Part shown: positions 1 through 32,901 of the stretch, in pieces | How positions within the stretch are numbered: the stretch's first letter is position 1 | Layout: each line of letters opens with the position of its first letter | From: a virus | Length of the DNA: 32,901 bases | IMG/VR virus record: IMGVR_UViG_3300032132_000001 | Location: 362,573 to 395,473 of that record | Reading direction: 5' to 3' (one strand) | The notes under the pieces: model-generated | What the model was told of the DNA's origin: nothing | The model's input: only the letters and a program-made list of their open reading frames with translations | The model's database searches: none | Made by a program: the position numbers and the translations under genes

Positions 1-75
1 TATCTTGAAACTGGCTTCGACTTCGAGCGCCGACTATTGCTGAAGAAGAAGAACCCCAGAAAACGTCGTCGCTGA
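1..75 (+). CDS. 3' end of an upstream gene (partial); basic C-terminus ...KKKNPRKRRR*
   Basis: Open frame 1 running from window start to TGA at 73-75; followed by strong SD (AGGTGAGGT) for next gene, consistent with operon. Confidence 0.3.
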   Translation, partial: YLETGFDFERRLLLKKKNPRKRRR

Positions 76-118
76 GCATGTATCTTACGAGTAGGCTTTT
101 CACTTAGGTGAGGTACAC

Positions 119-820
119 ATGAGCGGCAAATACATCATCATCGAGGGAATCGATGGCAGCGGTAAAACCACTATGTCCGAGAGACTGGAAATGTGGTTGG
201 CTGACCAAGATGTCCCATCGAGGTATACGAGGCATCCAGGCGCGACATCATTCGGCGGTGAGATCAGACGACTCACTAAAGAATACGACCTAGATCCTAT
301 CACAGAAGCTCTTCTGTTTGCGGTGGATAACAGTGCGTTTACCCACCAGATCCTCAGACCGAACTTAGCGGACGGTACGTGGATCATCGCAGACCGGAGC
401 AACTTCATTTCGTCTCTAGCCTACCAGATCGCTTCCGGTTGTTCAATCGATGATCTGGATAGGGTGCATGACGCTATTCCTTCTCCACCAAAGGCTGACT
501 TGCTCATCATTCTACGAGCAAACCCAGATGTGGTGAAGTCACGCGTCATGGGTCGTGGGGGTGTGGGCAAGGACCGCTTCGAACAGAAGATGAACGAAGA
601 TCGTACGTACTTCAGCAAAGTAGCGAAGGCATACGATATGATGCTTGACGAGCCGAACAAAGAGTTCCAGCACAGACTCTCTAAGTTCGTCAATCTCACT
701 ACGACCACACCACATCCAGTCCCTCGTTGCCTTGGGATCGACGCAAACAGATCCGAAGACGAGGTATTCGCTAGTATCGTAGAAACTGTAAAGCCACTAC
801 TATCACCTGTGTCTGTATAG
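119..820 (+). CDS. tmk: thymidylate (dTMP) kinase
   Basis: N-terminal P-loop IIIEGIDGSGKTT typical of Tmk; LID-region basic residues; SD AGGTGAGG 6 nt upstream of ATG119. Confidence 0.9.
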   Translation: MSGKYIIIEGIDGSGKTTMSERLEMWLADQDVPSRYTRHPGATSFGGEIRRLTKEYDLDPITEALLFAVDNSAFTHQILRPNLADGTWIIADRSNFISSLAYQIASGCSIDDLDRVHDAIPSPPKADLLIILRANPDVVKSRVMGRGGVGKDRFEQKMNEDRTYFSKVAKAYDMMLDEPNKEFQHRLSKFVNLTTTTPHPVPRCLGIDANRSEDEVFASIVETVKPLLSPVSV

Positions 821-863
821 TATTTATTGTACTTTCCGTCTTCCTTCGTATCTCAACGTTCCC

Positions 864-1427
864 ATGAGAACGGAGGAAGACGTGAGCGAAGTCTATCAAC
901 ACCAGATTGAGTCGCTGGAAGAAAAGATCTCCATTCTGGAGACAGCGCTCTCTGATCTACAAGCTGTATTCACACCGACTATCAAAGTCAAATTTGTAGA
1001 TGACGAGGCAAAAAGTCTCGGTCTACCCCATCATCGCAAAGCTGGTGACGCTGGGGTAGATCTCCACGTTATTCTTAGCCCGGAAGATAGAGACAATGGA
1101 CTCACCATCTTTCCCGGCGAGCGGAAACTCCTAGACACCGGGATGCATATGGAATTCCCACATGGTGTTTTCGCCAGAATTTCCCATCGCTCTTCGACCG
1201 AAAGGCGACGTCGCCTGCGAGTGGTCGAAGGAACCATAGACCAAGGGTTTCGCGGCAGGCTATTCACCCAAGTCTCTAATGACAACACGTTCCCAATCGT
1301 TGTGGAACATGGTGAACGCCTGGCGCAGATGATCCTGTCTCCCATAGTTCACGGCTATTTCAGTGAAGTAACTGAATTGGCCGATTCGGACCGAGGGGAG
1401 GCTGGTTTCGGTAGCACAGGTAGGTAA
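864..1427 (+). CDS. dut: dUTP diphosphatase (trimeric dUTPase) with ~40-aa N-terminal coiled-coil-like extension
   Basis: Motifs AGDAGVDL (motif 1), GTIDQGFRGRL (motif 3), GERLAQMIL (motif 4), RGEAGFGSTG (motif 5). Alternative start GTG882 has strong SD GGAGGA 872-877. Confidence 0.85.
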   Translation: MRTEEDVSEVYQHQIESLEEKISILETALSDLQAVFTPTIKVKFVDDEAKSLGLPHHRKAGDAGVDLHVILSPEDRDNGLTIFPGERKLLDTGMHMEFPHGVFARISHRSSTERRRRLRVVEGTIDQGFRGRLFTQVSNDNTFPIVVEHGERLAQMILSPIVHGYFSEVTELADSDRGEAGFGSTGR

Positions 1428-1430
1428 AGT

Positions 1431-1736
1431 ATGGAGTTCGTGATCGTCTACGCCAAGATCAGTGACGACAAGAAAAAGGGCGTCACATTTAACGGTCCTT
1501 GGTTAGGTTCGACCGAGCTTACTAGAGAAGCAGCTGAACGCGCTATTCGGAAGATGATAGGCGAAGCCAAAGGGTACGCCTTGATTGCTAAAGTCTTCGA
1601 AGTAAAGAATAGCAACTATGAAGACGCCAAGAGAGTCGCTGATCGATACTTCGAAAGAATTCGTGAAGAGATGTTCGAGGCTAAGGAAATTCTTGAGCGA
1701 CCTATCGTAAAACGAAAGAAGCGCCGCTCAAAATAG
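1431..1736 (+). CDS. hypothetical protein, 101 aa, basic C-terminus (KRKKRRSK)
   Basis: ATG preceded by AGGTAGGTAAAG SD; 4 nt after dut stop. Confidence 0.5.
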   Translation: MEFVIVYAKISDDKKKGVTFNGPWLGSTELTREAAERAIRKMIGEAKGYALIAKVFEVKNSNYEDAKRVADRYFERIREEMFEAKEILERPIVKRKKRRSK

Positions 1737-2516
1737 CATTTCCTCTTCTTCCTCTTCTTCCGGCACTTCCTCTCCTGGAACAGCCGGCTCAAGAGGAGCT
1801 TCCTCTGGTGGTTCACCTGGGGCGGGTGGGGCGGTCCCCAACTCGGCCTGTGGGGCTTCCATACCTTGTAGAGAAGACAGGTCTTCAGCTGCTCCGGGTT
1901 CTAGCCCCATCATTCCAGGCTCTACGCCTTCCTCGCCTTCAAGCTCATCGCCCTCTAGCTCATCTTCTAGCTCGGCGGAGTCAGCTTCCTGATCTTCCTT
2001 GGATGGCACGATTAGGTGGATTTCCACCACATCCGCCTTCTCATTGCCGAAACCACGGCACTGGAGACCAAGTTTCTCCTTGATCATCTCCACAAGCTCT
2101 GGGAAGATCGACATCATAGAATAGCGGTTGATATGTTCACCGAACTCCCAACCGGCAGACGGCTCGTCTATTCGTAGCCTTTTCTTGATCTCATCTACAG
2201 CTTTGTGATCGCTAGCATCGAGGTTGTTGATCTTCAAGACTACATTGGGCTTATCATACTCGATAGGGGAGTCCTCGTCGTGCATAACTCTATCCGGATC
2301 AACATTCGGCATAGAGATACCCGGCGATTCCTCCCCACCAAGCTTCCCAAGGAGGTCCTTGATGATAGAGATCGCATCATACACGGCTTCCCGTGAGACT
2401 AGACTATCCTTTGGATCGTCTAGTAGCTCCTCTACCTTCTCAACGACGTCTGGATCTTCGGTGATCAGGCTTGCAATGAGGTTGACGTCGTAGTGGCTCA
2501 CCTTGTTATCCTTCAT
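1728..2516 (-). CDS. hypothetical protein with long acidic low-complexity C-terminal tail ending ...EEEEEEEMLF
   Basis: 262-aa ORF; C-terminal ~80 aa are E/P/G-rich; terminal acidic run + hydrophobic tip resembles SSB-type C-terminal interaction tails. Confidence 0.5.
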   Translation of the reverse strand: MKDNKVSHYDVNLIASLITEDPDVVEKVEELLDDPKDSLVSREAVYDAISIIKDLLGKLGGEESPGISMPNVDPDRVMHDEDSPIEYDKPNVVLKINNLDASDHKAVDEIKKRLRIDEPSAGWEFGEHINRYSMMSIFPELVEMIKEKLGLQCRGFGNEKADVVEIHLIVPSKEDQEADSAELEDELEGDELEGEEGVEPGMMGLEPGAAEDLSSLQGMEAPQAELGTAPPAPGEPPEEAPLEPAVPGEEVPEEEEEEEMLF

Positions 2517-2817
2517 CCGCCTCTGGCTCTGGATCCTTCTTCGGTGCAGCGAGGGCCTTCACGGGGTTGACGACCTTATCGTGAGCTACCTGGGCCGTCA
2601 TACCGCCCAAAAGCAACGTCGTGACAAAGGGAACCCACTCAAGACCCGCGAAAGACCCAGAGAGCTTGGCTACCACACCTAGGAGGAGCGGGAGGACCAA
2701 GGAAATGAGGGCTTCTTTACCCTTCACATGGTCTGGGAACATCAACTTGAGGCCGCTTACCGCTGCCGTAGTGGCTGCTGCCAGGCCAGCAAAGGTGGTT
2801 AGATCGAAATCGAACAT
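2506..2817 (-). CDS. small membrane protein (2-3 predicted TM helices, charged C-terminus); holin-like topology
   Basis: Hydrophobic segments ALISLVLPLLLGVVAKL and WVPFVTTLLLGGMTAQVA, followed by a lysine- and acidic-residue-rich tail; no adjacent endolysin so role uncertain. Confidence 0.4.
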   Translation of the reverse strand: MFDFDLTTFAGLAAATTAAVSGLKLMFPDHVKGKEALISLVLPLLLGVVAKLSGSFAGLEWVPFVTTLLLGGMTAQVAHDKVVNPVKALAAPKKDPEPEADEG

Positions 2818-2838
2818 CTGACGCCTCCGGAATTCTGT

Positions 2839-3333
2839 TTACGTATTTTTGCAACTTGCTATGGCTTCGATAATTCTCCGGGAAGCTTCTTGCAACGCTC
2901 TGGTAGTATTATCTTCTTCGAAATTAGGTACTCTTATACCTATCATTTTATGATCGAATTGTGCAGCTTTACCTTTATTGACTATCATCCAATCTAGATC
3001 GTCTACTAGTATCACTATATCAACATCTTGGGTCGCATGTCGCCATTCCGTTAGGTTCATGGTGACTTGTTTGATGAATTTGTCGAGGCACCAATTTTTA
3101 AACCCCCATTGGTCCAGGTGCTGGAGACCAATGGGGGTTATCATTCCCCACGAGTAGATTCCGATAAATGAAATATCTTCGGAATTGAGGACGGAAAGGA
3201 ATTCACGCAACCAAGCACGAGGCTTATATCGTACTTGAAGTTGACCTTTCTCGTCGATCTCAGATATTGTCTGAGCTAACGTTTCTTCCCAGTCTAACGC
3301 TATCGCGATCCGCATCTTCCGGATCCTTTGCAA
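2839..3333 (-). CDS. hypothetical protein, possibly HAD/FCP1-like phosphatase fold with degenerate motif I
   Basis: IAIALDWEETL near N-terminus and IVILVDDLDW (HAD motif IV-like DD); likely true start at M7 (3315). Weak. Confidence 0.4.
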   Translation of the reverse strand: MQRIRKMRIAIALDWEETLAQTISEIDEKGQLQVRYKPRAWLREFLSVLNSEDISFIGIYSWGMITPIGLQHLDQWGFKNWCLDKFIKQVTMNLTEWRHATQDVDIVILVDDLDWMIVNKGKAAQFDHKMIGIRVPNFEEDNTTRALQEASRRIIEAIASCKNT

Positions 3334-3607
3334 CGCCCTCTTCGTACTCGATTGCCTGGTCGATATCCAGGTTGAACGGAGTTGCCCTCAACTCCGACAA
3401 TCGCGCCTTTCTCTGGTCAATCAGCAATTTGTCTGTCAGATCTACTGATATTTTTAAGTAAGAGGAATCATCCCTAGTATGCTGCAGCAGAGCATACGCA
3501 GAAAGTAGTCGGTGTTGCACTTCAGCGGGTATCGGCTGGTCCTTTTGGTTAAGGAATATGTGATAGATAGCCGACATAGCTTCAAGCGTGAGATCTTTTT
3601 GGTTCAT
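3260..3607 (-). CDS. hypothetical protein (115 aa)
   Basis: ORF abutting start... stop of the 1250-aa gene upstream (3608); no recognisable motifs. Confidence 0.4.
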   Translation of the reverse strand: MNQKDLTLEAMSAIYHIFLNQKDQPIPAEVQHRLLSAYALLQHTRDDSSYLKISVDLTDKLLIDQRKARLSELRATPFNLDIDQAIEYEEGVAKDPEDADRDSVRLGRNVSSDNI

Positions 3608-6600
3608 TTATCCCGTCACTTCCACTAGTTCCATCTCAACCTCGTCGCAAACTCCGCAATCCACGTGGAAGGCGAACGGGTCCTGTGGGAACTCGTCCCC
3701 ACAAACGAAGTTGGTCTGAAATTCGTCGATTCGTTGTTCACACCCTTCCGCCAGTATTATGTAGCCGTCATCGGTGTGTTCGATGATCTGCCTACACGTT
3801 GTAACAATGCCTCTTCTAAACACTCGTCTCCCTTCAACCCTGCCGCTGGGTGGTTCTCCCCAAACTCTAGGGTCTAGTGTGGTGACGGTTATGTCGATTC
3901 TCGATCCTGATGTTTCGAACATTCCTATGTAGATGATTCCGTAATCGTCTACAAGCTTGAACTGTCCCTGTTCTGGATACTTTTCTTCGAATTCTAGATC
4001 AATAGCTGTCTCATCGAAGCATAGCATGTTAGGTATTGTTCCGTCAACTTTCGTTGAACATGTGCCGAACTTCTCCGTCAACACCATGAACAGGTCTGTA
4101 GTGACCCGATCGCAATTGAAGTCCAGGCTGCTATCTGGGAGCCTGAACAGCTCGACGGAACACCTGTCGATGGTTGCTTCTTCTTCGCTTGGGTTCGTCG
4201 GGTCGCAGCCAAATGTCTCGCAGCCGCAATCAAGACGGTAGGGGGCGTAAAGATGTGCCCGTGGGTCGTCTTTCGCCACCAGGATGCCAGAGCCGCACTT
4301 GAAGAGAAGATCGACACCTTCGGTGCCTTCACCACCGCCTTGAGGCACACCAAGCAGCAAAGTGACATCCACATCTTCGCTCGTGCCCCGGGGATAATCA
4401 AAATCTGCAAGATCCGCCTCATAGCGCCCGGTTTCGGCCGGGTAGCCGTTGGCGAAATCGACGCCAGCGGGCTCGCTCCCGCTTTCGTCTATCGCGTCTG
4501 GCGGGCAGGCGCAGTTTTCGTTGGCCGATTCGAAGATGGGCGGCACACCACTGCCAAGACAGATAGCGTCCACATCAGTAAACACGGTCTGTTCGAACAC
4601 CACTGGATCCGTGCTGACAGCACGAGGCTCTGCAGTGGAGTAGATCGCATGGGTTACCAAGAAATCTCTGTGTGCGTGCACGCTTAGGCTGGAGATGTCT
4701 GGCACCAAGCCGTTCCCGCAATACTCAAGTGGGATGTCTTCGAAAGTGAGGAACTCGTCCCCGTCCGTCCCTTCCACGATCAAGGGGTTCAGATCCTCAA
4801 TCGTGGGCTTATCTGTTCCTATAGCTTCGGGGCATTTGTGGAAAATGTCATCCCACGGCCTATAAGAGTAGATCGATACAAAATCGTTCTCCAGCTTGTT
4901 CATGGAGACGAATCTGTGCCCTGGGAAGAAAAGGTTGTCCTTTTGAATATCGAGGGAAGGACGCCTGATCGCAAAGAACTCGTTGCTATCAACGAGGTCG
5001 TTCCTGAATTGATCTCTGTCAGTGTAGTGAAGGGTGGCTCCCTGGTAGCTCTTCACTCTTGCGAAGAGAGTATGAAGGAACGACACCCCAATGCTAGAGC
5101 GATCGCAACGATCATCTGCGAAGGTGCCGACCTGCTCTGGCACGATGGGGGTGGTATAGTACGCACCATGCCCCATGCCAAGATTGCAAGGCTTACATCT
5201 CAACAGTTCGGTTGCAATCAGGCAGCGATCGATCTCTACCGGAGTTTGAACACGACCTTTATAGCAATAATCGTCAGAGTTCCCTTGTGTAGAGCAGAGC
5301 TTAGACCTATCATCTGCGATATGGTCGAAGTCTTTCTCCCCATTGCTTATAACTCGGTCTTGGCCAGCCGGGGTGAACTCGCAGGGAGAGGCGTCCGGTC
5401 TCGGAATCGCCACATTGGAGAGAGCTTCTAGTTCCGCTCGCTGTTCTTCGGGTACCACATGGGTACCATCTAGATCTTTCCAAGTCTGGTGTTCGTTCTC
5501 CAGCCCAGCGATGATCTTGGCACGGAGGTCTAGTGTCTCCTGGCTGAACCCTCTATCATCGTCGCATTCTGTTGGGTCTAGTGGGATGATAGCGGGAGGC
5601 GTCTGTAGTTCCCCAGCATCGGTACCCGGAGCCTGCTTATTCAGACCACCCAAGCAGAAGTCTTGGACGTTGTAGACTTCGCAGCAATCTATTAGTATAA
5701 TGATCTTGCGTAGGAGAGAGTGGAACGCCTTCAATCTCAGTACGAAATCCAACAGGAATTCGTACAACTGGCTAGTTGGCTCTTCTCCCTGGACCGACAG
5801 GATCTGGATGTCGAAACGGTTAGATTGCAGGTTTTGTAGTTCAGGGGGAACGACGAGCTTGTCGTAGAGATAGGTGGCGAATATGAAGAGCTTCTGTCGC
5901 GATCGGTCGAAGTCGATGTAGTGGTCGAACGTGACCGTTATTACGTTGTTATCACTGCCGTACCTGAGACCGACTTTGTTTAGTGGCGCATCGTTTACTT
6001 GTCTGTCGTCGGTGCCTTGGCCCGATTCAAGATCGATTAAGACCTTGGAGAACCCGAGGATTGGCGGGCTGATGGAAGCGAGCGCGGGGGATAAGAGATA
6101 TCCGTCGAGGTCGAGAGCACAAACGCCCTCAACAGATTCTGGCATATCATCAACGCTGTCTGATATTGCCTGTAGCTCAGCTTCGGCCGCCGAACCGATG
6201 TCAACCAGATAGGCGTCAACAGTTACATCCGAAGTTGGCCTGAAGAGAAGCGGAACAACAATTTGTCCGAAGCCATCTTCTGAGAAATCGGAGACTAGCG
6301 GCTCTGTGCGGCACGTCTCTTCTTCGGTGATTTGGTCTTCGTTGGGCGCTTGGAACCCTGAGCCGTCTTCGTTATACCAGAGGTTCCTGATAGCAACCAT
6401 GAACCCGAAGATTTCGAACAGCTCGACCAATACCCTGCGCGAGCCCTTGAGCTGCTGCAACCGACGAGCATTTTTCAGTACGTTACGCCGGATTTCATCT
6501 GTGGACCCTGGGAAGTATGGCAACTCCCAGCCAACAAGATATGCAAGATAGGGAATAAGCTGCTGCGGGATGCGGTTGACGAAGTTGACACCTTCTAGGA

Positions 6601-7360
6601 GGTTCTGTTCGTCGTGGATGTCCTGCAGGAGATCGGCAAAGGGTCGTAGAAACTTGACATATGGGTCATCGTCAAGTGCAACCTGTCCGTCGAAGTAGAT
6701 GGACGGAGTGTTAGAAAAAAGAGCCTGGTGGACCTCACCAGGGTGAGCATGAATCAGATCGTATCTAGCTAGAGCTTCACGAGTCGCGTCGATGCATAGG
6801 AGTTCTTGATCTGCGGTGACCAGACGTGGGTTGTACGATGCTTGCCATACGAACTTGTAACGTCCAAACGGCTTCAGATCGGCTGTGTCGATAGCGAATA
6901 TTGATAGGTCATAATAGTCGGCGTCTGGATGGTATACAATCCGATCTCTAGCTCCAGGCCCGTCTAGCATCCCTCGTTCAAGAGTGTACTCGAAGAAGTC
7001 CCCGTCTACCGCGTCGAAGAAATCCTTCTCCTCTCCGGTTTCCTGGTCGAAGAATATCTGCCCTTCAAGTGGGATAGCTGTCCTGCTCAGTTCTAGATCA
7101 GAAACGGTGACGACAAAGCGCTCAAGGTCCGGTACGAAGATGCCCTTATTCTGGAAACCAGCAACTGGCACCAACCCTGGCGCATCTTCAATGAAGTATC
7201 GGAGATCGAACACACCGGAGTTTGCTACCGGAGCGTCGTTTATCCTAACCCATGGAACTACTAGGACGATAGGGAGATTAACTGGTTGCAAGCCTGTCCT
7301 ATTATTTTGAATAGGCCATCTTACAAATTCTGGTTGGAATCGATCGGTTATTTCAGCCAT
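3608..7360 (-). CDS. large virion structural protein (1250 aa) with P2 gpI-like baseplate/tail domain; Cys-rich C-terminal region
   Basis: Segment LIPYLAYLVGWELPYFPGSTDEIRRNVLKNARRLQQLKGSRRVLVELFEIFGF matches the conserved core of phage tail protein I (P2 gpI, baseplate wedge) family; size comparable to T4 gp7-class wedge proteins. Confidence 0.55.
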   Translation of the reverse strand: MAEITDRFQPEFVRWPIQNNRTGLQPVNLPIVLVVPWVRINDAPVANSGVFDLRYFIEDAPGLVPVAGFQNKGIFVPDLERFVVTVSDLELSRTAIPLEGQIFFDQETGEEKDFFDAVDGDFFEYTLERGMLDGPGARDRIVYHPDADYYDLSIFAIDTADLKPFGRYKFVWQASYNPRLVTADQELLCIDATREALARYDLIHAHPGEVHQALFSNTPSIYFDGQVALDDDPYVKFLRPFADLLQDIHDEQNLLEGVNFVNRIPQQLIPYLAYLVGWELPYFPGSTDEIRRNVLKNARRLQQLKGSRRVLVELFEIFGFMVAIRNLWYNEDGSGFQAPNEDQITEEETCRTEPLVSDFSEDGFGQIVVPLLFRPTSDVTVDAYLVDIGSAAEAELQAISDSVDDMPESVEGVCALDLDGYLLSPALASISPPILGFSKVLIDLESGQGTDDRQVNDAPLNKVGLRYGSDNNVITVTFDHYIDFDRSRQKLFIFATYLYDKLVVPPELQNLQSNRFDIQILSVQGEEPTSQLYEFLLDFVLRLKAFHSLLRKIIILIDCCEVYNVQDFCLGGLNKQAPGTDAGELQTPPAIIPLDPTECDDDRGFSQETLDLRAKIIAGLENEHQTWKDLDGTHVVPEEQRAELEALSNVAIPRPDASPCEFTPAGQDRVISNGEKDFDHIADDRSKLCSTQGNSDDYCYKGRVQTPVEIDRCLIATELLRCKPCNLGMGHGAYYTTPIVPEQVGTFADDRCDRSSIGVSFLHTLFARVKSYQGATLHYTDRDQFRNDLVDSNEFFAIRRPSLDIQKDNLFFPGHRFVSMNKLENDFVSIYSYRPWDDIFHKCPEAIGTDKPTIEDLNPLIVEGTDGDEFLTFEDIPLEYCGNGLVPDISSLSVHAHRDFLVTHAIYSTAEPRAVSTDPVVFEQTVFTDVDAICLGSGVPPIFESANENCACPPDAIDESGSEPAGVDFANGYPAETGRYEADLADFDYPRGTSEDVDVTLLLGVPQGGGEGTEGVDLLFKCGSGILVAKDDPRAHLYAPYRLDCGCETFGCDPTNPSEEEATIDRCSVELFRLPDSSLDFNCDRVTTDLFMVLTEKFGTCSTKVDGTIPNMLCFDETAIDLEFEEKYPEQGQFKLVDDYGIIYIGMFETSGSRIDITVTTLDPRVWGEPPSGRVEGRRVFRRGIVTTCRQIIEHTDDGYIILAEGCEQRIDEFQTNFVCGDEFPQDPFAFHVDCGVCDEVEMELVEVTG

Positions 7361-7369
7361 AGCATCTTT

Positions 7370-7972
7370 ATGTATCTGAGTCGCATGAAGCCATCACAAC
7401 GTGCACGTGAGATTTTACGAGCGGAAGCACAAGCTATCCTTAATGTACCTTTGTCGGATGAGTTCGACAAAGTGGTTAACTTGATAGCTCGCATGGGCCA
7501 TAGAAAAGTACTTCTCACAGGCATGGGTAAAGCCGGGAATATCGCAAGGAAGGTCACTGGAACTCTCTGTTCCACCGGAACCCCAGCCTGCTTCCTTCAC
7601 CCTGGAGAAGCGGCTCACGGCGATCTCGGGCTTGTCTCTCCAGGCGACCTGCTGCTGGCCTTCTCGACCAGCGGGAAAACTCGCGAAGTACTGGAGACGA
7701 TCCAGCTCGCCCGCCGTCTGGGTGCTTCAACGGTGGTCGCCGTCACTTCACATCCAGACGCGCCTATCCGAAACCTAGCCGACTATGTTCTAGAGCTAGG
7801 AGAGATAGAGGAGCCGTGCTATCTTGGTCTAACGCCCACGGCAAGTACGACAGCTATGCTTGCGCTCGGAGACGCCCTCGCCCTTTGCATAATGGGCAAG
7901 AATAATATCAGCAAAGAGGACTATGGGCTTCGTCACCATGGTGGTTACCTAGGCGAAATAGCCAGAGAGTGA
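7370..7972 (+). CDS. kdsD: SIS-domain sugar-phosphate isomerase, KdsD/KpsF (arabinose-5-phosphate isomerase)-like, lacking CBS domains
   Basis: [37 protein letters not shown]...[11 protein letters not shown] is near-identical in pattern to E. coli KdsD SIS domain ([37 protein letters not shown]...ISNSGES). Start chosen at first ATG (7370; alt 7385) rather than TTG7286, which would overlap divergent gene. Confidence 0.75.
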   Translation: [200 protein letters not shown]

Positions 7973-7984
7973 CAAACATAGAGT

Positions 7985-8380
7985 ATGCCTACTCTATCGT
8001 CCCCTCAACGCCGAGTCCTGAGCGAAAGCAAACTCCAGGACTTCATGAAGCGCAATCTTGAGAAGATGCGCGGCAAAGAAGAGTCCTTCCTGCGGAAGAT
8101 TCACGCCAACGTTGGCACCGAGGGCCTACTAGATATGGCCGTCGAGGTGCTAAGCGGGACAAGCCCAGAAAGAAGCAAGATAGCTAAAGAAACGCTTCTT
8201 TGGCTCGGGGTCCCTGCGGCAGGCGGAGTTGCAGCGCACGCGATGGGTCTACCTATCGCGATGGGCCTGCTTTTCAAGAGCGCAGTATGGATTACTATTA
8301 TCCAGCTCTTGCGCGCGTTCAAGAAGGGAACGCTATCGAAGAGAATAGAAAAAGAAGAGTCTAAACCCTCTTCTTCATGA
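7985..8380 (+). CDS. hypothetical protein with hydrophobic (membrane-like) C-terminal half
   Basis: 131-aa ORF 13 nt after kdsD-like stop; segment LLWLGVPAAGGVAAHAMGLPIAMGLLFKSAVWITIIQLL. Confidence 0.45.
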   Translation: MPTLSSPQRRVLSESKLQDFMKRNLEKMRGKEESFLRKIHANVGTEGLLDMAVEVLSGTSPERSKIAKETLLWLGVPAAGGVAAHAMGLPIAMGLLFKSAVWITIIQLLRAFKKGTLSKRIEKEESKPSSS

Positions 8381-9014
8381 AGCTCTTCACTGCTTTTTCT
8401 ATCTTATAGATGAACAAAGTATCCGTCTTGGCTTTACTAGATGTTGGTCTAGGGGTCTGAGGGTCGAAAATCTTGCACGACATTCGACCGCTCCTTGTGC
8501 GCCTGAACGTGTTCATCCCGATGTAGTACACATCATCAAGATAGATTGCAATTATCTTAGGCGTGGAAGTCTGGCTTGTACCTCTGCCAAGCCCGAACTT
8601 CTTCTTGCATTGTGGGTATTCACGCTTCCACCGCTCACGCCCCACGGCTCGTGTTTTATCCAGCTCCCACGTGTGGCGTCTTTGACCAATAGCGATGCCC
8701 ACCATCATCTGTGGGTCTCTCAGGTCCATGCTCCAATCGTAGACGATGCGCCTTCGCAATCTCTTGTCTTGAGAGGAGATGGACAGGATGGGCATGAAGC
8801 GTAGGAGATAATCGTCGTGTTTCTCGAACTTTATAGGGTCCACCCAATTAATCTTCCAGTTGATGTCAACCCTCCTATGGGACTGCGTGACGAAAAGCGG
8901 CTCTAGTCCGCTTGTAGTGTCAAGAGTCCTGTATACTGGAGGGCCAGATGGCTTGGTGGTCTTCATTGTAGGATCCGGAGTTTGACGTACCCCGGCACAG
9001 CCCCGAAGGCGCAA
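8361..9014 (-). CDS. hypothetical basic (K/R-rich) protein
   Basis: 217-aa ORF (track start is TTG9014; first ATG at 8966 gives MKTTKPSG...). Convergent 20-nt overlap with previous gene. No firm family. Confidence 0.4.
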   Translation of the reverse strand: MRLRGCAGVRQTPDPTMKTTKPSGPPVYRTLDTTSGLEPLFVTQSHRRVDINWKINWVDPIKFEKHDDYLLRFMPILSISSQDKRLRRRIVYDWSMDLRDPQMMVGIAIGQRRHTWELDKTRAVGRERWKREYPQCKKKFGLGRGTSQTSTPKIIAIYLDDVYYIGMNTFRRTRSGRMSCKIFDPQTPRPTSSKAKTDTLFIYKIEKAVKSFMKKRV

Positions 9015-9145
9015 CGCTCCTGAGATTTATTTTTATCACGGCTAGGCTACTAGGAGTCGCTCCTAACCAAGAGCTAAGCTAAAGATCAGATACGCGGGCC
9101 GGGGACATTTCCTCGCGTAGTTAGAATATCCAACAGGAGACCACC
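9015..9145. promoter_or_regulatory. divergent intergenic region (131 bp) with -10-like TAGAAT ~12 nt upstream of SD of gene at 9146
   Basis: Non-coding gap between divergent genes; sequence ...GTAGTTAGAATATCCAACAGGAGACCACCATG; small hairpin AGGAGtcgCTCCT. Confidence 0.3.
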
Positions 9146-9364
9146 ATGCACTGTATGAAATGCGCCAAGCACATCAAGACCTGCCACCTATGCGGCTGGT
9201 GTTATGATTGTCACACTGAGCTGAAGCATCTTTATCAGCCTTCGATCGTTCTAGATCCCAACGTGTGCTACACAGCTTCACCTGTGGAAATGCCCATTGA
9301 TTTTGGGAGTTTCACCACTGGTGGGACGGGCTTTCTTCCAGGTCTTGGTGACGCCCTGATCTAA
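9146..9364 (+). CDS. small Cys-rich (zinc-ribbon-like) protein, 72 aa
   Basis: CMKC...CHLCGWCYDCH cluster; strong SD AGGAGA 5 nt upstream. Confidence 0.55.
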   Translation: MHCMKCAKHIKTCHLCGWCYDCHTELKHLYQPSIVLDPNVCYTASPVEMPIDFGSFTTGGTGFLPGLGDALI

Positions 9365-9981
9365 TATTTCGGGGCTAACCCGTGCTTTTCAATTAGGGCG
9401 GCTTCCTGCGGCCAGAGAGTTTTGTGTCTCTCTGGGTTAATGGTGTGGAACATCACATGTTCCGCCATGAACTCCCAGACGTTCCTGGTAGAGTAAGCAG
9501 ATGGGAAGCCTTCATAATGTGCTTTTTCGTCCCATTTGTCGTGCTGGACATCTTCCAGGCCCGCTTCGTCTAGCCGATCAGAAATAACCTCGCACCACTC
9601 ATATAGCTGTTCGCTGGTGATGTTTTCAGAATTAGCGTGAGCTACCTCGTGCCAAAGCACCTGCTTCATCCCGTCCATGTCCATATGCAGAACGTAGATC
9701 ACATTGCTTTTGTATAGGCCGAGGATTCCTGGTTTCAACCTATCTGAGATCACTAACTTATCGATGTGCTTCCATGCGTTGGGGAACCGATCTAGTTGCA
9801 TCGCCAACTGTTTCTTATCGTTGGAAGAGAGTACAACATCCCCTTCTGACTCGATAGGAATGGTATTCTGGACAACGACATAATCCCATTGGCCTTCCAG
9901 TGGAATTCTGCCATATTCCACAGAAGCACATGAAACAGTTGAAATGCAAAGGATCAGTAACAGTGCGCCCCAATTTCTCAT
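9361..9981 (-). CDS. putative secreted/lipoprotein zinc metallopeptidase-like protein (HExxH)
   Basis: N-terminus MRNWGALLLILCISTVSC|A looks like signal peptide with lipobox-like Cys; VLWHEVAHAN contains HExxH zinc-binding motif. Start taken at ATG9981 (track start GTG10005). Confidence 0.5.
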   Translation of the reverse strand: MRNWGALLLILCISTVSCASVEYGRIPLEGQWDYVVVQNTIPIESEGDVVLSSNDKKQLAMQLDRFPNAWKHIDKLVISDRLKPGILGLYKSNVIYVLHMDMDGMKQVLWHEVAHANSENITSEQLYEWCEVISDRLDEAGLEDVQHDKWDEKAHYEGFPSAYSTRNVWEFMAEHVMFHTINPERHKTLWPQEAALIEKHGLAPKY

Positions 9982-10051
9982 AATATATTTTTGAGGGATA
10001 TACACTATGAGATTTAGTAGTAAATAGGAAAACCTACTTTGGAGGTGCGCT

Positions 10052-10408
10052 ATGGGTACAGGATGGTATACCGGACGGTTTCAACCGCTACACGCAGGTC
10101 ACATCAAGTGCATCAGGTATATCCTAGAAAAGGAAGACCGATGCATCGTGATTCTACGGGACACTGATCAGAGCGAGCGAAACCCTTTCGGAGTGGACGA
10201 ACGCAGAACCATGCTAGAGAAGGAGTTCTACCAAGAACTCCAGGATGGTAGAGTGATCGTCATCGACTCTCCAGACCCAGACTGCGACCTGACGGTCTAC
10301 ATCGGACGCCAGGTAGGATACGACCTCATCCAGCTGGATGCGGCTACTGAGGCCATCTCAGCTACAAATATCAGAAAGAAGCTATACGGAGAAGAAGATG
10401 GCAGTTGA
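10052..10408 (+). CDS. nucleotidyltransferase of the (H/T)xGH superfamily, archaeal/NadM-type NMN adenylyltransferase-like (short, 118 aa)
   Basis: GRFQPLHAGH (HxGH motif) , RNPFGVDER, and ISATNIRKKL (ISxTxIR motif) match M. jannaschii NMNAT pattern GRFQPFHKGH/ENPFTAGER/SGTEIRRRM; SD GGAGGTG upstream. Confidence 0.7.
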   Translation: MGTGWYTGRFQPLHAGHIKCIRYILEKEDRCIVILRDTDQSERNPFGVDERRTMLEKEFYQELQDGRVIVIDSPDPDCDLTVYIGRQVGYDLIQLDAATEAISATNIRKKLYGEEDGS

Positions 10409-10664
10409 AATCCGCAGGGCCGTGCTGGACCTAGTTAATGTCGATGCTACCGGTGGTGTGATCGACAAGAATAGTCCCGATACCAAGATCAGGACCATGT
10501 TGAACTTCACTACTGAGTTCCGCGTGTTTGGAACGGGAGGCTCAGCGTCCTCCCCGAACGCAACGGGCGTCAGCGTAGACGATTATCTGGTGGCGGAGGC
10601 TGCGGAGGATTTCCAGCTCGCCCATATGGACCAGAGCCAGATCGTCACCCAAAAGATCACATAA
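10398..10664 (+). CDS. hypothetical protein (88 aa)
   Basis: ATG10398 with GGAGAAGAAG upstream; ATGGCAGTTGA start/stop overlap with preceding gene. Confidence 0.5.
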   Translation: MAVEIRRAVLDLVNVDATGGVIDKNSPDTKIRTMLNFTTEFRVFGTGGSASSPNATGVSVDDYLVAEAAEDFQLAHMDQSQIVTQKIT

Positions 10665-10941
10665 TCTCTGCTAACCAGCTTCGCACCTCCCTCTCTTTTT
10701 CTTCGGAGAGAGGGAGGATCTGCAGAGCGTCAGGCCATTTCCGGTCCATTTTCTTCCGGACATCGATTAGCAATACTATTCTTTCTGTTTCAACATCATA
10801 CCGATAAGAGAAAGCATTCGGGTTGCTTTCAAAATCGGGGTCCACTTCCGGATGCTCTTGAAGTGGACAGATATAGATCTCTTTTACTTCGGTATTAGGA
10901 TCTTCTATTTCTTCGATTTCGCCATAGTATCCATTGGCCAT
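10657..10941 (-). CDS. hypothetical acidic protein (95 aa)
   Basis: ORF downstream of Pol X gene (stop 10959); start taken at first ATG after the Pol X stop. Confidence 0.4.
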   Translation of the reverse strand: MANGYYGEIEEIEDPNTEVKEIYICPLQEHPEVDPDFESNPNAFSYRYDVETERIVLLIDVRKKMDRKWPDALQILPLSEEKEREVRSWLAEIM

Positions 10942-10958
10942 GATGCCATGAAATTCTA

Positions 10959-11831
10959 CTATGACCTTAGGGCTGGAGCAACGTATTCCCGACCTAGAAA
11001 TTGGAATACCTCCTCTTCTTCCCGAAATCGGTGAGCTTCGCCTTCCCGGAAGAGACCGTATTCGTTTAGACACCAACCGTCCTGTTTGATAGACGCACGC
11101 AGTGTCTTGTTGAAGTCTTTGCTCCCGGTCATGTGGAGTAAGGCCGTCCCCCACTGCGAGCGATCGATTATGTTTAATTCTACGCACGCGCCGTCCGTTA
11201 CAATAGCACACTTGCGCTTCCCTTTTTCAACAATCGGCCCAAGGCTGCAGAAAGTGTCGATCGCTTCGGGGCTCTCAATGAGGATGTCTATATCCCCAAC
11301 TGTTTTGGATTCCCGGCGCAAGGAGCCGGCGCACTTCATTTCGAAAGGTAATTGATCGGCTACTTTGGTAAATATACTGTATGCATCATCCCAGCAGATT
11401 CGCTCGGTTGAAATCTGCAGTCTTGCGGATAGAGTGGGGTTATTTATCTTTCCGACTTGGATTAGCTGTAGTAGACCTGTTCTTGTTGTTACTCGGTGCT
11501 TACGGTATAGCTTCTTTGCTGTCTTTATACCTATACCCTTAACACTCATGAGATCCCGCAGATCGCCATGCCTCTTAATCTGCTGGTTTAGTTCTCTCAG
11601 CTCGCCAGTCTCTAGGATCTCTATAATCTTAGCTGAGATCTTCTTCCCAACACCCGGGATATCGGCAAGCGCGACGTCGTCGAGCGGCCGTCGAAGATCC
11701 TCAATGTTCTCTGCAGCCTTCCTATAGGTGCACTGCAGGTATTTGAGGTTTTTGAACTTACTCATTGACAGAGTAAGATACTCCGTATGGGTACGGAGGA
11801 TAGACACCACAAGCGCGTTACTCGGATCCAC
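10959..11831 (-). CDS. DNA polymerase family X (Pol beta-like) minimal polymerase, ~270-290 aa
   Basis: 8-kDa/HhH region YRKAAENIEDL...DIPGVGKKISAKIIEILETGEL; second HhH VKGIGIKTAKKL; catalytic GSLRRESKTVGDIDILI (two Asp), LLHMTGSKDFNKTLRASIKQDGWCLNEYGLF and C-terminal YVAPALRS all match Pol beta/Pol X motifs. Track start is GTG11831; ATG11765 (MSKFKN...) plausible. Confidence 0.8.
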   Translation of the reverse strand: MDPSNALVVSILRTHTEYLTLSMSKFKNLKYLQCTYRKAAENIEDLRRPLDDVALADIPGVGKKISAKIIEILETGELRELNQQIKRHGDLRDLMSVKGIGIKTAKKLYRKHRVTTRTGLLQLIQVGKINNPTLSARLQISTERICWDDAYSIFTKVADQLPFEMKCAGSLRRESKTVGDIDILIESPEAIDTFCSLGPIVEKGKRKCAIVTDGACVELNIIDRSQWGTALLHMTGSKDFNKTLRASIKQDGWCLNEYGLFREGEAHRFREEEEVFQFLGREYVAPALRS

Positions 11832-11893
11832 GTCCTTTTAGATACGGACGGACCGAACGCATGACAGTAAGTGATACAGGACAAAGATAAGTT

Positions 11894-12268
11894 ATGCCAG
11901 ACGACATCGACCAGATTGCCCACTTGATGGAAGACGACATTGACAAGATCCTGTCAGAAGATGAGGATCAAGCTCAGGATGTCCCGGTAGTCCACCAGCC
12001 AGCTGCGGCTGATGCTCCGCTCTTCCACCCCCTCCTTGAAGCTCTTCGGGGCGTAATGGAGAAAGGGGCGACACTCGGCGCTGAGATTACCGAGTATATG
12101 CAAATCGATGATCCACTATTTCTCCAGACTCTCGCGAAACAGGTCTTTGAGAGTGAGATTAGAGAAGATATCGAAGAGCTAAATGAGACTCTCAGTAGCA
12201 TTGAGTCTCGCTGGAACAACATTGTACACACTATTCACGAGTATGCTGAAGTTACTCGACCCGAATAG
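11894..12268 (+). CDS. highly acidic small protein (124 aa, ~27% D/E)
   Basis: MPDDIDQIAHLMEDDIDKILSEDEDQAQD...; divergent from Pol X gene, convergent 17-nt overlap with next gene. Confidence 0.5.
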   Translation: MPDDIDQIAHLMEDDIDKILSEDEDQAQDVPVVHQPAAADAPLFHPLLEALRGVMEKGATLGAEITEYMQIDDPLFLQTLAKQVFESEIREDIEELNETLSSIESRWNNIVHTIHEYAEVTRPE

Positions 12269-12713
12269 GTTCTTCCAGTACAAGTAGCTCATCGTCCCCG
12301 TCGTCCAACCGAGACTGGATAGTCTCGGAGATCCCCCGTCTAATATGGCGAAAATGGCTCTTAATTTGAGTGGAGAATATTTCCATTTCCACTGGCTGTT
12401 CCAGCAGGTAGTGTAGAGATATTCTATTGCGGGGAAGGAAGGAAACCTGGAAGTGCATCATATCCAGCAGGTTTCTGATCAACTTGGCGATGAAGCACTT
12501 TAGCTCTTCGTCGTACACCTTTGTGCGACAATTACGAAGAACTTCGGGTGCTGCAGTAGCTGTGACGAATCGTCCGTTTAGGATGTCGTCCGAGAAGTTC
12601 TCAAGTTCCCACTCCATCAACTTGGAGTGGTCCTGAGCGATATAATCTACGAAAAAGAAAGGATAGGGCTCAATCCTGATTGATCGGACGCTCCACAGTT
12701 CCTTTCTCTTCAT
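12252..12713 (-). CDS. hypothetical protein (153 aa)
   Basis: ORF only. Confidence 0.45.
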   Translation of the reverse strand: MKRKELWSVRSIRIEPYPFFFVDYIAQDHSKLMEWELENFSDDILNGRFVTATAAPEVLRNCRTKVYDEELKCFIAKLIRNLLDMMHFQVSFLPRNRISLHYLLEQPVEMEIFSTQIKSHFRHIRRGISETIQSRLDDGDDELLVLEEPIRVE

Positions 12714-12723
12714 ACATTATATT

Positions 12724-12993
12724 TTATTCTTCCTCGCAGCGCTCGATCCAAGTAGAGCACTTGTAATGGTATGACCATCCTCCCATCCCACCATGCATCC
12801 GTTCAAATTCCACGGTGACCACGATAGAGTCCGTGGAGCGGACGAAATCCACGGTGTCGGAGTGGCCATACTCGTCAATACGGAAGAGGGCCAGAGCTGT
12901 CTGTCTCGCTCTTTCGTACGCCTGCTCGGTTACGCGGGTCGGATCCGAAATGGAGATGGGGAACGTTTCGACGTCGGTGACTTTCTTGCTCAT
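12724..12993 (-). CDS. hypothetical protein (89 aa)
   Basis: ORF; ATGA-type coupling with upstream gene. Confidence 0.4.
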   Translation of the reverse strand: MSKKVTDVETFPISISDPTRVTEQAYERARQTALALFRIDEYGHSDTVDFVRSTDSIVVTVEFERMHGGMGGWSYHYKCSTWIERCEEE

Positions 12994-13448
12994 ACGAGAT
13001 TACACCTTATGCACGCTTCCATGAGCATCTTATCTGCCTCAGTATACTTCCGCAAGCGCATATTCGTTCCGCGATAGTACGCACGGCCACTGCGCTCTTT
13101 CGGAGCTTTGTGATCTACGATCCGGTTGTAGGTCAGATCACCGTCCCAGATCATATAGGCAGACTTTCGAGAAATGTTCCTTCCGTTACCGGAAAGGACC
13201 GCCCCTCTGGTGAAATAGACCTGGAAAAGGAAGAATGGATCATAATCTGGTTTACATATATCATCCTGAGTTGCGGGATAATAGATAAGTCTACCTTTCA
13301 CACCTCTTTCCTGTATCGCTAGACCCATCCAGTGGAGTTCATGGAAAGAGATGGGCCACGACCATGTCTTGTCAGACCGGTGGTGGCCCCACTTTTTAGT
13401 TGGTACAGGTTCCATGGGTACAAAGTCGCTTGGTCTTTTTCTTGTCAT
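12990..13448 (-). CDS. hypothetical protein (152 aa), basic N-terminus, CxxC at C-terminus
   Basis: ORF only. Confidence 0.45.
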   Translation of the reverse strand: MTRKRPSDFVPMEPVPTKKWGHHRSDKTWSWPISFHELHWMGLAIQERGVKGRLIYYPATQDDICKPDYDPFFLFQVYFTRGAVLSGNGRNISRKSAYMIWDGDLTYNRIVDHKAPKERSGRAYYRGTNMRLRKYTEADKMLMEACIRCNLV

Positions 13449-13460
13449 TACATGGCAGGA

Positions 13461-13877
13461 TCACCATGTCCGTCCGATAGTGAGATGATACTTGGTCTTT
13501 GGTGTCTCATCGAGACCAAGCTCTATTCTTATCTCAGCAAGTCGGTCAGAGAAACAGTCAACGAAATAGTAGCTATCAGGTCGGTCCCAGCCGGTCGTAT
13601 CCCCGGCCTGGCGGATCAAATACTTGTATTCGAAGGTTATGATCTCGCCGTCGTGCTTCTTCCACGCTTCAAGATTAGGCGGTTCGATCCCGCGCACAAC
13701 CGAGAGGTGGGCGCCCCACGAGGGTTTGTGGAGCTTTACTTCTTGGTGGATCAAGATTTGGTGGCGGAAATAACGGCAGAGATCCTCACAGGTCTCCAGC
13801 ACAAGCCACCATGGATTATTGGATTTTAGGCCCGGTCGTTCCGGGTTATAGACGAGTTTTCCGCTGCACCGTAACAT
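13461..13877 (-). CDS. 2H phosphoesterase superfamily protein (LigT/CPDase/Acb1-like), 138 aa
   Basis: Two H-x-[ST]-x motifs flanked by hydrophobics: AHLSVVRG (~aa 57) and YHLTIGR (~aa 131), ~74 aa apart, the hallmark of 2H phosphoesterases. Confidence 0.6.
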   Translation of the reverse strand: MLRCSGKLVYNPERPGLKSNNPWWLVLETCEDLCRYFRHQILIHQEVKLHKPSWGAHLSVVRGIEPPNLEAWKKHDGEIITFEYKYLIRQAGDTTGWDRPDSYYFVDCFSDRLAEIRIELGLDETPKTKYHLTIGRTW

Positions 13878-13878
13878 G

Positions 13879-14163
13879 TCATAGTACTTTGTTTAGTAGA
13901 TCCCTGTAAATAGCGTCGTCTTCGATGTGACTGTACTTCAGATCTTTCCCAAGTTCATCCGATTCAGTCCGTCCAACTAGGACAAAAAAGTCGGACTCGA
14001 CGTAATAAATGACACACTCATCGTCCCCCGACTCTTCGGGAACCGGGGTGACGAACATGATAAACTCGATGATCACTCCAGGCTGAGCCCTCTCTTCTGG
14101 CATCAGCCACCTATCCTCCTCATCGATGTTCCCAAACCAGGCCATAGCCTGCAGTTTGGTCAT
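13879..14163 (-). CDS. hypothetical acidic protein (94 aa)
   Basis: ORF; start ATG overlaps stop of upstream small ORF (ATGA). Confidence 0.4.
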   Translation of the reverse strand: MTKLQAMAWFGNIDEEDRWLMPEERAQPGVIIEFIMFVTPVPEESGDDECVIYYVESDFFVLVGRTESDELGKDLKYSHIEDDAIYRDLLNKVL

Positions 14164-14333
14164 TTTATACCTTTAGAGAAGGAGAGGAGGAGCATCTTGG
14201 GAGCTAGGTCGGTAAGTACTGTGCAAGATCTCAGAGTCCACTTATCCTTGCCTAGATCTCTCAAGAGCGTCTCGTATGGTTCCAGCCCTCTCCACTCATG
14301 GAGTACTGCTTTATAATCGATTGCTCTAGACAT
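14160..14333 (-). CDS. small hypothetical protein (57 aa), not in ORF track (<60 aa)
   Basis: ATG 14333-14331 lies 1 nt after TAA of upstream gene; its TGA overlaps ATG of downstream gene (ATGA); fills otherwise 170-nt gap in a tightly packed operon. Translation MSRAIDYKAVLHEWRGLEPYETLLRDLGKDKWTLRSCTVLTDLAPKMLLLSFSKGIK. Confidence 0.4.
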   Translation of the reverse strand: MSRAIDYKAVLHEWRGLEPYETLLRDLGKDKWTLRSCTVLTDLAPKMLLLSFSKGIK

Positions 14334-14334
14334 C

Positions 14335-14757
14335 TTATCCCTTTAGGTATTCTAATGCTCGCCTGTAGTTTCCTTCTGTCATACAGACGACTGGGTCGAT
14401 TTCTACGAAATTGTCCATTTTGTAAAGAGGTAGGTCATCTAGAATAGTATACTTCACGTCTGGATGAAGCTCTAGCCATTCGCAGATATCGGCCTCCCTA
14501 CGTGCGTTGGGAGATAGTTCATATGAAGTCCATTCTTCATGTAGAAGAATCTCTAGATCTATCCCGTTTTTCTGGAACAGATCAATTACTACATCTTTCC
14601 CGCAACCGACCCATGTACTAGAGACGACAACCTTAGCTCCCGATTCCTCGATCAGGCAAAGAAGAGCCGACTTTGCTTCTGGGACGAAGATCTGGCTGCT
14701 TGGATCAGCAGCAGAAATGAGTACTCCGTCGATGTCGAGGAATATTACTTTGTCCAT
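14335..14757 (-). CDS. HAD-superfamily phosphatase (140 aa)
   Basis: Motif I IFLDIDGVL (DxDGV), motif II VVVSSTW, motif IV ILDDL. Start at ATG14757 (TGATG overlap with upstream gene); track ORF starts further upstream. Confidence 0.7.
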   Translation of the reverse strand: MDKVIFLDIDGVLISAADPSSQIFVPEAKSALLCLIEESGAKVVVSSTWVGCGKDVVIDLFQKNGIDLEILLHEEWTSYELSPNARREADICEWLELHPDVKYTILDDLPLYKMDNFVEIDPVVCMTEGNYRRALEYLKG

Positions 14758-15065
14758 CAGATTCCAAAGGTCCAAACCATAGCAGTGGCCCAAGCAAGAG
14801 TGCCAGCCACTATGAAAATGGCGATGATCAATAGCCCGTAAGCGAACAACAACCCCAAGCAGGAGTGCAGGGTCATAGCGAGCGCGAACAACATGCCACG
14901 CCATCCATCGTTCTCAATGGACTTGAGCGACATTTGAAGTAAGCCGAATTCATCGTCTGGGCCTTCTCCCAAAAGCACAGTGCGCCAAGCATCTATCGCT
15001 TTTGGGAGAAGTATGATGTAGCTCACGGCAACCATGAAGACTGCCCAGTCAGCCCAGGTGGTCAC
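14757..15065 (-). CDS. small integral membrane protein (3 predicted TM)
   Basis: Hydrophobic segments AVFMVAVSYIILL, LFALAMTLHSCLGLLFAYGLLIIAIFIVAGTLAWATAMVW. Confidence 0.5.
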   Translation of the reverse strand: MTTWADWAVFMVAVSYIILLPKAIDAWRTVLLGEGPDDEFGLLQMSLKSIENDGWRGMLFALAMTLHSCLGLLFAYGLLIIAIFIVAGTLAWATAMVWTFGI

Positions 15066-15454
15066 TACAGGTTACCTTCCACGTGGTACCTGCACAATGA
15101 TCTAGGACCAGTAGTGGCTTTGTGGATGGTCTCTTCGCAAGAGAGGCACTCCACCTTATATCGTCTCCTCCCTGTATCGCAACCGATCAGAGAAGTGGGG
15201 GTCACCTTGAGTTGATGGCCCTCGATGAGGAACTCTACCATCTCAGGCGGGCCGGCATCGGAATAAATGCCAGTCACATCCGGCCATGGGAAATCGTATG
15301 TGGGTTCCGTCATCTCTTTGACTTTTCTGACCCAAGCTTCGCAGACCGGATGAAACGACTCATCTGGCATGGATACCTGGTCAAGAAGCCCGTCCACCAT
15401 CTTCGCACCCTCTTTCAGAAGTTGAAGAGCTTCATCTAACTCGCTTTGCGGCAT
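15065..15454 (-). CDS. hypothetical protein with C-terminal Cys/His cluster (possible zinc-binding)
   Basis: Start at M17 (TAATG overlap with clpS stop); C-terminal C..C..H..C..C..H. Confidence 0.45.
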   Translation of the reverse strand: MPQSELDEALQLLKEGAKMVDGLLDQVSMPDESFHPVCEAWVRKVKEMTEPTYDFPWPDVTGIYSDAGPPEMVEFLIEGHQLKVTPTSLIGCDTGRRRYKVECLSCEETIHKATTGPRSLCRYHVEGNL

Positions 15455-15786
15455 TATCCGTCTACCTTCTCGATTGATGCGCCCATCGAGCCCTTGCTCC
15501 ACGCGAGACGCCGGTCAGCGCCCCAGGCATGGATCTGGTCCCGCTTCAGTTCGCAGGTTTCTAGCTGTCCACTGTATACCACGGCTTTCCCGTCGTTGTC
15601 CAGAGTCTCCGCCATGCCGTATGCCTTGTCCTCGGTGTGGCCGAAGAGAACGCGCAGCATGTTGATTACGTAGTAGTATGAGTGGTCCTGGTCATCGTAT
15701 AGTACGATAATCCATGGTTTTTGTGTCAGAGTGTCAGTATCAGTGCCGACGTCTTCCACTGTATCAGTCATCGTTGCCATCGTCAT
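15454..15786 (-). CDS. clpS: ClpS-like ATP-dependent Clp protease adaptor
   Basis: KPWIIVLYDDQDHSYYYVINMLRVLFGHTEDKAYGMAETLDNDGKAVVYSGQLETCELK aligns position-by-position with E. coli ClpS core ([29 protein letters not shown]...[21 protein letters not shown]); SD GAGGTGA upstream. Confidence 0.75.
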   Translation of the reverse strand: MTMATMTDTVEDVGTDTDTLTQKPWIIVLYDDQDHSYYYVINMLRVLFGHTEDKAYGMAETLDNDGKAVVYSGQLETCELKRDQIHAWGADRRLAWSKGSMGASIEKVDG

Positions 15787-16531
15787 TAGTCACCTCTATA
15801 TAAGGGCTATCGTGTTGCGTGGAGAAGAAGTAGCAAGTTCCAATTAGGATCTTCATAAGGAAACGGTCGAATTGATCCAAAATCCCAAGCGCCCGGTGGT
15901 GCATTTCATTCACTTCCAGTGTGTCTAGCACATCGGTGATAAACCTACCCCACCAATCTGGAGTTCTTGTGATGTTTAGCACACCGGGCAATCCTGCTAC
16001 CCAACTATTGATTATTGCTTCTTTATCTTTATCGGTCCTGATCTTTTTCATGAACTGGACGCAGTAAGCAACCACGTTCGGTGGCGCATTTTGCGACGCT
16101 TTATCATATACATCTGGATCAAGATGAGTTGTCAGCTCGGCCTTCTCTAGATCGAGGAGTCCGAGATATCTTCTTACGTCTCGTTCAGTGATCTCATCTA
16201 CAAATCCGCCAGGACACAGAGTGAGAACAGTGTTCTCCTTGTCCTCGATTTCGAACTTGCTGAAGAGCCATTCTGTGGAGACGTCAAAGGGGCAGAGGAT
16301 CATTGGAATTTCCAAGATCCTCCTTGCCCCTGATAAGCCTATAGTCTGTACATAGTCGTCCCTAGTGAGCACTACCGAATGGTACTTCTGCTCATTATAC
16401 TCGTAGGACGTCTCGAAGACTGGGGTTACATCGGTGATCTGCTCTAGGAACAGTTCGTTCATGCGAGCAAATTCTTGTTGAAGCTCTTCGGTGGTCTTAG
16501 CTTCTACCGAGTTCTCTTGTTTGCCATCCAT
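15764..16531 (-). CDS. hypothetical protein (~255 aa) downstream of helicase
   Basis: ORF; start taken at first ATG after helicase stop region. Confidence 0.45.
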   Translation of the reverse strand: MDGKQENSVEAKTTEELQQEFARMNELFLEQITDVTPVFETSYEYNEQKYHSVVLTRDDYVQTIGLSGARRILEIPMILCPFDVSTEWLFSKFEIEDKENTVLTLCPGGFVDEITERDVRRYLGLLDLEKAELTTHLDPDVYDKASQNAPPNVVAYCVQFMKKIRTDKDKEAIINSWVAGLPGVLNITRTPDWWGRFITDVLDTLEVNEMHHRALGILDQFDRFLMKILIGTCYFFSTQHDSPYIEVTNDDGNDD

Positions 16532-17468
16532 CTCTTGATCTACTCGACACGTATCTCTTATTCGGGGTAACAACCTGACGCATCAGCACTTTCGCACGAG
16601 AAGCGTAAGGCAGGGCCTCCACGAGGTTACAGTTTAATTTACCCTTGTAAGTGCGCATCGCACGCCCAGCCATCTGGGTCAGCATGCTCTTGCTCCGGGT
16701 GTTCCGGGCCACGACCACGCTCTTCGTGCACGGGAGGTCGGTTCCTTCCGTCAGAATCAGGCACGAGAACAGCACGTCCACCTTCCCGTCTTCGAAATCC
16801 TGGAGCTGTCGCTCCCGGTTCGATTTGCCGGTGACAATGGTGGTTCTCATCTGAAGCTTCTCAGAGAATTCTGCTCCTGCAGCCTTGGTCGGCACGAACA
16901 CAATGGTCGGACCGAGCATGCTCTTGTGAGCATTCATCCAAGACGGTAGCACTTCAAGGATATCACCCTTACACCGGACAGAATATACCCATGGTGGTGC
17001 CAGGTATCCTTCTGCAACGAGCTGGTCGATGGAGATCCCAACGACCTGCGCATCAAAGTAGAGGGTTGCGTTGTCTTCGCGTTTGGGCGTAGCGGTCAGA
17101 CCCAAGAACCGGTCGAAGCGAAGCCTATCCTGTAGATCCCGGATGGTGCTGCAAGACTCGTGGTGAGCCTCATCTAGCACCACCAGGTCGAATTTGCCCC
17201 AGGTCGGGTCCGGTCGCTTGAAGACAGAATGGAATACTACGTCATTCCGGCCAAGTTTCTGGAATGACTCATTGGCCTGTTGGAGGAGTCGTCTACGGTG
17301 GGCTAGCCACAGTACCTTGCGGTAGGGCCTGCAAAGCCCTGCCGCAGCAGTGTAAGTCTTACCTCCACCGCACGGCAGGACCGCAAGCACCCGCGCAGCA
17401 CCAGATTGGAAGATTTCGTAGACGGCATCCGTCATATCTTCCTGGTACCAGCGGAGTGATGTGAACAT
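16497..17468 (-). CDS. superfamily-2 DEAH-box DNA/RNA helicase (323 aa)
   Basis: Motif I LPCGGGKT, motif II VVLDEAHHE, motif III LTATP, motif VI QMAGRAMR; N-terminal LRWYQ typical of type III-res/Rad25-like helicases. Confidence 0.8.
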   Translation of the reverse strand: MFTSLRWYQEDMTDAVYEIFQSGAARVLAVLPCGGGKTYTAAAGLCRPYRKVLWLAHRRRLLQQANESFQKLGRNDVVFHSVFKRPDPTWGKFDLVVLDEAHHESCSTIRDLQDRLRFDRFLGLTATPKREDNATLYFDAQVVGISIDQLVAEGYLAPPWVYSVRCKGDILEVLPSWMNAHKSMLGPTIVFVPTKAAGAEFSEKLQMRTTIVTGKSNRERQLQDFEDGKVDVLFSCLILTEGTDLPCTKSVVVARNTRSKSMLTQMAGRAMRTYKGKLNCNLVEALPYASRAKVLMRQVVTPNKRYVSSRSRDGWQTRELGRS

Positions 17469-17966
17469 TTAGTCCTCTTCAGCTAGATCCTCATACACCT
17501 CATCGAGGATTTCGGCGAACTGGTATAGTTCGTGATGGATCGCTTTGCGCGGACTCACGTCGCTCCAGCGCTCCAACGCCCAGAAGAAGGGGCGCAGCAG
17601 GATCGGCGTGCGGCAGATCCAGTCTGCGTACTTCCGCAGTGCGTTGGCGGTCAGGCTCACGTCGAGGATCTCCTCAGCGGTGTCCTCACCATAGAACTGG
17701 ACCAATCCGTCGATCAGATTGATTACCGAGATCTCGGCAAGCTGCTGCTTGCCTACGATACCATCCGTCATGAGCTTGACAGCCGCAGGCGCGACCACAT
17801 TACTCATCAATTCTGCAAGGGCCAGGTTCTCATCCTGGTCCAGAAAAGGTGCCGGCTTGCTGCTCTGGTGATGCTTGAACAGCGTGGTTGCGCTGTGTTG
17901 GAACAGCGTGGTGGCAACCGGACGTCGAATCAGGGCGTCTGCCAAGTTCTTTGGTGTGATTCTCAT
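17469..17966 (-). CDS. hypothetical protein (165 aa); weak resemblance to all-alpha MazG-like NTP pyrophosphatase
   Basis: ATGA overlap with purA/purZ-like stop and TAA-ATG abutment with helicase: operonic. Segment AEEILDVSLTANALRKY loosely resembles MazG E-x-x-D helix (EELGDVLFxL). Weak. Confidence 0.4.
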   Translation of the reverse strand: MRITPKNLADALIRRPVATTLFQHSATTLFKHHQSSKPAPFLDQDENLALAELMSNVVAPAAVKLMTDGIVGKQQLAEISVINLIDGLVQFYGEDTAEEILDVSLTANALRKYADWICRTPILLRPFFWALERWSDVSPRKAIHHELYQFAEILDEVYEDLAEED

Positions 17967-19108
17967 GTAAGTTCCATTACGTGGTGCATACTGTCGGGAC
18001 CAGTCCCGACCACAGTCACCGGGATTCCGGCGTCATCTTCCACCTTCTTGATGAAATCAGTCACCTTGGTCGATAACCTGCCGGGATCGTTGGTGCCATA
18101 GCAATCCCAATCGAGGTAGTTTGCGAAGTTGAGCGCGATCTTAGTCGCTCCCGTCACCATCACGGCGTATTGGAGCTGCGTGGCGGAGTAGGAGAACACG
18201 CGTCGCAGACGTTTGGTCACCGTGGTGAGTTCGCCCTTCGCGACGAGCGGCGGCGCTCCTGCTTCCCGCGTCACCTGTTCCCAGGTGATCTCATTCTGGT
18301 GAGGGTAGCAATCACCGGAGTATCCGACCGTCTTCCCGTCTTCCATTACGTTACCCACGCGGATGGGGAAGGGACGGATTACCATGTAGATGTCGCCAGC
18401 CCACTGGTGCGGTACACCCATGTCGGCCATCATCTGCATCGGAGTGCACTCTCGCGAGGTGCACTGTGGGTAGTGTGACCCGTGGTTGACTCCGAGGCTG
18501 AATCCCTGGCTCCCTTCATGCAACCAGGTGTACTCATTTTTCATCATGAGTATAACCTGTTCACTGAAGAGTGGGTAGACATCACCCTGAGCATCTTGAT
18601 TGGTCACTACACCCCAATCCAACATGTCACGGGCAAGCTTTACTTCAGCACCACGCATCAGCTTCTCAGCCTGTACCGCACCAGATCCCTGCATCGTACT
18701 AGCGATGTGCTTGGTATCGGTGCGCTCCATCTTCGCGTGATCTTCGGTGACGATCATCGCTCTCGGATGGATGTGTACTTTCTTACTTGTGGGGAGTTCG
18801 TCCGAGATGTAGTCACACTCTCGGAGTTCCTGCATTAGGCGTTCCACGGTGAACCCGGCACCAGCGCCGATGTAACACCTCATATCGTAGCCTAGCTTGT
18901 TGAGAATACAGCTGGCAGGAATCACCTTAGAAATGAACTTATATTCTTTGCCATTGACGTTACAGATGGCGGTGTGCCCTGCATTTGGTAGATTGGTCGT
19001 AGAAGCACACTTTACTCCATACTTCCATGCCAAGAATGTGGCGATGTTCCCTTTGCCAGTGCTACCCCACTGACCGTCAATTACTAGATTGAATTTACCT
19101 GCTTGCAT
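17963..19108 (-). CDS. purA: adenylosuccinate synthetase family protein (PurA homologue) with variant P-loop GSTGKGN; PurZ-like (2-aminoadenine pathway) candidate
   Basis: [21 protein letters not shown] vs E. coli [46 protein letters not shown] vs [31 protein letters not shown] vs ATTGRRRRTGW; ISTGPD-like VVGTGPD. Start at ATG19108 with perfect SD AAGGAG 6 nt upstream (track start 19150). Confidence 0.8.
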   Translation of the reverse strand: [381 protein letters not shown]

Positions 19109-19287
19109 GAACGGCTCCTTGTGTAGGTCCGTTTCAAATACTGCTGTCATAGTGGACCGGGCAGGATTTGCACCTTGCGTCTCTGTCTCCAGCGCTTTCC
19201 TTCTCGATAACCATAGGTGGGTTATAAGTTCCCCATCGTTCCAGGGGCTCCCACCCTTAGGGTCGCTAAGCTACCGGCCCAAATATA

Positions 19288-19326
19288 GTGATGGCCCGAT
19301 GGGAGTAATCCGCACCGGGCCATCAC
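19288..19326 (-). terminator. stem-loop downstream of cspA-like gene (11-bp perfect stem GTGATGGCCCG/CGGGCCATCAC)
   Basis: Inverted repeat 12 nt after cspA stop, followed on minus strand by TATATTT; candidate intrinsic terminator. Confidence 0.4.
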
Positions 19327-19337
19327 TTGGAAGACTG

Positions 19338-19538
19338 TTAGATCTTGCGAACGTTCTCTGCGGCTGGACCCTTCGGTCCTTCAACCACGTCGAACTCGAC
19401 TTGATCTTCTTCGTTCAGGGACTTGAAGCCTTCCATTTGGATGGCTTTGTGGTGGACGAACAGGTCCTTACCACCGTCATCGGGCTTGATGAAACCATAG
19501 CCCTTCTCATCGTTAAACCACTTCACTGTTCCACGCAC
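19338..19538 (-). CDS. cspA: cold-shock protein, CspA family (cold-shock domain)
   Basis: [15 protein letters not shown]...[11 protein letters not shown]...[27 protein letters not shown] is canonical CSD with RNP1/RNP2 motifs; GTG start with SD AGGAG 8 nt upstream. Confidence 0.9.
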
Positions 19539-19558
19539 TTCTGTCTACTCCTAAAGCA

Positions 19559-19614
19559 CCGGCTGCCGGGATGGCAGCCGGTATTGTACGAACAACGACT
19601 AGTTGTCGTTGTTC
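19559..19614 (-). terminator. two tandem perfect hairpins (10-bp GAACAACGAC/GTCGTTGTTC and 9-bp CCGGCTGCC/GGCAGCCGG) between upstream gene stop and cspA SD
   Basis: First hairpin overlaps stop codon of gene 19599-20207; second ends 6 nt before cspA SD; terminator and/or 5'-UTR structure. Confidence 0.4.
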
Positions 19615-20207
19615 TCCTTGATGTAGGACGCGAGGTCCTTGTTTTTGTGGGTCAGCTCGTACCCCTTCTTCTCCAGCTGCTTCCGCTTGCGCGTCAGCGA
19701 CTTGAAGTCCTTGATGGGGTAGGACGTCCCCTCGGCGCCCTTCTTGCCGAGCGAGCCATTGTAGGTGTTGAAGGTCAGGAAGGACTGACCATCCGCCAGG
19801 ATGACGCACACGGCCTTGGCGATGAAGTCGGCGTGGTCGAAGTCGTTCTCCTTCTGCCACACTTCACCCTGCTTCTGCAGTTCCTTGAAGTTGACCTTTG
19901 CCGGCTCGACGTCCTTCTTGGGAGTCTTCTTCTTCTTCGGGGTTGCGGTCGCTTTTCCAGACATTTTCTCGTTCTTTCGTAGGGTTTCTTGGAATGCGGG
20001 ATTGGGAATTTCGTTGCCGTCCACGACGGAAGCGATGACACGGGAGATGTGCACTCGGTGCGCCTTACCAGATTCAGATCCGGTAAGCTCCACTACCGAT
20101 TTGCTTAGCGCCTCGATAGTGTAGTTCTCTTCGTCACGCTTGCCATCGCTATCGGAAACGACGATCTCACTCCCAACGTCAAGCTCAAACTTGATTTTAG
20201 TGGCCAT
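19599..20207 (-). CDS. hypothetical protein with central lysine-rich linker (PKKKKTPKK) (202 aa)
   Basis: ORF; possible nucleic-acid binding by composition only. Confidence 0.5.
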   Translation of the reverse strand: MATKIKFELDVGSEIVVSDSDGKRDEENYTIEALSKSVVELTGSESGKAHRVHISRVIASVVDGNEIPNPAFQETLRKNEKMSGKATATPKKKKTPKKDVEPAKVNFKELQKQGEVWQKENDFDHADFIAKAVCVILADGQSFLTFNTYNGSLGKKGAEGTSYPIKDFKSLTRKRKQLEKKGYELTHKNKDLASYIKENNDN

Positions 20208-20216
20208 CGCTCTCTC

Positions 20217-21263
20217 CTAGTATAGCTTGCTCTGGTTTTTTCTGTCGAATTTTTTCCACTTTATCCGTGGTGCTACATCTTCCAGATCGCCTGTCCGCGT
20301 TAGGATCTTCCCCGCTGCTTCAGCTATGACCACTTTATTATGCTCATTTCTGCTAAAGTGACGCGCTGCGATTTCACTGAGAAGGTTGAATACGTCCAAG
20401 AGCCAGATAGGTGTAGCAGCTGACTTGCACCAGTTCGCGGATCGCTCAGTGGGACTTGCCAAACCATAGTGGTCAAGAATCGTATCAAGCTCCAACGGTT
20501 CCGCCAGCAACCAATCCCCAGTCCGATTGTCGATCTGGTTCGACGCTGACAGCAGCTCCTGAAGCGAAGCCTTAGTTTGCGCCAATGATTGCAGACGAGC
20601 CTTCAGATACGAGCCCTGTGACTCATCTTGATCTGCGATTGCGAACTTAATGTGGCGCAATAGTTCCTCTGCCACTGATTGCAGTGTCACACCATCGTAG
20701 TTGAACTTAGAAGAGGTCTTCCGGTTCTTTACGATGCTGATGTTTCCGCCCAGCAGACGACGCAGCGCCCGGTTCACTTCGCCCACCTTCGAGCCGTCGT
20801 GCGGCACAGCGACGTGCAGGCCCATAGCGAAGAGCCCGCCGTCACCTTCGAACGCCCGAAATAGCTCATCCGAGAAGACAAACAGGTGCGACGTCACCCG
20901 GCCCAGCACCATCTCTACGAGGTCGTACCGAGCGTGTAGAGCCCGCTGGATCTTGCCCAGGGAGTTGTGATCGATGATCTTGGTGGACGCAGCCACGATA
21001 GTGGTCGCCTCGCCGTTGATCACGTACAAGCGCACCTCAAACTCAGGCTCCCGCTGTGCGAAGCCGTTGAAGATTGTCGTGAGCGGGTTCTTCTCGTTCA
21101 CGGCCTTGACAGGCAGTTCAACCATCTTCAGGAAATTCTGGATGAAGGTGCCGACGATCTGTAGTGTTCCATATGGGGTGTTAAGTGAATACACCCCCTC
21201 TTCACAGGTTAGCCTAAGCTTCCCCATCTTCGTTCGTTTTTGCACGGTTCCGCGTGAAGTCAT
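20217..21263 (-). CDS. hypothetical protein (348 aa)
   Basis: ATG21263 with SD AAGGGAA; overlaps C-terminus of upstream small ORF by 50 nt. Confidence 0.5.
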   Translation of the reverse strand: MTSRGTVQKRTKMGKLRLTCEEGVYSLNTPYGTLQIVGTFIQNFLKMVELPVKAVNEKNPLTTIFNGFAQREPEFEVRLYVINGEATTIVAASTKIIDHNSLGKIQRALHARYDLVEMVLGRVTSHLFVFSDELFRAFEGDGGLFAMGLHVAVPHDGSKVGEVNRALRRLLGGNISIVKNRKTSSKFNYDGVTLQSVAEELLRHIKFAIADQDESQGSYLKARLQSLAQTKASLQELLSASNQIDNRTGDWLLAEPLELDTILDHYGLASPTERSANWCKSAATPIWLLDVFNLLSEIAARHFSRNEHNKVVIAEAAGKILTRTGDLEDVAPRIKWKKFDRKNQSKLY

Positions 21264-21477
21264 AGCGTTCCCTTAGATTATCGATGAGTTCCTGCGCTGC
21301 CTCAAGGGACAAGCAGTCAGGCTCATAAAGCTCTTGCTCCCGGATCAGCTCTCTGATCTCGTCATCTGTTAGATGCGCTTGACCGGGAGTGATTCCTCGT
21401 TTTAGGCGAAGAATCTCATCATAATGCTCCTTTTCTGCCCATACTACAGGTGTTGGTTCTGGCATTTGGTGTCTCAT
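21214..21477 (-). CDS. hypothetical protein (~87 aa)
   Basis: Start moved to ATG21477/21465 because track N-terminus would be translated through two GC-rich hairpins. Confidence 0.4.
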   Translation of the reverse strand: MRHQMPEPTPVVWAEKEHYDEILRLKRGITPGQAHLTDDEIRELIREQELYEPDCLSLEAAQELIDNLRERYDFTRNRAKTNEDGEA

Positions 21478-21480
21478 TTC

Positions 21481-21551
21481 GGGGCCGCCCCTCGGGCGAC
21501 GCCCCATTTTAGCACAAAGCGGGGCGGCGCGCAATTATTTTGCGCGCCGCC
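21481..21551 (+). terminator. pair of GC-rich stem-loops; second is perfect 12-bp stem GGCGGCGCGCAA-ttatt-TTGCGCGCCGCC followed by ACTTTTTAC on plus strand
   Basis: Plus-strand-oriented intrinsic-terminator-like structures lying between two minus-strand genes (stop of 21557-22174 gene is 6 nt away). Confidence 0.4.
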
Positions 21552-21556
21552 ACTTT

Positions 21557-22174
21557 TTACTTCTTGACAATGGGTTCCACTGCATCGGCACACATGCGCA
21601 CGAACTCCCGTGCACTTATGTGGCTGCGCTTATGTTCCCCATTGTGACGACTAGTGTACTTGTGAAAAATCGCAAGGAGGTTCTGCTCTGCCCTTCCGAA
21701 GAGACGATCTTCCGTCCTTTTTTCTGATTTACGCAGATAACTCTCCAGACGTGCAATGTCCTCCTCTGGTAGTCTGTCCTTCAAGCGAGATATCCAGTTT
21801 CGGACACCTTTGATGGTGATCCTAACTCGCTTGGCGGTTCCAAACTTGGAGTCCTTGTCAACTTCTATGTGCTGGAAAGATCGCTGGTTATTGAGGATGC
21901 TTCTGATTAGAGTGTCAGACCCTCTGCGTACTAGGATATCAGGGGTAACCTGACTTCTAATATAGGCTTCCAGTTCTTCAGTGCCAAGCCCTTCAGTAGC
22001 CTTTTTCCTAGACTTAGAGGAAAGGAAGATTGCTCTCCCTTTCCTCTGGGCTTGACCAGGATGAATGTAGTCGCGTGCCTCAGTTCTGATTGGAAGCACG
22101 TCCACCCATTCTCCTGGCTCTTTGAGGAGTTCAGTGATAATGAACTCAGTGACAGGGGAAACAGGTGGCGCCAT
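21557..22174 (-). CDS. hypothetical basic protein (205 aa)
   Basis: ORF; 2-nt gap to upstream gene. Confidence 0.5.
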   Translation of the reverse strand: MAPPVSPVTEFIITELLKEPGEWVDVLPIRTEARDYIHPGQAQRKGRAIFLSSKSRKKATEGLGTEELEAYIRSQVTPDILVRRGSDTLIRSILNNQRSFQHIEVDKDSKFGTAKRVRITIKGVRNWISRLKDRLPEEDIARLESYLRKSEKRTEDRLFGRAEQNLLAIFHKYTSRHNGEHKRSHISAREFVRMCADAVEPIVKK

Positions 22175-22175
22175 T

Positions 22176-23264
22176 CTACTTCTCCTGTAGCAATCCTCGC
22201 CTCATGTGTTCGAGGTGAGTCTTAGCTTCCATCACCTTCTCCAGCAGGTGATCTCGATATTCCTGGCCGCGCTTCTTCACTTCCCGTGGTAGGACATCTA
22301 GCGGAGCGTTGATGATCCTGCCCAAGTCAGCGCTGAATGTCTTGAGCCTCGGGTGCAGCTTGGTCCCCTTAGCAGAGCTTGGGGGCTGCGCTGCTTTCAG
22401 CTTCGCACCCTTGGACTTCAAGAGTTCGATGAGCGCTTCGCTCTCGTTCCGCAGCGGCTTCATGTCCCGGAGCAGCTGCTCCACACCTGGGACCGTCATC
22501 TTGTGGCGGTGAGCCAACTCACAAGCCATGACGAAGATCCTGTTGTCGATGATCGACCCTAGCCTCTGGAGCGAGGTCTTGGCCAGCTTCGTTGCGAGGA
22601 GCGACTTGTCAGCACCTTCCAGCCTCGTCCTCGCCTTGTGGAGCGAGTAGGCCCGATCCCATGCGCGCTCACTGAGACCAACTGTCTCACGCGCGTCCTT
22701 GTGGCTGAGTCGGTTGTTGGTGACCAACAGCAGGGCCTGGCGGAACATGTGGTCCTTGGTGATGGTCGTGGTGCCTCTCAACTTCGGGTTGAGTTCGAAC
22801 GTCAGCCGCTGCAAGGCCAACTGATCGTCCGTCATGATGATGAAGAGTTCTGGCCACACTTCGAACTCTTCACCGAGAGCGCAACGCGCCGCATGTCTAT
22901 GGTTGCCGTCGATGTAGACGACCTTACCTCTGGACACCCAGCCAATGGGGGCGGGATCTTGGAGCGCCCCGACGTCTTCCTTATCGCAGTACTGTTGGAG
23001 GCCGCGCTCTGTGTAGCCTCGTACGTCTTCGTCCGAGAGAGCTTCGGCTCTCGCTTGGTTTCGTAGCGATTCAGCTACGTTGGTGAGATTGAACGGGACG
23101 TTGAACCACAGTTGGTATTCGATGCCGTCCCGCTTACATAGTTCCTTGAGCACTTGCTCAACTGCTCTATTCTGCACTTTCTTGCTGAGGAAACCTCTCC
23201 CCATCGTCTGCGCATCATAGTCTTTCCCAAGCATGTTGGGGGTCGGGTGCTTTAGCTTAGCCAT
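22176..23264 (-). CDS. ParB/Srx-like N-terminal (nuclease/NTPase) domain protein
   Basis: VVYIDGNHRHAARCALG contains the DGxHR motif of the ParB/Sulfiredoxin/DndB/DUF262 superfamily; start at ATG23264 with SD GGAGAAAGA (track start 23300 lies inside a terminator hairpin). Confidence 0.55.
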   Translation of the reverse strand: MAKLKHPTPNMLGKDYDAQTMGRGFLSKKVQNRAVEQVLKELCKRDGIEYQLWFNVPFNLTNVAESLRNQARAEALSDEDVRGYTERGLQQYCDKEDVGALQDPAPIGWVSRGKVVYIDGNHRHAARCALGEEFEVWPELFIIMTDDQLALQRLTFELNPKLRGTTTITKDHMFRQALLLVTNNRLSHKDARETVGLSERAWDRAYSLHKARTRLEGADKSLLATKLAKTSLQRLGSIIDNRIFVMACELAHRHKMTVPGVEQLLRDMKPLRNESEALIELLKSKGAKLKAAQPPSSAKGTKLHPRLKTFSADLGRIINAPLDVLPREVKKRGQEYRDHLLEKVMEAKTHLEHMRRGLLQEK

Positions 23265-23287
23265 TCTTTCTCCACTTCGATCTATAA

Positions 23288-23311
23288 AGGCGGAAATCAT
23301 AAAATCCGCCT
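23288..23311 (-). terminator. hairpin GGCGGA-(10 nt)-TCCGCC followed by TTTATAG on minus strand
   Basis: Located between stop of gene 23321-23623 and SD of ParB-like gene. Confidence 0.4.
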
Positions 23312-23320
23312 CTTTCTATA

Positions 23321-23623
23321 CTACTTCTTGATCTGAGTCACCGGAATGTCTTCCAGCAGACAAGCTTTCCAGTAAACACAATCGTCTAGAGAGAAGCACC
23401 ACCGAGTGGGCTCATAGTCTACGTCTACTTCTGAGAAATGGGCGACCTTGGTGATCGCAGGTTCTGCTGGATCTCCTACGCTCTCTGCGTCGCTCTTGCA
23501 TTCTCGATTGTACTCATCCAACATATGTTGGATGACATCCTGAATACTATCTGCTTCATAGAAGTCGGGGAGCCAGTATTCAGACTCATATATCATGTGC
23601 TGGACAAGGATGAAGGTTTTCAT
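23321..23623 (-). CDS. hypothetical protein (~100 aa)
   Basis: Start at ATG23623 (ATGA overlap with upstream small ORF); track start is GTG23650. Confidence 0.45.
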   Translation of the reverse strand: MKTFILVQHMIYESEYWLPDFYEADSIQDVIQHMLDEYNRECKSDAESVGDPAEPAITKVAHFSEVDVDYEPTRWCFSLDDCVYWKACLLEDIPVTQIKK

Positions 23624-23799
23624 GGGATATACCAGACTGGGCCGCCCCACTTCGAGTCGAACTCGTGGACGGTGGGCATACCGCTGACATAGTATTCGTC
23701 GTCGATGACATCCCTGATCTTAGTGAGTAGGCGTTCTGCCTGCTCTTTGGTCATGCCTTCCTTGAAGACAAGAACAGTACCAACTCGGGGTTGTTCCAT
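23620..23799 (-). CDS. small hypothetical protein (59 aa), not in ORF track
   Basis: ATG23799 preceded by SD GGGGGAG (spacer AATA); TAATG overlap with upstream gene and ATGA overlap with downstream gene. Translation MEQPRVGTVLVFKEGMTKEQAERLLTKIRDVIDDEYYVSGMPTVHEFDSKWGGPVWYIP. Confidence 0.45.
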   Translation of the reverse strand: MEQPRVGTVLVFKEGMTKEQAERLLTKIRDVIDDEYYVSGMPTVHEFDSKWGGPVWYIP

Positions 23800-24038
23800 T
23801 ATTCTCCCCCTATAAATACAATCCCTTCATTGCATTCTTCATTATCACAGTCCATGCCGCCATCGAAGCCATGGCATTCTGGACAGTACTCATAGTCCTC
23901 ATGATGAACAGCAGTGTATAGCACTAGTTGTCCATCATTATCTGTTTCGACTTGGTAGCCGTATTTGTCTGCAATGTCGTATACTTGCTTACGAGCTGCA
24001 GCTTCCATCTTGTCTGCTTCTTCTTTAGATTGGCTCAT
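23799..24038 (-). CDS. hypothetical protein with C-terminal Cys cluster (CPECHGFDGGMDCDNEEC)
   Basis: ORF, coupled to neighbours. Confidence 0.45.
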   Translation of the reverse strand: MSQSKEEADKMEAAARKQVYDIADKYGYQVETDNDGQLVLYTAVHHEDYEYCPECHGFDGGMDCDNEECNEGIVFIGGE

Positions 24039-24811
24039 TTAGTTGCCGTGTCTACGATGGCTTCCCTAATCAGGGACCATCCTGAGAAGGTGGGATCGAT
24101 AACTCGGAAGTGGGAGCACTTCTCGATGACCAATGAGGAGACTTTGTCTCCCGCCTTCTCTGCTGCGACAGCATAGTCGAGGCACTGGTTCATCAGTCTG
24201 TCCTTGGAGCCAACTAGGACGAGCTGCTTCGCTCCTACCGGCAGCTGCTCCATAGGGGAGAGTACCGGATGCTTGCCGAAGAACTCTTCGATCTCGGGCT
24301 TCAGCCCTTCTAGGTTCTTCAGGTCGAGCGCGCCTGCTATCGTGATCACAGAGAACGGCGTGAAGGGGAGCGGGCGGTCAGCGAACTCTTCGCTCTGGTC
24401 GATAGCGCAGAGGCAGACCGCGAGATGCCCACCGGAGGAGTGACCGAGCAAGGACATTTTAGCCTTGTCTAGCTTCCACTCGTCCGCGTTAGCCAGAACG
24501 CAGTCGATCCCATCCAGCAGATCGATAAACGTACCTGGGTAACCACCGTCGATGTGGCCGAGGCGCTTGAACTCCAGGTTGCAGGAAGCGATCCCGTGCT
24601 TTACCAAATCGGCGCACAGGTACTCCATCTGCTTCGCCCTATAGGACGACTTCCACTTACCGCCGTGGATGGTTAGGAGTGTGGGGTGAGGTCCATCACC
24701 GCCGGGGACTCTGACAGTGATGGACTGGAACGGTTTCTTACCGTACTTGACCTTGTGGGTCGGTTCGTCAGGTGTGGTGTAAAAGACGTCGGGCAGTTTG
24801 AAGTAAGGCAT
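24035..24811 (-). CDS. alpha/beta-hydrolase fold esterase/lipase-type enzyme (Abhydrolase_3-like)
   Basis: Oxyanion-hole HGG motif (LTIHGGKW) and nucleophile elbow GHSSGGHL (GxSxG); C-terminal His-containing region; 258 aa. Confidence 0.7.
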   Translation of the reverse strand: MPYFKLPDVFYTTPDEPTHKVKYGKKPFQSITVRVPGGDGPHPTLLTIHGGKWKSSYRAKQMEYLCADLVKHGIASCNLEFKRLGHIDGGYPGTFIDLLDGIDCVLANADEWKLDKAKMSLLGHSSGGHLAVCLCAIDQSEEFADRPLPFTPFSVITIAGALDLKNLEGLKPEIEEFFGKHPVLSPMEQLPVGAKQLVLVGSKDRLMNQCLDYAVAAEKAGDKVSSLVIEKCSHFRVIDPTFSGWSLIREAIVDTATK

Positions 24812-25137
24812 TATTTCCCCAGAGGAACAGCTACCGGTCGTTTGGCGAGCCCGCGATGCTCAACGAGCAAAAGCGAGCCCCATTCGATGGGGAAATACAC
24901 GGCCTGATTCATTATTCGTACGTGAAACCGCTTTCCGTGCGATTCGGTGGACAAGATCTCGCTATCTTCTGCTGTTGCCGGGACCGCCCAGATTCCTTCC
25001 CCATTCCCTCTGACCCAGCTCTCTTCGTCGCCAGGAATGTTCACCTTGGTAGTTGGGAAGAGTTTATCTAGCCTAGTGATCTCGTCTTGGAGTTCTGCTC
25101 CGCCTGGTCCTGCCGCTTGGACTACGAATTCAGACAT
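24811..25137 (-). CDS. hypothetical protein (108 aa)
   Basis: ORF. Confidence 0.4.
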   Translation of the reverse strand: MSEFVVQAAGPGGAELQDEITRLDKLFPTTKVNIPGDEESWVRGNGEGIWAVPATAEDSEILSTESHGKRFHVRIMNQAVYFPIEWGSLLLVEHRGLAKRPVAVPLGK

Positions 25138-25414
25138 CAGCTTTCCTTTTCGTGTTTACTGTGACGGCTAAAGGAGCAAGGAAGAAGGTGTGTTTCTCTA
25201 CCATATCCTTGGTCGGCTCGAAACCAAGCGCCTCTTTAAGGGCGGCATATCTGCTGTATCCATCATACGGATAAGGATGGCCGTCTTCATCTACAGCAGC
25301 ATAGATGTGCAGTGGATCTTGCGCCGGGTCACATGTCGCAAGATATTGGGGATCTGCGCAGTCGCCTAGATTTACTAGGACAACGCTACCGATAGGGAGC
25401 ATATGCATTTTCAT
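25130..25414 (-). CDS. hypothetical protein (94 aa)
   Basis: ORF. Confidence 0.4.
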   Translation of the reverse strand: MKMHMLPIGSVVLVNLGDCADPQYLATCDPAQDPLHIYAAVDEDGHPYPYDGYSRYAALKEALGFEPTKDMVEKHTFFLAPLAVTVNTKRKADV

Positions 25415-25683
25415 TATGAATTCACCAACTCTGTGTTCCTACTCTTCCAGTTCTTGCGAAGTTCGGCTACTTTTTCAGGGTCGTGCTGGATTCCAAAAGA
25501 CTCAGGACCGCAGCGCCCACGGAAGACGACATAGTCATCGCCGATCACGCCCACCCGCCCTTTCTTCGACCTAACAACCTCTGTATTCCAGATCGATTTG
25601 TCTTCATCGTAAAAGTGAACGCTCGTTTGGGGGCGATCCTTCGCGAGCGTTTTCACGTGACTGAATGCGAGTTCTACGTACAT
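25414..25683 (-). CDS. hypothetical protein (89 aa)
   Basis: ORF. Confidence 0.4.
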   Translation of the reverse strand: MYVELAFSHVKTLAKDRPQTSVHFYDEDKSIWNTEVVRSKKGRVGVIGDDYVVFRGRCGPESFGIQHDPEKVAELRKNWKSRNTELVNS

Positions 25684-26324
25684 TATCGTCTCCAGAGGTG
25701 CTTGTGCATCGCTCCCATGGCAATGGGAACCGACTCAGGTTCATAGATGGCACTAAGGAAAGTCTTCATCCCGGTAACCATCATATCCTGGCAATCCATC
25801 AGTTGAGCCACACTTTCAATCAGATGCTCTACAAGATGTGGGTTACTGAGAGGGATGACGACTGATTCGCCTAGGAGGTCTGGTTCTCTATTGTCTCCAC
25901 GGCAGTGCTCCATGATCTCCATCATCTGGAAGATGCCAGGGCCACTGAGGTACAAGACAGCAGATCTTTCTGTGACGCTATTCTCTGCAGGATCTGGGTC
26001 TTCGACGTTTAGGTGGATGTGGGCTTCTAGGACGAGAGTCTCATCCTTTCGGTGGACCGTCACTCCCTTCGCCCATGATGCAGTGGGCTCTCGGAATTCG
26101 ATATCATCTCGCCAGTTGGTAAGTTCTGTTTTGAGATGTTCAAGTTCCTTTTCAAGCTCAGGCGGTGGTCCGATAACACCAACGATGGTGATGTCGTCGG
26201 GATCCAAGGCCAATGACATGCAGGCATATTCATAGAAGTTCTTTAGTGCTTCCTCACTAGAGCTGGCTTCTACGTGTTCTACTGCATTTCGATGAGATCG
26301 ATAATTGATCTTATATTGGGGCAT
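25683..26324 (-). CDS. hypothetical protein (213 aa)
   Basis: ORF. Confidence 0.45.
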   Translation of the reverse strand: MPQYKINYRSHRNAVEHVEASSSEEALKNFYEYACMSLALDPDDITIVGVIGPPPELEKELEHLKTELTNWRDDIEFREPTASWAKGVTVHRKDETLVLEAHIHLNVEDPDPAENSVTERSAVLYLSGPGIFQMMEIMEHCRGDNREPDLLGESVVIPLSNPHLVEHLIESVAQLMDCQDMMVTGMKTFLSAIYEPESVPIAMGAMHKHLWRR

Positions 26325-27157
26325 TATACCATCTTGAGGAAATCGTCGGGGCTGATGAGCTTCACCCCGTATGACCGTGCCTTATTGGCTTTGCTAGAAG
26401 TGCTGGTAGGATCGAGGATGATGAGGTAGTGGAGGTCCTTGCTGACACTCGACTTCACCTCTCCACCGTGCTGCTCGATCACGTCCGAGAGCCTGACACC
26501 GTTGTGGTTGCGAAGCCCAGTCATTGCGAAAGATTTACCAGCAAGAGGACCTTGCTGGATGAAGTCCATCACGTTGACCACCTTGGCGATTTTGTCCACC
26601 ATCGCCTGGCGTCGGTCTAGCCCTGCGCGGATCGCTTTAGCCTTCGTCTTGATGCCCTGGATGGAGGCGATGTCAGAGGTGGAGGATGCCATCACTGCGT
26701 CGAGTGTGCCAAACTCCTTGGCCAGCTTCTTGCCGTTGGTGCGTCCCAGGCCGATGAGGTTGAGGCCGGTGAGGAACGTCGCCAGCTTCATCTTCTTGGT
26801 TGCTTGGACGTTGTTGTACAGCTTGTCGCCGTTCTTCTGCGAGTTGCACGCCTTGGCGAAGATGTCAGCTGTCGCGGTGTACAGCCCGGCAGGGGTAGTG
26901 ATGCCCTCGGTGATCAGGCCCCGGACGACCCGCTGGCCCAGGCCCCGGATCTCGTGCGCCCGTACCCAATTCATGATGAGCCCGAAGGTCGCACCGGAGC
27001 AGTCCAGGTTGGGGCAGATGAGGTGGCGGGACTTGGTGCCGTCCACGTTCACCTCAAATTCTAGCCTAGTCTTGCAGTTGGGGCATTTGCCACTGAACCC
27101 GATATTGGGCACCTTTTTCTTCCCGCAGGTGCAGACAGGTACGGTTGCAGTTGTCAT
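26324..27157 (-). CDS. NAD-dependent DNA ligase (LigA) C-terminal module only: Zn-finger + HhH + BRCT, no adenylation/OB domains
   Basis: CPNCKTRLEFEVNVDGTKSRHLICPNLDC (Cys4 Zn finger), IMNWVRAHEIRGLGQRVVRGLITEGITTPAGLYTATADIF and LATFLTGLNLIGLGRTNGKKLAKEFGTLDAV (HhH repeats), LAGKSFAMTGLRNHNGVRLSDVIEQHGGEVKSSVSKDLHYLII (BRCT) align with E. coli LigA residues ~400-671. Confidence 0.8.
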   Translation of the reverse strand: MTTATVPVCTCGKKKVPNIGFSGKCPNCKTRLEFEVNVDGTKSRHLICPNLDCSGATFGLIMNWVRAHEIRGLGQRVVRGLITEGITTPAGLYTATADIFAKACNSQKNGDKLYNNVQATKKMKLATFLTGLNLIGLGRTNGKKLAKEFGTLDAVMASSTSDIASIQGIKTKAKAIRAGLDRRQAMVDKIAKVVNVMDFIQQGPLAGKSFAMTGLRNHNGVRLSDVIEQHGGEVKSSVSKDLHYLIILDPTSTSSKANKARSYGVKLISPDDFLKMV

Positions 27158-27438
27158 TTCACCCTCTCTAGTTTGAGCTTGTAGATTCTACGGCCGGGAA
27201 CGATGAAGAGATCTCCATCTATGCCACCTCGTTGTAAGTGGAGGTTCCCGTTTTGGAATGCTTTCGCCATATGAATACCATGAGACCCAGGGCATTGGTC
27301 GATGCAACCGGATTCTTTGAGAATCATGATTGCAGTGCGTAAGAATGCTTCTTCCGCATCTGCCCACGTGGCTTCGACAGCCGGGTCTGGTCTTAGGAGA
27401 CCACCCATAGACTGCTTGTCCCGAGTGAAGTTGTCCAT
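27154..27438 (-). CDS. hypothetical protein (94 aa); C-terminus faintly resembles last strands of LigA OB domain
   Basis: AFQNGNLHLQRGGIDGDLFIVPGRRI vs LigA [30 protein letters not shown]; weak. Confidence 0.35.
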   Translation of the reverse strand: MDNFTRDKQSMGGLLRPDPAVEATWADAEEAFLRTAIMILKESGCIDQCPGSHGIHMAKAFQNGNLHLQRGGIDGDLFIVPGRRIYKLKLERVK

Positions 27439-27439
27439 G

Positions 27440-27625
27440 TTACCTCAGCTTGTGCTTGATATCGAGACAGTAGAGGAAGCCGCCCTTCAAGAAGATGACC
27501 GGCCAGCATAGAAGCTTGACTGCCATCACCTTGAACGATTCGCTCCATGAATCTTCATGTCTGGTGATAGAGCTGGTGACGAAGATCCCCAGCCCTATTA
27601 GATAGATGGTTAGGATGTAATACAT
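27440..27625 (-). CDS. small hydrophobic protein (61 aa)
   Basis: Two hydrophobic segments; ORF fills gap between coupled genes. Confidence 0.35.
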   Translation of the reverse strand: MYYILTIYLIGLGIFVTSSITRHEDSWSESFKVMAVKLLCWPVIFLKGGFLYCLDIKHKLR

Positions 27626-27903
27626 CAGTAGAACCTCGGTTCTGCTGGGTTTCGGAGAGAGGATCTGTCGATGATGTTGTACTCATAGTCGGGACCACTC
27701 TGACCACCGTTCTCGTCGGCGTCGAGAATTATGTAATTCCCGGTTGATTCGTCTAGTTCCTTGGTGGCAACCTGCCAGACGTTGAAATCATCTACAACCA
27801 CGTCACCAATCTTTAGATCCTTGGTCTTGATACTAACTTGATTCAGGAGACCAGCTAGGTCTGTAGATCGAGTGTGATTGATGGTCATTAGGGTTTCAGA
27901 CAT
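27625..27903 (-). CDS. hypothetical protein (92 aa)
   Basis: ORF; start immediately follows repeated 20-mer motif. Confidence 0.4.
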   Translation of the reverse strand: MSETLMTINHTRSTDLAGLLNQVSIKTKDLKIGDVVVDDFNVWQVATKELDESTGNYIILDADENGGQSGPDYEYNIIDRSSLRNPAEPRFY

Positions 27904-27923
27904 ATTCTACCCAACGTGCCACG
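27904..27923 (-). promoter_or_regulatory. 20-nt motif CGTGGCACGTTGGGTAGAAT (minus strand), copy 1
   Basis: 18/20 identical to copy at 32597-32616; both lie 3-6 nt after a minus-strand stop codon; contains -10-like hexamer. Confidence 0.3.
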
Positions 27924-27926
27924 GGA

Positions 27927-28118
27927 TTAGTTGAAGTACAGTACATCCTTGATTGGTGTTCGTTCCTTATTTGCTGTTACGGATTCCACAAACTTCGTGG
28001 CCGCATCGCGCAACATCAGATTGATACCTTTGATGTCGCCTTCGGTGTCGATATCGACACCATATTCTGCTTCGTCCTCTCCCTCTTTGGAAAGGGTCAA
28101 GTGAAGTGTATATTGCAC
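27927..28118 (-). CDS. hypothetical protein (63 aa)
   Basis: ORF. Confidence 0.35.
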   Translation of the reverse strand: MQYTLHLTLSKEGEDEAEYGVDIDTEGDIKGINLMLRDAATKFVESVTANKERTPIKDVLYFN

Positions 28119-28119
28119 G

Positions 28120-28419
28120 TTATTCTCCCAACTTTAGGGAGTCAAGAGGGACCCCCTCTTCTCCATCGTCGTTCATGATGAGGTAGGCTGCGATAAGCTC
28201 TTCAAGCTTAGGCTCCTGATCGTGATAGACGGCGAAGGCCCTCACCGCACCAGGAGCCTCTGGGTCGATGTCCTCAGGCATTCTTCGCATCACGAACTTC
28301 TCACCGATTTTGGCGTCGAACACCATACGACAGATAGCTTCTCTGTCTTCATAAGCCTCTGAGTCATCCCAGAGGAAGAGGATGCTTTTGATCATTATAG
28401 GCTCGCGATGTAAAAACAC
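28120..28419 (-). CDS. hypothetical protein (99 aa)
   Basis: ORF. Confidence 0.4.
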   Translation of the reverse strand: MFLHREPIMIKSILFLWDDSEAYEDREAICRMVFDAKIGEKFVMRRMPEDIDPEAPGAVRAFAVYHDQEPKLEELIAAYLIMNDDGEEGVPLDSLKLGE

Positions 28420-28628
28420 AACCCGCTGATGATGACCAGCATGGCTGAGAAGACCTTTAGACCGACCTCGACGAAAGGTCCACCGAAGGCTGCAGCGAGT
28501 GCAGGAAACGGGTTGGGGCCGTGGCTGGCAGAAGTATCCTTCAGAAGCCCCTCAGCGAAGTTGATAGAAGCGATGAAAGATACCACCGCCAAGATGGCGC
28601 ATAGTGCGCCGATGATTGTAAATACCAT
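28395..28628 (-). CDS. small membrane protein (2 TM, 77 aa)
   Basis: MVFTIIGALCAILAVVSFIASI and FSAMLVIISGLCFYIASL hydrophobic helices. Confidence 0.45.
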   Translation of the reverse strand: MVFTIIGALCAILAVVSFIASINFAEGLLKDTSASHGPNPFPALAAAFGGPFVEVGLKVFSAMLVIISGLCFYIASL

Positions 28629-28637
28629 TGTCCTTTC

Positions 28638-29054
28638 CTAATCGAAAAACGCTCTGGGGTTGATACCCATCTTGCGGGCAACCCAGTCTCGTTTTCTCTC
28701 TAAACCATCGATTGCTTCTTTCGCGTCGAGGCGCGTGAAGTCGCCGTCCAGATCGTATCCAATACGCTCTTTGATAACGGCCTTCAACTCCGCGTCGTCG
28801 CTCAGAGTTTGGAAGTATAAGTTGCCTTTCTTGGCGAGCTGTAGCACCAGCCGTTTTTGCTTGTTTGTCGCTGGGATCGTGTCCAGCAACTCGTTGATGA
28901 TCTTAGATGCTTGTTTCATCCCCAGCTTCTTGAAGTCTAGCTCGTACTTCTCTTCAAGCTTGGGAATGTTATCCTCATCTTCTTCATCATATTGGGGGGA
29001 GAGGAAACAGAGGGAGAGGATGTACTCCCTCTGTTTCTGAGTGGCAAATCTCAT
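28638..29054 (-). CDS. hypothetical protein (138 aa)
   Basis: ORF. Confidence 0.45.
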   Translation of the reverse strand: MRFATQKQREYILSLCFLSPQYDEEDEDNIPKLEEKYELDFKKLGMKQASKIINELLDTIPATNKQKRLVLQLAKKGNLYFQTLSDDAELKAVIKERIGYDLDGDFTRLDAKEAIDGLERKRDWVARKMGINPRAFFD

Positions 29055-29473
29055 TGGACGATTTTATCCAGCTCTGTGCGCCCCTTGGACAGGAGGCTAG
29101 CCTTCTTTTTCCTGATCTCCCTCATCTGCGCTACAAAATGGAGCCTGTCTGCTTCGTACTTCTCAAGCTCTTCGATCTTGTCCAGCATTTGTTCGATGGC
29201 TGGTACGATCGAGTCGATCTTAACAATGTAGTTCAGAGGAGTGATCTCTTGTAGTCTGGGATAGATGGTGATTTTTACACAGCCCTTGGGATGATAGGGG
29301 CTGACATAGTTGATGGCGATCCATTTGCCATATAATGGATCTTGATCTGTCTCTAGAACCAATTTGGGGTTGAGACAGATCCCTATGCTTGGGTCTGTTG
29401 GACCAAGATCCCAGATAGGCCACCTTTCCATGATGGCCTGGTGAATTCTTTCTCCTAGTTCATTCTTGCTCAT
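29051..29473 (-). CDS. hypothetical protein (140 aa)
   Basis: ORF, ATGA coupling. Confidence 0.45.
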   Translation of the reverse strand: MSKNELGERIHQAIMERWPIWDLGPTDPSIGICLNPKLVLETDQDPLYGKWIAINYVSPYHPKGCVKITIYPRLQEITPLNYIVKIDSIVPAIEQMLDKIEELEKYEADRLHFVAQMREIRKKKASLLSKGRTELDKIVQ

Positions 29474-29853
29474 GAGTATTCGTGGTAGTGGGGCTTCTTG
29501 CCAATCTCCGCAGCGATCTCAACGACCTCAGCGGGGATAGAGACCCTTTGGCGCAAACCAAACCCGATCCAGCCCTCTCCAACATCAACGGCCCACTTAG
29601 CTAGACCACCGTGCGGATCGAGCACTCCCTGAAGCCAATAGAAAGGCTCAAATAGGGTACTCCTATCGCCTTTATCCCAGGGTTCTTCAGCCCGTTCCCG
29701 CCAAGCTTTCTCTATATCATGACCTTCTAGCTTCTCTGGGCAGGTCTTATCGATGAGCGCGAGAATCTCATCAAGGATCTTACGCGCATGTTCAAGGGTG
29801 TAAGGATCACCGAGACCCAAACCCCAACTCCAACCGAATCGTCCGTTACTCAT
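29470..29853 (-). CDS. hypothetical protein (127 aa)
   Basis: ORF, ATGA coupling both sides. Confidence 0.45.
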   Translation of the reverse strand: MSNGRFGWSWGLGLGDPYTLEHARKILDEILALIDKTCPEKLEGHDIEKAWRERAEEPWDKGDRSTLFEPFYWLQGVLDPHGGLAKWAVDVGEGWIGFGLRQRVSIPAEVVEIAAEIGKKPHYHEYS

Positions 29854-30032
29854 TTTCCCTGCTGTTGTCTAAGGAGGTAGCACCCGAACGGCTTACCAAT
29901 GATTGACGTGATAGTCTGACACGTCTGGCACGGTCTAGTGCTCCATTGGTGCGGGTCTGCCTGCAAGAGCTGGAGCACAGGCTCTATGATCACATATGCT
30001 GCAGCTTGGATTATTTCTTTAGGTTCCGTCAC
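29850..30032 (-). CDS. possible small protein (60 aa, GTG start)
   Basis: Fills 165-nt gap; ATGA coupling to downstream gene but no SD and GTG start. Confidence 0.25.
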
Positions 30033-30540
30033 CAGTCACCAGTGTTTTGATCTTGCCGTAGCACGGCTTACAGATCACGCTATCGCGCTGATCTGGCTGT
30101 ACGACTCGTTTCCATTCTTCATCCGGGACATGGAACATCTCTGGATAGGTCGTACCGCACCGGGCACAATGGAATGGATAGATGATGTAGGGGATGGCAC
30201 CCTTTTCCTCTAGATGCCCAAACCACTCTTCATTCTGTTCGTCGGAGAGTCCACCTTCATAGACTTCCTTGGGGAGGCCCCAGGTTGGGTCATCGGTGAA
30301 CGGTTTGTAGGTGTCAGGGTAGAAGAACTTATACCTACACCCGCAAGAGATAAGTTGCCCACCACAGAACGGGCATTTCTCCATGTCACAACCGGGCATG
30401 TGAATCTCACCCTCGTTCACCCCACAGTCATGGCAGGTGCGGAGATCACAGATTTGGTTGATGATCTCCTGCTTTCTGGTCTGTAGTTCCATCAGCTCCT
30501 TGTCGAGGAGCTTCCTTCGTTCCTTGATCGCTTCGGTCAC
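30019..30540 (-). CDS. Cys-rich putative zinc-binding protein (~173 aa)
   Basis: CHDCG...[22 protein letters not shown] and HCARCG...CKPC clusters; GTG30540 start overlaps upstream stop (GTGA) with SD GAGGGGG; track start ATG30555. Confidence 0.5.
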
Positions 30541-30743
30541 TTGGCCCCCTCGCACATGTTAGCCTGGGCGATTTCACGTGTGGCGTCTGCCAGCGCGGAC
30601 AACAGGACCGCATCGAAGGTGAAATCTTCACCTTGGTTGAAGGTCCCATTTCTATAGCCGTTTTTCATGCGATCGTAATCTTCGTTGCACACGGTCATGA
30701 TGCGTTCCTTGACTCGTGCGACTTCATCTCGGAATTCAGACAT
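30537..30743 (-). CDS. hypothetical protein (68 aa)
   Basis: TAATG overlap with upstream gene. Confidence 0.4.
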
Positions 30744-31123
30744 TAATTTTCTACCGTGACTATCGTTCCGCCTTTCACTACCACGCGGAATCCATTACCA
30801 GAGGGGAATTTGCCGTCTGACCCCAACTGTTCATACACTTCCTTGATTTTATCGGTGAGGATCTTGCTCCTTACTTCTTGGAGATCGAGCCCTTCGACCC
30901 GTACCAGATATCGGAGGATAGCGTGTTCTGAGATGACGAGGCCCTTAGCTTGCCTCTTTAGTGTCTCGATCTGCTTCTTGGTCTTCTCTAGCTCTGCTGC
31001 TTTCTCTCGGAGCGCTCGTTCCTTCTCGTTCAGCGCCCTCTTCTGCTCCTTTACTTCGGTCTCTGCCTCCCTTTTGCGAACTTCTAGTCTCTTCAATCGT
31101 GCTGCCCTGTCTCGGTCGCTCAT
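30743..31123 (-). CDS. coiled-coil protein (K/E/R-rich N-terminal 60 aa)
   Basis: MSDRDRAARLKRLEVRKREAETEVKEQKRALNEKERALREKAAELEKTKKQIETLKRQ; SD AAGGA upstream. Confidence 0.5.
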   Translation of the reverse strand: MSDRDRAARLKRLEVRKREAETEVKEQKRALNEKERALREKAAELEKTKKQIETLKRQAKGLVISEHAILRYLVRVEGLDLQEVRSKILTDKIKEVYEQLGSDGKFPSGNGFRVVVKGGTIVTVEN

Positions 31124-31382
31124 CGGAGCATCCTTCTAGCTGGATTAGCTTGGCATTTGCGGCTTCGTATTTCTCCTTCCATTCCCAGCATTCCGTTGCG
31201 AGTTTCTCACAACGCCATTCCAGGTCTATTAGTCGGCGAACCTGCTCGCTCTCTTCTTGTGCGAGCCTCACATACCACTCAAGCCGATTGATGTGGTCAG
31301 ATAATTCGTCTAGCCGGTCTTGGCTAACGGCAACGGTTGTTGGCTTTGTCGGATTTTCCATAGGATCGCGTGCCATACCCAT
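30945..31382 (-). CDS. hypothetical protein; C-terminal 60 aa overlap the coiled-coil gene in another frame
   Basis: N-terminal 88 aa look protein-like (W/C-containing), remainder is low-complexity mirror of overlapping frame. Confidence 0.35.
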   Translation of the reverse strand: MGMARDPMENPTKPTTVAVSQDRLDELSDHINRLEWYVRLAQEESEQVRRLIDLEWRCEKLATECWEWKEKYEAANAKLIQLEGCSDERPRQGSTIEETRSSQKGGRDRSKGAEEGAEREGTSAPRESSRAREDQEADRDTKEAS

Positions 31383-31427
31383 GCGGGAGGGGTAAACTCG
31401 CAGCGTTTACAGTATTCTTCGATTCGT

Positions 31428-32495
31428 TTATCGGCCGAACCATTTGTTAAAGATTCTGTCGTATGTCCCATTTTCTTCGATCTCCAGTAGTGCAAGATTG
31501 ATCCGTTCGCGGAGATCGGAGCCGTTTGGCATCATCATTCCATAGTACTCATAGTGGAAGATCTCCCCGATTTGGATCACTTTGCCGGAAGGGTTGTTGT
31601 TGACGTAGTAGTCAATGGAGGGTACGTCGAAGACTACAGCCTCGACTTTCCCTAGCTCAAGAAGCGCGTACGCCTCTTCGATTTTGGCGACTTCCATCAG
31701 GTGCCCGCCATACTCGCGTACGGCTTTAGCGCTTGTGGTGCCTGCCTTGGTTGCAACGAGAGCGCCCTTTAGGTCCTTGGGCGACTTGATCTTGTAATTG
31801 ACCTTGCTAACTGTGTAGTCGGCGCTTAGTTTGGCAATGAAGAGGCCAAAGACGATGATGCCGACTATGATGAGTAGCGATGTGCAGAATTTACCGAGTG
31901 GTTTCTTTGGTGTGATGTCACCATAACCCACGGTAGATGATGTCACGATGCAGAAGTAGATGGCTTGCCATATGCCAACTGTATACTGGTCGTCAATTGC
32001 ATTCTCGCCACGCTCCGAGAAGTACATGATGTGAGCTACCAGTAAGATAAAACCGATGAAGAGCAGTAATGGTTCAATGTAATTCCAATACTGTATTTCT
32101 TGGTTCGGCTCTTTCTTCTGCACCAGGATCCTCAACCCTGCATCCAGGTATCTGTGGGAGAAATCGTAATCTTTCTCTCTTTCCCCATTGATGGTGATCC
32201 CAGCAACAGCTAGTTGACCATCAATCCCATTGACTTTGTTGAATATGTCTTTGAAATTCTGAGCTTCCACATATTCAAACTCGATACCAGCCTGTTTGGC
32301 TACAGCTTCCCAGATGTCGATATCGAATCCGGTGTACTTGCCGTCGATCTTCATCACGCAAGGCTTGAACTCGTGCACCACGACCTTGACTGGATCAGCG
32401 CACGCATCCACTGCGAAGAAGAGAAAGAAGGCGATCAGGACGATAATCAACACAGCCCTAATTTGCCCAGCTACCTCAGTGATTTTAGGTTCCAT
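31428..32495 (-). CDS. GluR0-type prokaryotic ionotropic glutamate-receptor-like, ligand-gated potassium channel (SBP lobe S1 - M1 - pore TVGYGD - M2 - SBP lobe S2)
   Basis: Exact K+ selectivity filter TSSTVGYGDITP preceded by pore helix IWQAIYFCIV and flanked by TM helices LLLFIGFILLVAHIMYF and LIIVGIIVFGLFIA; N- and C-terminal regions have family-3 periplasmic solute-binding fold features (KVVVHEFKP..GFDIDIW; ALVATKAGTTSAKAV); signal peptide; SD AAGGAAAGG. Confidence 0.8.
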   Translation of the reverse strand: MEPKITEVAGQIRAVLIIVLIAFFLFFAVDACADPVKVVVHEFKPCVMKIDGKYTGFDIDIWEAVAKQAGIEFEYVEAQNFKDIFNKVNGIDGQLAVAGITINGEREKDYDFSHRYLDAGLRILVQKKEPNQEIQYWNYIEPLLLFIGFILLVAHIMYFSERGENAIDDQYTVGIWQAIYFCIVTSSTVGYGDITPKKPLGKFCTSLLIIVGIIVFGLFIAKLSADYTVSKVNYKIKSPKDLKGALVATKAGTTSAKAVREYGGHLMEVAKIEEAYALLELGKVEAVVFDVPSIDYYVNNNPSGKVIQIGEIFHYEYYGMMMPNGSDLRERINLALLEIEENGTYDRIFNKWFGR

Positions 32496-32571
32496 GCCTT
32501 TCCTTACCCAGCCTTATCTTACCAGGCCGCACCCTTGCACACCCTAGAATGCCATACCCTGATCTATAGAA

Positions 32572-32598
32572 ATGGGCCGCCCAAGAAGGGCGACCCAT
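32572..32598 (-). terminator. hairpin ATGGGCCGCCC-aagaa-GGGCGACCCAT (10/11 bp) downstream of partial gene
   Basis: Inverted repeat in 127-nt intergenic region; followed by TTCTATAG on minus strand. Confidence 0.35.
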
Positions 32599-32616
32599 TA
32601 TACTCAACGTGCCACG
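32597..32616 (-). promoter_or_regulatory. 20-nt motif CGTGGCACGTTGAGTATAAT (minus strand), copy 2
   Basis: Contains perfect TATAAT; ~100 nt upstream of GluR0-like gene start. Confidence 0.3.
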
Positions 32617-32622
32617 AGATGG

Positions 32623-32901
32623 CTAGCTAGCGTTGTTAGCAGCCATGAGCTTGTTCAGCTCGTCATCGACGGCCACGTCGTCCGTGCTGTATTTCTCTTC
32701 CAGCGACGAGGACGCAGAGCCGGCCAGCTCTTCGAACGCTTCGGCTTCAGCTTCGTCCGACTCCACCGCGCGCTGGAGGTCGTCCAGCGCGGCGAGGGGG
32801 CTTCCGCCCGTGCCGAAGTCCGACGTCGCCTTGGCGAGGTTGGTGCGAATCTGAGCGCTCGCAGAACGAGCCTTCAGCTGCGCGTGATTGCTCTTCGCCG
32901 C
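32623..32901 (-). CDS. 3' portion of a gene continuing beyond window end; Ala/Glu-rich, coiled-coil-like C-terminus ...DDELNKLMAANNAS*
   Basis: Minus-strand frame open from 32901 to TAG at 32623-32625. Confidence 0.5.
   Translation of the reverse strand, partial: AAKSNHAQLKARSASAQIRTNLAKATSDFGTGGSPLAALDDLQRAVESDEAEAEAFEELAGSASSSLEEKYSTDDVAVDDELNKLMAANNAS

Follow-up and report, generated by a model that had tools for sequence, protein, structure and literature searches.

The Pol X locus of an uncultured jumbo phage

The DNA analysed here is a window of 32,901 nucleotides from a viral record (IMG/VR IMGVR_UViG_3300032132_000001, positions 362,573 to 395,473), and all coordinates below are those of the window. 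A family X (Pol beta-like) DNA polymerase gene, hereafter Pol X, is located on the minus strand at 10959..11831, as identified from the open reading frame (ORF) together with Pfam, PDB, AlphaFold2, Foldseek and pN/pS evidence. The ORF is uninterrupted and comprises 290 codons followed by a TAG stop, with a GTG start at 11831. An earlier note on this DNA had given a length of about 270 aa, which falls short of the actual 290 aa. The 22 residues ahead of an internal Met23 show protein-level conservation in the related locus L002 and in the homologue P0081, and were modelled by AlphaFold2 as a confident helix. In L002 this N-terminal stretch reads MDPNNALVASLLRTHCDYLTLS, and over the 22 residues pS was 0.47 and pN 0.135. 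Because the extension is both conserved as protein and confidently helical, the GTG start is real, and the 270-aa gene call for the relative P0002 is therefore truncated.

An identical protein (P0001) is encoded on a contig of 397,419 bp. The window also encodes a Tail_P2_I baseplate protein of 1250 aa along with numerous small ORFans, and its source is an uncultured jumbo phage with a genome of ~400 kb. Megablast of positions 9000-16000 against 50,697 phage records returned no match, nor did tblastn of the baseplate protein against phage records; this is therefore a phage without a cultured relative. Phage Pol X is a known, rare kind of gene, of which one enzyme has been characterised. A tblastn search with Pol X at E<=1e-3 matched 25 of the 50,697 phage records and no PHROGs family matches the protein, bearing out the rarity that had been claimed for it. 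Scans for promoter and terminator consensus sequences, a tRNA search and Rfam gave nothing informative in the window.

Genes neighbouring Pol X

On the plus strand at 10052..10408 lies a recurring neighbour, a gene for a 118-aa NMNAT-like HxGH nucleotidyltransferase, recognised by Pfam (CTP_transf_like), PDB and synteny. HxGH and ISxTxxR motifs are visible in its sequence, and it is closest to archaeal-type NMN adenylyltransferase (PDB 1ej2 at 1e-7); its match to an NCBIfam NMNAT subfamily (47 bits) is under the cut-off. A homologue adjoins Pol X in L002 (65-68% identity) and another does so in L003 (48% identity), where Pol X itself shares only 39%. It is thus the only neighbour of Pol X to recur on divergent contigs, as distinct from the HAD, 2H and ligase genes considered below. 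The pairing, present on three contigs, could reflect shared descent or functional coupling, and the synteny is suggestive of a functional link. Acinetobacter phage Ab1-TPeters was considered as a repeat of the pairing between Pol X and a small nucleotidyltransferase and was rejected, only the HxGH motif being common.

Divergent from Pol X, a 124-aa gene on the plus strand (11894..12268) has no Pfam or PHROG match. Its position and orientation are kept in L002, where an opposite-strand 123-aa gene shares 63% identity with it. The Pol X strand continues upstream with a 2H-like gene (13461-13877; PF22547, 21.6 bits against a cut-off of 27; phrog_12204, of unknown function), a HAD_SAK_2 gene (14335-14757, 63 bits) and genes for ClpS and a superfamily-2 helicase. 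Of this neighbourhood, L002 retains ClpS, a 2H-like gene with 70% identity and two unknowns, together with the 124-aa gene on the opposite strand, Pol X, the small nucleotidyltransferase and a 214-aa gene. A LigA fragment is found 14.5 kb from Pol X (26324-27157). It covers LigA positions 387-651 only (Zn finger, HhH and BRCT), and no adenylation or OB domain was found in the ORFs adjoining it or upstream of it. Moreover, searches of the 33 kb window turned up neither an AP endonuclease nor a glycosylase, and no complete ligase.

It had been suggested that Pol X acts together with the HAD phosphatase, the ligase fragment and the 2H enzyme in a repair module. Gap filling survives as the best reading of the polymerase, but the module itself is weak. 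The ligase fragment is distant and devoid of catalytic domains, and the match of the 2H gene is below threshold. The HAD gene does encode a genuine HAD_SAK_2 domain; however, it is absent from the syntenic L002. Pfam names both the HAD_SAK_2 and the 2H-SAK families for RNA repair, not DNA repair, and neither the 2H nor the HAD protein found a usable match in the PDB. In line with the module idea, could Pol X belong to an end-healing or RNA-repair cassette, in which it would add nucleotides to ends healed by the HAD and 2H enzymes? The two genes lie on the same strand 1.6-2.9 kb upstream, synteny of the 2H gene extends to L002, and the clade member L049 carries Thg1 and an RNA ligase 9-10 kb from its Pol X. 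Nevertheless, Pol X is separated from this pair by five to six small genes unrelated to them and by one gene on the opposite strand, the window holds no ligase catalytic domain, and Pol X has the 8-kDa and HhH architecture of a DNA-gap binder. Together with the loss of HAD from L002 and the sub-threshold 2H match, this makes such a cassette quite improbable.

Pol X has the complete Pol beta/lambda architecture

The protein matched Pfam HHH_8 (residues 4-78, 50.7 bits), HHH_5 (residues 92-111, 32.4 bits) and DNA_pol_B_thumb (residues 230-289, 68.3 bits) above their cut-offs, and DNA_pol_B_palm (residues 163-192, 26.0 bits) barely over its cut-off of 25. All four profiles thus pass, and the two HhH motifs announced by the earlier note are indeed present, with G60/G62 and G99/G101 conserved in the alignments. 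The top PDB sequence matches (phmmer) were to Thermus thermophilus PolX (ttPolX, 3e-25), then Pol lambda and Pol beta. An AlphaFold2 model built with 73 homologues had a mean pLDDT of 96.3 and a pTM of 0.86. In Foldseek, it aligned over its full length to DNA complexes of Pol beta, Pol lambda and ttPolX (E ~1e-18 to 1e-20), with TM scores of 0.69-0.79 to Pol beta and Pol lambda and of 0.78-0.79 to the gapped-DNA complexes of Pol beta. The NCBIfam PolX equivalog scored 92 bits against a cut-off of 426. A PHP domain was correctly said to be missing: there is no PF02811 match, the protein goes no further than the thumb, and the ORF after it encodes a 93-aa unknown. The product of the ORF is a family X DNA polymerase of Pol beta/lambda architecture, with four subdomains and no PHP domain.

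The subdomains are ordered from the N-terminus as follows, all on the minus strand. The 8-kDa (lyase) domain spans residues 1-88 (11568..11831), as delimited by Pfam HHH_8, the model helices (3-22, 29-44, 63-75 and 79-88) and the residue map, and contains HhH1 (IPGVGKKISAKI). Within it, K68, equivalent to the Schiff-base lysine K72 of Pol beta, is encoded at 11628-11630. The fingers (D) subdomain (residues ~89-145, 11397..11567), defined by HHH_5, the model helices and the residue map, contains HhH2 (VKGIGIKTAKKL) with G99 and G101, as well as R144, the counterpart of Pol beta R149. It is followed by a compact palm (residues ~146-223, 11163..11396), placed by the alignments, the codons and the model strands 180-185 and 215-221. 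The palm holds the triphosphate-binding motif G169-S170-x-R172-R173, D180 (codon 11292-11294), D182 (codon 11286-11288) and a third-ligand strand C216-V-E218-L-N220, in which E218 is encoded by GAA at 11178-11180 (codons and alignments). The thumb (N) subdomain, supported by its Pfam match and the residue map, makes up residues 224-290 (10959..11162). Only the palm is short, the distance from D182 to E218 being 36 residues against a median of 43 among 228 homologues and 64 in Pol beta. The description 'minimal' was therefore an overstatement, since all four Pol beta subdomains are present: African swine fever virus (ASFV) Pol X aligns to the palm and thumb only, and the phage protein is therefore a compact but complete core.

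The same fold is shared by template-independent terminal transferases of the TdT or Pol mu type. That Pol X is such an enzyme is hardly credible, because both Loop1 and a BRCT domain are absent. In the model, the beta3-beta4 hairpins of the palm (residues 200-221) are too tight to accommodate Loop1, which fits template dependence, and Pfam found no BRCT domain in the protein. Moreover, Pol beta, Pol lambda and ttPolX are the structures that the model matches best, and N241 and R245, which check the template, are kept.

The third metal ligand is a glutamate

Functional residues were mapped in a 229-sequence alignment, using a Pol beta reference sequence that agrees with PDB 1bpx_A at each of its 335 residues, and MAFFT alignments of 23, 73 and 228 sequences were also made. 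The mapped functional positions of Pol beta include a set with counterparts of the same identity in the phage protein. In the 8-kDa domain these are K72 (K68, the lyase nucleophile), Y39 (Y36) and K68 (K64); in the fingers and palm R149 (R144), S180 (S170), R183 (R173), D190 (D180), D192 (D182) and K234 (K207); and in the thumb N279 (N241), R283 (R245) and N294-E295-Y296 (N256-E257-Y258). The columns of G169, S170, R172, R173, D180 and D182 are invariant or nearly so among 228 sequences. Three lysines of the 8-kDa domain are lost, with Pol beta K35, K60 and K84 replaced by L32, L55 and E80.

The earlier note had all three catalytic Asp residues of the family in place. This holds for D180 and D182, which correspond to Pol beta D190 and D192. 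The third ligand, Pol beta D256, is instead Glu218, in a strand that reads C-V-E-L-N where Pol beta has R-I-D-I-R. The glutamate was seen both in the pairwise alignment with ttPolX (D243 versus E218) and in all three MAFFT alignments. On the same strand, R254 and R258 of Pol beta are replaced by C216 and N220, and in the thumb Y271 and F272 are replaced by H233 and M234. His at the Tyr271 position also occurs in 20 of 218 Asp-type homologues. Glutamate serves as the third carboxylate in other enzymes of the nucleotidyltransferase fold. The third ligand of the phage protein is still a carboxylate, which may have left the chemistry intact. When the altered positions are viewed as a set, they comprise Glu218, the loss of Arg254 and Arg258, Cys216 on the strand face of Glu218, and His233/Met234 at the gate to the sugar and minor groove.

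Glutamate is fixed among the nearest relatives

Searched exhaustively with HMMER, 1.84 billion representatives yielded 6682 Pol X-like proteins at E<=1e-3, with only two close relatives, P0002 (71% identity) and P0081 (39%). Of 228 collected sequences, 10 carry Glu as the third ligand; the other 218 have Asp (214), Gln (3) or Asn (1). Those with Glu are the nearest relatives of the query (P0002, P0081, P0082, P0083, P0087, P0103, P0152, P0194 and the 927-aa P0196), and one further Glu sequence, P0229, was found later with a clade profile. Glu is thereby common to the query and ten further sequences (28-71% identity), and His to all but one. Nine clade sequences (28-71% identity) all share Glu218 and His233, and all likewise keep G169, R172, R173, D180, D182, K207, T235, G236, N241, R245 and N256, a pattern that fits preserved catalysis. 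Other positions vary within the clade. Eight of the nine sequences have Met, Leu or Asn at the Phe272 position, and eight of the nine have Glu in place of Pol beta K230; the lyase lysine gives way to Ser in P0081 and to Ala in P0194. Both the query and L002 encode E218 with GAA. Over the whole gene, comparison with L002 gave a pN of 0.18 and a pS of 0.78, synonymous sites being saturated, and these values indicate strong purifying selection on Pol X. Strict monophyly of the Glu variants was not recovered: in a rough neighbour-joining tree without support values they fall into two adjacent groups, which would be compatible with a single origin of Glu or with two.

All six clade members whose context was examined (L002-L005, L049) lie on phage-like contigs with dense, small, same-strand ORFans. 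No cultured-phage Pol X has Glu at this position: those of YerA41 and Carin-5 are canonical, that of Ab1-TPeters has Asp, and that of RHph_TM30 looks degenerate, with E-I-E instead of D-x-D. IMG/VR was scanned with the protein alone and with a profile of three sequences; no close relative emerged, only two matches at 24% identity. A metagenome scan yielded 37 loci, all Asp-type, none of which carries a homologue of the NMNAT-like, 2H, HAD, ClpS or PurZ genes. No report of a natural Glu variant at the third Pol X ligand was found in the searchable literature, and a Pol X subgroup with Asp-Asp-Glu and His-aliphatic signatures appears to be previously undescribed.

Is the enzyme active? Non-conservation of the catalytic Asp residues had been proposed as the mark of an inactive nucleotidyltransferase-fold relative, and here the answer is ambiguous: the third Asp is absent, yet its carboxylate is kept and is invariant across the clade. 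A crippled or inactive polymerase might be maintained for dRP/AP lyase activity, for binding gaps or nicks, or as a scaffold for repair proteins. Human Pol beta loses some three orders of magnitude (~1000-fold) of its activity when D256 is changed to E, and R254 plays an important part in positioning D256 (PMC5499815). In the phage protein the arginines of that strand are gone as well, and degenerate-looking phage Pol X genes exist, that of RHph_TM30 being one. On the other hand, Glu does not drift in any of the 11 clade sequences, and the DxD motif, S170, R173, N241 and R245 are invariant, which would be purposeless in a lyase-only protein. Residues for nucleotide binding and template checking stay constant even in sequences that share only 28-39% identity with the query, and the strong purifying selection seen against L002 also speaks for activity. 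His at the Tyr271 position is shared with Asp-type homologues, and ttPolX, which has an aliphatic residue at Phe272 and Gln at Arg254, was crystallised as a ternary complex with gapped DNA. An inactive protein is therefore unlikely, if the least far-fetched of the alternatives considered. Because R254 and R258 are also replaced (C216 and N220), the Pol beta D256E mutant gives no predictable rate for the phage protein. The conservation pattern indicates that the Glu and His changes are not random decay, and a fixed Glu accompanied by replacement of R254, Y271 and usually F272 suggests compensation. On balance, the protein is probably an active enzyme in which the changes around the third ligand have been compensated.

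A PurZ-like gene and a probable base modification

A PurZ-like gene (17963-19150), with NCBIfam PurZ as its best match, lies upstream on the Pol X strand, 6 kb away. Its NCBIfam PurZ score is 238 bits against a cut-off of 300, it shares 40% identity with PurZ of phage phiVC8, and its P-loop reads GQWGSTGKG. No MazZ, DatZ or DpoZ gene was recognised in the window. Through PurZ, the phage genome probably carries a modified base.

A survey of the co-occurrence of Pol X with purZ-like genes in related phages, which had been called for earlier, showed the two genes together in this window only. No PurZ homologue was found on related Pol X loci, though most of these are short, and none of 60 sampled PurZ-positive cultured phage records (out of 187) was among the 25 Pol X-positive records. 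These results bear on whether the polymerase has been adapted to non-standard nucleotides, namely Z (2-aminoadenine) DNA, rNTPs or the use of Mn2+, with Glu, His and Met (and Cys216) as tuning residues. The nearby PurZ-like gene would accord with this, as would H233 and M234, whose Pol beta equivalents Y271 and F272 lie beside the nascent base pair and sugar; the Pol X of YerA41 likewise serves a phage with modified DNA. However, the Glu-clade contigs L002-L005 and L049 have no PurZ in view, the sampled cultured records gave no overlap, and the 2-amino group of Z would lie in the minor groove like that of G, so that no obvious special pocket would be needed. Adaptation of this kind is accordingly improbable.

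A candidate role in short-patch repair

Our preferred reading, held with moderate confidence, is that Pol X is a functional template-directed family X polymerase for short-patch repair of abasic sites, nicks and gaps. Its role in phage DNA repair would most likely combine short-gap filling with dRP-lyase activity; the nearest functional precedent is the biochemically characterised Pol X of phage YerA41, described below. Going by the conserved residues, the 8-kDa domain, through HhH1 and K64/K68, would bind a short gap at its 5'-phosphate or 5'-dRP end, and K68 would remove the 5'-dRP through beta-elimination. D180, D182 and E218 would hold two divalent metals for the templated insertion of one or a few nucleotides, while N241 and R245 check the minor groove. 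The resulting nick would presumably be passed to a DNA ligase encoded elsewhere, and the adjacent NMNAT-like enzyme may supply NAD+ to a ligase that depends on it. In this way, a phage with a genome of ~400 kb and a probable modified base may conduct short-patch repair of its own. Hosts are reported to use DNA glycosylases against modified phage DNA (PMC11078745); glycosylases acting on such DNA would be expected to create abasic sites that need repair.

A more elaborate scheme joins these elements, and we regard it as a long shot. Here, a phage-specific Asp-Asp-Glu lineage would have a remodelled site with shifted metal or substrate preference (Mn2+, ribonucleotides or dZTP). In this PurZ-encoding phage it would form, with the NMNAT-like enzyme next to it and an NAD+-dependent ligase, a self-contained pathway for repairing the abasic sites that host glycosylases leave when they attack modified DNA.

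A phage Pol X has recently been shown to run phage-encoded base excision repair, and the repertoire of such genes now extends to a jumbo phage of ~400 kb with a PurZ-like gene. Moreover, a natural lineage has fixed the equivalent of D256E, a substitution that cripples human Pol beta. If the protein is active, it represents a family X active site rebuilt around a longer carboxylate, which would be useful for the study of two-metal catalysis and for the engineering of small polymerases. If it is inactive, it represents a polymerase fold kept for lyase or DNA-binding roles.

Comparison with known family X polymerases

The Pol X of Yersinia phage YerA41 (gp158) fills 1-nt gaps, cleaves AP/THF sites and co-elutes with the phage PolA, and together with the phage NAD+-dependent ligase it completes repair (bioRxiv 10.1101/2025.03.26.645540). 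The DNA of YerA41 is hypermodified (PMC9023294). Like the protein described here, the Pol X proteins of YerA41 and of Cobetia phage Carin-5 lack a PHP domain, are ~290-300 aa long and come from large phages, with modified DNA in their case and probably in ours. However, the YerA41 enzyme shares only ~29% identity with ours, over the C-terminal 126 residues. Both YerA41 and Carin-5 have the canonical third Asp and Tyr-Phe (EGDVRI, LYFTG), and their 8-kDa region is without the GxG pattern of HhH1 that is present in our protein.

The cores of human Pol beta and Pol lambda have the same four subdomains (TM 0.78-0.79) at an identity of 22-26%. The likeness extends to the lyase lysine, the GS-x-RR and DxD motifs, K234, N279, R283 and N294-E295-Y296, all of which are kept. 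Pol beta differs at D256 (E in the phage protein), R254 (C), R258 (N), Y271 (H) and F272 (M), and its palm is ~28 residues longer. A short palm is likewise found in ttPolX, which has departures of its own, with Gln at Arg254 and Tyr-Leu for Tyr-Phe; ttPolX also has a C-terminal PHP domain and Asp243 as third ligand, and the phage protein has neither. The ASFV enzyme (O174L, 174 aa) is a viral repair Pol X and the usual meaning of 'minimal Pol X'. It consists of palm and thumb only, with 138 model columns aligned (TMq 0.30), to which the phage protein adds the 8-kDa and fingers subdomains. Lastly, the Pol beta D256E mutant (PDB 4JWM) contains the same Asp-to-Glu change as the phage clade. In that mutant the change is engineered, R254 is displaced and activity is ~1000-fold impaired, whereas in the clade it is natural and fixed.

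Pol X neighbours and relatives

The Pol X gene is adjoined by a gene (window 10052-10408, + strand) for a shortened, 118-aa nucleotidyltransferase of the HxGH type resembling NMN-adenylyltransferase (NMNAT). The same neighbour was found next to Pol X in two related metagenomic contigs, L002 (3526-3870) and L003 (1122-1451). This adjacency recurs in three contigs, including at Pol X identities down to 39%. The relative orientation of the two genes differs, being convergent in the window and L003 but tandem in L002.

Relatives with Glu as the third metal ligand were found in other settings. A 927-aa metagenomic protein, P0196, contains a Pol X core of this type at residues 346-646 and is a probable fusion of that core to another partner. 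Another member of the clade, P0229, is carried by a 69 kb phage contig (L049), on which a class II aminoacyl-tRNA synthetase, a Thg1-family 3'-5' polymerase, a dCMP deaminase-like protein and an RNA ligase are encoded at 17323-20915, all four no more than 10 kb from Pol X.

Among cultured phages, an annotated 'DNA polymerase family X protein' belongs to Rhizobium jumbo-like phages. The copy in Rhizobium phage RHph_TM30 (MN988521.1; 3917-4873 of locus L046) has T-E-I-E-I at the expected G-D-x-D site and no clear third carboxylate, and is probably not an active polymerase. A 243-aa 'hypothetical protein' of Acinetobacter phage Ab1-TPeters (PP763253.1; 3944-4675 of locus L047), with the motifs RDVDL ... 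DIKM ... LLHSTGS, is a shortened Pol X relative that is unannotated as such. Its place in the replication region is approximately 3.7 kb downstream of the gene for the phage DNA polymerase.

Other genes of the window

A 2H-like protein (13461-13877, - strand) carries two H-x-S/T motifs, AHLSV and YHLTI, and matches phrog_12204 (2.6e-36), a PHROG of unknown function; no PDB relative was found. It might act as a phosphodiesterase on cyclic nucleotides or RNA ends. Nearby is a HAD_SAK_2 phosphatase gene (14335-14757, - strand); L002 keeps the 2H-like gene and is without the HAD gene. A ClpS adaptor homolog (15454-15786, - strand; PF02617, 49 bits) is also present in L002 (75-392), with 74-77% identity to the window copy, and suggests phage manipulation of host ClpAP N-degron proteolysis.

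A PurZ-like succino-aminodeoxyadenylate synthase is encoded at 17963-19150 (- strand) of this contig of approximately 397 kb. PurZ is the top NCBIfam match of the product, with 238 bits, short of the 300-bit cut-off. The product also matches PHROG 1211 and shares 40% identity with phiVC8 PurZ; its P-loop reads GQWGSTGKG. The 165-aa and 202-aa ORFs flanking the gene are without matches, and neither MazZ, DatZ nor DpoZ was identified within the window. As genomes of the sampled PurZ-positive cultured phages (60 records out of 187) reach at most 168 kb, the majority being 40-84 kb, PurZ in a jumbo phage would be unusual.

At 26324-27157 (- strand), a free-standing 277-aa protein corresponds to positions 387-651 of the NAD-dependent ligase LigA, that is, to its C-terminal part, and comprises Zn finger, HhH and BRCT. 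Neither an adenylation nor an OB domain is encoded by the adjoining ORFs. It may serve in DNA binding or as a scaffold, or may be what is left of a split ligase.

Further metabolic genes encode a thymidylate kinase (119-820, + strand), a dUTPase extended at its N-terminus by approximately 40 aa (864-1427, + strand), a SIS-domain sugar-phosphate isomerase-like protein (7286-7972, + strand) and a BD-FAE/alpha-beta hydrolase (24035-24811, - strand). Lastly, the product of 31428-32495 (- strand) has a periplasmic-binding-protein domain (SBP_bac_3, 101 bits) interrupted by the pore of a potassium channel (Ion_trans_2, 61 bits; Lig_chan), and as a phage-encoded ligand-gated ion channel it resembles the bacterial glutamate receptor GluR0.

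Follow-up and report, generated by a model that had tools for sequence, protein, structure and literature searches.

The window (i.e., the whole stretch of 32,901 nucleotides of viral DNA that was analysed) carries on its minus strand, at positions 13461 to 13877, a gene encoding a standalone 2H phosphoesterase of 138 aa that resembles the 2H-SAK family. From its sequence relatives and gene neighbourhoods, we lean towards a role of this protein in the repair of tRNA or other RNA, in which it would open RNA 2′,3′-cyclic phosphate ends in a metal-independent reaction. An earlier note on this DNA had set two candidate roles side by side, an Acb1-like enzyme directed against cyclic-nucleotide signalling and an RNA 2′,3′-cyclic phosphodiesterase. 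The second is now the better supported of the two, by the affinity to 2H-SAK, by a nearby HAD_SAK_2 phosphatase gene, by a fusion to YqeY in relatives and by the genes found around family members. The 2H enzymes as a kind, their occurrence in jumbo phages and a predicted role in RNA repair are already in the literature (surveys of the Aravind laboratory) and in Pfam; the value of the present finding lies in the annotation of the gene and in the definition of an experiment.

The letters of the two motifs were verified on the reverse complement, as the gene is a minus-strand ORF. The first motif, AHLSVV (residues 56-61, positions 13695 to 13712, minus strand), was read in the sequence as H57-x-S59 and lies on a predicted strand at residues 57-62. 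The second, YHLTIG (residues 130-135, positions 13473 to 13490, minus strand), was read likewise as H131-x-T133 and lies on a predicted strand at residues 129-136. The 2H superfamily is defined by two conserved H-x-S/T motifs, and the protein holds these two only, H57-L-S59 and H131-L-T133, with 74 residues between the histidines. Taken alone, such a pair is weak evidence because at least two HxS/T motifs are present in 11% of shuffled versions of the protein. In an alignment of 70 homologues with a mean column identity of 30%, H57 and H131 are the sole invariant columns, and T133 and G135 are conserved in at least 90%. It is because of this invariance, together with a 2H-SAK alignment spanning both motifs, that the motif pair is taken as real. 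The reading of two motifs about 74 residues apart in a 138-aa protein, made in the earlier note, is thereby confirmed, and its call of a 2H fold is backed by the 2H-SAK alignment, the strands of the structure model and the structural matches.

Outside the motifs, the homologues share a set of aromatic residues (Y10, W24, Y36/Y37, W54 and W72), and an N-terminal β-strand segment specific to the family (G6, Y10, P12 and W24) falls outside the Pfam match. The chain ends at W138, only 7 residues past H131. A GDTTGWDRP loop (residues 92-100, positions 13578 to 13604, minus strand) marks a subfamily, being invariant in the 7 closest homologues and missing from P0008; it is also the only low-confidence stretch of the structure model, where pLDDT falls below 50 at residues 96-98. 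Searched as a degenerate DNA pattern in 185,579 representative genomes of bacteria and archaea, the loop gave 3 matches, all of them motif-only and attributable to chance, which suggests, as far as this limited DNA-pattern test goes, that the GDTTGWDRP subfamily is restricted to phages. On the opposite strand, a 165-aa ORF (positions 13332 to 13829, plus strand) is a shadow of the 2H gene and does not merit annotation as a gene. In 23 of 41 related loci, too, an ORF runs antisense over 2H; such ORFs recur because the sense frame is conserved.

2H-SAK (PF22547), the “Swiss Army Knife” RNA-repair 2H domain, is the sole Pfam match of the protein, at 21.6 bits and E = 2.7e-4, below the 27-bit gathering threshold. 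The alignment pairs residues 48-137 with positions 29-119 of the 124 in the profile and covers both motifs. When searched individually, 59 of the 70 relatives match 2H-SAK (E ≤ 0.01, best E = 1e-8), and many relatives pass the threshold, including gp183, the orthologue in Serratia phage BF (33.7 bits), and P0125 (29.8 bits). Similarly, a precomputed PF22547 match exists on about half of the close homologues. The LigT-type models PF02834 and PF13563 each match 1 of the 70 relatives, and neither was matched by the protein itself in the Pfam search. Searches of PDB chains with the protein or with the 70-sequence profile found nothing relevant, neither a LigT nor an Acb1 chain. Judged by sequence, the nearest family is hence 2H-SAK.

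2H-SAK is the only Pfam family matched, and its profile, like the protein, ends just past the second HxT. In addition, the window has a HAD gene of the SAK type close to 2H, and the two families are carried by the same phage groups, including that of Serratia phage BF. The differences are that the protein remains below the threshold, that its family is standalone whereas the SAK domain is part of a multidomain protein, that the family has its own N-terminal β-strand segment and, in one subfamily, the GDTTGWDRP loop, and that a HAD_SAK neighbour is present in just 7 of 46 loci, the window included. With the LigT/ThpR enzymes (E. coli LigT, 5LDI; P. horikoshii PH0099, 1VGJ; D. radiodurans CPDase, 5H7F), the protein shares the fold and the predicted chemistry on RNA>p ends. 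An arginine stands at +5 of each of its motifs (H57...R62 and H131...R136), and the HxTLxR motif of LigT enzymes likewise has an arginine at +5.

The family is large and nearly always carries no functional annotation. PHROG 12204, labelled “unknown function”, matches the protein end to end (E = 2.6e-36), and NCBIfam holds no model for the family. A profile search gave 829 matches among 5.8 billion proteins. With HMMER, an exhaustive search through 1.84 billion representatives yielded 1,249 clusters (50% identity), of which 589 reach E ≤ 1e-10. Nearly all members stand alone and have 130-170 aa. In cultured phages, tblastn found relatives in 76 records; these are 31-45% identical to the protein and are almost all annotated “hypothetical protein”. 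The carriers among the matches listed are all jumbo phages above 319 kb, namely the 121Q/PBECO4/RaK2/GAP32/BF group, Atu_ph07, Phosso, RsoM2USA, Bacillus phage G and a Vibrio phage, and metagenomic relatives lie on contigs of up to 400-480 kb. By these sequence searches, the family is found almost only in very large phages. A megablast search against cultured phages found no near-identical relative of the region.

The structure model shows a bilobed α+β 2H fold in which each of the two motifs is predicted to lie on a central β-strand. The structural scores were 6.4 for the Acb1 of FBB1, 5.9 for MHV ns2, 5.7 for both the penguinpox cGAMP PDE and CNPase, 5.6 for D. radiodurans CPDase and 5.5 for PH0099 LigT, Usb1 and the Acb1 of BCSR5. 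A Foldseek comparison, which the earlier note had proposed, returned 2H-type matches. Against the PDB, Acb1 ranked first, weakly (E = 0.05, TM 0.43-0.45). Against BFVD, two true relatives came first, followed by a mixture of entries labelled Acb1, 2′-5′ RNA ligase and SAK 2H domain at E of about 0.01-0.03. Because these scores and matches are weak and mixed, the modelled protein is best described as a divergent, minimal 2H enzyme to which Acb1 is only nominally the nearest solved structure. The predicted fold, as compared here, does not choose between an Acb1-like role and that of an RNA cyclic phosphodiesterase.

The catalytic activity, substrate, regiochemistry, HAD partnership and biological role of the protein are what we infer; its motifs, conservation, fold, family affinity and gene neighbourhoods are observed. 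In the proposed mechanism, H57 and H131 would act as general acid and base while S59 and T133 would hold the phosphate. The enzyme would then open the 2′,3′-cyclic phosphate at the 3′ end of tRNAs or other RNAs. Such ends would be left by metal-independent RNases of the host (e.g., anticodon nucleases and toxin RNases), with cut tRNAs as the most plausible substrate. The resulting 2′- or 3′-monophosphate would be removed in a following step. In the window phage, the probable enzyme for this step is the HAD_SAK phosphatase, whose gene lies 458 bp upstream; other phages may use PNKP-type HAD enzymes or an NAD+-dependent route. Repair could then be completed by a kinase and an ATP-dependent RNA ligase, the latter resealing the RNA. 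The jumbo-phage 2H enzymes and the standalone SAK-HAD phosphatases were previously assigned to the same end-healing scheme (Iyer et al. 2021, PMC7824862; Iyer et al. 2022, PMC9503650). The proposed logic is shared with T4 Pnkp (PseT) and Rnl1, i.e., the 2′,3′>p and 5′-OH ends of anticodon-nuclease cuts are healed and then ligated. In T4, however, the HAD-type phosphatase domain of Pnkp alone removes the cyclic phosphate, whereas here this step would be split between the 2H enzyme and a separate HAD.

In the window, the candidate partner is a HAD_SAK_2 phosphatase gene (PHROG 1818) at positions 14335 to 14757 on the minus strand. The match to PF18143 is clear (E = 1e-16, 62 bits against a cutoff of 27.5) and spans residues 53-177 of the long ORF as listed (positions 14335 to 14904, minus strand, 189 aa), which overlaps the upstream ORF at 14757 to 15065. 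The true start is probably Met50 at position 14757, because the Pfam match begins at residue 53 and the overlap with the upstream stop is then reduced to 1 nt. The protein would have 140 aa, beginning MDKVIFLDIDGVL, with HAD motif I (DIDGV) at its N-terminus. Two small ORFs of 94 aa (13879 to 14163) and 57 aa (14160 to 14333) fill the space from HAD to 2H (positions 13879 to 14333, minus strand); for neither was a Pfam, PHROG or NCBIfam match or a homologue in the related loci found. The whole stretch from HAD to 2H is packed, with spacers of 1 nt or overlaps of 4 nt, and because of this tight spacing it probably forms a single transcription unit. Pfam scans, which covered a part of the ORFs of the window, showed neither an RNA ligase nor a polynucleotide kinase. 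The block is flanked by a family X DNA polymerase gene (Pol beta thumb, palm and HHH_8; positions 10959 to 11831, minus strand), by a cytidylyltransferase-like gene (10052 to 10408, plus strand) and by a gene for a ClpS adaptor homologue (15454 to 15786, minus strand). The order ClpS ... 2H ... PolX ... cytidylyltransferase is kept in the closest metagenomic relative (L055).

The neighbourhoods of related 2H genes comprised 45 viral loci, further loci on metagenome contigs and regions of cultured phages, and were searched with iterated HMMs started from probe proteins. A census of 46 non-redundant loci covered the neighbours within 10 kb of the 2H gene, counting genes for RNA ligase, PNKP/HAD, RlaP, Ro60, CCA-adding enzyme, YqeY, PTH2, Nudix, Macro and NADAR. 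At least one gene of RNA repair, tRNA or ribosome rescue or ADP-ribose processing was found in 31 of the 46 loci, nearly always on the same strand. A core repair gene was present in 20 loci, an RNA ligase in 12, a HAD_SAK or PNKP-type gene in 11 (HAD_SAK itself in 7, the window included), YqeY, PTH2 or a hibernation factor in 10, and Macro, Nudix or NADAR in 14. PseT-like and Rnl2-like genes recur near the family, and an unbiased clustering of all neighbouring ORFs placed the PF09414 RNA ligase as the second most recurrent real neighbour cluster. A standalone YqeY gene lies 0.5-5 kb from the 2H gene in 7 loci. Moreover, the two are fused in three 335-aa proteins, which are 78-80% identical, come from different sources and form one clade. 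YqeY/GatB-type domains are generally regarded as associated with tRNA.

Some loci show this company most clearly. In one (L050), the HAD_SAK gene overlaps the 2H gene and a Ro60-like gene follows 3 kb downstream. The order is RlaP, 2H and RNA ligase in L022, and RtcB, RlaP, 2H, YqeY and Ro60 in L003. In L034, an aminoacyl-tRNA-synthetase-like gene, an RNA ligase, SIR2, 2H and a P-loop kinase+HAD protein succeed one another. In Serratia phage BF, an RNA ligase (PHA02142 OB + PF09414) lies 2.4 kb upstream of the 2H gene and a DUF2828 “RNA-binding protein” 0.5 kb upstream, while a ribosome hibernation factor, a CCA-adding-type nucleotidyltransferase, Nudix, YqeY and Macro genes lie downstream, the whole block being on one strand. 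The downstream part of this block is also found in 121Q.

These loci yielded further observations. The gene following 2H in Serratia phage BF, gp184 (L065, positions 9404 to 9976, 190 aa), overlaps the 2H end by 8 nt and has no Pfam match and no counterpart in the other loci. On the 482-kb viral contig of L034, positions 4652 to 7870 hold, next to the RNA ligase, a class-I aminoacyl-tRNA-synthetase-like gene (487 aa, HIGH motif region) and the SIR2-like gene, both named from their N-terminal sequences alone. The 2H ORF of the same locus has 247 aa, with a C-terminal extension that gives a weak CxxC zinc-binding match. On the 401-kb metagenomic phage contig of L003, the region downstream of 2H, YqeY and Ro60 (positions 12379 to 19978) encodes a reverse transcriptase (RVT_1) and a Gad2-family protein, as well as a triad of ThiF (E1), Prok-E2_D and Prok-JAB, a ubiquitin-like conjugation set as in CBASS-associated and related conflict systems.

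The linkage between the 2H gene and any one of these partners is loose. In the unbiased clustering, the commonest partner occurs in at most 9 of 41 loci, about a quarter. A conserved operon was rejected, as no partner exceeds this number and the one “cluster” present in 23 loci consists of shadow ORFs antisense to 2H. Outward from 2H, repair genes number 0.61, 0.63, 0.50 and 0.24 per 10 kb in successive 2.5-kb bins; this decay has the expected direction and is not significant (p = 0.09). Under a generous null in which every 300-kb carrier genome holds one randomly placed copy of the partner, with p values uncorrected for phylogeny, the small PF09414 ligase near 2H in 8 of 41 loci gives p = 0.003, or 0.027 with one syntenic clade collapsed, and HAD_SAK and YqeY each give p = 0.03. 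The small ligase is rare, being found in 33 of 50,697 phage records; in the complete genomes of Phosso and RsoM2USA, its distance from 2H is 24.6 kb and 113 kb, respectively.

Other results, too, speak against a tightly coupled unit. In the closest syntenic relative (70% identity; ClpS ... 2H ... PolX), no HAD adjoins the 2H gene, and the 179-aa gene overlapping it is not a HAD. Among cultured phages, the tblastn matches to the HAD type of the window come from KVP40-like and from Aeromonas phages rather than from the 121Q/Rak2-like carriers of 2H, and no fused 2H-HAD protein was found among the matches of the family search. An obligate split pair of HAD_SAK and 2H was rejected on these grounds, i.e., its presence in 7 of 46 loci, the non-HAD gene in the closest relative and the different phage groups. 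The gene context as a whole is read as moderate evidence for RNA repair, with a loose linkage.

The main alternative is an immune evasion function, in which a lid-less 2H family independent of Acb1 would degrade cyclic oligonucleotides (cGAMP or cA3 of CBASS, the cOA of type III CRISPR, or similar signals). We consider it unlikely. It draws on the nominal first place of Acb1 among solved structures and on the set of aromatics that the family keeps as its own. The accessory regions around 2H genes also hold anti-defence genes (e.g., an Acb2/Tad1-like gene in L005), which counts against the RNA-repair reading. However, the structural scores for Acb1 are no better than those for CNPase, LigT, Usb1 or MHV ns2, and there is no detectable sequence relationship with Acb1 (T4 gp57B; Erwinia phage FBB1, PDB 7T26/7T27). 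The Acb1 model PF23474 is not matched by the protein even at E ≤ 10 nor by any of the 70 relatives, while T4 gp57B, as a positive control, matches at 2.7e-60. An hhalign comparison of the family profile with T4 Acb1 gave a probability of 1.2% and paired a single HxT motif, out of register. The active site of Acb1 was described as a tetrad of two HxT motifs (H44, T46, H113 and T115), an aromatic pocket (Y12, W74, F107 and W147), the base-specific E141 and a C-terminal lid (residues 145-152); the lid and E141 lie about 30-40 residues past the second histidine and close over the cyclic dinucleotide (Hobbs et al. 2022). The first histidine comes later in the present protein (H57 against H44 of Acb1), which, because its chain ends 7 residues past the second histidine, has no counterpart of the lid, W147 or E141. 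The genomic company also differs, the neighbours being chiefly RNA-repair genes, with Acb1 in none of the 46 loci within 10 kb. Membership of the Acb1 family is rejected on the lack of a PF23474 match, the hhalign result and the missing lid segment; an Acb1-like activity on cyclic oligonucleotides, as advanced earlier, becomes less probable. A related and somewhat less probable proposal is that the family forms a second phage lineage of minimal 2H nucleases, independent of Acb1 and lacking a lid, which would destroy immune signals (CBASS, type III CRISPR or RNA-derived 2′,3′-cyclic alarm molecules), the repair genes being neighbours in a shared “counter-defence island” rather than members of a shared pathway.

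Other substrates have also to be weighed against RNA ends. The enzyme could be a phosphodiesterase of Appr>p (ADP-ribose 1″,2″-cyclic phosphate), the by-product of NAD+-dependent 2′-phosphate removal by KptA/Tpt1 or a sirtuin, and feed Macro, NADAR and Nudix enzymes, which would give it a part in repair without acting on RNA ends. Sirtuin-2H-Nudix-cREC-PIN neighbourhoods were described in Serratia phage BF in a paper that also states that 2H enzymes act on ADPr>p (Iyer et al. 2022, PMC9503650). Consistent with this, NADAR lies 36 bp downstream of 2H in L057/L058 and at +340 bp in L010, a SIR2 gene lies 2 kb upstream in L034, Macro, Nudix or NADAR is found within 10 kb in 14 of 46 loci, and Nudix and Macro lie downstream in BF and 121Q. 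Nevertheless, the Pfam scans, which covered a part of the ORFs of the window, showed no gene for KptA, a sirtuin, Macro, Nudix or NADAR, the partner in the window is a HAD phosphatase, and the YqeY fusion points to a macromolecular substrate (tRNA); an Appr>p substrate appears improbable. Still less credit is given to other 2H chemistries, e.g., Usb1-like 3′-end trimming, degradation of 2′,5′-oligoadenylate or 2′,3′-cNMP, 2′-5′ ligation or a non-catalytic binding of RNA ends. Nothing specific indicates any of them, the strict conservation of both histidines and of Thr133 argues for catalysis, and 2-5A signalling is not known in bacteria.

If the protein does heal RNA ends, the 2H enzyme and the nearby HAD would form a split, two-enzyme version of the 3′-end healing performed by T4 Pnkp. 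With more than 1,200 clusters, mostly annotated “hypothetical protein”, this could be a common route by which large phages undo tRNA cleavage by anticodon nucleases. Such a role would give PHROG 12204 a testable function, for which 121Q, PBECO4, RaK2 and Serratia phage BF are tractable carriers. If the protein were instead to degrade immune signals, it would represent a new anti-defence family, widespread in jumbo phages (more than 1,200 clusters at 50% identity).

Other genes of the window deserve mention. A 277-aa protein (positions 26324 to 27157, minus strand) has HHH and BRCT domains only and resembles the C-terminal half of an NAD+-dependent DNA ligase; no adenylation domain was detected with Pfam. 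A 395-aa adenylosuccinate-synthetase-like protein (17963 to 19150, minus strand) has as its best phage matches the PurZ-type genes of 2-aminoadenine (Z-genome) phages, including PhiVC8-like Vibrio phages (40% identity), Acinetobacter phages (“2-aminooxy adenylosuccinate synthetase”) and many Arthrobacter phages. Neither DatZ nor MazZ was recognised as a partner in the ORFs on either side of this gene, and the window phage, which is apparently large, may make Z-DNA. Finally, a 355-aa protein (31428 to 32495, minus strand) combines a periplasmic solute-binding domain (SBP_bac_3 / Lig_chan-Glu_bd) with the pore of a K+ channel (Ion_trans_2), a domain architecture that is, by sequence, that of a GluR0-like ligand-gated ion channel and is unusual in a phage.

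Follow-up and report, generated by a model that had tools for sequence, protein, structure and literature searches.

A PurZ-like synthase gene of a very large metagenomic phage, probably from an uncharacterised sister clade of the known PurZ enzymes

To our knowledge, the only phages shown to have genomes in which 2-aminoadenine (Z) replaces adenine are siphoviruses and podoviruses of roughly 40-80 kb. In the demonstrated cases purZ adjoins genes for dedicated enzymes that remove dATP and supply dGMP; the Z cluster is the triad datZ-mazZ-purZ, often joined by dpoZ. For the S-2L triad, dZ in DNA has been measured by LC-MS after expression in E. coli. Convergent replacement of accessory enzymes is known among Z phages, and NDT is now linked to Z biosynthesis as well. 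A related GTP-using type, PurZ0, occurs in actinophages, and every surveyed PurZ0 genome carries dutZ. PurZ homology alone has already led to Z-DNA being predicted for more than 2000 viruses (PMC13128860); another metagenomic PurZ homologue is therefore in itself unsurprising, which tempers its novelty.

The window analysed here, i.e. a stretch of 32,901 nt from IMG/VR virus record IMGVR_UViG_3300032132_000001 (positions 362,573 to 395,473), encodes a protein that is probably a PurZ-family N6-succino-2-amino-2'-deoxyadenylate synthase, belonging to an uncharacterised sister clade of the PhiVC8, S-2L and Acinetobacter-phage PurZ enzymes. The motifs given by a first-pass annotation were all reproduced by translation, and its coordinates 17963..19108 are those of the best gene model. 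The gene and its signature elements are:

17963..19108, minus strand: purZ-like coding sequence, 381 aa (ORF list, PF00709, NF038379, PHROG 1211, 6FM1, AF2 model)
19120..19115, minus strand: Shine-Dalgarno sequence AAGGAG, read directly, 6 nt upstream of the ATG at 19108
19046..19075, minus strand: phosphate loop containing GSTGKG (translation; alignment with PurA, PurZ and PurZ0 references)
18971..18985, minus strand: NAGHT, holding the catalytic His of the PurA superfamily (translation; invariant in all aligned sequences)
18200..18226, minus strand: TTVTKRLRR loop (translation and alignment; residue roles from PMC8342488 and bioRxiv 10.1101/2025.10.22.683976)
18116..18130, minus strand: NFANY, adenine-type pocket for the phosphate donor (translation; equivalent to N294-F295-x-N297-Y298 of PhiVC8; roles from PMC8342488)

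A longer in-frame ORF (17963..19150, minus strand, 395 aa) begins at an upstream ATG at 19150, in front of which direct reading reveals no comparable Shine-Dalgarno sequence. The clade consensus starts with 'MQxGKF' at M15, which in the 395-residue numbering matches the ATG at 19108. Considering this consensus start and the Shine-Dalgarno sequence at 19120..19115, the 381-aa protein is the best gene model. Its translation also contains the GTGPD motif. Scans of the window for tRNAs and Rfam families, including the hairpin-rich spacer at 19151..19337, found nothing, and the 12 kb surrounding the gene had no megablast match among 50,697 phage records.

Membership in the adenylosuccinate synthetase superfamily is clear from both profile and fold. 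The protein matches Pfam Adenylsucc_synt (PF00709) far beyond chance, with E 1.1e-29 and 103.9 bits where the cut-off is 27, and the PurA-like fold claimed in the first-pass annotation stands. Among the NCBIfam models, PurZ (NF038379) scores best with 238.2 bits, followed by archaeal-type PurA with 181 and bacterial PurA with 124; the PurZ score falls short of the curated whole-protein cut-off of 300 bits, while the PurA equivalog models reach 45-181 bits against cut-offs of 368-700. The best PHROG is 1211, '2-aminooxy adenylosuccinate synthetase' (E 5e-59). When solved structures are compared by sequence, PhiVC8 PurZ (6FM1) comes first (E 3.4e-50), ahead of S-2L PurZ (2.8e-33) and P. horikoshii PurA (1e-30), with PurZ0 (1e-18) and E. 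coli PurA (about 1e-11) weaker. The AF2 model (pLDDT 83.9, pTM 0.87) matches 43 PurA/PurZ chains at E ≤0.001 in Foldseek, and the top matches (6FKO, 6TNH and 6FM1) are complexes of the PhiVC8 'deoxyguanylosuccinate synthase' with dGMP and ATP. Identity is at most 41 % to any cultured-phage or characterised PurZ, about 30 % to PurZ0 and 24 % to E. coli PurA, and all phage matches in tblastn come from the PurZ or PurZ0 lineages.

The phosphate loop separates the protein from PurA. Replacement of the catalytic Asp by Ser, as originally proposed, is borne out by alignment with PurA, PurZ and PurZ0: in MAFFT, the Ser of the loop, residue 16 counted from the ATG at 19108, shares its column with E. 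coli Asp13 and the corresponding P. horikoshii Asp in PurA (both QWGDEGKG), as well as with Ser14 of PhiVC8 PurZ (QFGSTGKG), which rules out an alignment artefact. The following Thr replaces Glu14 of PurA, and the Asp of 'VIDGQW', four residues upstream of the phosphate-loop glycine, is also present in PhiVC8 PurZ. The whole GSTGKG loop is identical in the query and in the PhiVC8, S-2L and Acinetobacter-phage PurZ. The Ser occurs in 30 of 30 sampled clade members and, according to one survey, in 100 % of 147 phage PurZ/PurZ0 sequences, whereas Asp13 is 99 % conserved among 251 surveyed PurA-group sequences.

Purine-metabolism genes are common in large phages. An ordinary PurA acting as an auxiliary metabolic gene, which would make more AMP from IMP and leave DNA chemistry unaffected, would fit this general pattern, the PurA fold and the failure to find Z-cluster partners nearby. 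It is nevertheless highly improbable given the invariant Ser, the 24 % identity to E. coli PurA and a bacterial PurA score of 124 against a cut-off of 395. In addition, where canonical PurA has Asp13 in GDEGKGK and an (N/T)KxD-type GTP motif, the query has Ser/Thr and N-F-x-N-Y, the latter replacing the GTP-specific (T/S)-x-x-D.

The remaining signature residues point towards PurZ. The query is identical to PhiVC8 at S14, T15, P233, Y244, W252, T262-T-V-T, S273 and N294-F295-x-N297-Y298, and F12 of PhiVC8 is W in the query, which keeps the aromatic character. S14, Y244, W252, T262 and N-F-x-N-Y are kept in 30 of 30 sampled clade members, a combination that differs in PurA and PurZ0. At the positions of the published PurZ residue list (bioRxiv 10.1101/2025.10.22.683976) the query carries W, S, T, Y, W, P and S, the only mismatches being G256 and P144. 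The donor pocket is N-F-x-(N/Q)-Y in PurZ (F295, N297/Q308 and Y298), as opposed to the guanine motif (T/S)-x-x-D-x in PurZ0 (TMLDQ or SFADQ) and PurA (TKLDV or TMLDK); with NFANY, the query has the adenine type. The first-pass annotation had advised inspecting the substrate contacts, and all reported contacts to dGMP at its 2-amino group and to the adenine of ATP turn out to be conserved. The substrates of the enzyme are, by homology, most likely dGMP, Asp and ATP.

The proposed reaction would proceed as follows. The enzyme would bind dGMP where PurA binds IMP, and the O6 of dGMP would be phosphorylated with ATP (or dATP). L-aspartate would then displace the phosphate to give dSMP, which host PurB and nucleotide kinases could convert into dZMP and dZTP, and dZTP would be incorporated opposite T. 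That the phage DNA holds 2-aminoadenine, fully or partly, would be a plausible, though less strongly supported, outcome.

In a neighbour-joining tree (Kimura-corrected identity distances, 200 bootstraps, few outgroups), the query clade is supported by 100 % of bootstraps, its union with the characterised PurZ by 91 % and the group of all Ser-loop proteins by 99.5 %. Within the limits of this method and its outgroups, the query clade is sister to the PhiVC8/S-2L/Acinetobacter PurZ (100 % on each side) and not nested within them, and adding 23 loci left the topology unchanged. The phylogeny suggested in the first-pass annotation thus places the protein in the Ser-loop group, apart from both PurA and PurZ0. 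Of the original PurZ-like proposal, the PurZ-type rather than PurA-type nature of the protein has held up; its position is outside the characterised PurZ clade and its score below the NF038379 cut-off. The clade is monophyletic and metagenome-only: no member is known from a cultured phage. The same protein is encoded on contigs of 177-397 kb, namely the 177 kb Logan contig SRR9663116_16096 and a 397 kb JGI/ENA version of the parent contig, and its relatives on phage contigs of 75-408 kb, i.e. a diverged PurZ sister clade, as identified by sequence, occurs in very large phages. Some relatives contain inteins, inserted at the NAGH|T motif (as in relative L037) or the |CTSR motif, and such insertion sites argue that the enzyme is active and important.

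Two genes of nucleotide metabolism stand at the beginning of the window, in agreement with the earlier report of a dUTPase and a thymidylate kinase:

864..1427, plus strand: trimeric-type dUTPase homologue (Dut) with an N-terminal extension of about 50 aa (PF00692, E 1.1e-18)
119..820, plus strand: thymidylate kinase homologue (Tmk), adjoining Dut (PF02223, E 4.8e-27)

The predicted Tmk belongs to nucleotide metabolism, and any connection with Z would be hypothetical. The dUTPase bears on the question of whether the synthase could be a PurZ0-type, GTP-using enzyme like those of actinophages, which come with DutZ and DmtZ, the window Dut then being its DutZ. The Dut is indeed 36-37 % identical to the DutZ of Sapo and Wayne, and dutZ is a constant companion of PurZ0 in the surveyed genomes. 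We give this explanation very little credence, since ordinary phage dUTPases resemble the Dut no less than DutZ does (about 41 % identity for those of Bacillus phages) and the Dut lies 17 kb from the purZ-like gene on the opposite strand. Moreover, the synthase itself has GSTGKG and not GSEAKG, NFANY and not (T/S)-x-x-D-Q, and Y244 where PurZ0 has a gap, is only about 30 % identical to PurZ0 and grouped with it in 0 of 200 bootstraps. The set of marks that defines PurZ0, i.e. a GSE(A)KG loop, a guanine-type pocket and the pair dutZ and dmtZ, was not found here; both loop and pocket follow the PurZ pattern, and no NDT was found in the 52 kb searched.

No DutZ-diagnostic residues were found in the literature consulted, and the identities are too equivocal for the window Dut to be assigned to DutZ. 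The Dut clusters with those Dut domains that, in two relatives (L035 and L036), are fused downstream of the purZ-like gene, and it may possibly serve as a dATP/dGTP-clearing analogue of DutZ.

Partners of the PurZ-like enzyme were sought in the window and its flanks; the stretch covered amounts to 52 kb of the parent contig, from a genome of at least 177 kb. Exact-match scans of the metagenome collection with edge sequences, meant to follow the contig further, had no hit. For DatZ, neither the families HD, HD_3 and YfbR nor three DatZ references compared by phmmer had a match in these 52 kb, in keeping with the earlier statement that the window has no HD-domain DatZ. For MazZ, DUF550 and DUF5664, the same 52 kb gave no match to PF04447, PF18909 or MazG and no phmmer similarity. 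Neither PolA, the family of the Z-selective polymerase DpoZ, nor PrimPol was found in this stretch, where Pol X is the only polymerase in view, and NDT was likewise not found. Comparison of the Z-partner references with a 577-ORF database by phmmer at E values up to 1 returned nothing but Dut, Pfam annotation of loci L001, L042 and L043 showed no DatZ, MazZ, DUF550, NDT, DpoZ or PrimPol, and none of 18 families that relatives keep beside their purZ-like genes, each searched as a profile HMM, had a counterpart in the query's genome stretch. The Z cluster is thus, as suspected from the start, incomplete or elsewhere, with DatZ, MazZ and DpoZ not found in 52 kb, and the missing dATP-exclusion and dGMP-supply enzymes, which usually accompany purZ, limit a Z reading of the locus.

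Five 6-bp palindromic sites are nearly absent. Since dZ-DNA withstands only about 53 % of type II enzymes, with SalI (GTCGAC) among those that cut it, this scarcity does not separate a Z genome from an A genome, and palindrome avoidance was rejected as a proxy for Z protection.

Downstream of the purZ-like gene lie two further genes:

17469..17966, minus strand: 165-aa orphan ORF without a family match, overlapping the purZ-like gene (overlap read directly)
16497..17468, minus strand: SF2 helicase (ResIII + Helicase_C; Pfam and PHROG 16)

The helicase start codon directly follows the stop codon of the 165-aa ORF, and the two are probably part of one transcription unit. Direct reading confirmed the ATGA stop/start overlap of the purZ-like gene and the 165-aa ORF at 17966..17963, and with it the translational coupling described previously. 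A parallel exists in S-2L, where purZ has its end overlapped by mazZ. Together with this arrangement, the coupling could suggest that the ORF is a MazZ-like (d)GTP pyrophosphatase supplying dGMP, the partner role envisaged in the first-pass annotation, and the predicted all-helical structure would resemble MazG-fold proteins. The searches speak against it: among 5.8 billion proteins the sole match is the ORF itself, Pfam, PHROG and NCBIfam are all empty, and in the 577-ORF database phmmer, with E values up to 1 allowed, finds no similarity to S-2L MazZ, PhiVC8 p26 or DUF5664-DUF550. No EExxE...ExxD metal-binding motif is visible in its sequence, it is conserved next to purZ-like genes in 0 of 34 loci, and its single-sequence AF2 model (pLDDT 42.6) is unusable for fold comparison. 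The pyrophosphatase proposal was therefore abandoned, the empty homology, family and phmmer searches lending no support to an assignment as MazZ, and a MazZ-like function of the ORF appears very unlikely indeed.

In relatives, the purZ-like gene belongs to clusters for nucleotide metabolism. Eighteen loci have an NDT-family gene about 1.5 kb upstream, three loci (L034-L036) have a Dut fusion directly downstream, and T4-like relatives have dCMP deaminase, ThyX, NUDIX and exonuclease genes next to it, with flanking Mom-like genes annotated as DNA-modification enzymes. Canonical DatZ and MazZ were absent within 10 kb on either side in 31 of 31 IMG/VR loci. The conserved neighbours differ from Z-cluster genes and are mostly of unknown function. 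One of them, DUF6378, was considered as a relative of DUF5664 and dropped after BLASTP gave no alignment between the two; no literature on its function was found.

A rival reading is that the enzyme is PurZ-like in kind but has another substrate or purpose: it might act on a different 2-substituted purine nucleotide (GMP, dXMP or a modified dGMP), serve a purine modification other than plain Z, or make Z only partially or conditionally, the genome in each case not being a classical, fully substituted ZTGC genome. In favour are the separate clade below the PurZ family cut-off, the absence of canonical DatZ and MazZ from the 31 loci and the 52 kb here, the differing neighbours and the Mom-like genes of the T4-like relatives. 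A further point is the insertion after the PIRVG loop, which is longer in the query than in PhiVC8; this loop is reported to govern deoxyribose selectivity. S-2L PurZ also has an insertion there, however, and the Val of PIRV, which clashes with the 2'-OH, is invariant in the clade. The conserved contacts to dGMP and ATP likewise speak against a different substrate, the association with NDT fits the Z pathway as now understood, and the convergent swapping of accessory enzymes among Z phages could account for unfamiliar neighbours. We therefore regard another substrate or purpose as unlikely, and a PurZ-family synthase remains the preferred reading.

On this preferred reading of the synthase, it is tempting to speculate that the large, metagenome-only sister clade reveals 2-aminoadenine DNA to have a so far overlooked reservoir in very large phages, both T4-like and jumbo, of 75-400 kb, with non-canonical helpers, i.e. 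NDT and a conserved cassette of unknown proteins in most relatives, DUF6378/NUDIX/Mom-like genes in the T4-like ones and no known dATP-exclusion enzyme in the query phage. This broader suggestion is tentative and somewhat less probable than its opposite. Such a reservoir would imply either a novel activity that clears dATP or a genome mixing A and Z. If the enzyme is active, jumbo and T4-like phages of 100-400 kb may also replace adenine, the Z accessory enzymes would have been reinvented once more, extending the 'functional convergence' described in 2026 (PMC12884076), and the conserved unknown proteins beside the purZ-like gene in relatives would be candidates for new nucleotide-pool enzymes. 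Candidate dATP or dGTP hydrolases among these neighbours are the cassette proteins c1 (about 233 aa), c10 (about 126 aa) and c6 (about 150-175 aa), together with DUF6378. The clade also offers a concrete target for dZ detection, such as restriction-enrichment metagenomics or PacBio Z-Calling.

When compared with DutZ, a monophyletic group of Dut-like enzymes that act in PurZ0 phages as dATP/dGTP diphosphatases (PMC12884076), the locus is similar in that the window encodes a trimeric-type Dut and distant purZ-like loci have a Dut domain fused or adjacent downstream. It differs in that this Dut resembles ordinary phage dUTPases as much or more and sits 17 kb away on the other strand. PurZ0 itself (Arthrobacter phage Wayne, Gordonia Ghobes-type; 7VF6) shares with the query the Ser in place of Asp13, W252 and T262, and falls into the same Ser-loop group. 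In contrast, it has a GSEAKG loop, a guanine-type Asp pocket and about 30 % identity, and travels with DutZ, DmtZ and DpoZ-1, which were not seen around the query.

The closest full-length match from a cultured phage is the PurA-like protein of Bacillus phage vB_BpsS-140 (35 % identity over 97 % of the query), which, like relative L039, has a Ser loop and an N-F-A-(N/D)-Y pocket. Unlike the query, both have GSEGKG or GSEAKG as the loop, the Bacillus phage protein has Ala at the T262 position, and neither branches within the group that PurZ forms with the query clade; no Z cluster is annotated around vB_BpsS-140. Archaeal PurA (P. horikoshii PH0438; 2D7U, 5K7X) has the same compact architecture and deletions as the query, the highest target-normalised TM-score (0.89-0.90) and an end-to-end alignment including the C-terminal GTGP and the 'GQWG' context. 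Yet it keeps Asp13 and Glu14 (GDEGKG) and a guanine pocket (T-M-L-D-K), is without Y244, W252 and T262, and uses IMP and GTP.

The PhiVC8 (6FM1, 6FKO, 6TNH), S-2L (7ODX) and Acinetobacter SH-Ab 15497-type PurZ come from phages with genomes of about 40-45 kb and adjacent datZ, mazZ and dpoZ, whereas the query genome measures at least 177 kb and is without these genes in the 52 kb searched. Identity is only 33-41 %, the query belongs to a sister clade (100 % bootstrap), its insertion after PIRVG is longer, and it keeps an archaeal-type C-terminal segment ending in GTGP that the alignment with PhiVC8 leaves uncovered. Regardless, these PurZ enzymes and the query have the same fold, an identical GSTGKG loop, the TTVTK aspartate loop and the N-F-x-N-Y pocket in common.

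The purZ-like gene encodes a predicted protein of 381 aa, within an ORF that extends upstream of the start at 19108 proposed in the first-pass annotation. Since an AAGGAG Shine-Dalgarno sequence lies 6 nt 5′ of ATG 19108 and the clade consensus (27 members) starts at the same Met, ATG 19108 is taken as the true start; inspection of the sequence ahead of the alternative ATG 19150 revealed no Shine-Dalgarno sequence. The previously quoted phosphate-loop, NAGHT and GTGPD motifs were all recovered from the translation, together with a 17-residue motif, and the positions are as follows:

17963..19150, minus strand: ORF containing the purZ-like gene (ORF list)
19046..19075, minus strand: phosphate loop (10 residues; translation)
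18971..18985, minus strand: NAGHT motif (translation)
18200..18226, minus strand: TTVTKRLRR motif (translation)
18116..18130, minus strand: N-F-A-N-Y phosphate-donor pocket (translation)

The 187 nt spacer between cspA and the purZ-like gene (19151..19337, minus strand) contains a perfect 11 bp inverted repeat, GTGATGGCCCG / CGGGCCATCAC, nested in a longer imperfect inverted repeat and followed by GC-rich sequence. tRNA and Rfam scans of this spacer returned no match; the repeat may be a terminator or a regulatory hairpin.

The protein belongs to the Pfam adenylosuccinate synthetase family (E 1.1e-29), and among NCBIfam models PurZ (NF038379, 238 bits, i.e. below the curated cut-off of 300) ranked ahead of archaeal-type PurA (181) and bacterial PurA (124). 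PHROG 1211 (2-aminooxy adenylosuccinate synthetase) matched at E 5e-59. When compared with all PDB sequences, the best matches were PhiVC8 PurZ (3.4e-50), S-2L PurZ (2.8e-33) and Pyrococcus horikoshii PurA (1e-30), followed by PurZ0, the GTP-using variant (1e-18), and Escherichia coli PurA (about 1e-11). From the clade alignment, AlphaFold2 gave a confident model (pLDDT 83.9, pTM 0.87), for which Foldseek ranked crystal structures of the PhiVC8 enzyme with bound dGMP and ATP first, then compact archaeal PurA and S-2L PurZ. Family and structure searches agree on the identity of the protein.

For the active site, annotated records provided reference genes for PurZ (PhiVC8, S-2L and an Acinetobacter phage) and PurZ0 (Wayne and Sapo), to which the PurA-like gene of Bacillus phage vB_BpsS-140, E. 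coli PurA and, from the PDB alignment, P. horikoshii PurA were added. The replacement of the catalytic Asp by Ser suggested earlier was borne out by MAFFT, the Ser aligning with Asp13 of E. coli and the corresponding Asp of P. horikoshii PurA as well as with Ser14 of PhiVC8 PurZ. The GSTGKG loop is identical to that of all three PurZ references, whereas PurZ0 reads GSEAKG. P233, Y244, W252 and S273 (PhiVC8 numbering) are differentially conserved in PurZ (PMC8342488, metaGPA preprint), and the signature positions of our protein read W, S, T, P, Y, W, S, the last four being these residues. Its N-F-A-N-Y donor pocket resembles that of ATP-using PurZ, while PurZ0 and PurA retain a guanine-type Asp (TMLDQ, SFADQ, TKLDV, TMLDK). 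Of these conserved contact residues, S14, Y244, W252 and N-F-x-N-Y, as well as T262, are common to 30/30 sampled homologues. Based on loop, signature residues and donor pocket, the active site is of the PurZ type, neither PurZ0 nor PurA, in line with the original proposal of a PurZ-like candidate.

With a threshold of E 1e-10, a search of 5.8 billion proteins yielded 3276 homologues. The top 120 all share 50-61% identity with the query, and many of them are encoded on contigs 100-400 kb long; the identical protein was recovered from contigs ranging from 177 kb to 397 kb. In a neighbour-joining tree (200 bootstraps), the query clade was monophyletic (100%) and grouped with characterised PurZ (91%), then with the Bacillus phage protein (98.5%), and all Ser-loop proteins clustered together (99.5%). 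PurZ0 formed a separate clade (100%), and its grouping with the query clade received 0%. Topology and motifs were unchanged after the addition of 23 IMG/VR loci. Among 50,697 deposited phage genomes, protein-level matches were without exception PurZ or PurZ0 lineages, at most about 40% identical, and 12 kb of DNA around the gene had no nucleotide match; therefore, the clade has no cultured member.

The window belongs to a jumbo-phage-like contig and encodes, among recognisable products, a 1250-aa tail protein, Pol X, an SF2 helicase, ClpS, CspA, a BRCT/HhH protein, a GluR0-like channel, Swiss-Army-Knife RNA-repair domains, and the two nucleotide-metabolism enzymes noted in the first-pass annotation:

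119..820: thymidylate kinase (Tmk)
864..1427: dUTPase homologue (Dut)

Domain scans likewise confirmed that the window lacks an HD-domain protein. Z partner genes were absent from the precomputed Pfam annotation of 52 kb of the parent contig, and phmmer over the same 52 kb with DatZ (three), MazZ, PhiVC8 p26, DUF5664-DUF550, NDT, DutZ, DpoZ (two) and PrimPol references matched only Dut, i.e. the DatZ, MazZ, DUF550 and polymerase partners named earlier as worth seeking were not found there. Dut is not assignable to DutZ, as it shares 36-37% identity with DutZ of Sapo and Wayne but about 41% with ordinary Bacillus-phage dUTPases. The stop codon of purZ-like and the start codon of a 165-aa ORF do overlap (ATGA), as had been described; the idea that this ORF encodes a pyrophosphatase found no backing, its sole homologue being itself, family scans empty and its model too poor to use.

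Elsewhere in the window, a ligand-gated, GluR0-like potassium channel (31428..32495, minus strand) has a periplasmic solute-binding domain (SBP_bac_3, Lig_chan-Glu_bd) split by an Ion_trans_2 pore. Two separate small proteins (13461..13877 and 14335..14904, minus strand) match Swiss Army Knife domains, one the 2H phosphoesterase, with a sub-threshold E of 2.7e-4, and the other HAD_SAK_2, at E 1e-16. These matches suggest that a module for RNA repair or with nucleotide-phosphatase activity may lie some 3-4 kb 3′ of the purZ-like gene. ClpS (15454..15786), CspA (19338..19538) and a family-X DNA polymerase (10959..11831), all on the minus strand, as well as a cytidylyltransferase/NMNAT-like protein (10052..10408) and a SIS-domain protein (7286..7972) on the plus strand, are accessory genes that resemble host genes, as is typical of jumbo phages. 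The contig flanks (L042, L043) add an Hc1 histone-like protein, patatin, APS kinase, NAD-dependent ligase and PspA.

The neighbourhoods of the relatives differ among lineages. About 20 of 34 clade-member loci share a tight cassette in the order c3, c2, NDT, c1, (c13), c10, purZ-like, AP-endonuclease-2-fold protein, c11, c6, where c numbers denote neighbour protein families; in 18 loci the distance from the NDT-family gene (PF05014), which is located upstream, to purZ-like is about 1.5 kb. The nearest relatives (57-61% identity) are from T4-like phages, where purZ-like is translationally coupled to a DUF6378 gene, whose function was not described in the literature searched, and is accompanied by dCMP deaminase, a DnaQ-like exonuclease, ThyX, NUDIX and two Mom-like genes (PF25680). 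In L034-36, which are more distant, the gene immediately 3′ of purZ-like is a DUF1599-like::Dut fusion. The loci are:

L009 1..21164; also L014-L028, L032, L033, L037, L038, L041, L048: cassette, on large-phage contigs (c1 about 233 aa, c10 about 126 aa, c11 71 aa, c6 about 150-175 aa)
L049 8288..12279; L050; L010 8282..12327; L051: T4-like, with gp13, gp15 and rIIA/B nearby
L034 4101..4949; L035 11135..11830; L036 11119..11883: fusions of an all-helical domain and a dUTPase domain
L037 6869..10507; L040 9770..12025: intein-bearing purZ-like genes

Except for NDT and the AP_endonuc_2-fold protein, the cassette members had no Pfam or PHROG annotation and are candidate new nucleotide-pool enzymes. 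NDT-family enzymes were tied to Z biosynthesis in 2025-2026, i.e. DmtZ, a dAMP hydrolase and transferase, and NDT-M2, which prefers dA. The helical domain of the fusions matches DUF1599 ('nucleotide modification associated domain 1') weakly and in L035 only, and their architecture differs from the NDT-Dut fusion of PurZ0 phages. The L037 gene carries two inteins, after NAGH (NAGH|T) and before CTSR, and that of L040 one, at the CTSR site, each with a homing-endonuclease-like insert; such placement is typical of enzymes that are essential and active. In the examined stretch of the parent contig, these neighbour families all lack a counterpart. Evidently, the purZ-like gene has been transferred among phage lineages, and the set of helpers varies.

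By homology with the PhiVC8 and S-2L enzymes, the protein would bind dGMP and phosphorylate its O6 with ATP or dATP, after which aspartate would be substituted to give dSMP, and host PurB and kinases would complete dZTP synthesis. Fold, family, conserved contact residues, clade and genomic context are demonstrated here, whereas dGMP, aspartate and ATP or dATP are inferred as substrates; more tentatively, virion DNA might contain Z. Full A-to-Z replacement requires the removal of dATP, for which the unassigned Dut is the sole candidate seen in the examined stretch. A mixed A/Z genome or an unrecognised dATPase elsewhere in the genome is possible. In the 52,377 bp comprising L042, the window and L043, five 6 bp palindromes are almost missing (observed vs expected: GAGCTC 0 vs 15, GTCGAC 1 vs 17, CTCGAG 0 vs 8, AGGCCT 0 vs 7, CCGCGG 0 vs 6), and the 4-mers TTAA, CATG and CGCG are under-represented. 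Because Z protects DNA against only about half of type II enzymes, and SalI is among those able to cut it, this avoidance is uninformative on Z content; host restriction systems are its probable cause.

Good descriptions exist of PurZ, PurZ0 and their helper enzymes, and cultured Z phages fall into seven recognised groups; one more PurZ homologue is in itself nothing new. The literature searched, the coverage of which was incomplete, held no description of PurZ from jumbo or T4-like phages. Three features differ here: the distinct sister clade of PurZ, which scores under the curated family threshold, its occurrence in phages of 100-400 kb, and a different conserved cassette in the relatives in place of the missing canonical Z neighbours. 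The clade is not a surprise, but it offers a solid lead that can be tested.

Follow-up and report, generated by a model that had tools for sequence, protein, structure and literature searches.

Two-subunit NAD+-dependent DNA ligases are already known (T5 ligA/ligB; PR1, PDB 9hu3). The ligA and ligB genes of T5 are annotated as a two-subunit NAD ligase (PMC3632103), and PDB entry 9hu3 carries the title 'PR1 phage heterodimeric DNA ligase in complex with 21-mer nicked DNA'. Fragmentation of a phage enzyme gene by a selfish element has been described in Aeromonas phage Aeh1, in which mobE separates the ribonucleotide reductase pieces NrdA-a and NrdA-b (Crona et al. 2011, PMC3045599), and the tails that the homing-endonuclease insertion left on the split NrdA are essential (PMC3045599). 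For jumbo phages it has been proposed that a stand-alone ligase DNA-binding domain may recruit a host ligase (PMC7824862), and 'fractured genes' that pair a homing endonuclease with split inteins have also been reported (PMC2677866).

Here we analysed a gene in a 32,901-nt stretch of viral DNA, the whole of which is referred to below as the window. Judged from sequence, its 277-aa product and a second protein encoded beyond the window (P0025) very probably make up an NAD+-dependent DNA ligase of two polypeptides in a phage of roughly 400 kb. New features are that the split is independent, that the two genes are kept 12 kb apart in relatives, and that both new termini carry clade-specific cysteine pairs.

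Results

The window encodes a LigA DNA-binding half

The ORF at 26324..27157 (minus strand) has an ATG start and an intact frame of 277 aa, and profile, sequence and fold matches mark its product as the DNA-binding, 'subunit B'-like half (C-half) of a probable two-piece NAD+-dependent DNA ligase. It consists, in order, of an N-terminal head, a Zn finger, a helix-hairpin-helix (HhH) domain and a BRCT domain. The protein matched positions 384-652 of 656 in PHROG_3869 (E=2.8e-41) and aligned over the full length of PHROG_3498 (256-position profile; 7-251 aligned; E=3e-27). Its alignment with Thermus filiformis LigA (1dgs) covered residues 401-656 of the latter (E=1.1e-16). Since this alignment begins only at 401, and the PHROG and Pfam matches agree, the description of the gene in the first-pass annotation as a stand-alone LigA C-terminal half without an adenylation domain was borne out.

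The canonical LigA Cys4 zinc finger was assigned to residues 23-53 (26999..27091, minus strand) by alignment to LigA; its cysteines C25, C28, C48 and C53 do not vary in alignment A3 and hardly vary in alignment A1, and it contains a 7-residue insertion relative to unsplit relatives and to those of the L005 type (see below). The HhH DNA-binding domain (residues about 54-194; 26576..26998, minus strand) was delimited from Pfam (HHH_5, E=3.8e-6, 27.7 bits for a cut-off of 27; HHH_2, E=2.1e-5), alignment to the LigA HhH domain and AF2, and the BRCT domain (residues about 195-277; 26327..26575, minus strand) from Pfam (PF00533, E=4.7e-9, 36.8 bits for a cut-off of 21.3), alignment and Foldseek, with RFC1 and LigA BRCT domains among the matches to this region. 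Invariant positions also include Gly, Lys and Ser residues in the cores of the HhH and BRCT domains. The AF2 model of the C-half alone had a mean pLDDT of 86.9, with an all-helical HhH region at pLDDT >90, and a Foldseek search with this model retrieved LigA structures and chain B of the PR1 enzyme (9hu3_B). A GAGG that may serve as a Shine-Dalgarno motif lies 5 nt 5' of the ATG at 27157 (27163..27166, minus strand), and the start codon shares an ATGA with the stop of the preceding ORF, so that translation of the two may be coupled.

Similarity to adenylation or OB domains was found in no frame of the window by tblastn with two full-length phage LigAs (MaMV-DH01 and c-st) and a T5-type subunit A (PVo5) as queries, at E values up to 100. 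Frameshifted ligase remnants, which the first-pass annotation had envisaged, did not emerge from this search either, the 277-aa ORF being the only ligase sequence that it returned; an HSP running upstream of the C-half ATG was rejected as spurious, as it had essentially no identities and crossed a stop codon. Nor did a nucleotidyltransferase turn up when the larger ORFs of the window, including unannotated proteins of 374, 348, 269 and 205 aa, were scanned with Pfam and PHROG.

The 94-aa ORF directly upstream (27154..27438, minus strand) had been read as a possible OB-domain remnant. Family, genome and cluster searches instead indicate an ORFan that is not part of the ligase: it had no Pfam family, no PHROG match and no counterpart at related loci, and it matched only itself in a database of 5.8 billion clusters. 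Given the lack of a profile match and an E value of 7.2 in BLASTP against P0025, the protein whose gene does carry the OB domain (with the aligned part outside that domain), the remnant reading was dropped; lack of support from profile searches is an outcome that the first-pass annotation itself had named as refuting it.

The catalytic half is encoded 12.2 kb upstream

A search for a LigA adenylation domain beyond the window identified P0025, a 376-aa protein with Ia, adenylation and OB domains only, encoded on the same contig and strand as the C-half. Among the 120 hits listed, P0025 was the only one on a contig of 397,419 bp, the length also recorded for a contig with the C-half. The analysis covered about 50 kb of this 397-kb genome, and a second, full-length ligase may be encoded elsewhere in it. 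Locus L010 overlaps the right edge of the window (32523..32901, minus strand) by an exact match to its reverse complement, and both halves lie on one Logan contig, SRR9663116_16096. The P0025 gene (N-half) occupies virtual coordinates 39393-40523 (minus strand), so that its stop codon falls 6,492 bp past position 32901 and 12,235 bp upstream of the C-half ATG. P0025 matched PF01653 (E=1.6e-32) and PF03120 (E=1e-25), and aligned to 1dgs residues 25-396, which are complementary to the 401-656 covered by the C-half. These results point to one of the options that the first-pass annotation had listed, a split ligase with a separately encoded catalytic fragment, and the position of the partner just beyond the window calls for caution when domain loss is inferred from a partial genome.

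P0025 retains motifs I (KLDG), III, IIIa and V in intact form, together with the TRG motif. The position of the motif IV lysine (K290 in Escherichia coli) is occupied by Asp in the N-half clade of P0025; we discarded this exchange as a sign of inactivation because the column is variable across this LigA group (K 60, R 54, S 20, A 10, E 9 and D 5). The same genome also encodes Pol X (10959-11831) and a minimal ATP-type nucleotidyltransferase (L010:6437-7015).

Comparison with T5-type and single-chain ligases

The T5-like comparison set comprised T5 ligA/ligB, subunits A and B of Vibrio phage PVo5, PDB 9hu3/9i5i and PHROG_3498. As in these systems, the N-protein stops after the OB domain and the C-protein begins at the Zn finger, and each half has the same domain content. 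The two PR1 chains were matched by the corresponding halves, with E=5.7e-28 for the N-half (9hu3_A) and, for the C-half (9hu3_B), E=6.9e-5 by sequence and 1.4e-9 by fold. However, identity of the C-half to PVo5 subunit B is only about 27%, compared with 45-50% to unsplit jumbo-phage LigAs, and the T5-type proteins do not have the Cys-bearing tails that are found on the new termini here. The lower identity to T5-type proteins and the differing tails argue for an independent split. The genes for the PVo5 subunits are about 1.1 kb apart, whereas 12.2 kb and 23 genes separate the halves here.

Compared with single-chain LigA (E. coli 2owo; T. filiformis 1dgs), the two halves jointly lack no domain and retain the residues for catalysis and Zn binding, but they are two polypeptides from distant genes, with Asp as the K290 equivalent and the 7-residue Zn-finger insertion. 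The closest sequence relatives of both halves are unsplit jumbo-phage LigAs (P0012-P0016, and P0024 at locus L015 on a 384-kb contig), and it is with the same unsplit proteins that each half shares 45-52% identity. The unsplit LigAs are encoded by single ORFs of about 620 aa; their linker is plain (...DRSxR...INLPxKCPxC), and the extra cysteines are absent. In their genomes the helicase and ligase genes are linked, with the helicase just upstream, whereas the helicase gene lies 9 kb downstream of the C-half here.

Both halves are kept together and under purifying selection

N- and C-halves occurred together in 4/4 lineages found, namely this genome, L005/L006, JGI sample 3300009514 (P0027 and P0002) and ERR12074541 (P0026 and P0003). 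Loci L009 and L011 are collinear with the matching parts of this genome, and the dispersed layout is therefore conserved. We rejected the 12.2-kb block as a recent foreign insertion, as its GC content and tetranucleotide profile cannot be told apart from those of the flanks and its context is conserved in relatives. Near-identical phage genomes were not found by megablast against 50,697 phage records, and searches of IMG/VR and JGI metagenomes added no member to the split clade, yielding just unsplit relatives or the L005-type contigs once more. Purifying selection on the N-half is strong (omega=0.068 at dS=1.2). The C-half diverges faster, with 64% identity to one relative to which the N-half is 87% identical. 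The two genes lie 12 kb apart, not adjacent as in T5-type phages, and may be co-regulated, given their shared orientation in a co-directional array.

New cysteine-bearing tails at the junction, and a homing-endonuclease gene between the halves in a relative

In L005/L006, a relative at 46-51% identity, the two ligase halves flank a LAGLIDADG gene on the opposite strand (LAGLIDADG_2, E=7e-24), which is the likely origin of the split. ORFs flanking either half in the present genome include no endonuclease. A LAGLIDADG homing-endonuclease gene would thus have entered the OB-Zn linker and left short new tails on both ligase proteins, and in the lineage of the window the two genes would later have moved apart by 23 genes.

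All split members share one common junction and the same kind of tails, and unsplit relatives are without tails. The N-half has gained about 9-13 aa of extra sequence, and the C-half about 12-15 aa. From alignment, the head of the present C-half spans residues 1-22 (MTTATVPVCTCGKKKVPNIGFS; 27092..27157, minus strand) and includes the pair C9 and C11. C-halves of the split clade start with CxC or CC in 5/5 cases, compared with 0/9 unsplit relatives, and N-halves end in Y-x-C-x-x-C in 4/4 cases, a motif that is missing from the 9 unsplit relatives. The tails may be functional, as they are conserved across split-clade sequences that are 46-51% identical.

By inference from these patterns, we propose that the C-half head could be half of an inter-subunit zinc site or an assembly tail. 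The N-half CxxC and the C-half CxC/CC might bind zinc together and staple the subunits where the linker used to be, an idea that we hold only tentatively. As both tails are basic, they could contact DNA rather than form a zinc site. The head had pLDDT <50 and was disordered in the AF2 model of the C-half alone, which is neutral for the zinc-site idea.

The route by which the split probably arose resembles that of Aeh1 NrdA, in that the gene for an essential DNA-metabolism enzyme is interrupted by a free-standing homing-endonuclease gene (seen here in the relatives L005/L006), the pieces are translated independently, and new C- and N-terminal tails lie exactly at the insertion point. The two cases differ in the enzyme and in the endonuclease (HNH-family mobE in Aeh1, LAGLIDADG here), and the Aeh1 tails are oppositely charged, whereas both tails are basic with a Cys pair each here. 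In this window, moreover, no endonuclease gene remains beside the C-half, and its partner is encoded at a distance.

Discussion

If the C-half and P0025 work as one enzyme, LigA biochemistry and the PR1 structure suggest how they would do so. The N-half would use NAD+ to adenylylate its own motif I lysine (KLDG), and the HhH and Zn-finger contacts of the C-half would clamp nicked duplex DNA. In domain-deletion studies of LigA, the HhH domain was needed for nick sealing. The halves would join non-covalently around the nick, and sealing would serve phage genome replication and repair.

The distance of 12.2 kb between the genes would also suit a C-half that, independently of the N-half, binds nicks or ends or recruits other factors, either alone or together with other enzymes; it might, for example, mask nicks, or its BRCT domain might bring Pol X or the host ligase to DNA. 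Stand-alone Zn-HhH-BRCT proteins are common (about 17 among the best 150 cluster representatives), and the faster divergence of the C-half (64% vs 87%), the presence of Pol X and a minimal ATP-type nucleotidyltransferase in the genome, and the host-ligase recruitment proposed in the jumbo-phage literature (PMC7824862) point in the same direction. Nevertheless, we regard such independent action as improbable: a matching N-half accompanies the C-half in 4/4 lineages, the N-half itself lacks domains that clamp DNA, the common junction carries paired conserved tails on both halves, and the solved PR1 enzyme is a ligase as an A+B heterodimer. The repurposed clamp that the first-pass annotation had raised is thus no longer needed. 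That annotation had also considered a decayed ligase gene, and the missing catalytic domains, the derivation of the C-half from a homing-endonuclease disruption and the ORFan directly upstream could be taken as signs of a non-functional pseudogene piece. Decay is very improbable and is contradicted by two intact ORFs with conserved catalytic motifs and strong purifying selection. The C-half in particular has 277 intact codons, a Shine-Dalgarno-like motif and a coupled start; its full-length ORF is kept in 5 lineages at identities down to 44%, its pN of 0.24 is far below its pS of 0.78, and its Zn-finger cysteines and HhH/BRCT core residues are invariant in a confidently modelled fold.

The DNA derives from a metagenomic assembly, in which a frameshift or a chimeric join might have broken a full-length ligA. 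It is extremely improbable that the split is such an artefact: the identical 277-aa protein is present on two different contigs (a 176,964-bp Logan contig and a 397,419-bp ENA/JGI contig), the context of separated halves recurs in two other samples, and the frame extended upstream of the ATG has no ligase similarity. The two ORFs have separate start and stop codons, and with 12.2 kb and 23 called genes between the halves, recovery of a full-length gene by frameshift correction, another outcome that had been allowed for, is impossible. We assign an equally negligible chance to a split intein that would rejoin the halves after translation by protein trans-splicing. Split-intein fragments are roughly 100 aa and 35 aa, for which tails of about 9-13 and about 12-15 aa are far too short; the endonuclease is encoded on the other strand, and Pfam scans of either half yielded no intein-related family. 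This holds despite the homing-endonuclease gene between the halves in L005/L006, the Cys in the new N-half tail and the precedent of 'fractured genes' (PMC2677866).

A split ligase of two separately encoded halves resolves what appeared to be an orphan ligase DNA-binding module into half of a working-looking two-gene enzyme. The result leaves the basic understanding of DNA ligation unchanged. The paired cysteine tails supply a concrete and cheap hypothesis for the reassembly of fragmented enzymes. If true, the zinc staple would be a mechanistically new way to neutralise gene fragmentation by a selfish element, unlike the charge-complementary tails of Aeh1 NrdA, and the cysteine tails might serve as a small zinc-dependent heterodimerisation tag. 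For these phages, a staple of this kind, derived from a homing-endonuclease insertion, would let ligase halves work from loci 12 kb apart. The class of heterodimeric NAD+ ligases represented by T5 and PR1 gains an independently derived, homing-endonuclease-linked example, in which the genes for the two halves can drift 12 kb apart with both still under strong purifying selection.

A stand-alone LigA C-terminal half in the window

The minus-strand ORF at 26324-27157 (277 codons, ATG start) was preceded by a GAGG motif 5 nt 5' of its ATG, which overlaps the TGA of a 94-codon minus-strand ORF upstream (27154-27438) as ATGA. At the sequence level, the 277-aa product resembled NAD+-dependent DNA ligase in its C-terminal part only: PHROG_3869 was matched over profile positions 384-652 of 656 (E = 2.8e-41), PHROG_3498 ('NAD-dependent DNA ligase', 256 positions) aligned over 7-251 (E = 3e-27), Pfam returned BRCT (E = 4.7e-9), HHH_5 and HHH_2, and residues 401-656 of T. 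filiformis LigA (1dgs) aligned with E = 1.1e-16. Zn-finger cysteines C25, C28, C48 and C53 were conserved, and in the AlphaFold2 model (mean pLDDT 86.9) the HhH region was entirely helical, beside a BRCT fold and a small beta ribbon; Foldseek searches with this model retrieved LigA structures and 9hu3_B. Since the profile, 1dgs, cysteine and structure matches agree, the core observation of the first-pass annotation, a stand-alone LigA C-terminal half, was correct. A 7-residue insertion in the Zn finger (window 27037-27057, minus strand; FEVNVDGTKSRH vs RDGAY), relative to L005-type and unsplit relatives, was present in this protein and in the C-halves P0002 and P0003.

Nor did the rest of the window hold catalytic or OB domains. 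Searches of all six window frames by tblastn (two full-length phage LigAs and T5-type subunit A; E up to 100) for ligase remnants recovered only the C-half ORF, and the single HSP that apparently extended 5' of its ATG had essentially no identities and ran across a stop codon. No nucleotidyltransferase emerged when the remaining sizeable window ORFs were scanned against Pfam and PHROG. The suggestion that the 94-aa upstream ORF is an OB-domain remnant found no support, as this ORF had no Pfam or PHROG family match, aligned with the genome's real adenylation and OB protein only outside the OB region (BLASTP E = 7.2), had no counterpart in related loci and matched only itself among 5.8 billion clusters.

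The catalytic half is encoded 12.2 kb away

An identical 277-aa protein was encoded on two contigs, one of 397,419 bp and a Logan contig of 176,964 bp. The phage genome is thus very large, and the window covers <10% of it; the gene content of the window also includes tail, Pol X, helicase and PurZ-like genes. In loci L005/L006 of a relative, two genes lie directly 5' of the gene for C-half P0004 (46% identical to the window protein), the first encoding a 385-aa Ia, adenylation and OB protein and the second, in opposite orientation, an intact LAGLIDADG homing endonuclease. With this 385-aa N-half as query we retrieved P0025, whose 376 residues contain only an adenylation (PF01653, E = 1.6e-32) and an OB domain (PF03120, E = 1e-25). 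P0025 was recorded on a contig of identical length (397,419 bp), and its locus (L010), on the same Logan contig as the C-half, overlapped the right window end exactly. Its stop codon lies 6,492 bp past window position 32901 and 12,235 bp upstream of the C-half ATG (27157). The two genes share a strand and are separated by 23 called genes; the composition of this 12.2-kb block was indistinguishable from that of its flanks. Coverage of 1dgs by the two proteins was complementary (residues 25-396 for P0025 and 401-656 for the window protein). Among the possibilities raised in the first-pass annotation, that of a separately encoded catalytic fragment is therefore the one supported, with the partner outside the window.

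Conservation of the pair

Each half shared 45-52% identity with one and the same set of unsplit LigAs. P0025 retained motifs I (KLDG), TRG, III (RGE), IIIa (RNAAAG) and V (AIKF). At motif IV (E. coli K290 equivalent), Asp (IDGLVVD) was found in P0025 (L010 10001-11131) and in the N-halves P0026 and P0027, and Lys in the L005-type N-half; this substitution was not taken as decay because related phage-type LigAs differ from one another at this column (K 60, R 54, S 20, A 10, E 9, D 5). Nei-Gojobori estimates gave omega = 0.068 at dS = 1.2 for the N-half and pN 0.24 vs pS 0.78 (saturated) for the C-half. N- and C-halves occurred together in every lineage found, namely this genome, L005/L006, JGI sample 3300009514 (P0027 and P0002) and run ERR12074541 (P0026 and P0003). 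Two short 3300009514 contigs were collinear with the N-half and C-half regions of this genome, respectively, indicating that the dispersed layout is conserved and ruling out an assembly accident.

Other genes in the window and related loci

The Pol X named in the first-pass annotation was recovered as a 290-aa family X DNA polymerase (10959-11831, minus strand; DNA_pol_B_thumb E = 5e-19, HHH_8, palm), and it shows no specific connection with the ligase half. A 323-aa ResIII/Helicase_C helicase (16497-17468, minus strand) lies ~9 kb downstream of the C-half, whereas homologues precede the ligase gene at a short distance in L005/L006 (3 intervening genes) and in L015/L016 (2 intervening genes; L015 carries an unsplit LigA), a difference that points to a rearranged replication module. 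A minimal covalent nucleotidyltransferase of 193 aa is encoded beyond the window, 3 kb upstream of the N-half (L010 6437-7015, plus strand; PF01068, ATP-dependent DNA ligase domain, E = 5e-12; RNA_ligase E = 4e-4). It has neither an OB nor a DNA-binding domain and is a second ligase-like enzyme of the genome, with no obvious partner. Two proteins with 'Swiss Army Knife' RNA-repair domains (13461-13877, 2H-SAK, E = 2.7e-4; 14335-14904, HAD_SAK_2, E = 1e-16; both minus strand), together with RtcB adjoining the ligase N-half (L012) and RlaP (L015) in related genomes, suggest that the lineage encodes an RNA-repair system.

A 395-aa adenylosuccinate-synthetase homologue (17963-19150, minus strand; best match PHROG_1211, phage PurZ family, E = 5e-59; Pfam Adenylsucc_synt E = 1e-29), with a counterpart in relative L009, hints at a possible substitution of 2-aminoadenine for adenine in this ~400-kb phage. 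The 355-aa product of 31428-32495 (minus strand), in which a periplasmic solute-binding domain (SBP_bac_3, E = 4e-29) is joined to a K+-channel pore (Ion_trans_2, E = 1e-16; Lig_chan), is a predicted phage-encoded GluR0-like ligand-gated ion channel; PspA- and DUF350-family genes adjoin it just past the window in L010. A 1250-aa protein (3608-7360, minus strand) matches Tail_P2_I (E = 9e-8), a baseplate/tail domain of the P2 gpI type, and a 51% identical fragment at the L005 end supports related tailed phages. Genes for a SIS-domain sugar-phosphate isomerase-like protein (7286-7972, plus strand; E = 1e-22) and a BD-FAE/alpha-beta-hydrolase esterase (24035-24811, minus strand; E = 1e-16) look to be of auxiliary metabolic type.

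Origin of the split and relation to known ligases

Across the OB-Zn linker, unsplit relatives read ...DVIP...DRSKRQFSGKIPRINLPKKCPSC..., the L005 split form ...DRSKRRYICSKCGKDHK* plus MEKSKCCKATLVPKINLPKKCPSC..., and the split form of this genome ...DRSGREYLCLKCKK* plus MTTATVPVCTCGKKKVPNIGFSGKCPNC.... All four N-halves end in Y-x-C-x-x-C and all five C-halves have CxC or CC among their first 12 residues; neither feature was present in 9 unsplit relatives (0/9). Because break point and tail type are common to the split forms, one ancestral split is indicated, for which the simplest cause would be insertion of the homing endonuclease still visible in L005/L006, the two ligase genes then having moved apart in the lineage of the window. 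Tail length and the position of the endonuclease gene on the opposite strand together rule out a split-intein mechanism. The new tails, both basic, sit exactly at the former covalent linker and were kept across ~50% sequence divergence, paralleling Aeh1 NrdA-a/NrdA-b, in which the enzyme requires for activity the tails that the insertion of mobE brought (PMC3045599). We propose, though as less likely than not, that the two Cys pairs (N-half tail and C-half head) form an inter-subunit zinc site; the C-half Cys head was disordered in the model of the C-half alone.

Two-subunit NAD+ ligases are an established class. The T5 annotation lists ligA and ligB (PMC3632103), subunits A and B of Vibrio phage PVo5 lie ~1.1 kb apart, and PDB 9hu3/9i5i is titled 'PR1 phage heterodimeric DNA ligase in complex with 21-mer nicked DNA'. 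About 17 of the best 150 cluster representatives in the C-half search were stand-alone proteins of 250-300 aa starting at or near the Zn finger. T5-type ligases are likewise divided at the OB|Zn boundary, but these proteins are without the Cys tails and their subunit B is only ~27% identical to the C-half, compared with 45-50% for unsplit jumbo-phage LigAs, indicating that this known architecture arose independently here. The window gene is thus predicted to supply the DNA-binding subunit of an NAD+-dependent ligase made in two pieces, the catalytic partner being encoded 12.2 kb away. New here are the independence of the split and its association with a homing endonuclease, the dispersal of the two genes and the paired Cys tails.

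Follow-up and report, generated by a model that had tools for sequence, protein, structure and literature searches.

A predicted GluR0-type potassium channel encoded at the end of a conserved PspA cassette in uncultivated huge phages

GluR0-type channels are prokaryotic relatives of animal glutamate receptors. Does a phage encode such a ligand-gated channel, and what might it do for the phage during infection? The question is raised by an open reading frame (ORF) near the right edge of a 32,901-nucleotide stretch of viral DNA (the window), which an original prediction made from sequence had read as a GluR0-like channel. In the searched literature, we found no phage reported to carry a channel of the GluR0 or iGluR type, and the physiological role of GluR0 itself is only beginning to be defined, with K+ uptake and volume control described in Synechocystis (PMC13099474). 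Based on the evidence outlined below, we favor, with a probability of roughly 0.7, the explanation that the ORF specifies a true GluR0-type channel subunit of an uncultivated huge phage (contig of at least 397 kb), with the mechanism and role proposed below.

Architecture and fold of the channel ORF

The features of the ORF and its upstream region are listed by window position, with residue numbers referring to the encoded protein.

31428..32495, minus strand: channel coding sequence from the ORF list, complete, 355 aa, ATG start, stop codon 31428-31430
32498..32506, minus strand: Shine-Dalgarno-like AAGGAAAGG, 2-3 nt 5' of the channel ATG, read from the sequence
32397..32495, minus strand: predicted Sec signal peptide, aa 1-33, from hydropathy and sequence, with putative cleavage
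32103..32396, minus strand: S1 half of the ligand-binding domain, aa 34-131 (Lig_chan-Glu_bd 42-128; aligns with 2pyy, 8hnj and 1ggg)
32013..32102, minus strand: M1 transmembrane helix, aa 132-161 (AlphaFold2 helix; hydropathy 136-162; Ion_trans_2 and Lig_chan)
31917..31985, minus strand: pore helix, aa 171-186, and K+ filter TVGYGD (sequence and pore-region alignment)
31800..31901, minus strand: M2 inner helix, aa 199-232, with conserved G212 (AlphaFold2 helix; hydropathy 198-229)
31431..31799, minus strand: S2 half of the ligand-binding domain, aa 233-355 (residues 236-353 against the Nostoc GluR0 core, 103 bits)

Pfam searches yielded a single, interrupted SBP_bac_3 match (4e-29, residues 41-354) which encloses matches to Ion_trans_2 (1.2e-16, residues 146-224) and Lig_chan (2.2e-08, residues 135-244), together with a Lig_chan-Glu_bd match over residues 42-128 (7.4e-08). 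Each of the four exceeds its own curated cut-off. The pore is thus inserted between the two halves of a family-3 solute-binding protein (SBP), as had been claimed, and the SBP fold around it, the absence of which would have spoken against a GluR0-like protein, is present. The exact TVGYGD motif is located at residues 188-193 (nt 31917-31934; reverse complement ACC GTG GGT TAT GGT GAC). By hydropathy, the protein contains only three hydrophobic segments, at residues 4-40, 136-162 (M1) and 198-229 (M2), with none past residue 229, and ends with S2. The AlphaFold2 model (mean pLDDT 91.3) has helices at residues 132-161, 171-186 (pore helix) and 199-232, in good agreement with the proposed pore helix and two flanking transmembrane (TM) helices. 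The leading signal peptide was also predicted here, with K4/R13 in the n-region, A14-V29 as the h-region and A31-C32-A33 before a presumed cleavage at D34 (hydropathy peak 2.89 over residues 4-40). Classical signal peptides open other phage copies of the channel as well.

Structural comparisons point in the same direction. The best PDB sequence match was the Nostoc GluR0 ligand-binding core (2pyy, 5.5e-44), and Synechocystis GluR0 (1ii5) was matched at 3.2e-13. Structures of the glutamine-binding protein GlnBP match the channel in two parts, as does 2pyy. GluA2 and GluA4 gave full-length PDB sequence matches, with phmmer covering residues 51-353, and a Foldseek search aligned the model with the ligand-binding and transmembrane (LBD-TMD) chains of AMPA receptors over about 365 columns (E ~1e-24). 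Pfam, PDB, AlphaFold2 and Foldseek results are therefore concordant with the S1-M1-P-M2-S2 architecture of GluR0, and the agreement of these features in one ORF is far beyond chance.

Residue conservation follows this architecture. Across 43 homologues, T188, V189, G190, G192 and D193 of the filter are nearly invariant, as is G212 of M2 in the homologue alignment. In the ligand-binding domain, D290 is invariant, R106/E107 are invariant or nearly so and T254/S255 are nearly invariant. R106 aligns with the arginine of the GlnBP DERK motif and D290 with the aspartate of its HDTP motif. Based on structural knowledge of GlnBP and iGluRs, where the arginine binds the alpha-carboxylate and the aspartate the alpha-amino group of the ligand, we take R106, T254/S255 and D290 to be the ligand-contact positions.

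Phage setting and the PspA cassette

Two contigs, 397,419 and 176,964 bp long, carry the exact channel protein. Two further window genes are informative about the nature of this DNA.

3608..7360, minus strand: 1250-aa protein with a baseplate/tail Tail_P2_I domain (PF09684, 8.6e-08, 32.6 bits, cut-off 20.6)
17963..19150, minus strand: PurZ-type adenylosuccinate-synthetase homologue (phrog_1211, 5e-59)

The Tail_P2_I protein is a phage hallmark within the channel's own window. The PurZ-type enzyme carries GSTGKG where E. coli PurA has GDEGKG, and its top tblastn matches were purZ phages of Vibrio, Acinetobacter and Arthrobacter. To our knowledge, PurZ is known only from phages, as part of the phage-specific 2-aminoadenine pathway, and the gene would thus imply a Z-genome. 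The contig also encodes a helicase, a split NAD-ligase, Pol X, Tmk and dUTPase and other phage-type nucleotide and RNA-repair genes, while most of its genes are ORFans densely packed on the same strand. Rfam families, tRNA and rRNA genes were not found in the window. Codon usage, GC and GC3 of the channel gene fall within the distribution of the window genes. Host contamination, raised at the outset as a concern, is countered by this neighbour-like codon usage, by phage-type genes on both sides and by the same gene context in independently assembled contigs.

Directly upstream of the channel, the window contains the end of a pspA gene and a weak promoter match.

32623..32901, minus strand: 3' part of pspA/IM30, approximately residues 132-223, cut by the window edge, 5' neighbour of the channel
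32597..32625, minus strand: weak sigma-70-like promoter match TAGCCA-17-TATAAT in the pspA-channel spacer (10/12 consensus positions)

Promoter matches in the channel region were not above chance (3, against 1.9 +/- 1.5 in shuffles), and neither was a terminator scan near the channel gene. An initial synteny test against the window ORFs revealed nothing in common except the channel, because the conserved partners sit past the right edge of the window. This is also why the original prediction overlooked them. The same test against the extended source locus (L001) revealed a co-directional cassette in the order DUF350 - A - B - C - PspA - channel, with the channel as the terminal gene. The DUF350 gene (L001 6156-7079; Pfam 5.8e-50 in two matched stretches), found in L001, L002 and L014, encodes a protein with 8 TM segments. 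Protein A is secreted and membrane-anchored, protein B acidic and cytoplasmic; neither belongs to a Pfam family, and for B the only homologues found were 18 metagenome proteins, with none in the PDB. Gene C, directly 5' of pspA, has a DUF2170/CesT-like chaperone fold. The full pspA gene (L001 9202-9873; PspA_IM30 7.8e-22), whose C-terminus is matched by the window ORF 32623-32766, yielded a profile that aligns with full-length PspA/Vipp1 structures over residues 3-220 (3e-28).

Besides the source contig, 8 IMG/VR contigs of 100-548 kb and additional metagenome contigs carry the cassette. The order A-B-(C)-PspA-channel is common to the source contig, the IMG/VR loci L002-L005, L007 and L008, and L012, L014, L099 and L101, while L006 matches the cassette weakly. 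In a metagenome scan with the PspA profile, A-B-C-PspA occurred almost everywhere. Where at least 1300 nt of room was available downstream of pspA, a GluR0-type gene directly followed it in 15 of 18 loci, 11 of these 15 carrying TVGYGD; the remaining 3 of the 18 had no channel. This position is kept across phages with GC contents of 32-48% and proteins 24-55% identical. Of 82 bacterial GluR0-type loci, not one had a cassette partner (PspA, A, B, C or DUF350) at a distance of up to 6 kb. A different, 6-TM K+ channel adjoins DUF350-A-B on one bacterial chromosome. The only mention of PspA in huge phages in the searched literature places it beside terD genes in Jug phages. The channel as the last gene of a conserved phage cassette is new here.

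The proposed search for homologues in phage metagenomes thus returned relatives on large viral metagenome contigs, and those from IMG/VR were recovered by profile-based scans only. Single-protein scans of IMG/VR with the channel and with the tail protein found nothing, and an exact 43-mer of the channel gene had no match in the IMG/VR search. Against 50,697 GenBank phage records, tblastn with the channel yielded SBP-only matches and no GluR0-type channel, tblastn with PspA, protein B or the tail protein yielded none, and megablast of 25 kb of the window found no match. No GluR0-type channel was seen among the phage proteins in BFVD.

Besides itself, the best database match of the channel is 45% identical. 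Its nearest cellular relatives (40-45% identity) come from uncultured bacteria outside the cyanobacteria, and members of the family occur in many phyla, whereas identity to the Nostoc homologues, which have no K+ filter, is only about 34% in the alignment. The suggestion of a cyanobacterial-type host is therefore unsupported. The phage channel clade has a neighbour-joining bootstrap of only 41%, and one of its sequences stems from a contig that looks bacterial. The L007, L008 and L099 proteins form a phage subclade (bootstrap 100/100) that has lost the pore loop and filter and has no Ion_trans_2 match. They retain both SBP_bac_3 and Lig_chan-Glu_bd, a pair of TM helices and the ligand-contact residues, and their genes are still located after pspA. 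Both groups are under purifying selection, with dN/dS of about 0.13 for phage channel copies and about 0.15 for the pore-less ones. Because the latter are selected and still follow pspA, the conserved need of the cassette may be ligand sensing or membrane anchoring and not K+ conduction.

Proposed role and alternative explanations

Taken together with the known behavior of GluR0, these features suggest how the channel might work. Its signal peptide would export the protein so that the two-lobed amino-acid-binding domain faces the periplasm, while M1, a re-entrant pore loop and M2 would lie in the host inner membrane in an inverted topology as in Synechocystis GluR0. Four subunits would form the K+-selective TVGYGD pore, which an alpha-amino acid held between the lobes by Arg106, Thr254/Ser255 and Asp290 would open. 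In an energised cell, K+ would then presumably flow down its electrochemical gradient, mainly inward, and alter membrane potential, turgor and cytoplasmic K+. Synechocystis GluR0 itself resides in the plasma membrane in inverted topology, enables E. coli to take up K+ and, when cells are stressed with KCl, buffers their volume (PMC13099474). The phage channel may work together with the DUF350 protein, A, B, C and PspA, an ESCRT-III-type membrane-stabilising protein. The most likely role is phage-directed maintenance of inner-membrane integrity and K+/osmotic homeostasis during a long huge-phage infection, tuned by an external amino-acid signal. That the channel is kept as the last gene of the PspA cassette implies that these phages probably control host membrane ion balance according to amino acids outside the cell.

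A more far-reaching version, which we consider possible but doubtful, is that huge phages carry a self-contained envelope sensor-effector module. Here, the periplasmic receptor-channel would report the chemistry outside the cell, for example amino acids from lysing neighbours or nutrient status, and, via K+ flux or direct contact, drive the phage PspA/ESCRT-III-like system with DUF350, A, B and the CesT-like chaperone, so that the membrane is kept energised or a lysis or superinfection response is timed. If true, no ligand-gated ion-channel signalling system would have been described in a bacteriophage before it, and iGluR-type receptors would have a natural, portable bridge to ESCRT-III-type membrane remodelling.

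Several other explanations have to be weighed against a conducting channel. The protein could serve the PspA/DUF350 module mainly by sensing amino acids in the periplasm or as a membrane anchor, signalling occupancy to its partners, with conduction dispensable or vestigial. The selected, pore-less proteins described above are what this explanation would expect, yet the pore helix, TVGYGD and G212 are intact in the window protein and in most phage copies, although they would be free to decay if unused, the filter is kept by 11 of the 15 linked metagenome copies, and the bacterial DUF350-A-B locus also pairs with a K+ channel, if of another type. We therefore judge it unlikely. It is very unlikely that the protein binds substrate for an amino-acid ABC importer, which would make the gene an auxiliary metabolic gene for nutrient uptake: the glutamine-binding protein GlnH is indeed its strongest NCBIfam hit (6e-48), and JGI homologues are named 'ABC-type amino acid transport substrate-binding protein', but the protein reaches only 163.7 of the 303 bits that the GlnH model NF007029 requires, the match is split by the 100-residue channel insert and the neighbourhood contains no permease or ATPase genes.

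The remaining two alternatives concern the origin of the gene. An ordinary bacterial GluR0 homologue on a cellular fragment, megaplasmid or other large extrachromosomal element appears improbable to us. No capsid, portal or terminase genes were seen within the approximately 53 kb examined, neither the DNA nor the tail protein matched isolated phages, and the source contig had no match in the IMG/VR search. These points are outweighed by the Tail_P2_I domain above its Pfam cut-off, the affinity of PurZ to purZ phages, the gene content and packing without tRNA or rRNA genes, the classification of 8 cassette-bearing relatives as viral in IMG/VR and the 0 of 82 bacterial loci with the cassette. 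That the phage captured the channel gene recently from a host, as a passenger (moron) that has no role of its own in the phage, is more improbable still. Its closest homologues overall include the cellular proteins at 40-45% identity and phages often acquire host transport genes (PMC6163359), but even the best non-self match is just 45% identical, codon usage is adapted to that of the phage, the gene is under purifying selection and its place after pspA is kept across the divergent phages described above.

Purifying selection on the channel and its linkage to a PspA/DUF350 cassette absent from cellular loci provide a strong genomic clue to function and point towards membrane and ion homeostasis under envelope stress. 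A GluR0-type channel would represent a new class of host-takeover gene, earlier phage channels being minimal 2-TM pores. The six-gene cassette is a compact and tractable set for linking PspA-type systems to K+ flux, a connection earlier suggested from bacterial operon structure only, and the natural pore-less variants are built-in controls for separating sensing from conduction.

Comparison with known systems

The closest parallels are Synechocystis GluR0 (slr1257) and its Nostoc punctiforme homologue. Like the phage channel, for which the signal peptide is a prediction, both have the order signal peptide-S1-M1-P-M2-S2 and lack an amino-terminal domain as well as a fourth TM helix, and the likeness extends to the K+-signature filter, the family-3 SBP lobes and the Arg, Thr-Ser and Asp amino-acid contacts. 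The phage protein differs from cyanobacterial GluR0 in being phage-encoded, in its approximately 34% identity to the filterless Nostoc proteins and in its fixed place downstream of a pspA cassette.

The cassette itself resembles the CesT/Tir-PspA operons of bacteria, in which a K+ channel occurs together with DUF350 (Ravi et al. 2024, PMC11237479). Operons of this YjfI-YjfJ type share a small CesT/DUF2170-fold gene before PspA, DUF350/YjfL and a K+ channel with the phage locus. The channel of these operons has been described as sensing an intracellular ligand (PMC11237479), whereas the sensor of the phage channel would be a periplasmic SBP domain. Further, the bacterial operons have polyamine genes (ATP-grasp, spermidine-synthase), none of which occur within 10 kb of the phage channel. 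No similarity was found by hhalign between gene C and E. coli YjfI or between gene B and YjfK, nor by BLASTP between the phage PspA and E. coli YjfJ; the link of gene C to the YjfI family is thus one of fold, since sequence similarity was not found.

Eukaryotic AMPA/kainate receptors (GluA2, 5l1b) have the LBD-TMD core fold in common with the phage channel at about 20% identity. The phage protein differs from them in having no amino-terminal domain, M4 or C-terminal tail and in carrying a K+-type TVGYGD filter instead of a non-selective cation pore.

Among viruses, chlorovirus Kcv and A162L, the 2-TM K+ channels of phages and CroV E3T502 have K+-signature pores like that of the phage channel, and chlorovirus and CroV proteins also join a ligand-binding domain to a pore (PMC6163359). 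CroV E3T502 was the only full-length structural match of the channel in BFVD (7e-22), small channels matching over only about 80-108 columns. The GluR-like proteins belong to eukaryote-infecting viruses, contain three TM helices and show weak matches to eukaryotic receptors, and a 2018 survey recorded none in phages (PMC6163359). Small viral K+ channels, which the original prediction had placed mainly in algal viruses, are already known from several phages, where they are minimal proteins of 119-228 aa with no ligand domain (PMC6163359). Minimal Kcv-like channels are stand-alone M1-P-M2 units of about 80-230 aa, whereas the phage pore is embedded in a 355-aa SBP protein.

Identity of the channel

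The channel gene and its landmarks are as follows:

31428..32495, minus strand: channel ORF, ATG start, 355 codons
Immediately 5' of the channel ATG, minus strand: Shine-Dalgarno-like AAGGAAAGG, from sequence reading
31917-31934, minus strand: TVGYGD filter, residues 188-193

The original prediction described a GluR0-like ligand-gated K+ channel with an exact TVGYGD filter and two transmembrane (TM) helices plus pore inside a split solute-binding protein (SBP) domain, and both features were confirmed. In Pfam, a single SBP_bac_3 match (residues 41-354) was broken by an insert, with Ion_trans_2 (146-224) and Lig_chan (135-244) lying within it and Lig_chan-Glu_bd at residues 42-128, all four matches exceeding their gathering scores. 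NCBIfam detected two GlnH-like halves whose summed score lay far under the cut-off for true glutamine-binding proteins. Hydropathy analysis revealed only three hydrophobic stretches, namely an N-terminal one (ending A-C-A|D), M1 and M2, with none located C-terminal to S2, the second half of the ligand-binding domain (LBD).

The top sequence match among solved structures was the ligand-binding core of a Nostoc punctiforme GluR0 homologue (2pyy, 5.5e-44, in two pieces), followed by glutamine-binding proteins and then, full-length, by GluA1/2/4 and GluD1; Synechocystis GluR0 (1ii5/1iit) was matched at 3e-13. An AlphaFold2 model built with 43 homologues as input reached a mean pLDDT of 91.3 and was aligned by Foldseek to AMPA-receptor LBD-TM domain chains over ~365 columns (E ~1e-24). 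Invariant or nearly so among homologues are filter residues T188, V189, G190, G192 and D193, the M2 glycine G212, and R106, T254/S255 and D290. In the structure-match alignments, R106 and D290 coincide with the ligand-binding Arg and Asp of glutamine-binding protein (GlnBP) and ionotropic glutamate receptors (iGluRs), which, on established structural knowledge, contact the alpha-carboxylate and alpha-amino groups of the ligand in both. Pfam and PDB matches, AlphaFold2/Foldseek comparison and residue conservation thus indicate that the ORF has all features of a GluR0-type channel that can be checked by sequence or structure, with export of the LBD, gating and selectivity being predicted. The domain search and the structure prediction with GluR0 comparison proposed as checks in the original prediction both upheld it.

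The PspA cassette and its link to the channel

A search for homologues in phage metagenomes, likewise proposed, was also successful: in an IMG/VR profile scan, eight viral contigs (100-548 kb) proved to carry GluR0-type genes. No neighbours common to the window and these contigs were seen in an initial comparison. Once the window was replaced by L001, the source locus extended 10 kb past the window's right edge, a conserved co-directional gene string was found.

Composition of the PspA cassette, in gene order
DUF350: ~305 aa, two DUF350 repeats
A: 184-366 aa, carrying a signal peptide, a spacer rich in Ser/Arg, a conserved region at the C-terminus and a TM anchor
B: ~220 aa, acidic, without Pfam family
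C: ~150 aa, without Pfam domain
PspA: ~222 aa, PspA_IM30 (7.8e-22)
Channel: 333-376 aa (355 in the window), GluR0-type

The same string surrounds homologues P0065 (114-kb contig), P0087 (at most 338 kb), P0112 and P0158 (212 kb). The cassette PspA profile matches PspA/Vipp1 structures full-length, and families B and C have 18 and 23 members, respectively, among 5.8 billion proteins. The C-PspA pair corresponds to the CesT/Tir-PspA dyad described in bacteria, whose operons also include DUF350 and a K+ channel (Ravi et al. 2024, PMC11237479). A classical AAA (PF00004) ATPase of ~480-540 aa, reminiscent of ESCRT-III/Vps4, lies a few kb from the cassette in L001 (1-683) and in the compared loci L014 (1-111), L099 (13354-14787) and L004 (18654-20261), this linkage being loose.

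When JGI metagenome contigs were scanned with the PspA profile, 41 loci were obtained, in which the order A-B-C-PspA was near-universal. Eighteen loci are informative (at least 1300 nt 3' of pspA). In 15 of them pspA is followed by a GluR0-type gene, mostly starting at most 70 nt after the pspA stop (500-950 nt in two of the 15), and 11 of these 15 copies retain TVGYGD. On metagenome contig L122 (5911-8604), an 897-aa Cas3-type helicase-nuclease (Cas3_HD, Cas3-like_C_2) replaces the channel after pspA. PspA, A, B, C and DUF350 were absent within 6 kb of all bacterial GluR0-type loci analyzed (0/82, many phyla). A 4.8-Mb bacterial chromosome contig (L098, 5445-8777) encodes DUF350-A-B without PspA, divergent from an adjoining 6-TM voltage-sensor-type K+ channel (TIGYGD), a second and independent pairing which hints at the trio working with K+ channels.

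Phage channel copies are under purifying selection (dN/dS 0.13 for L004/L005). Pore-less paralogues follow pspA in L007 (10010-11071), L008 (9905-10906) and L099 (10026-11075). These form a subclade (bootstrap 100/100) in which pore loop, filter and Ion_trans_2 match are absent, while the ligand-contact residues, two TM helices and the split of the binding domain are retained. Because this subclade is still under purifying selection, K+ conduction is dispensable in at least some cassette versions. In a neighbor-joining tree, the majority of filter-bearing phage copies, including that of the window, fall in one group at only 41% support, which also contains P0033 (bacterial context); L006 and the pore-less clade lie outside it.

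Phage setting

The identical channel protein was found on two contigs, one of 397,419 bp (JGI, Logan, ENA) and one of 176,964 bp (Logan), on which its neighbours are likewise the same. The window encodes a Tail_P2_I domain (in a 1250-aa protein), phage-type helicase, the HhH/BRCT half of an NAD-ligase, Pol X, thymidylate kinase, dUTPase/dCTP-deaminase and RNA-repair HAD and 2H domains, together with numerous ORFans, mostly same-strand and packed. Scans of the window for tRNA genes and Rfam families were negative. Capsid, portal and terminase genes were absent from the ~53 kb readable, and there was no DNA-level match to cultured phages, two points that weaken the assignment to a phage. In GC, GC3 and synonymous-codon fit, the channel gene falls within the range spanned by the 39 other genes, which is evidence against a chimeric assembly or a recent capture. 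The suggested cyanobacterial host was not supported.

Several neighbouring genes were additionally noted. A PurZ-type adenylosuccinate-synthetase homologue (17963-19150, minus; GSTGKG in the position of GDEGKG in E. coli PurA) best matches purZ (2-aminoadenine, 'Z-genome') phages of Vibrio, Acinetobacter and Arthrobacter, suggesting a Z-substituted huge genome in this phage of at least 397 kb; an adjoining 165-aa ORF (17469-17966) is without Pfam match. The NAD-dependent DNA ligase is apparently split into two genes ~12 kb apart, with the HhH/BRCT part inside the window (26324-27157, minus) and the adenylation/OB part beyond it (L001 1973-3103). The family X (Pol beta-like) polymerase (10959-11831, minus, 290 aa) has thumb, palm and HhH_8 domains. 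RNA-repair domains of the 'Swiss Army Knife' kind, namely 2H phosphoesterase (matched weakly, under the Pfam cut-off) and HAD, occur as separate small genes (13461-13877 and 14335-14904, both minus). RtcB ligases are encoded on the related cassette-bearing contigs L006 and L014, and one of these ligases contains HNH and intein-like insertions. Sugar/envelope-type genes (SIS/arabinose-5-phosphate-isomerase-like, a weak CTP-transferase-like match, NAD-epimerase) and, immediately left of the window, a gene for a 65-aa Hc1 (chlamydial histone H1-like) protein were noted at 7286-7972 (plus), 10052-10408 (plus) and L011 8335-9294 and 9326-9523. Positions 31124-31427, 3' of the channel gene, comprise 304 bp without a gene called by the source gene caller, Rfam match or convincing terminator; an alternative 145-aa ORF (30945-31382, minus) overlaps them and conflicts with a called 126-aa gene.

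Proposed role and comparison with known systems

The channel subunit would be exported with its LBD facing the periplasm and assemble as a tetrameric pore, with amino-acid binding opening the K+ path. For the cyanobacterial prototype, Synechocystis GluR0, plasma-membrane location, inverted topology, K+ uptake in E. coli and cell-volume buffering under KCl stress were shown (PMC13099474). Most plausibly, the phage channel cooperates with PspA (membrane sealing/remodelling), DUF350, A, B and chaperone-like C, and the cassette would maintain an energised inner membrane and a suitable K+/turgor balance throughout an infection that is long and demanding, with an amino acid outside the cell as the tuning signal. 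Alternatively, the channel may act purely as a sensor, or in the timing of lysis or in responses to superinfection.

In a 2018 survey of viral transport proteins, several phages were listed with small 2-TM K+ channels, and only chloroviruses with glutamate-receptor-like proteins (PMC6163359). No GluR0-type gene was found among 50,697 GenBank phage records, and the literature searched contained no report of GluR0/iGluR-type channels in phages or of a PspA-channel cassette. The sole full-length structural match in BFVD was a Cafeteria roenbergensis virus protein, phage matches being SBP-only or small channels. What is new here is thus that a virus carries a GluR0-type channel and that this channel is constantly paired with a PspA module; the family itself is known, the window channel being a divergent new member of it.
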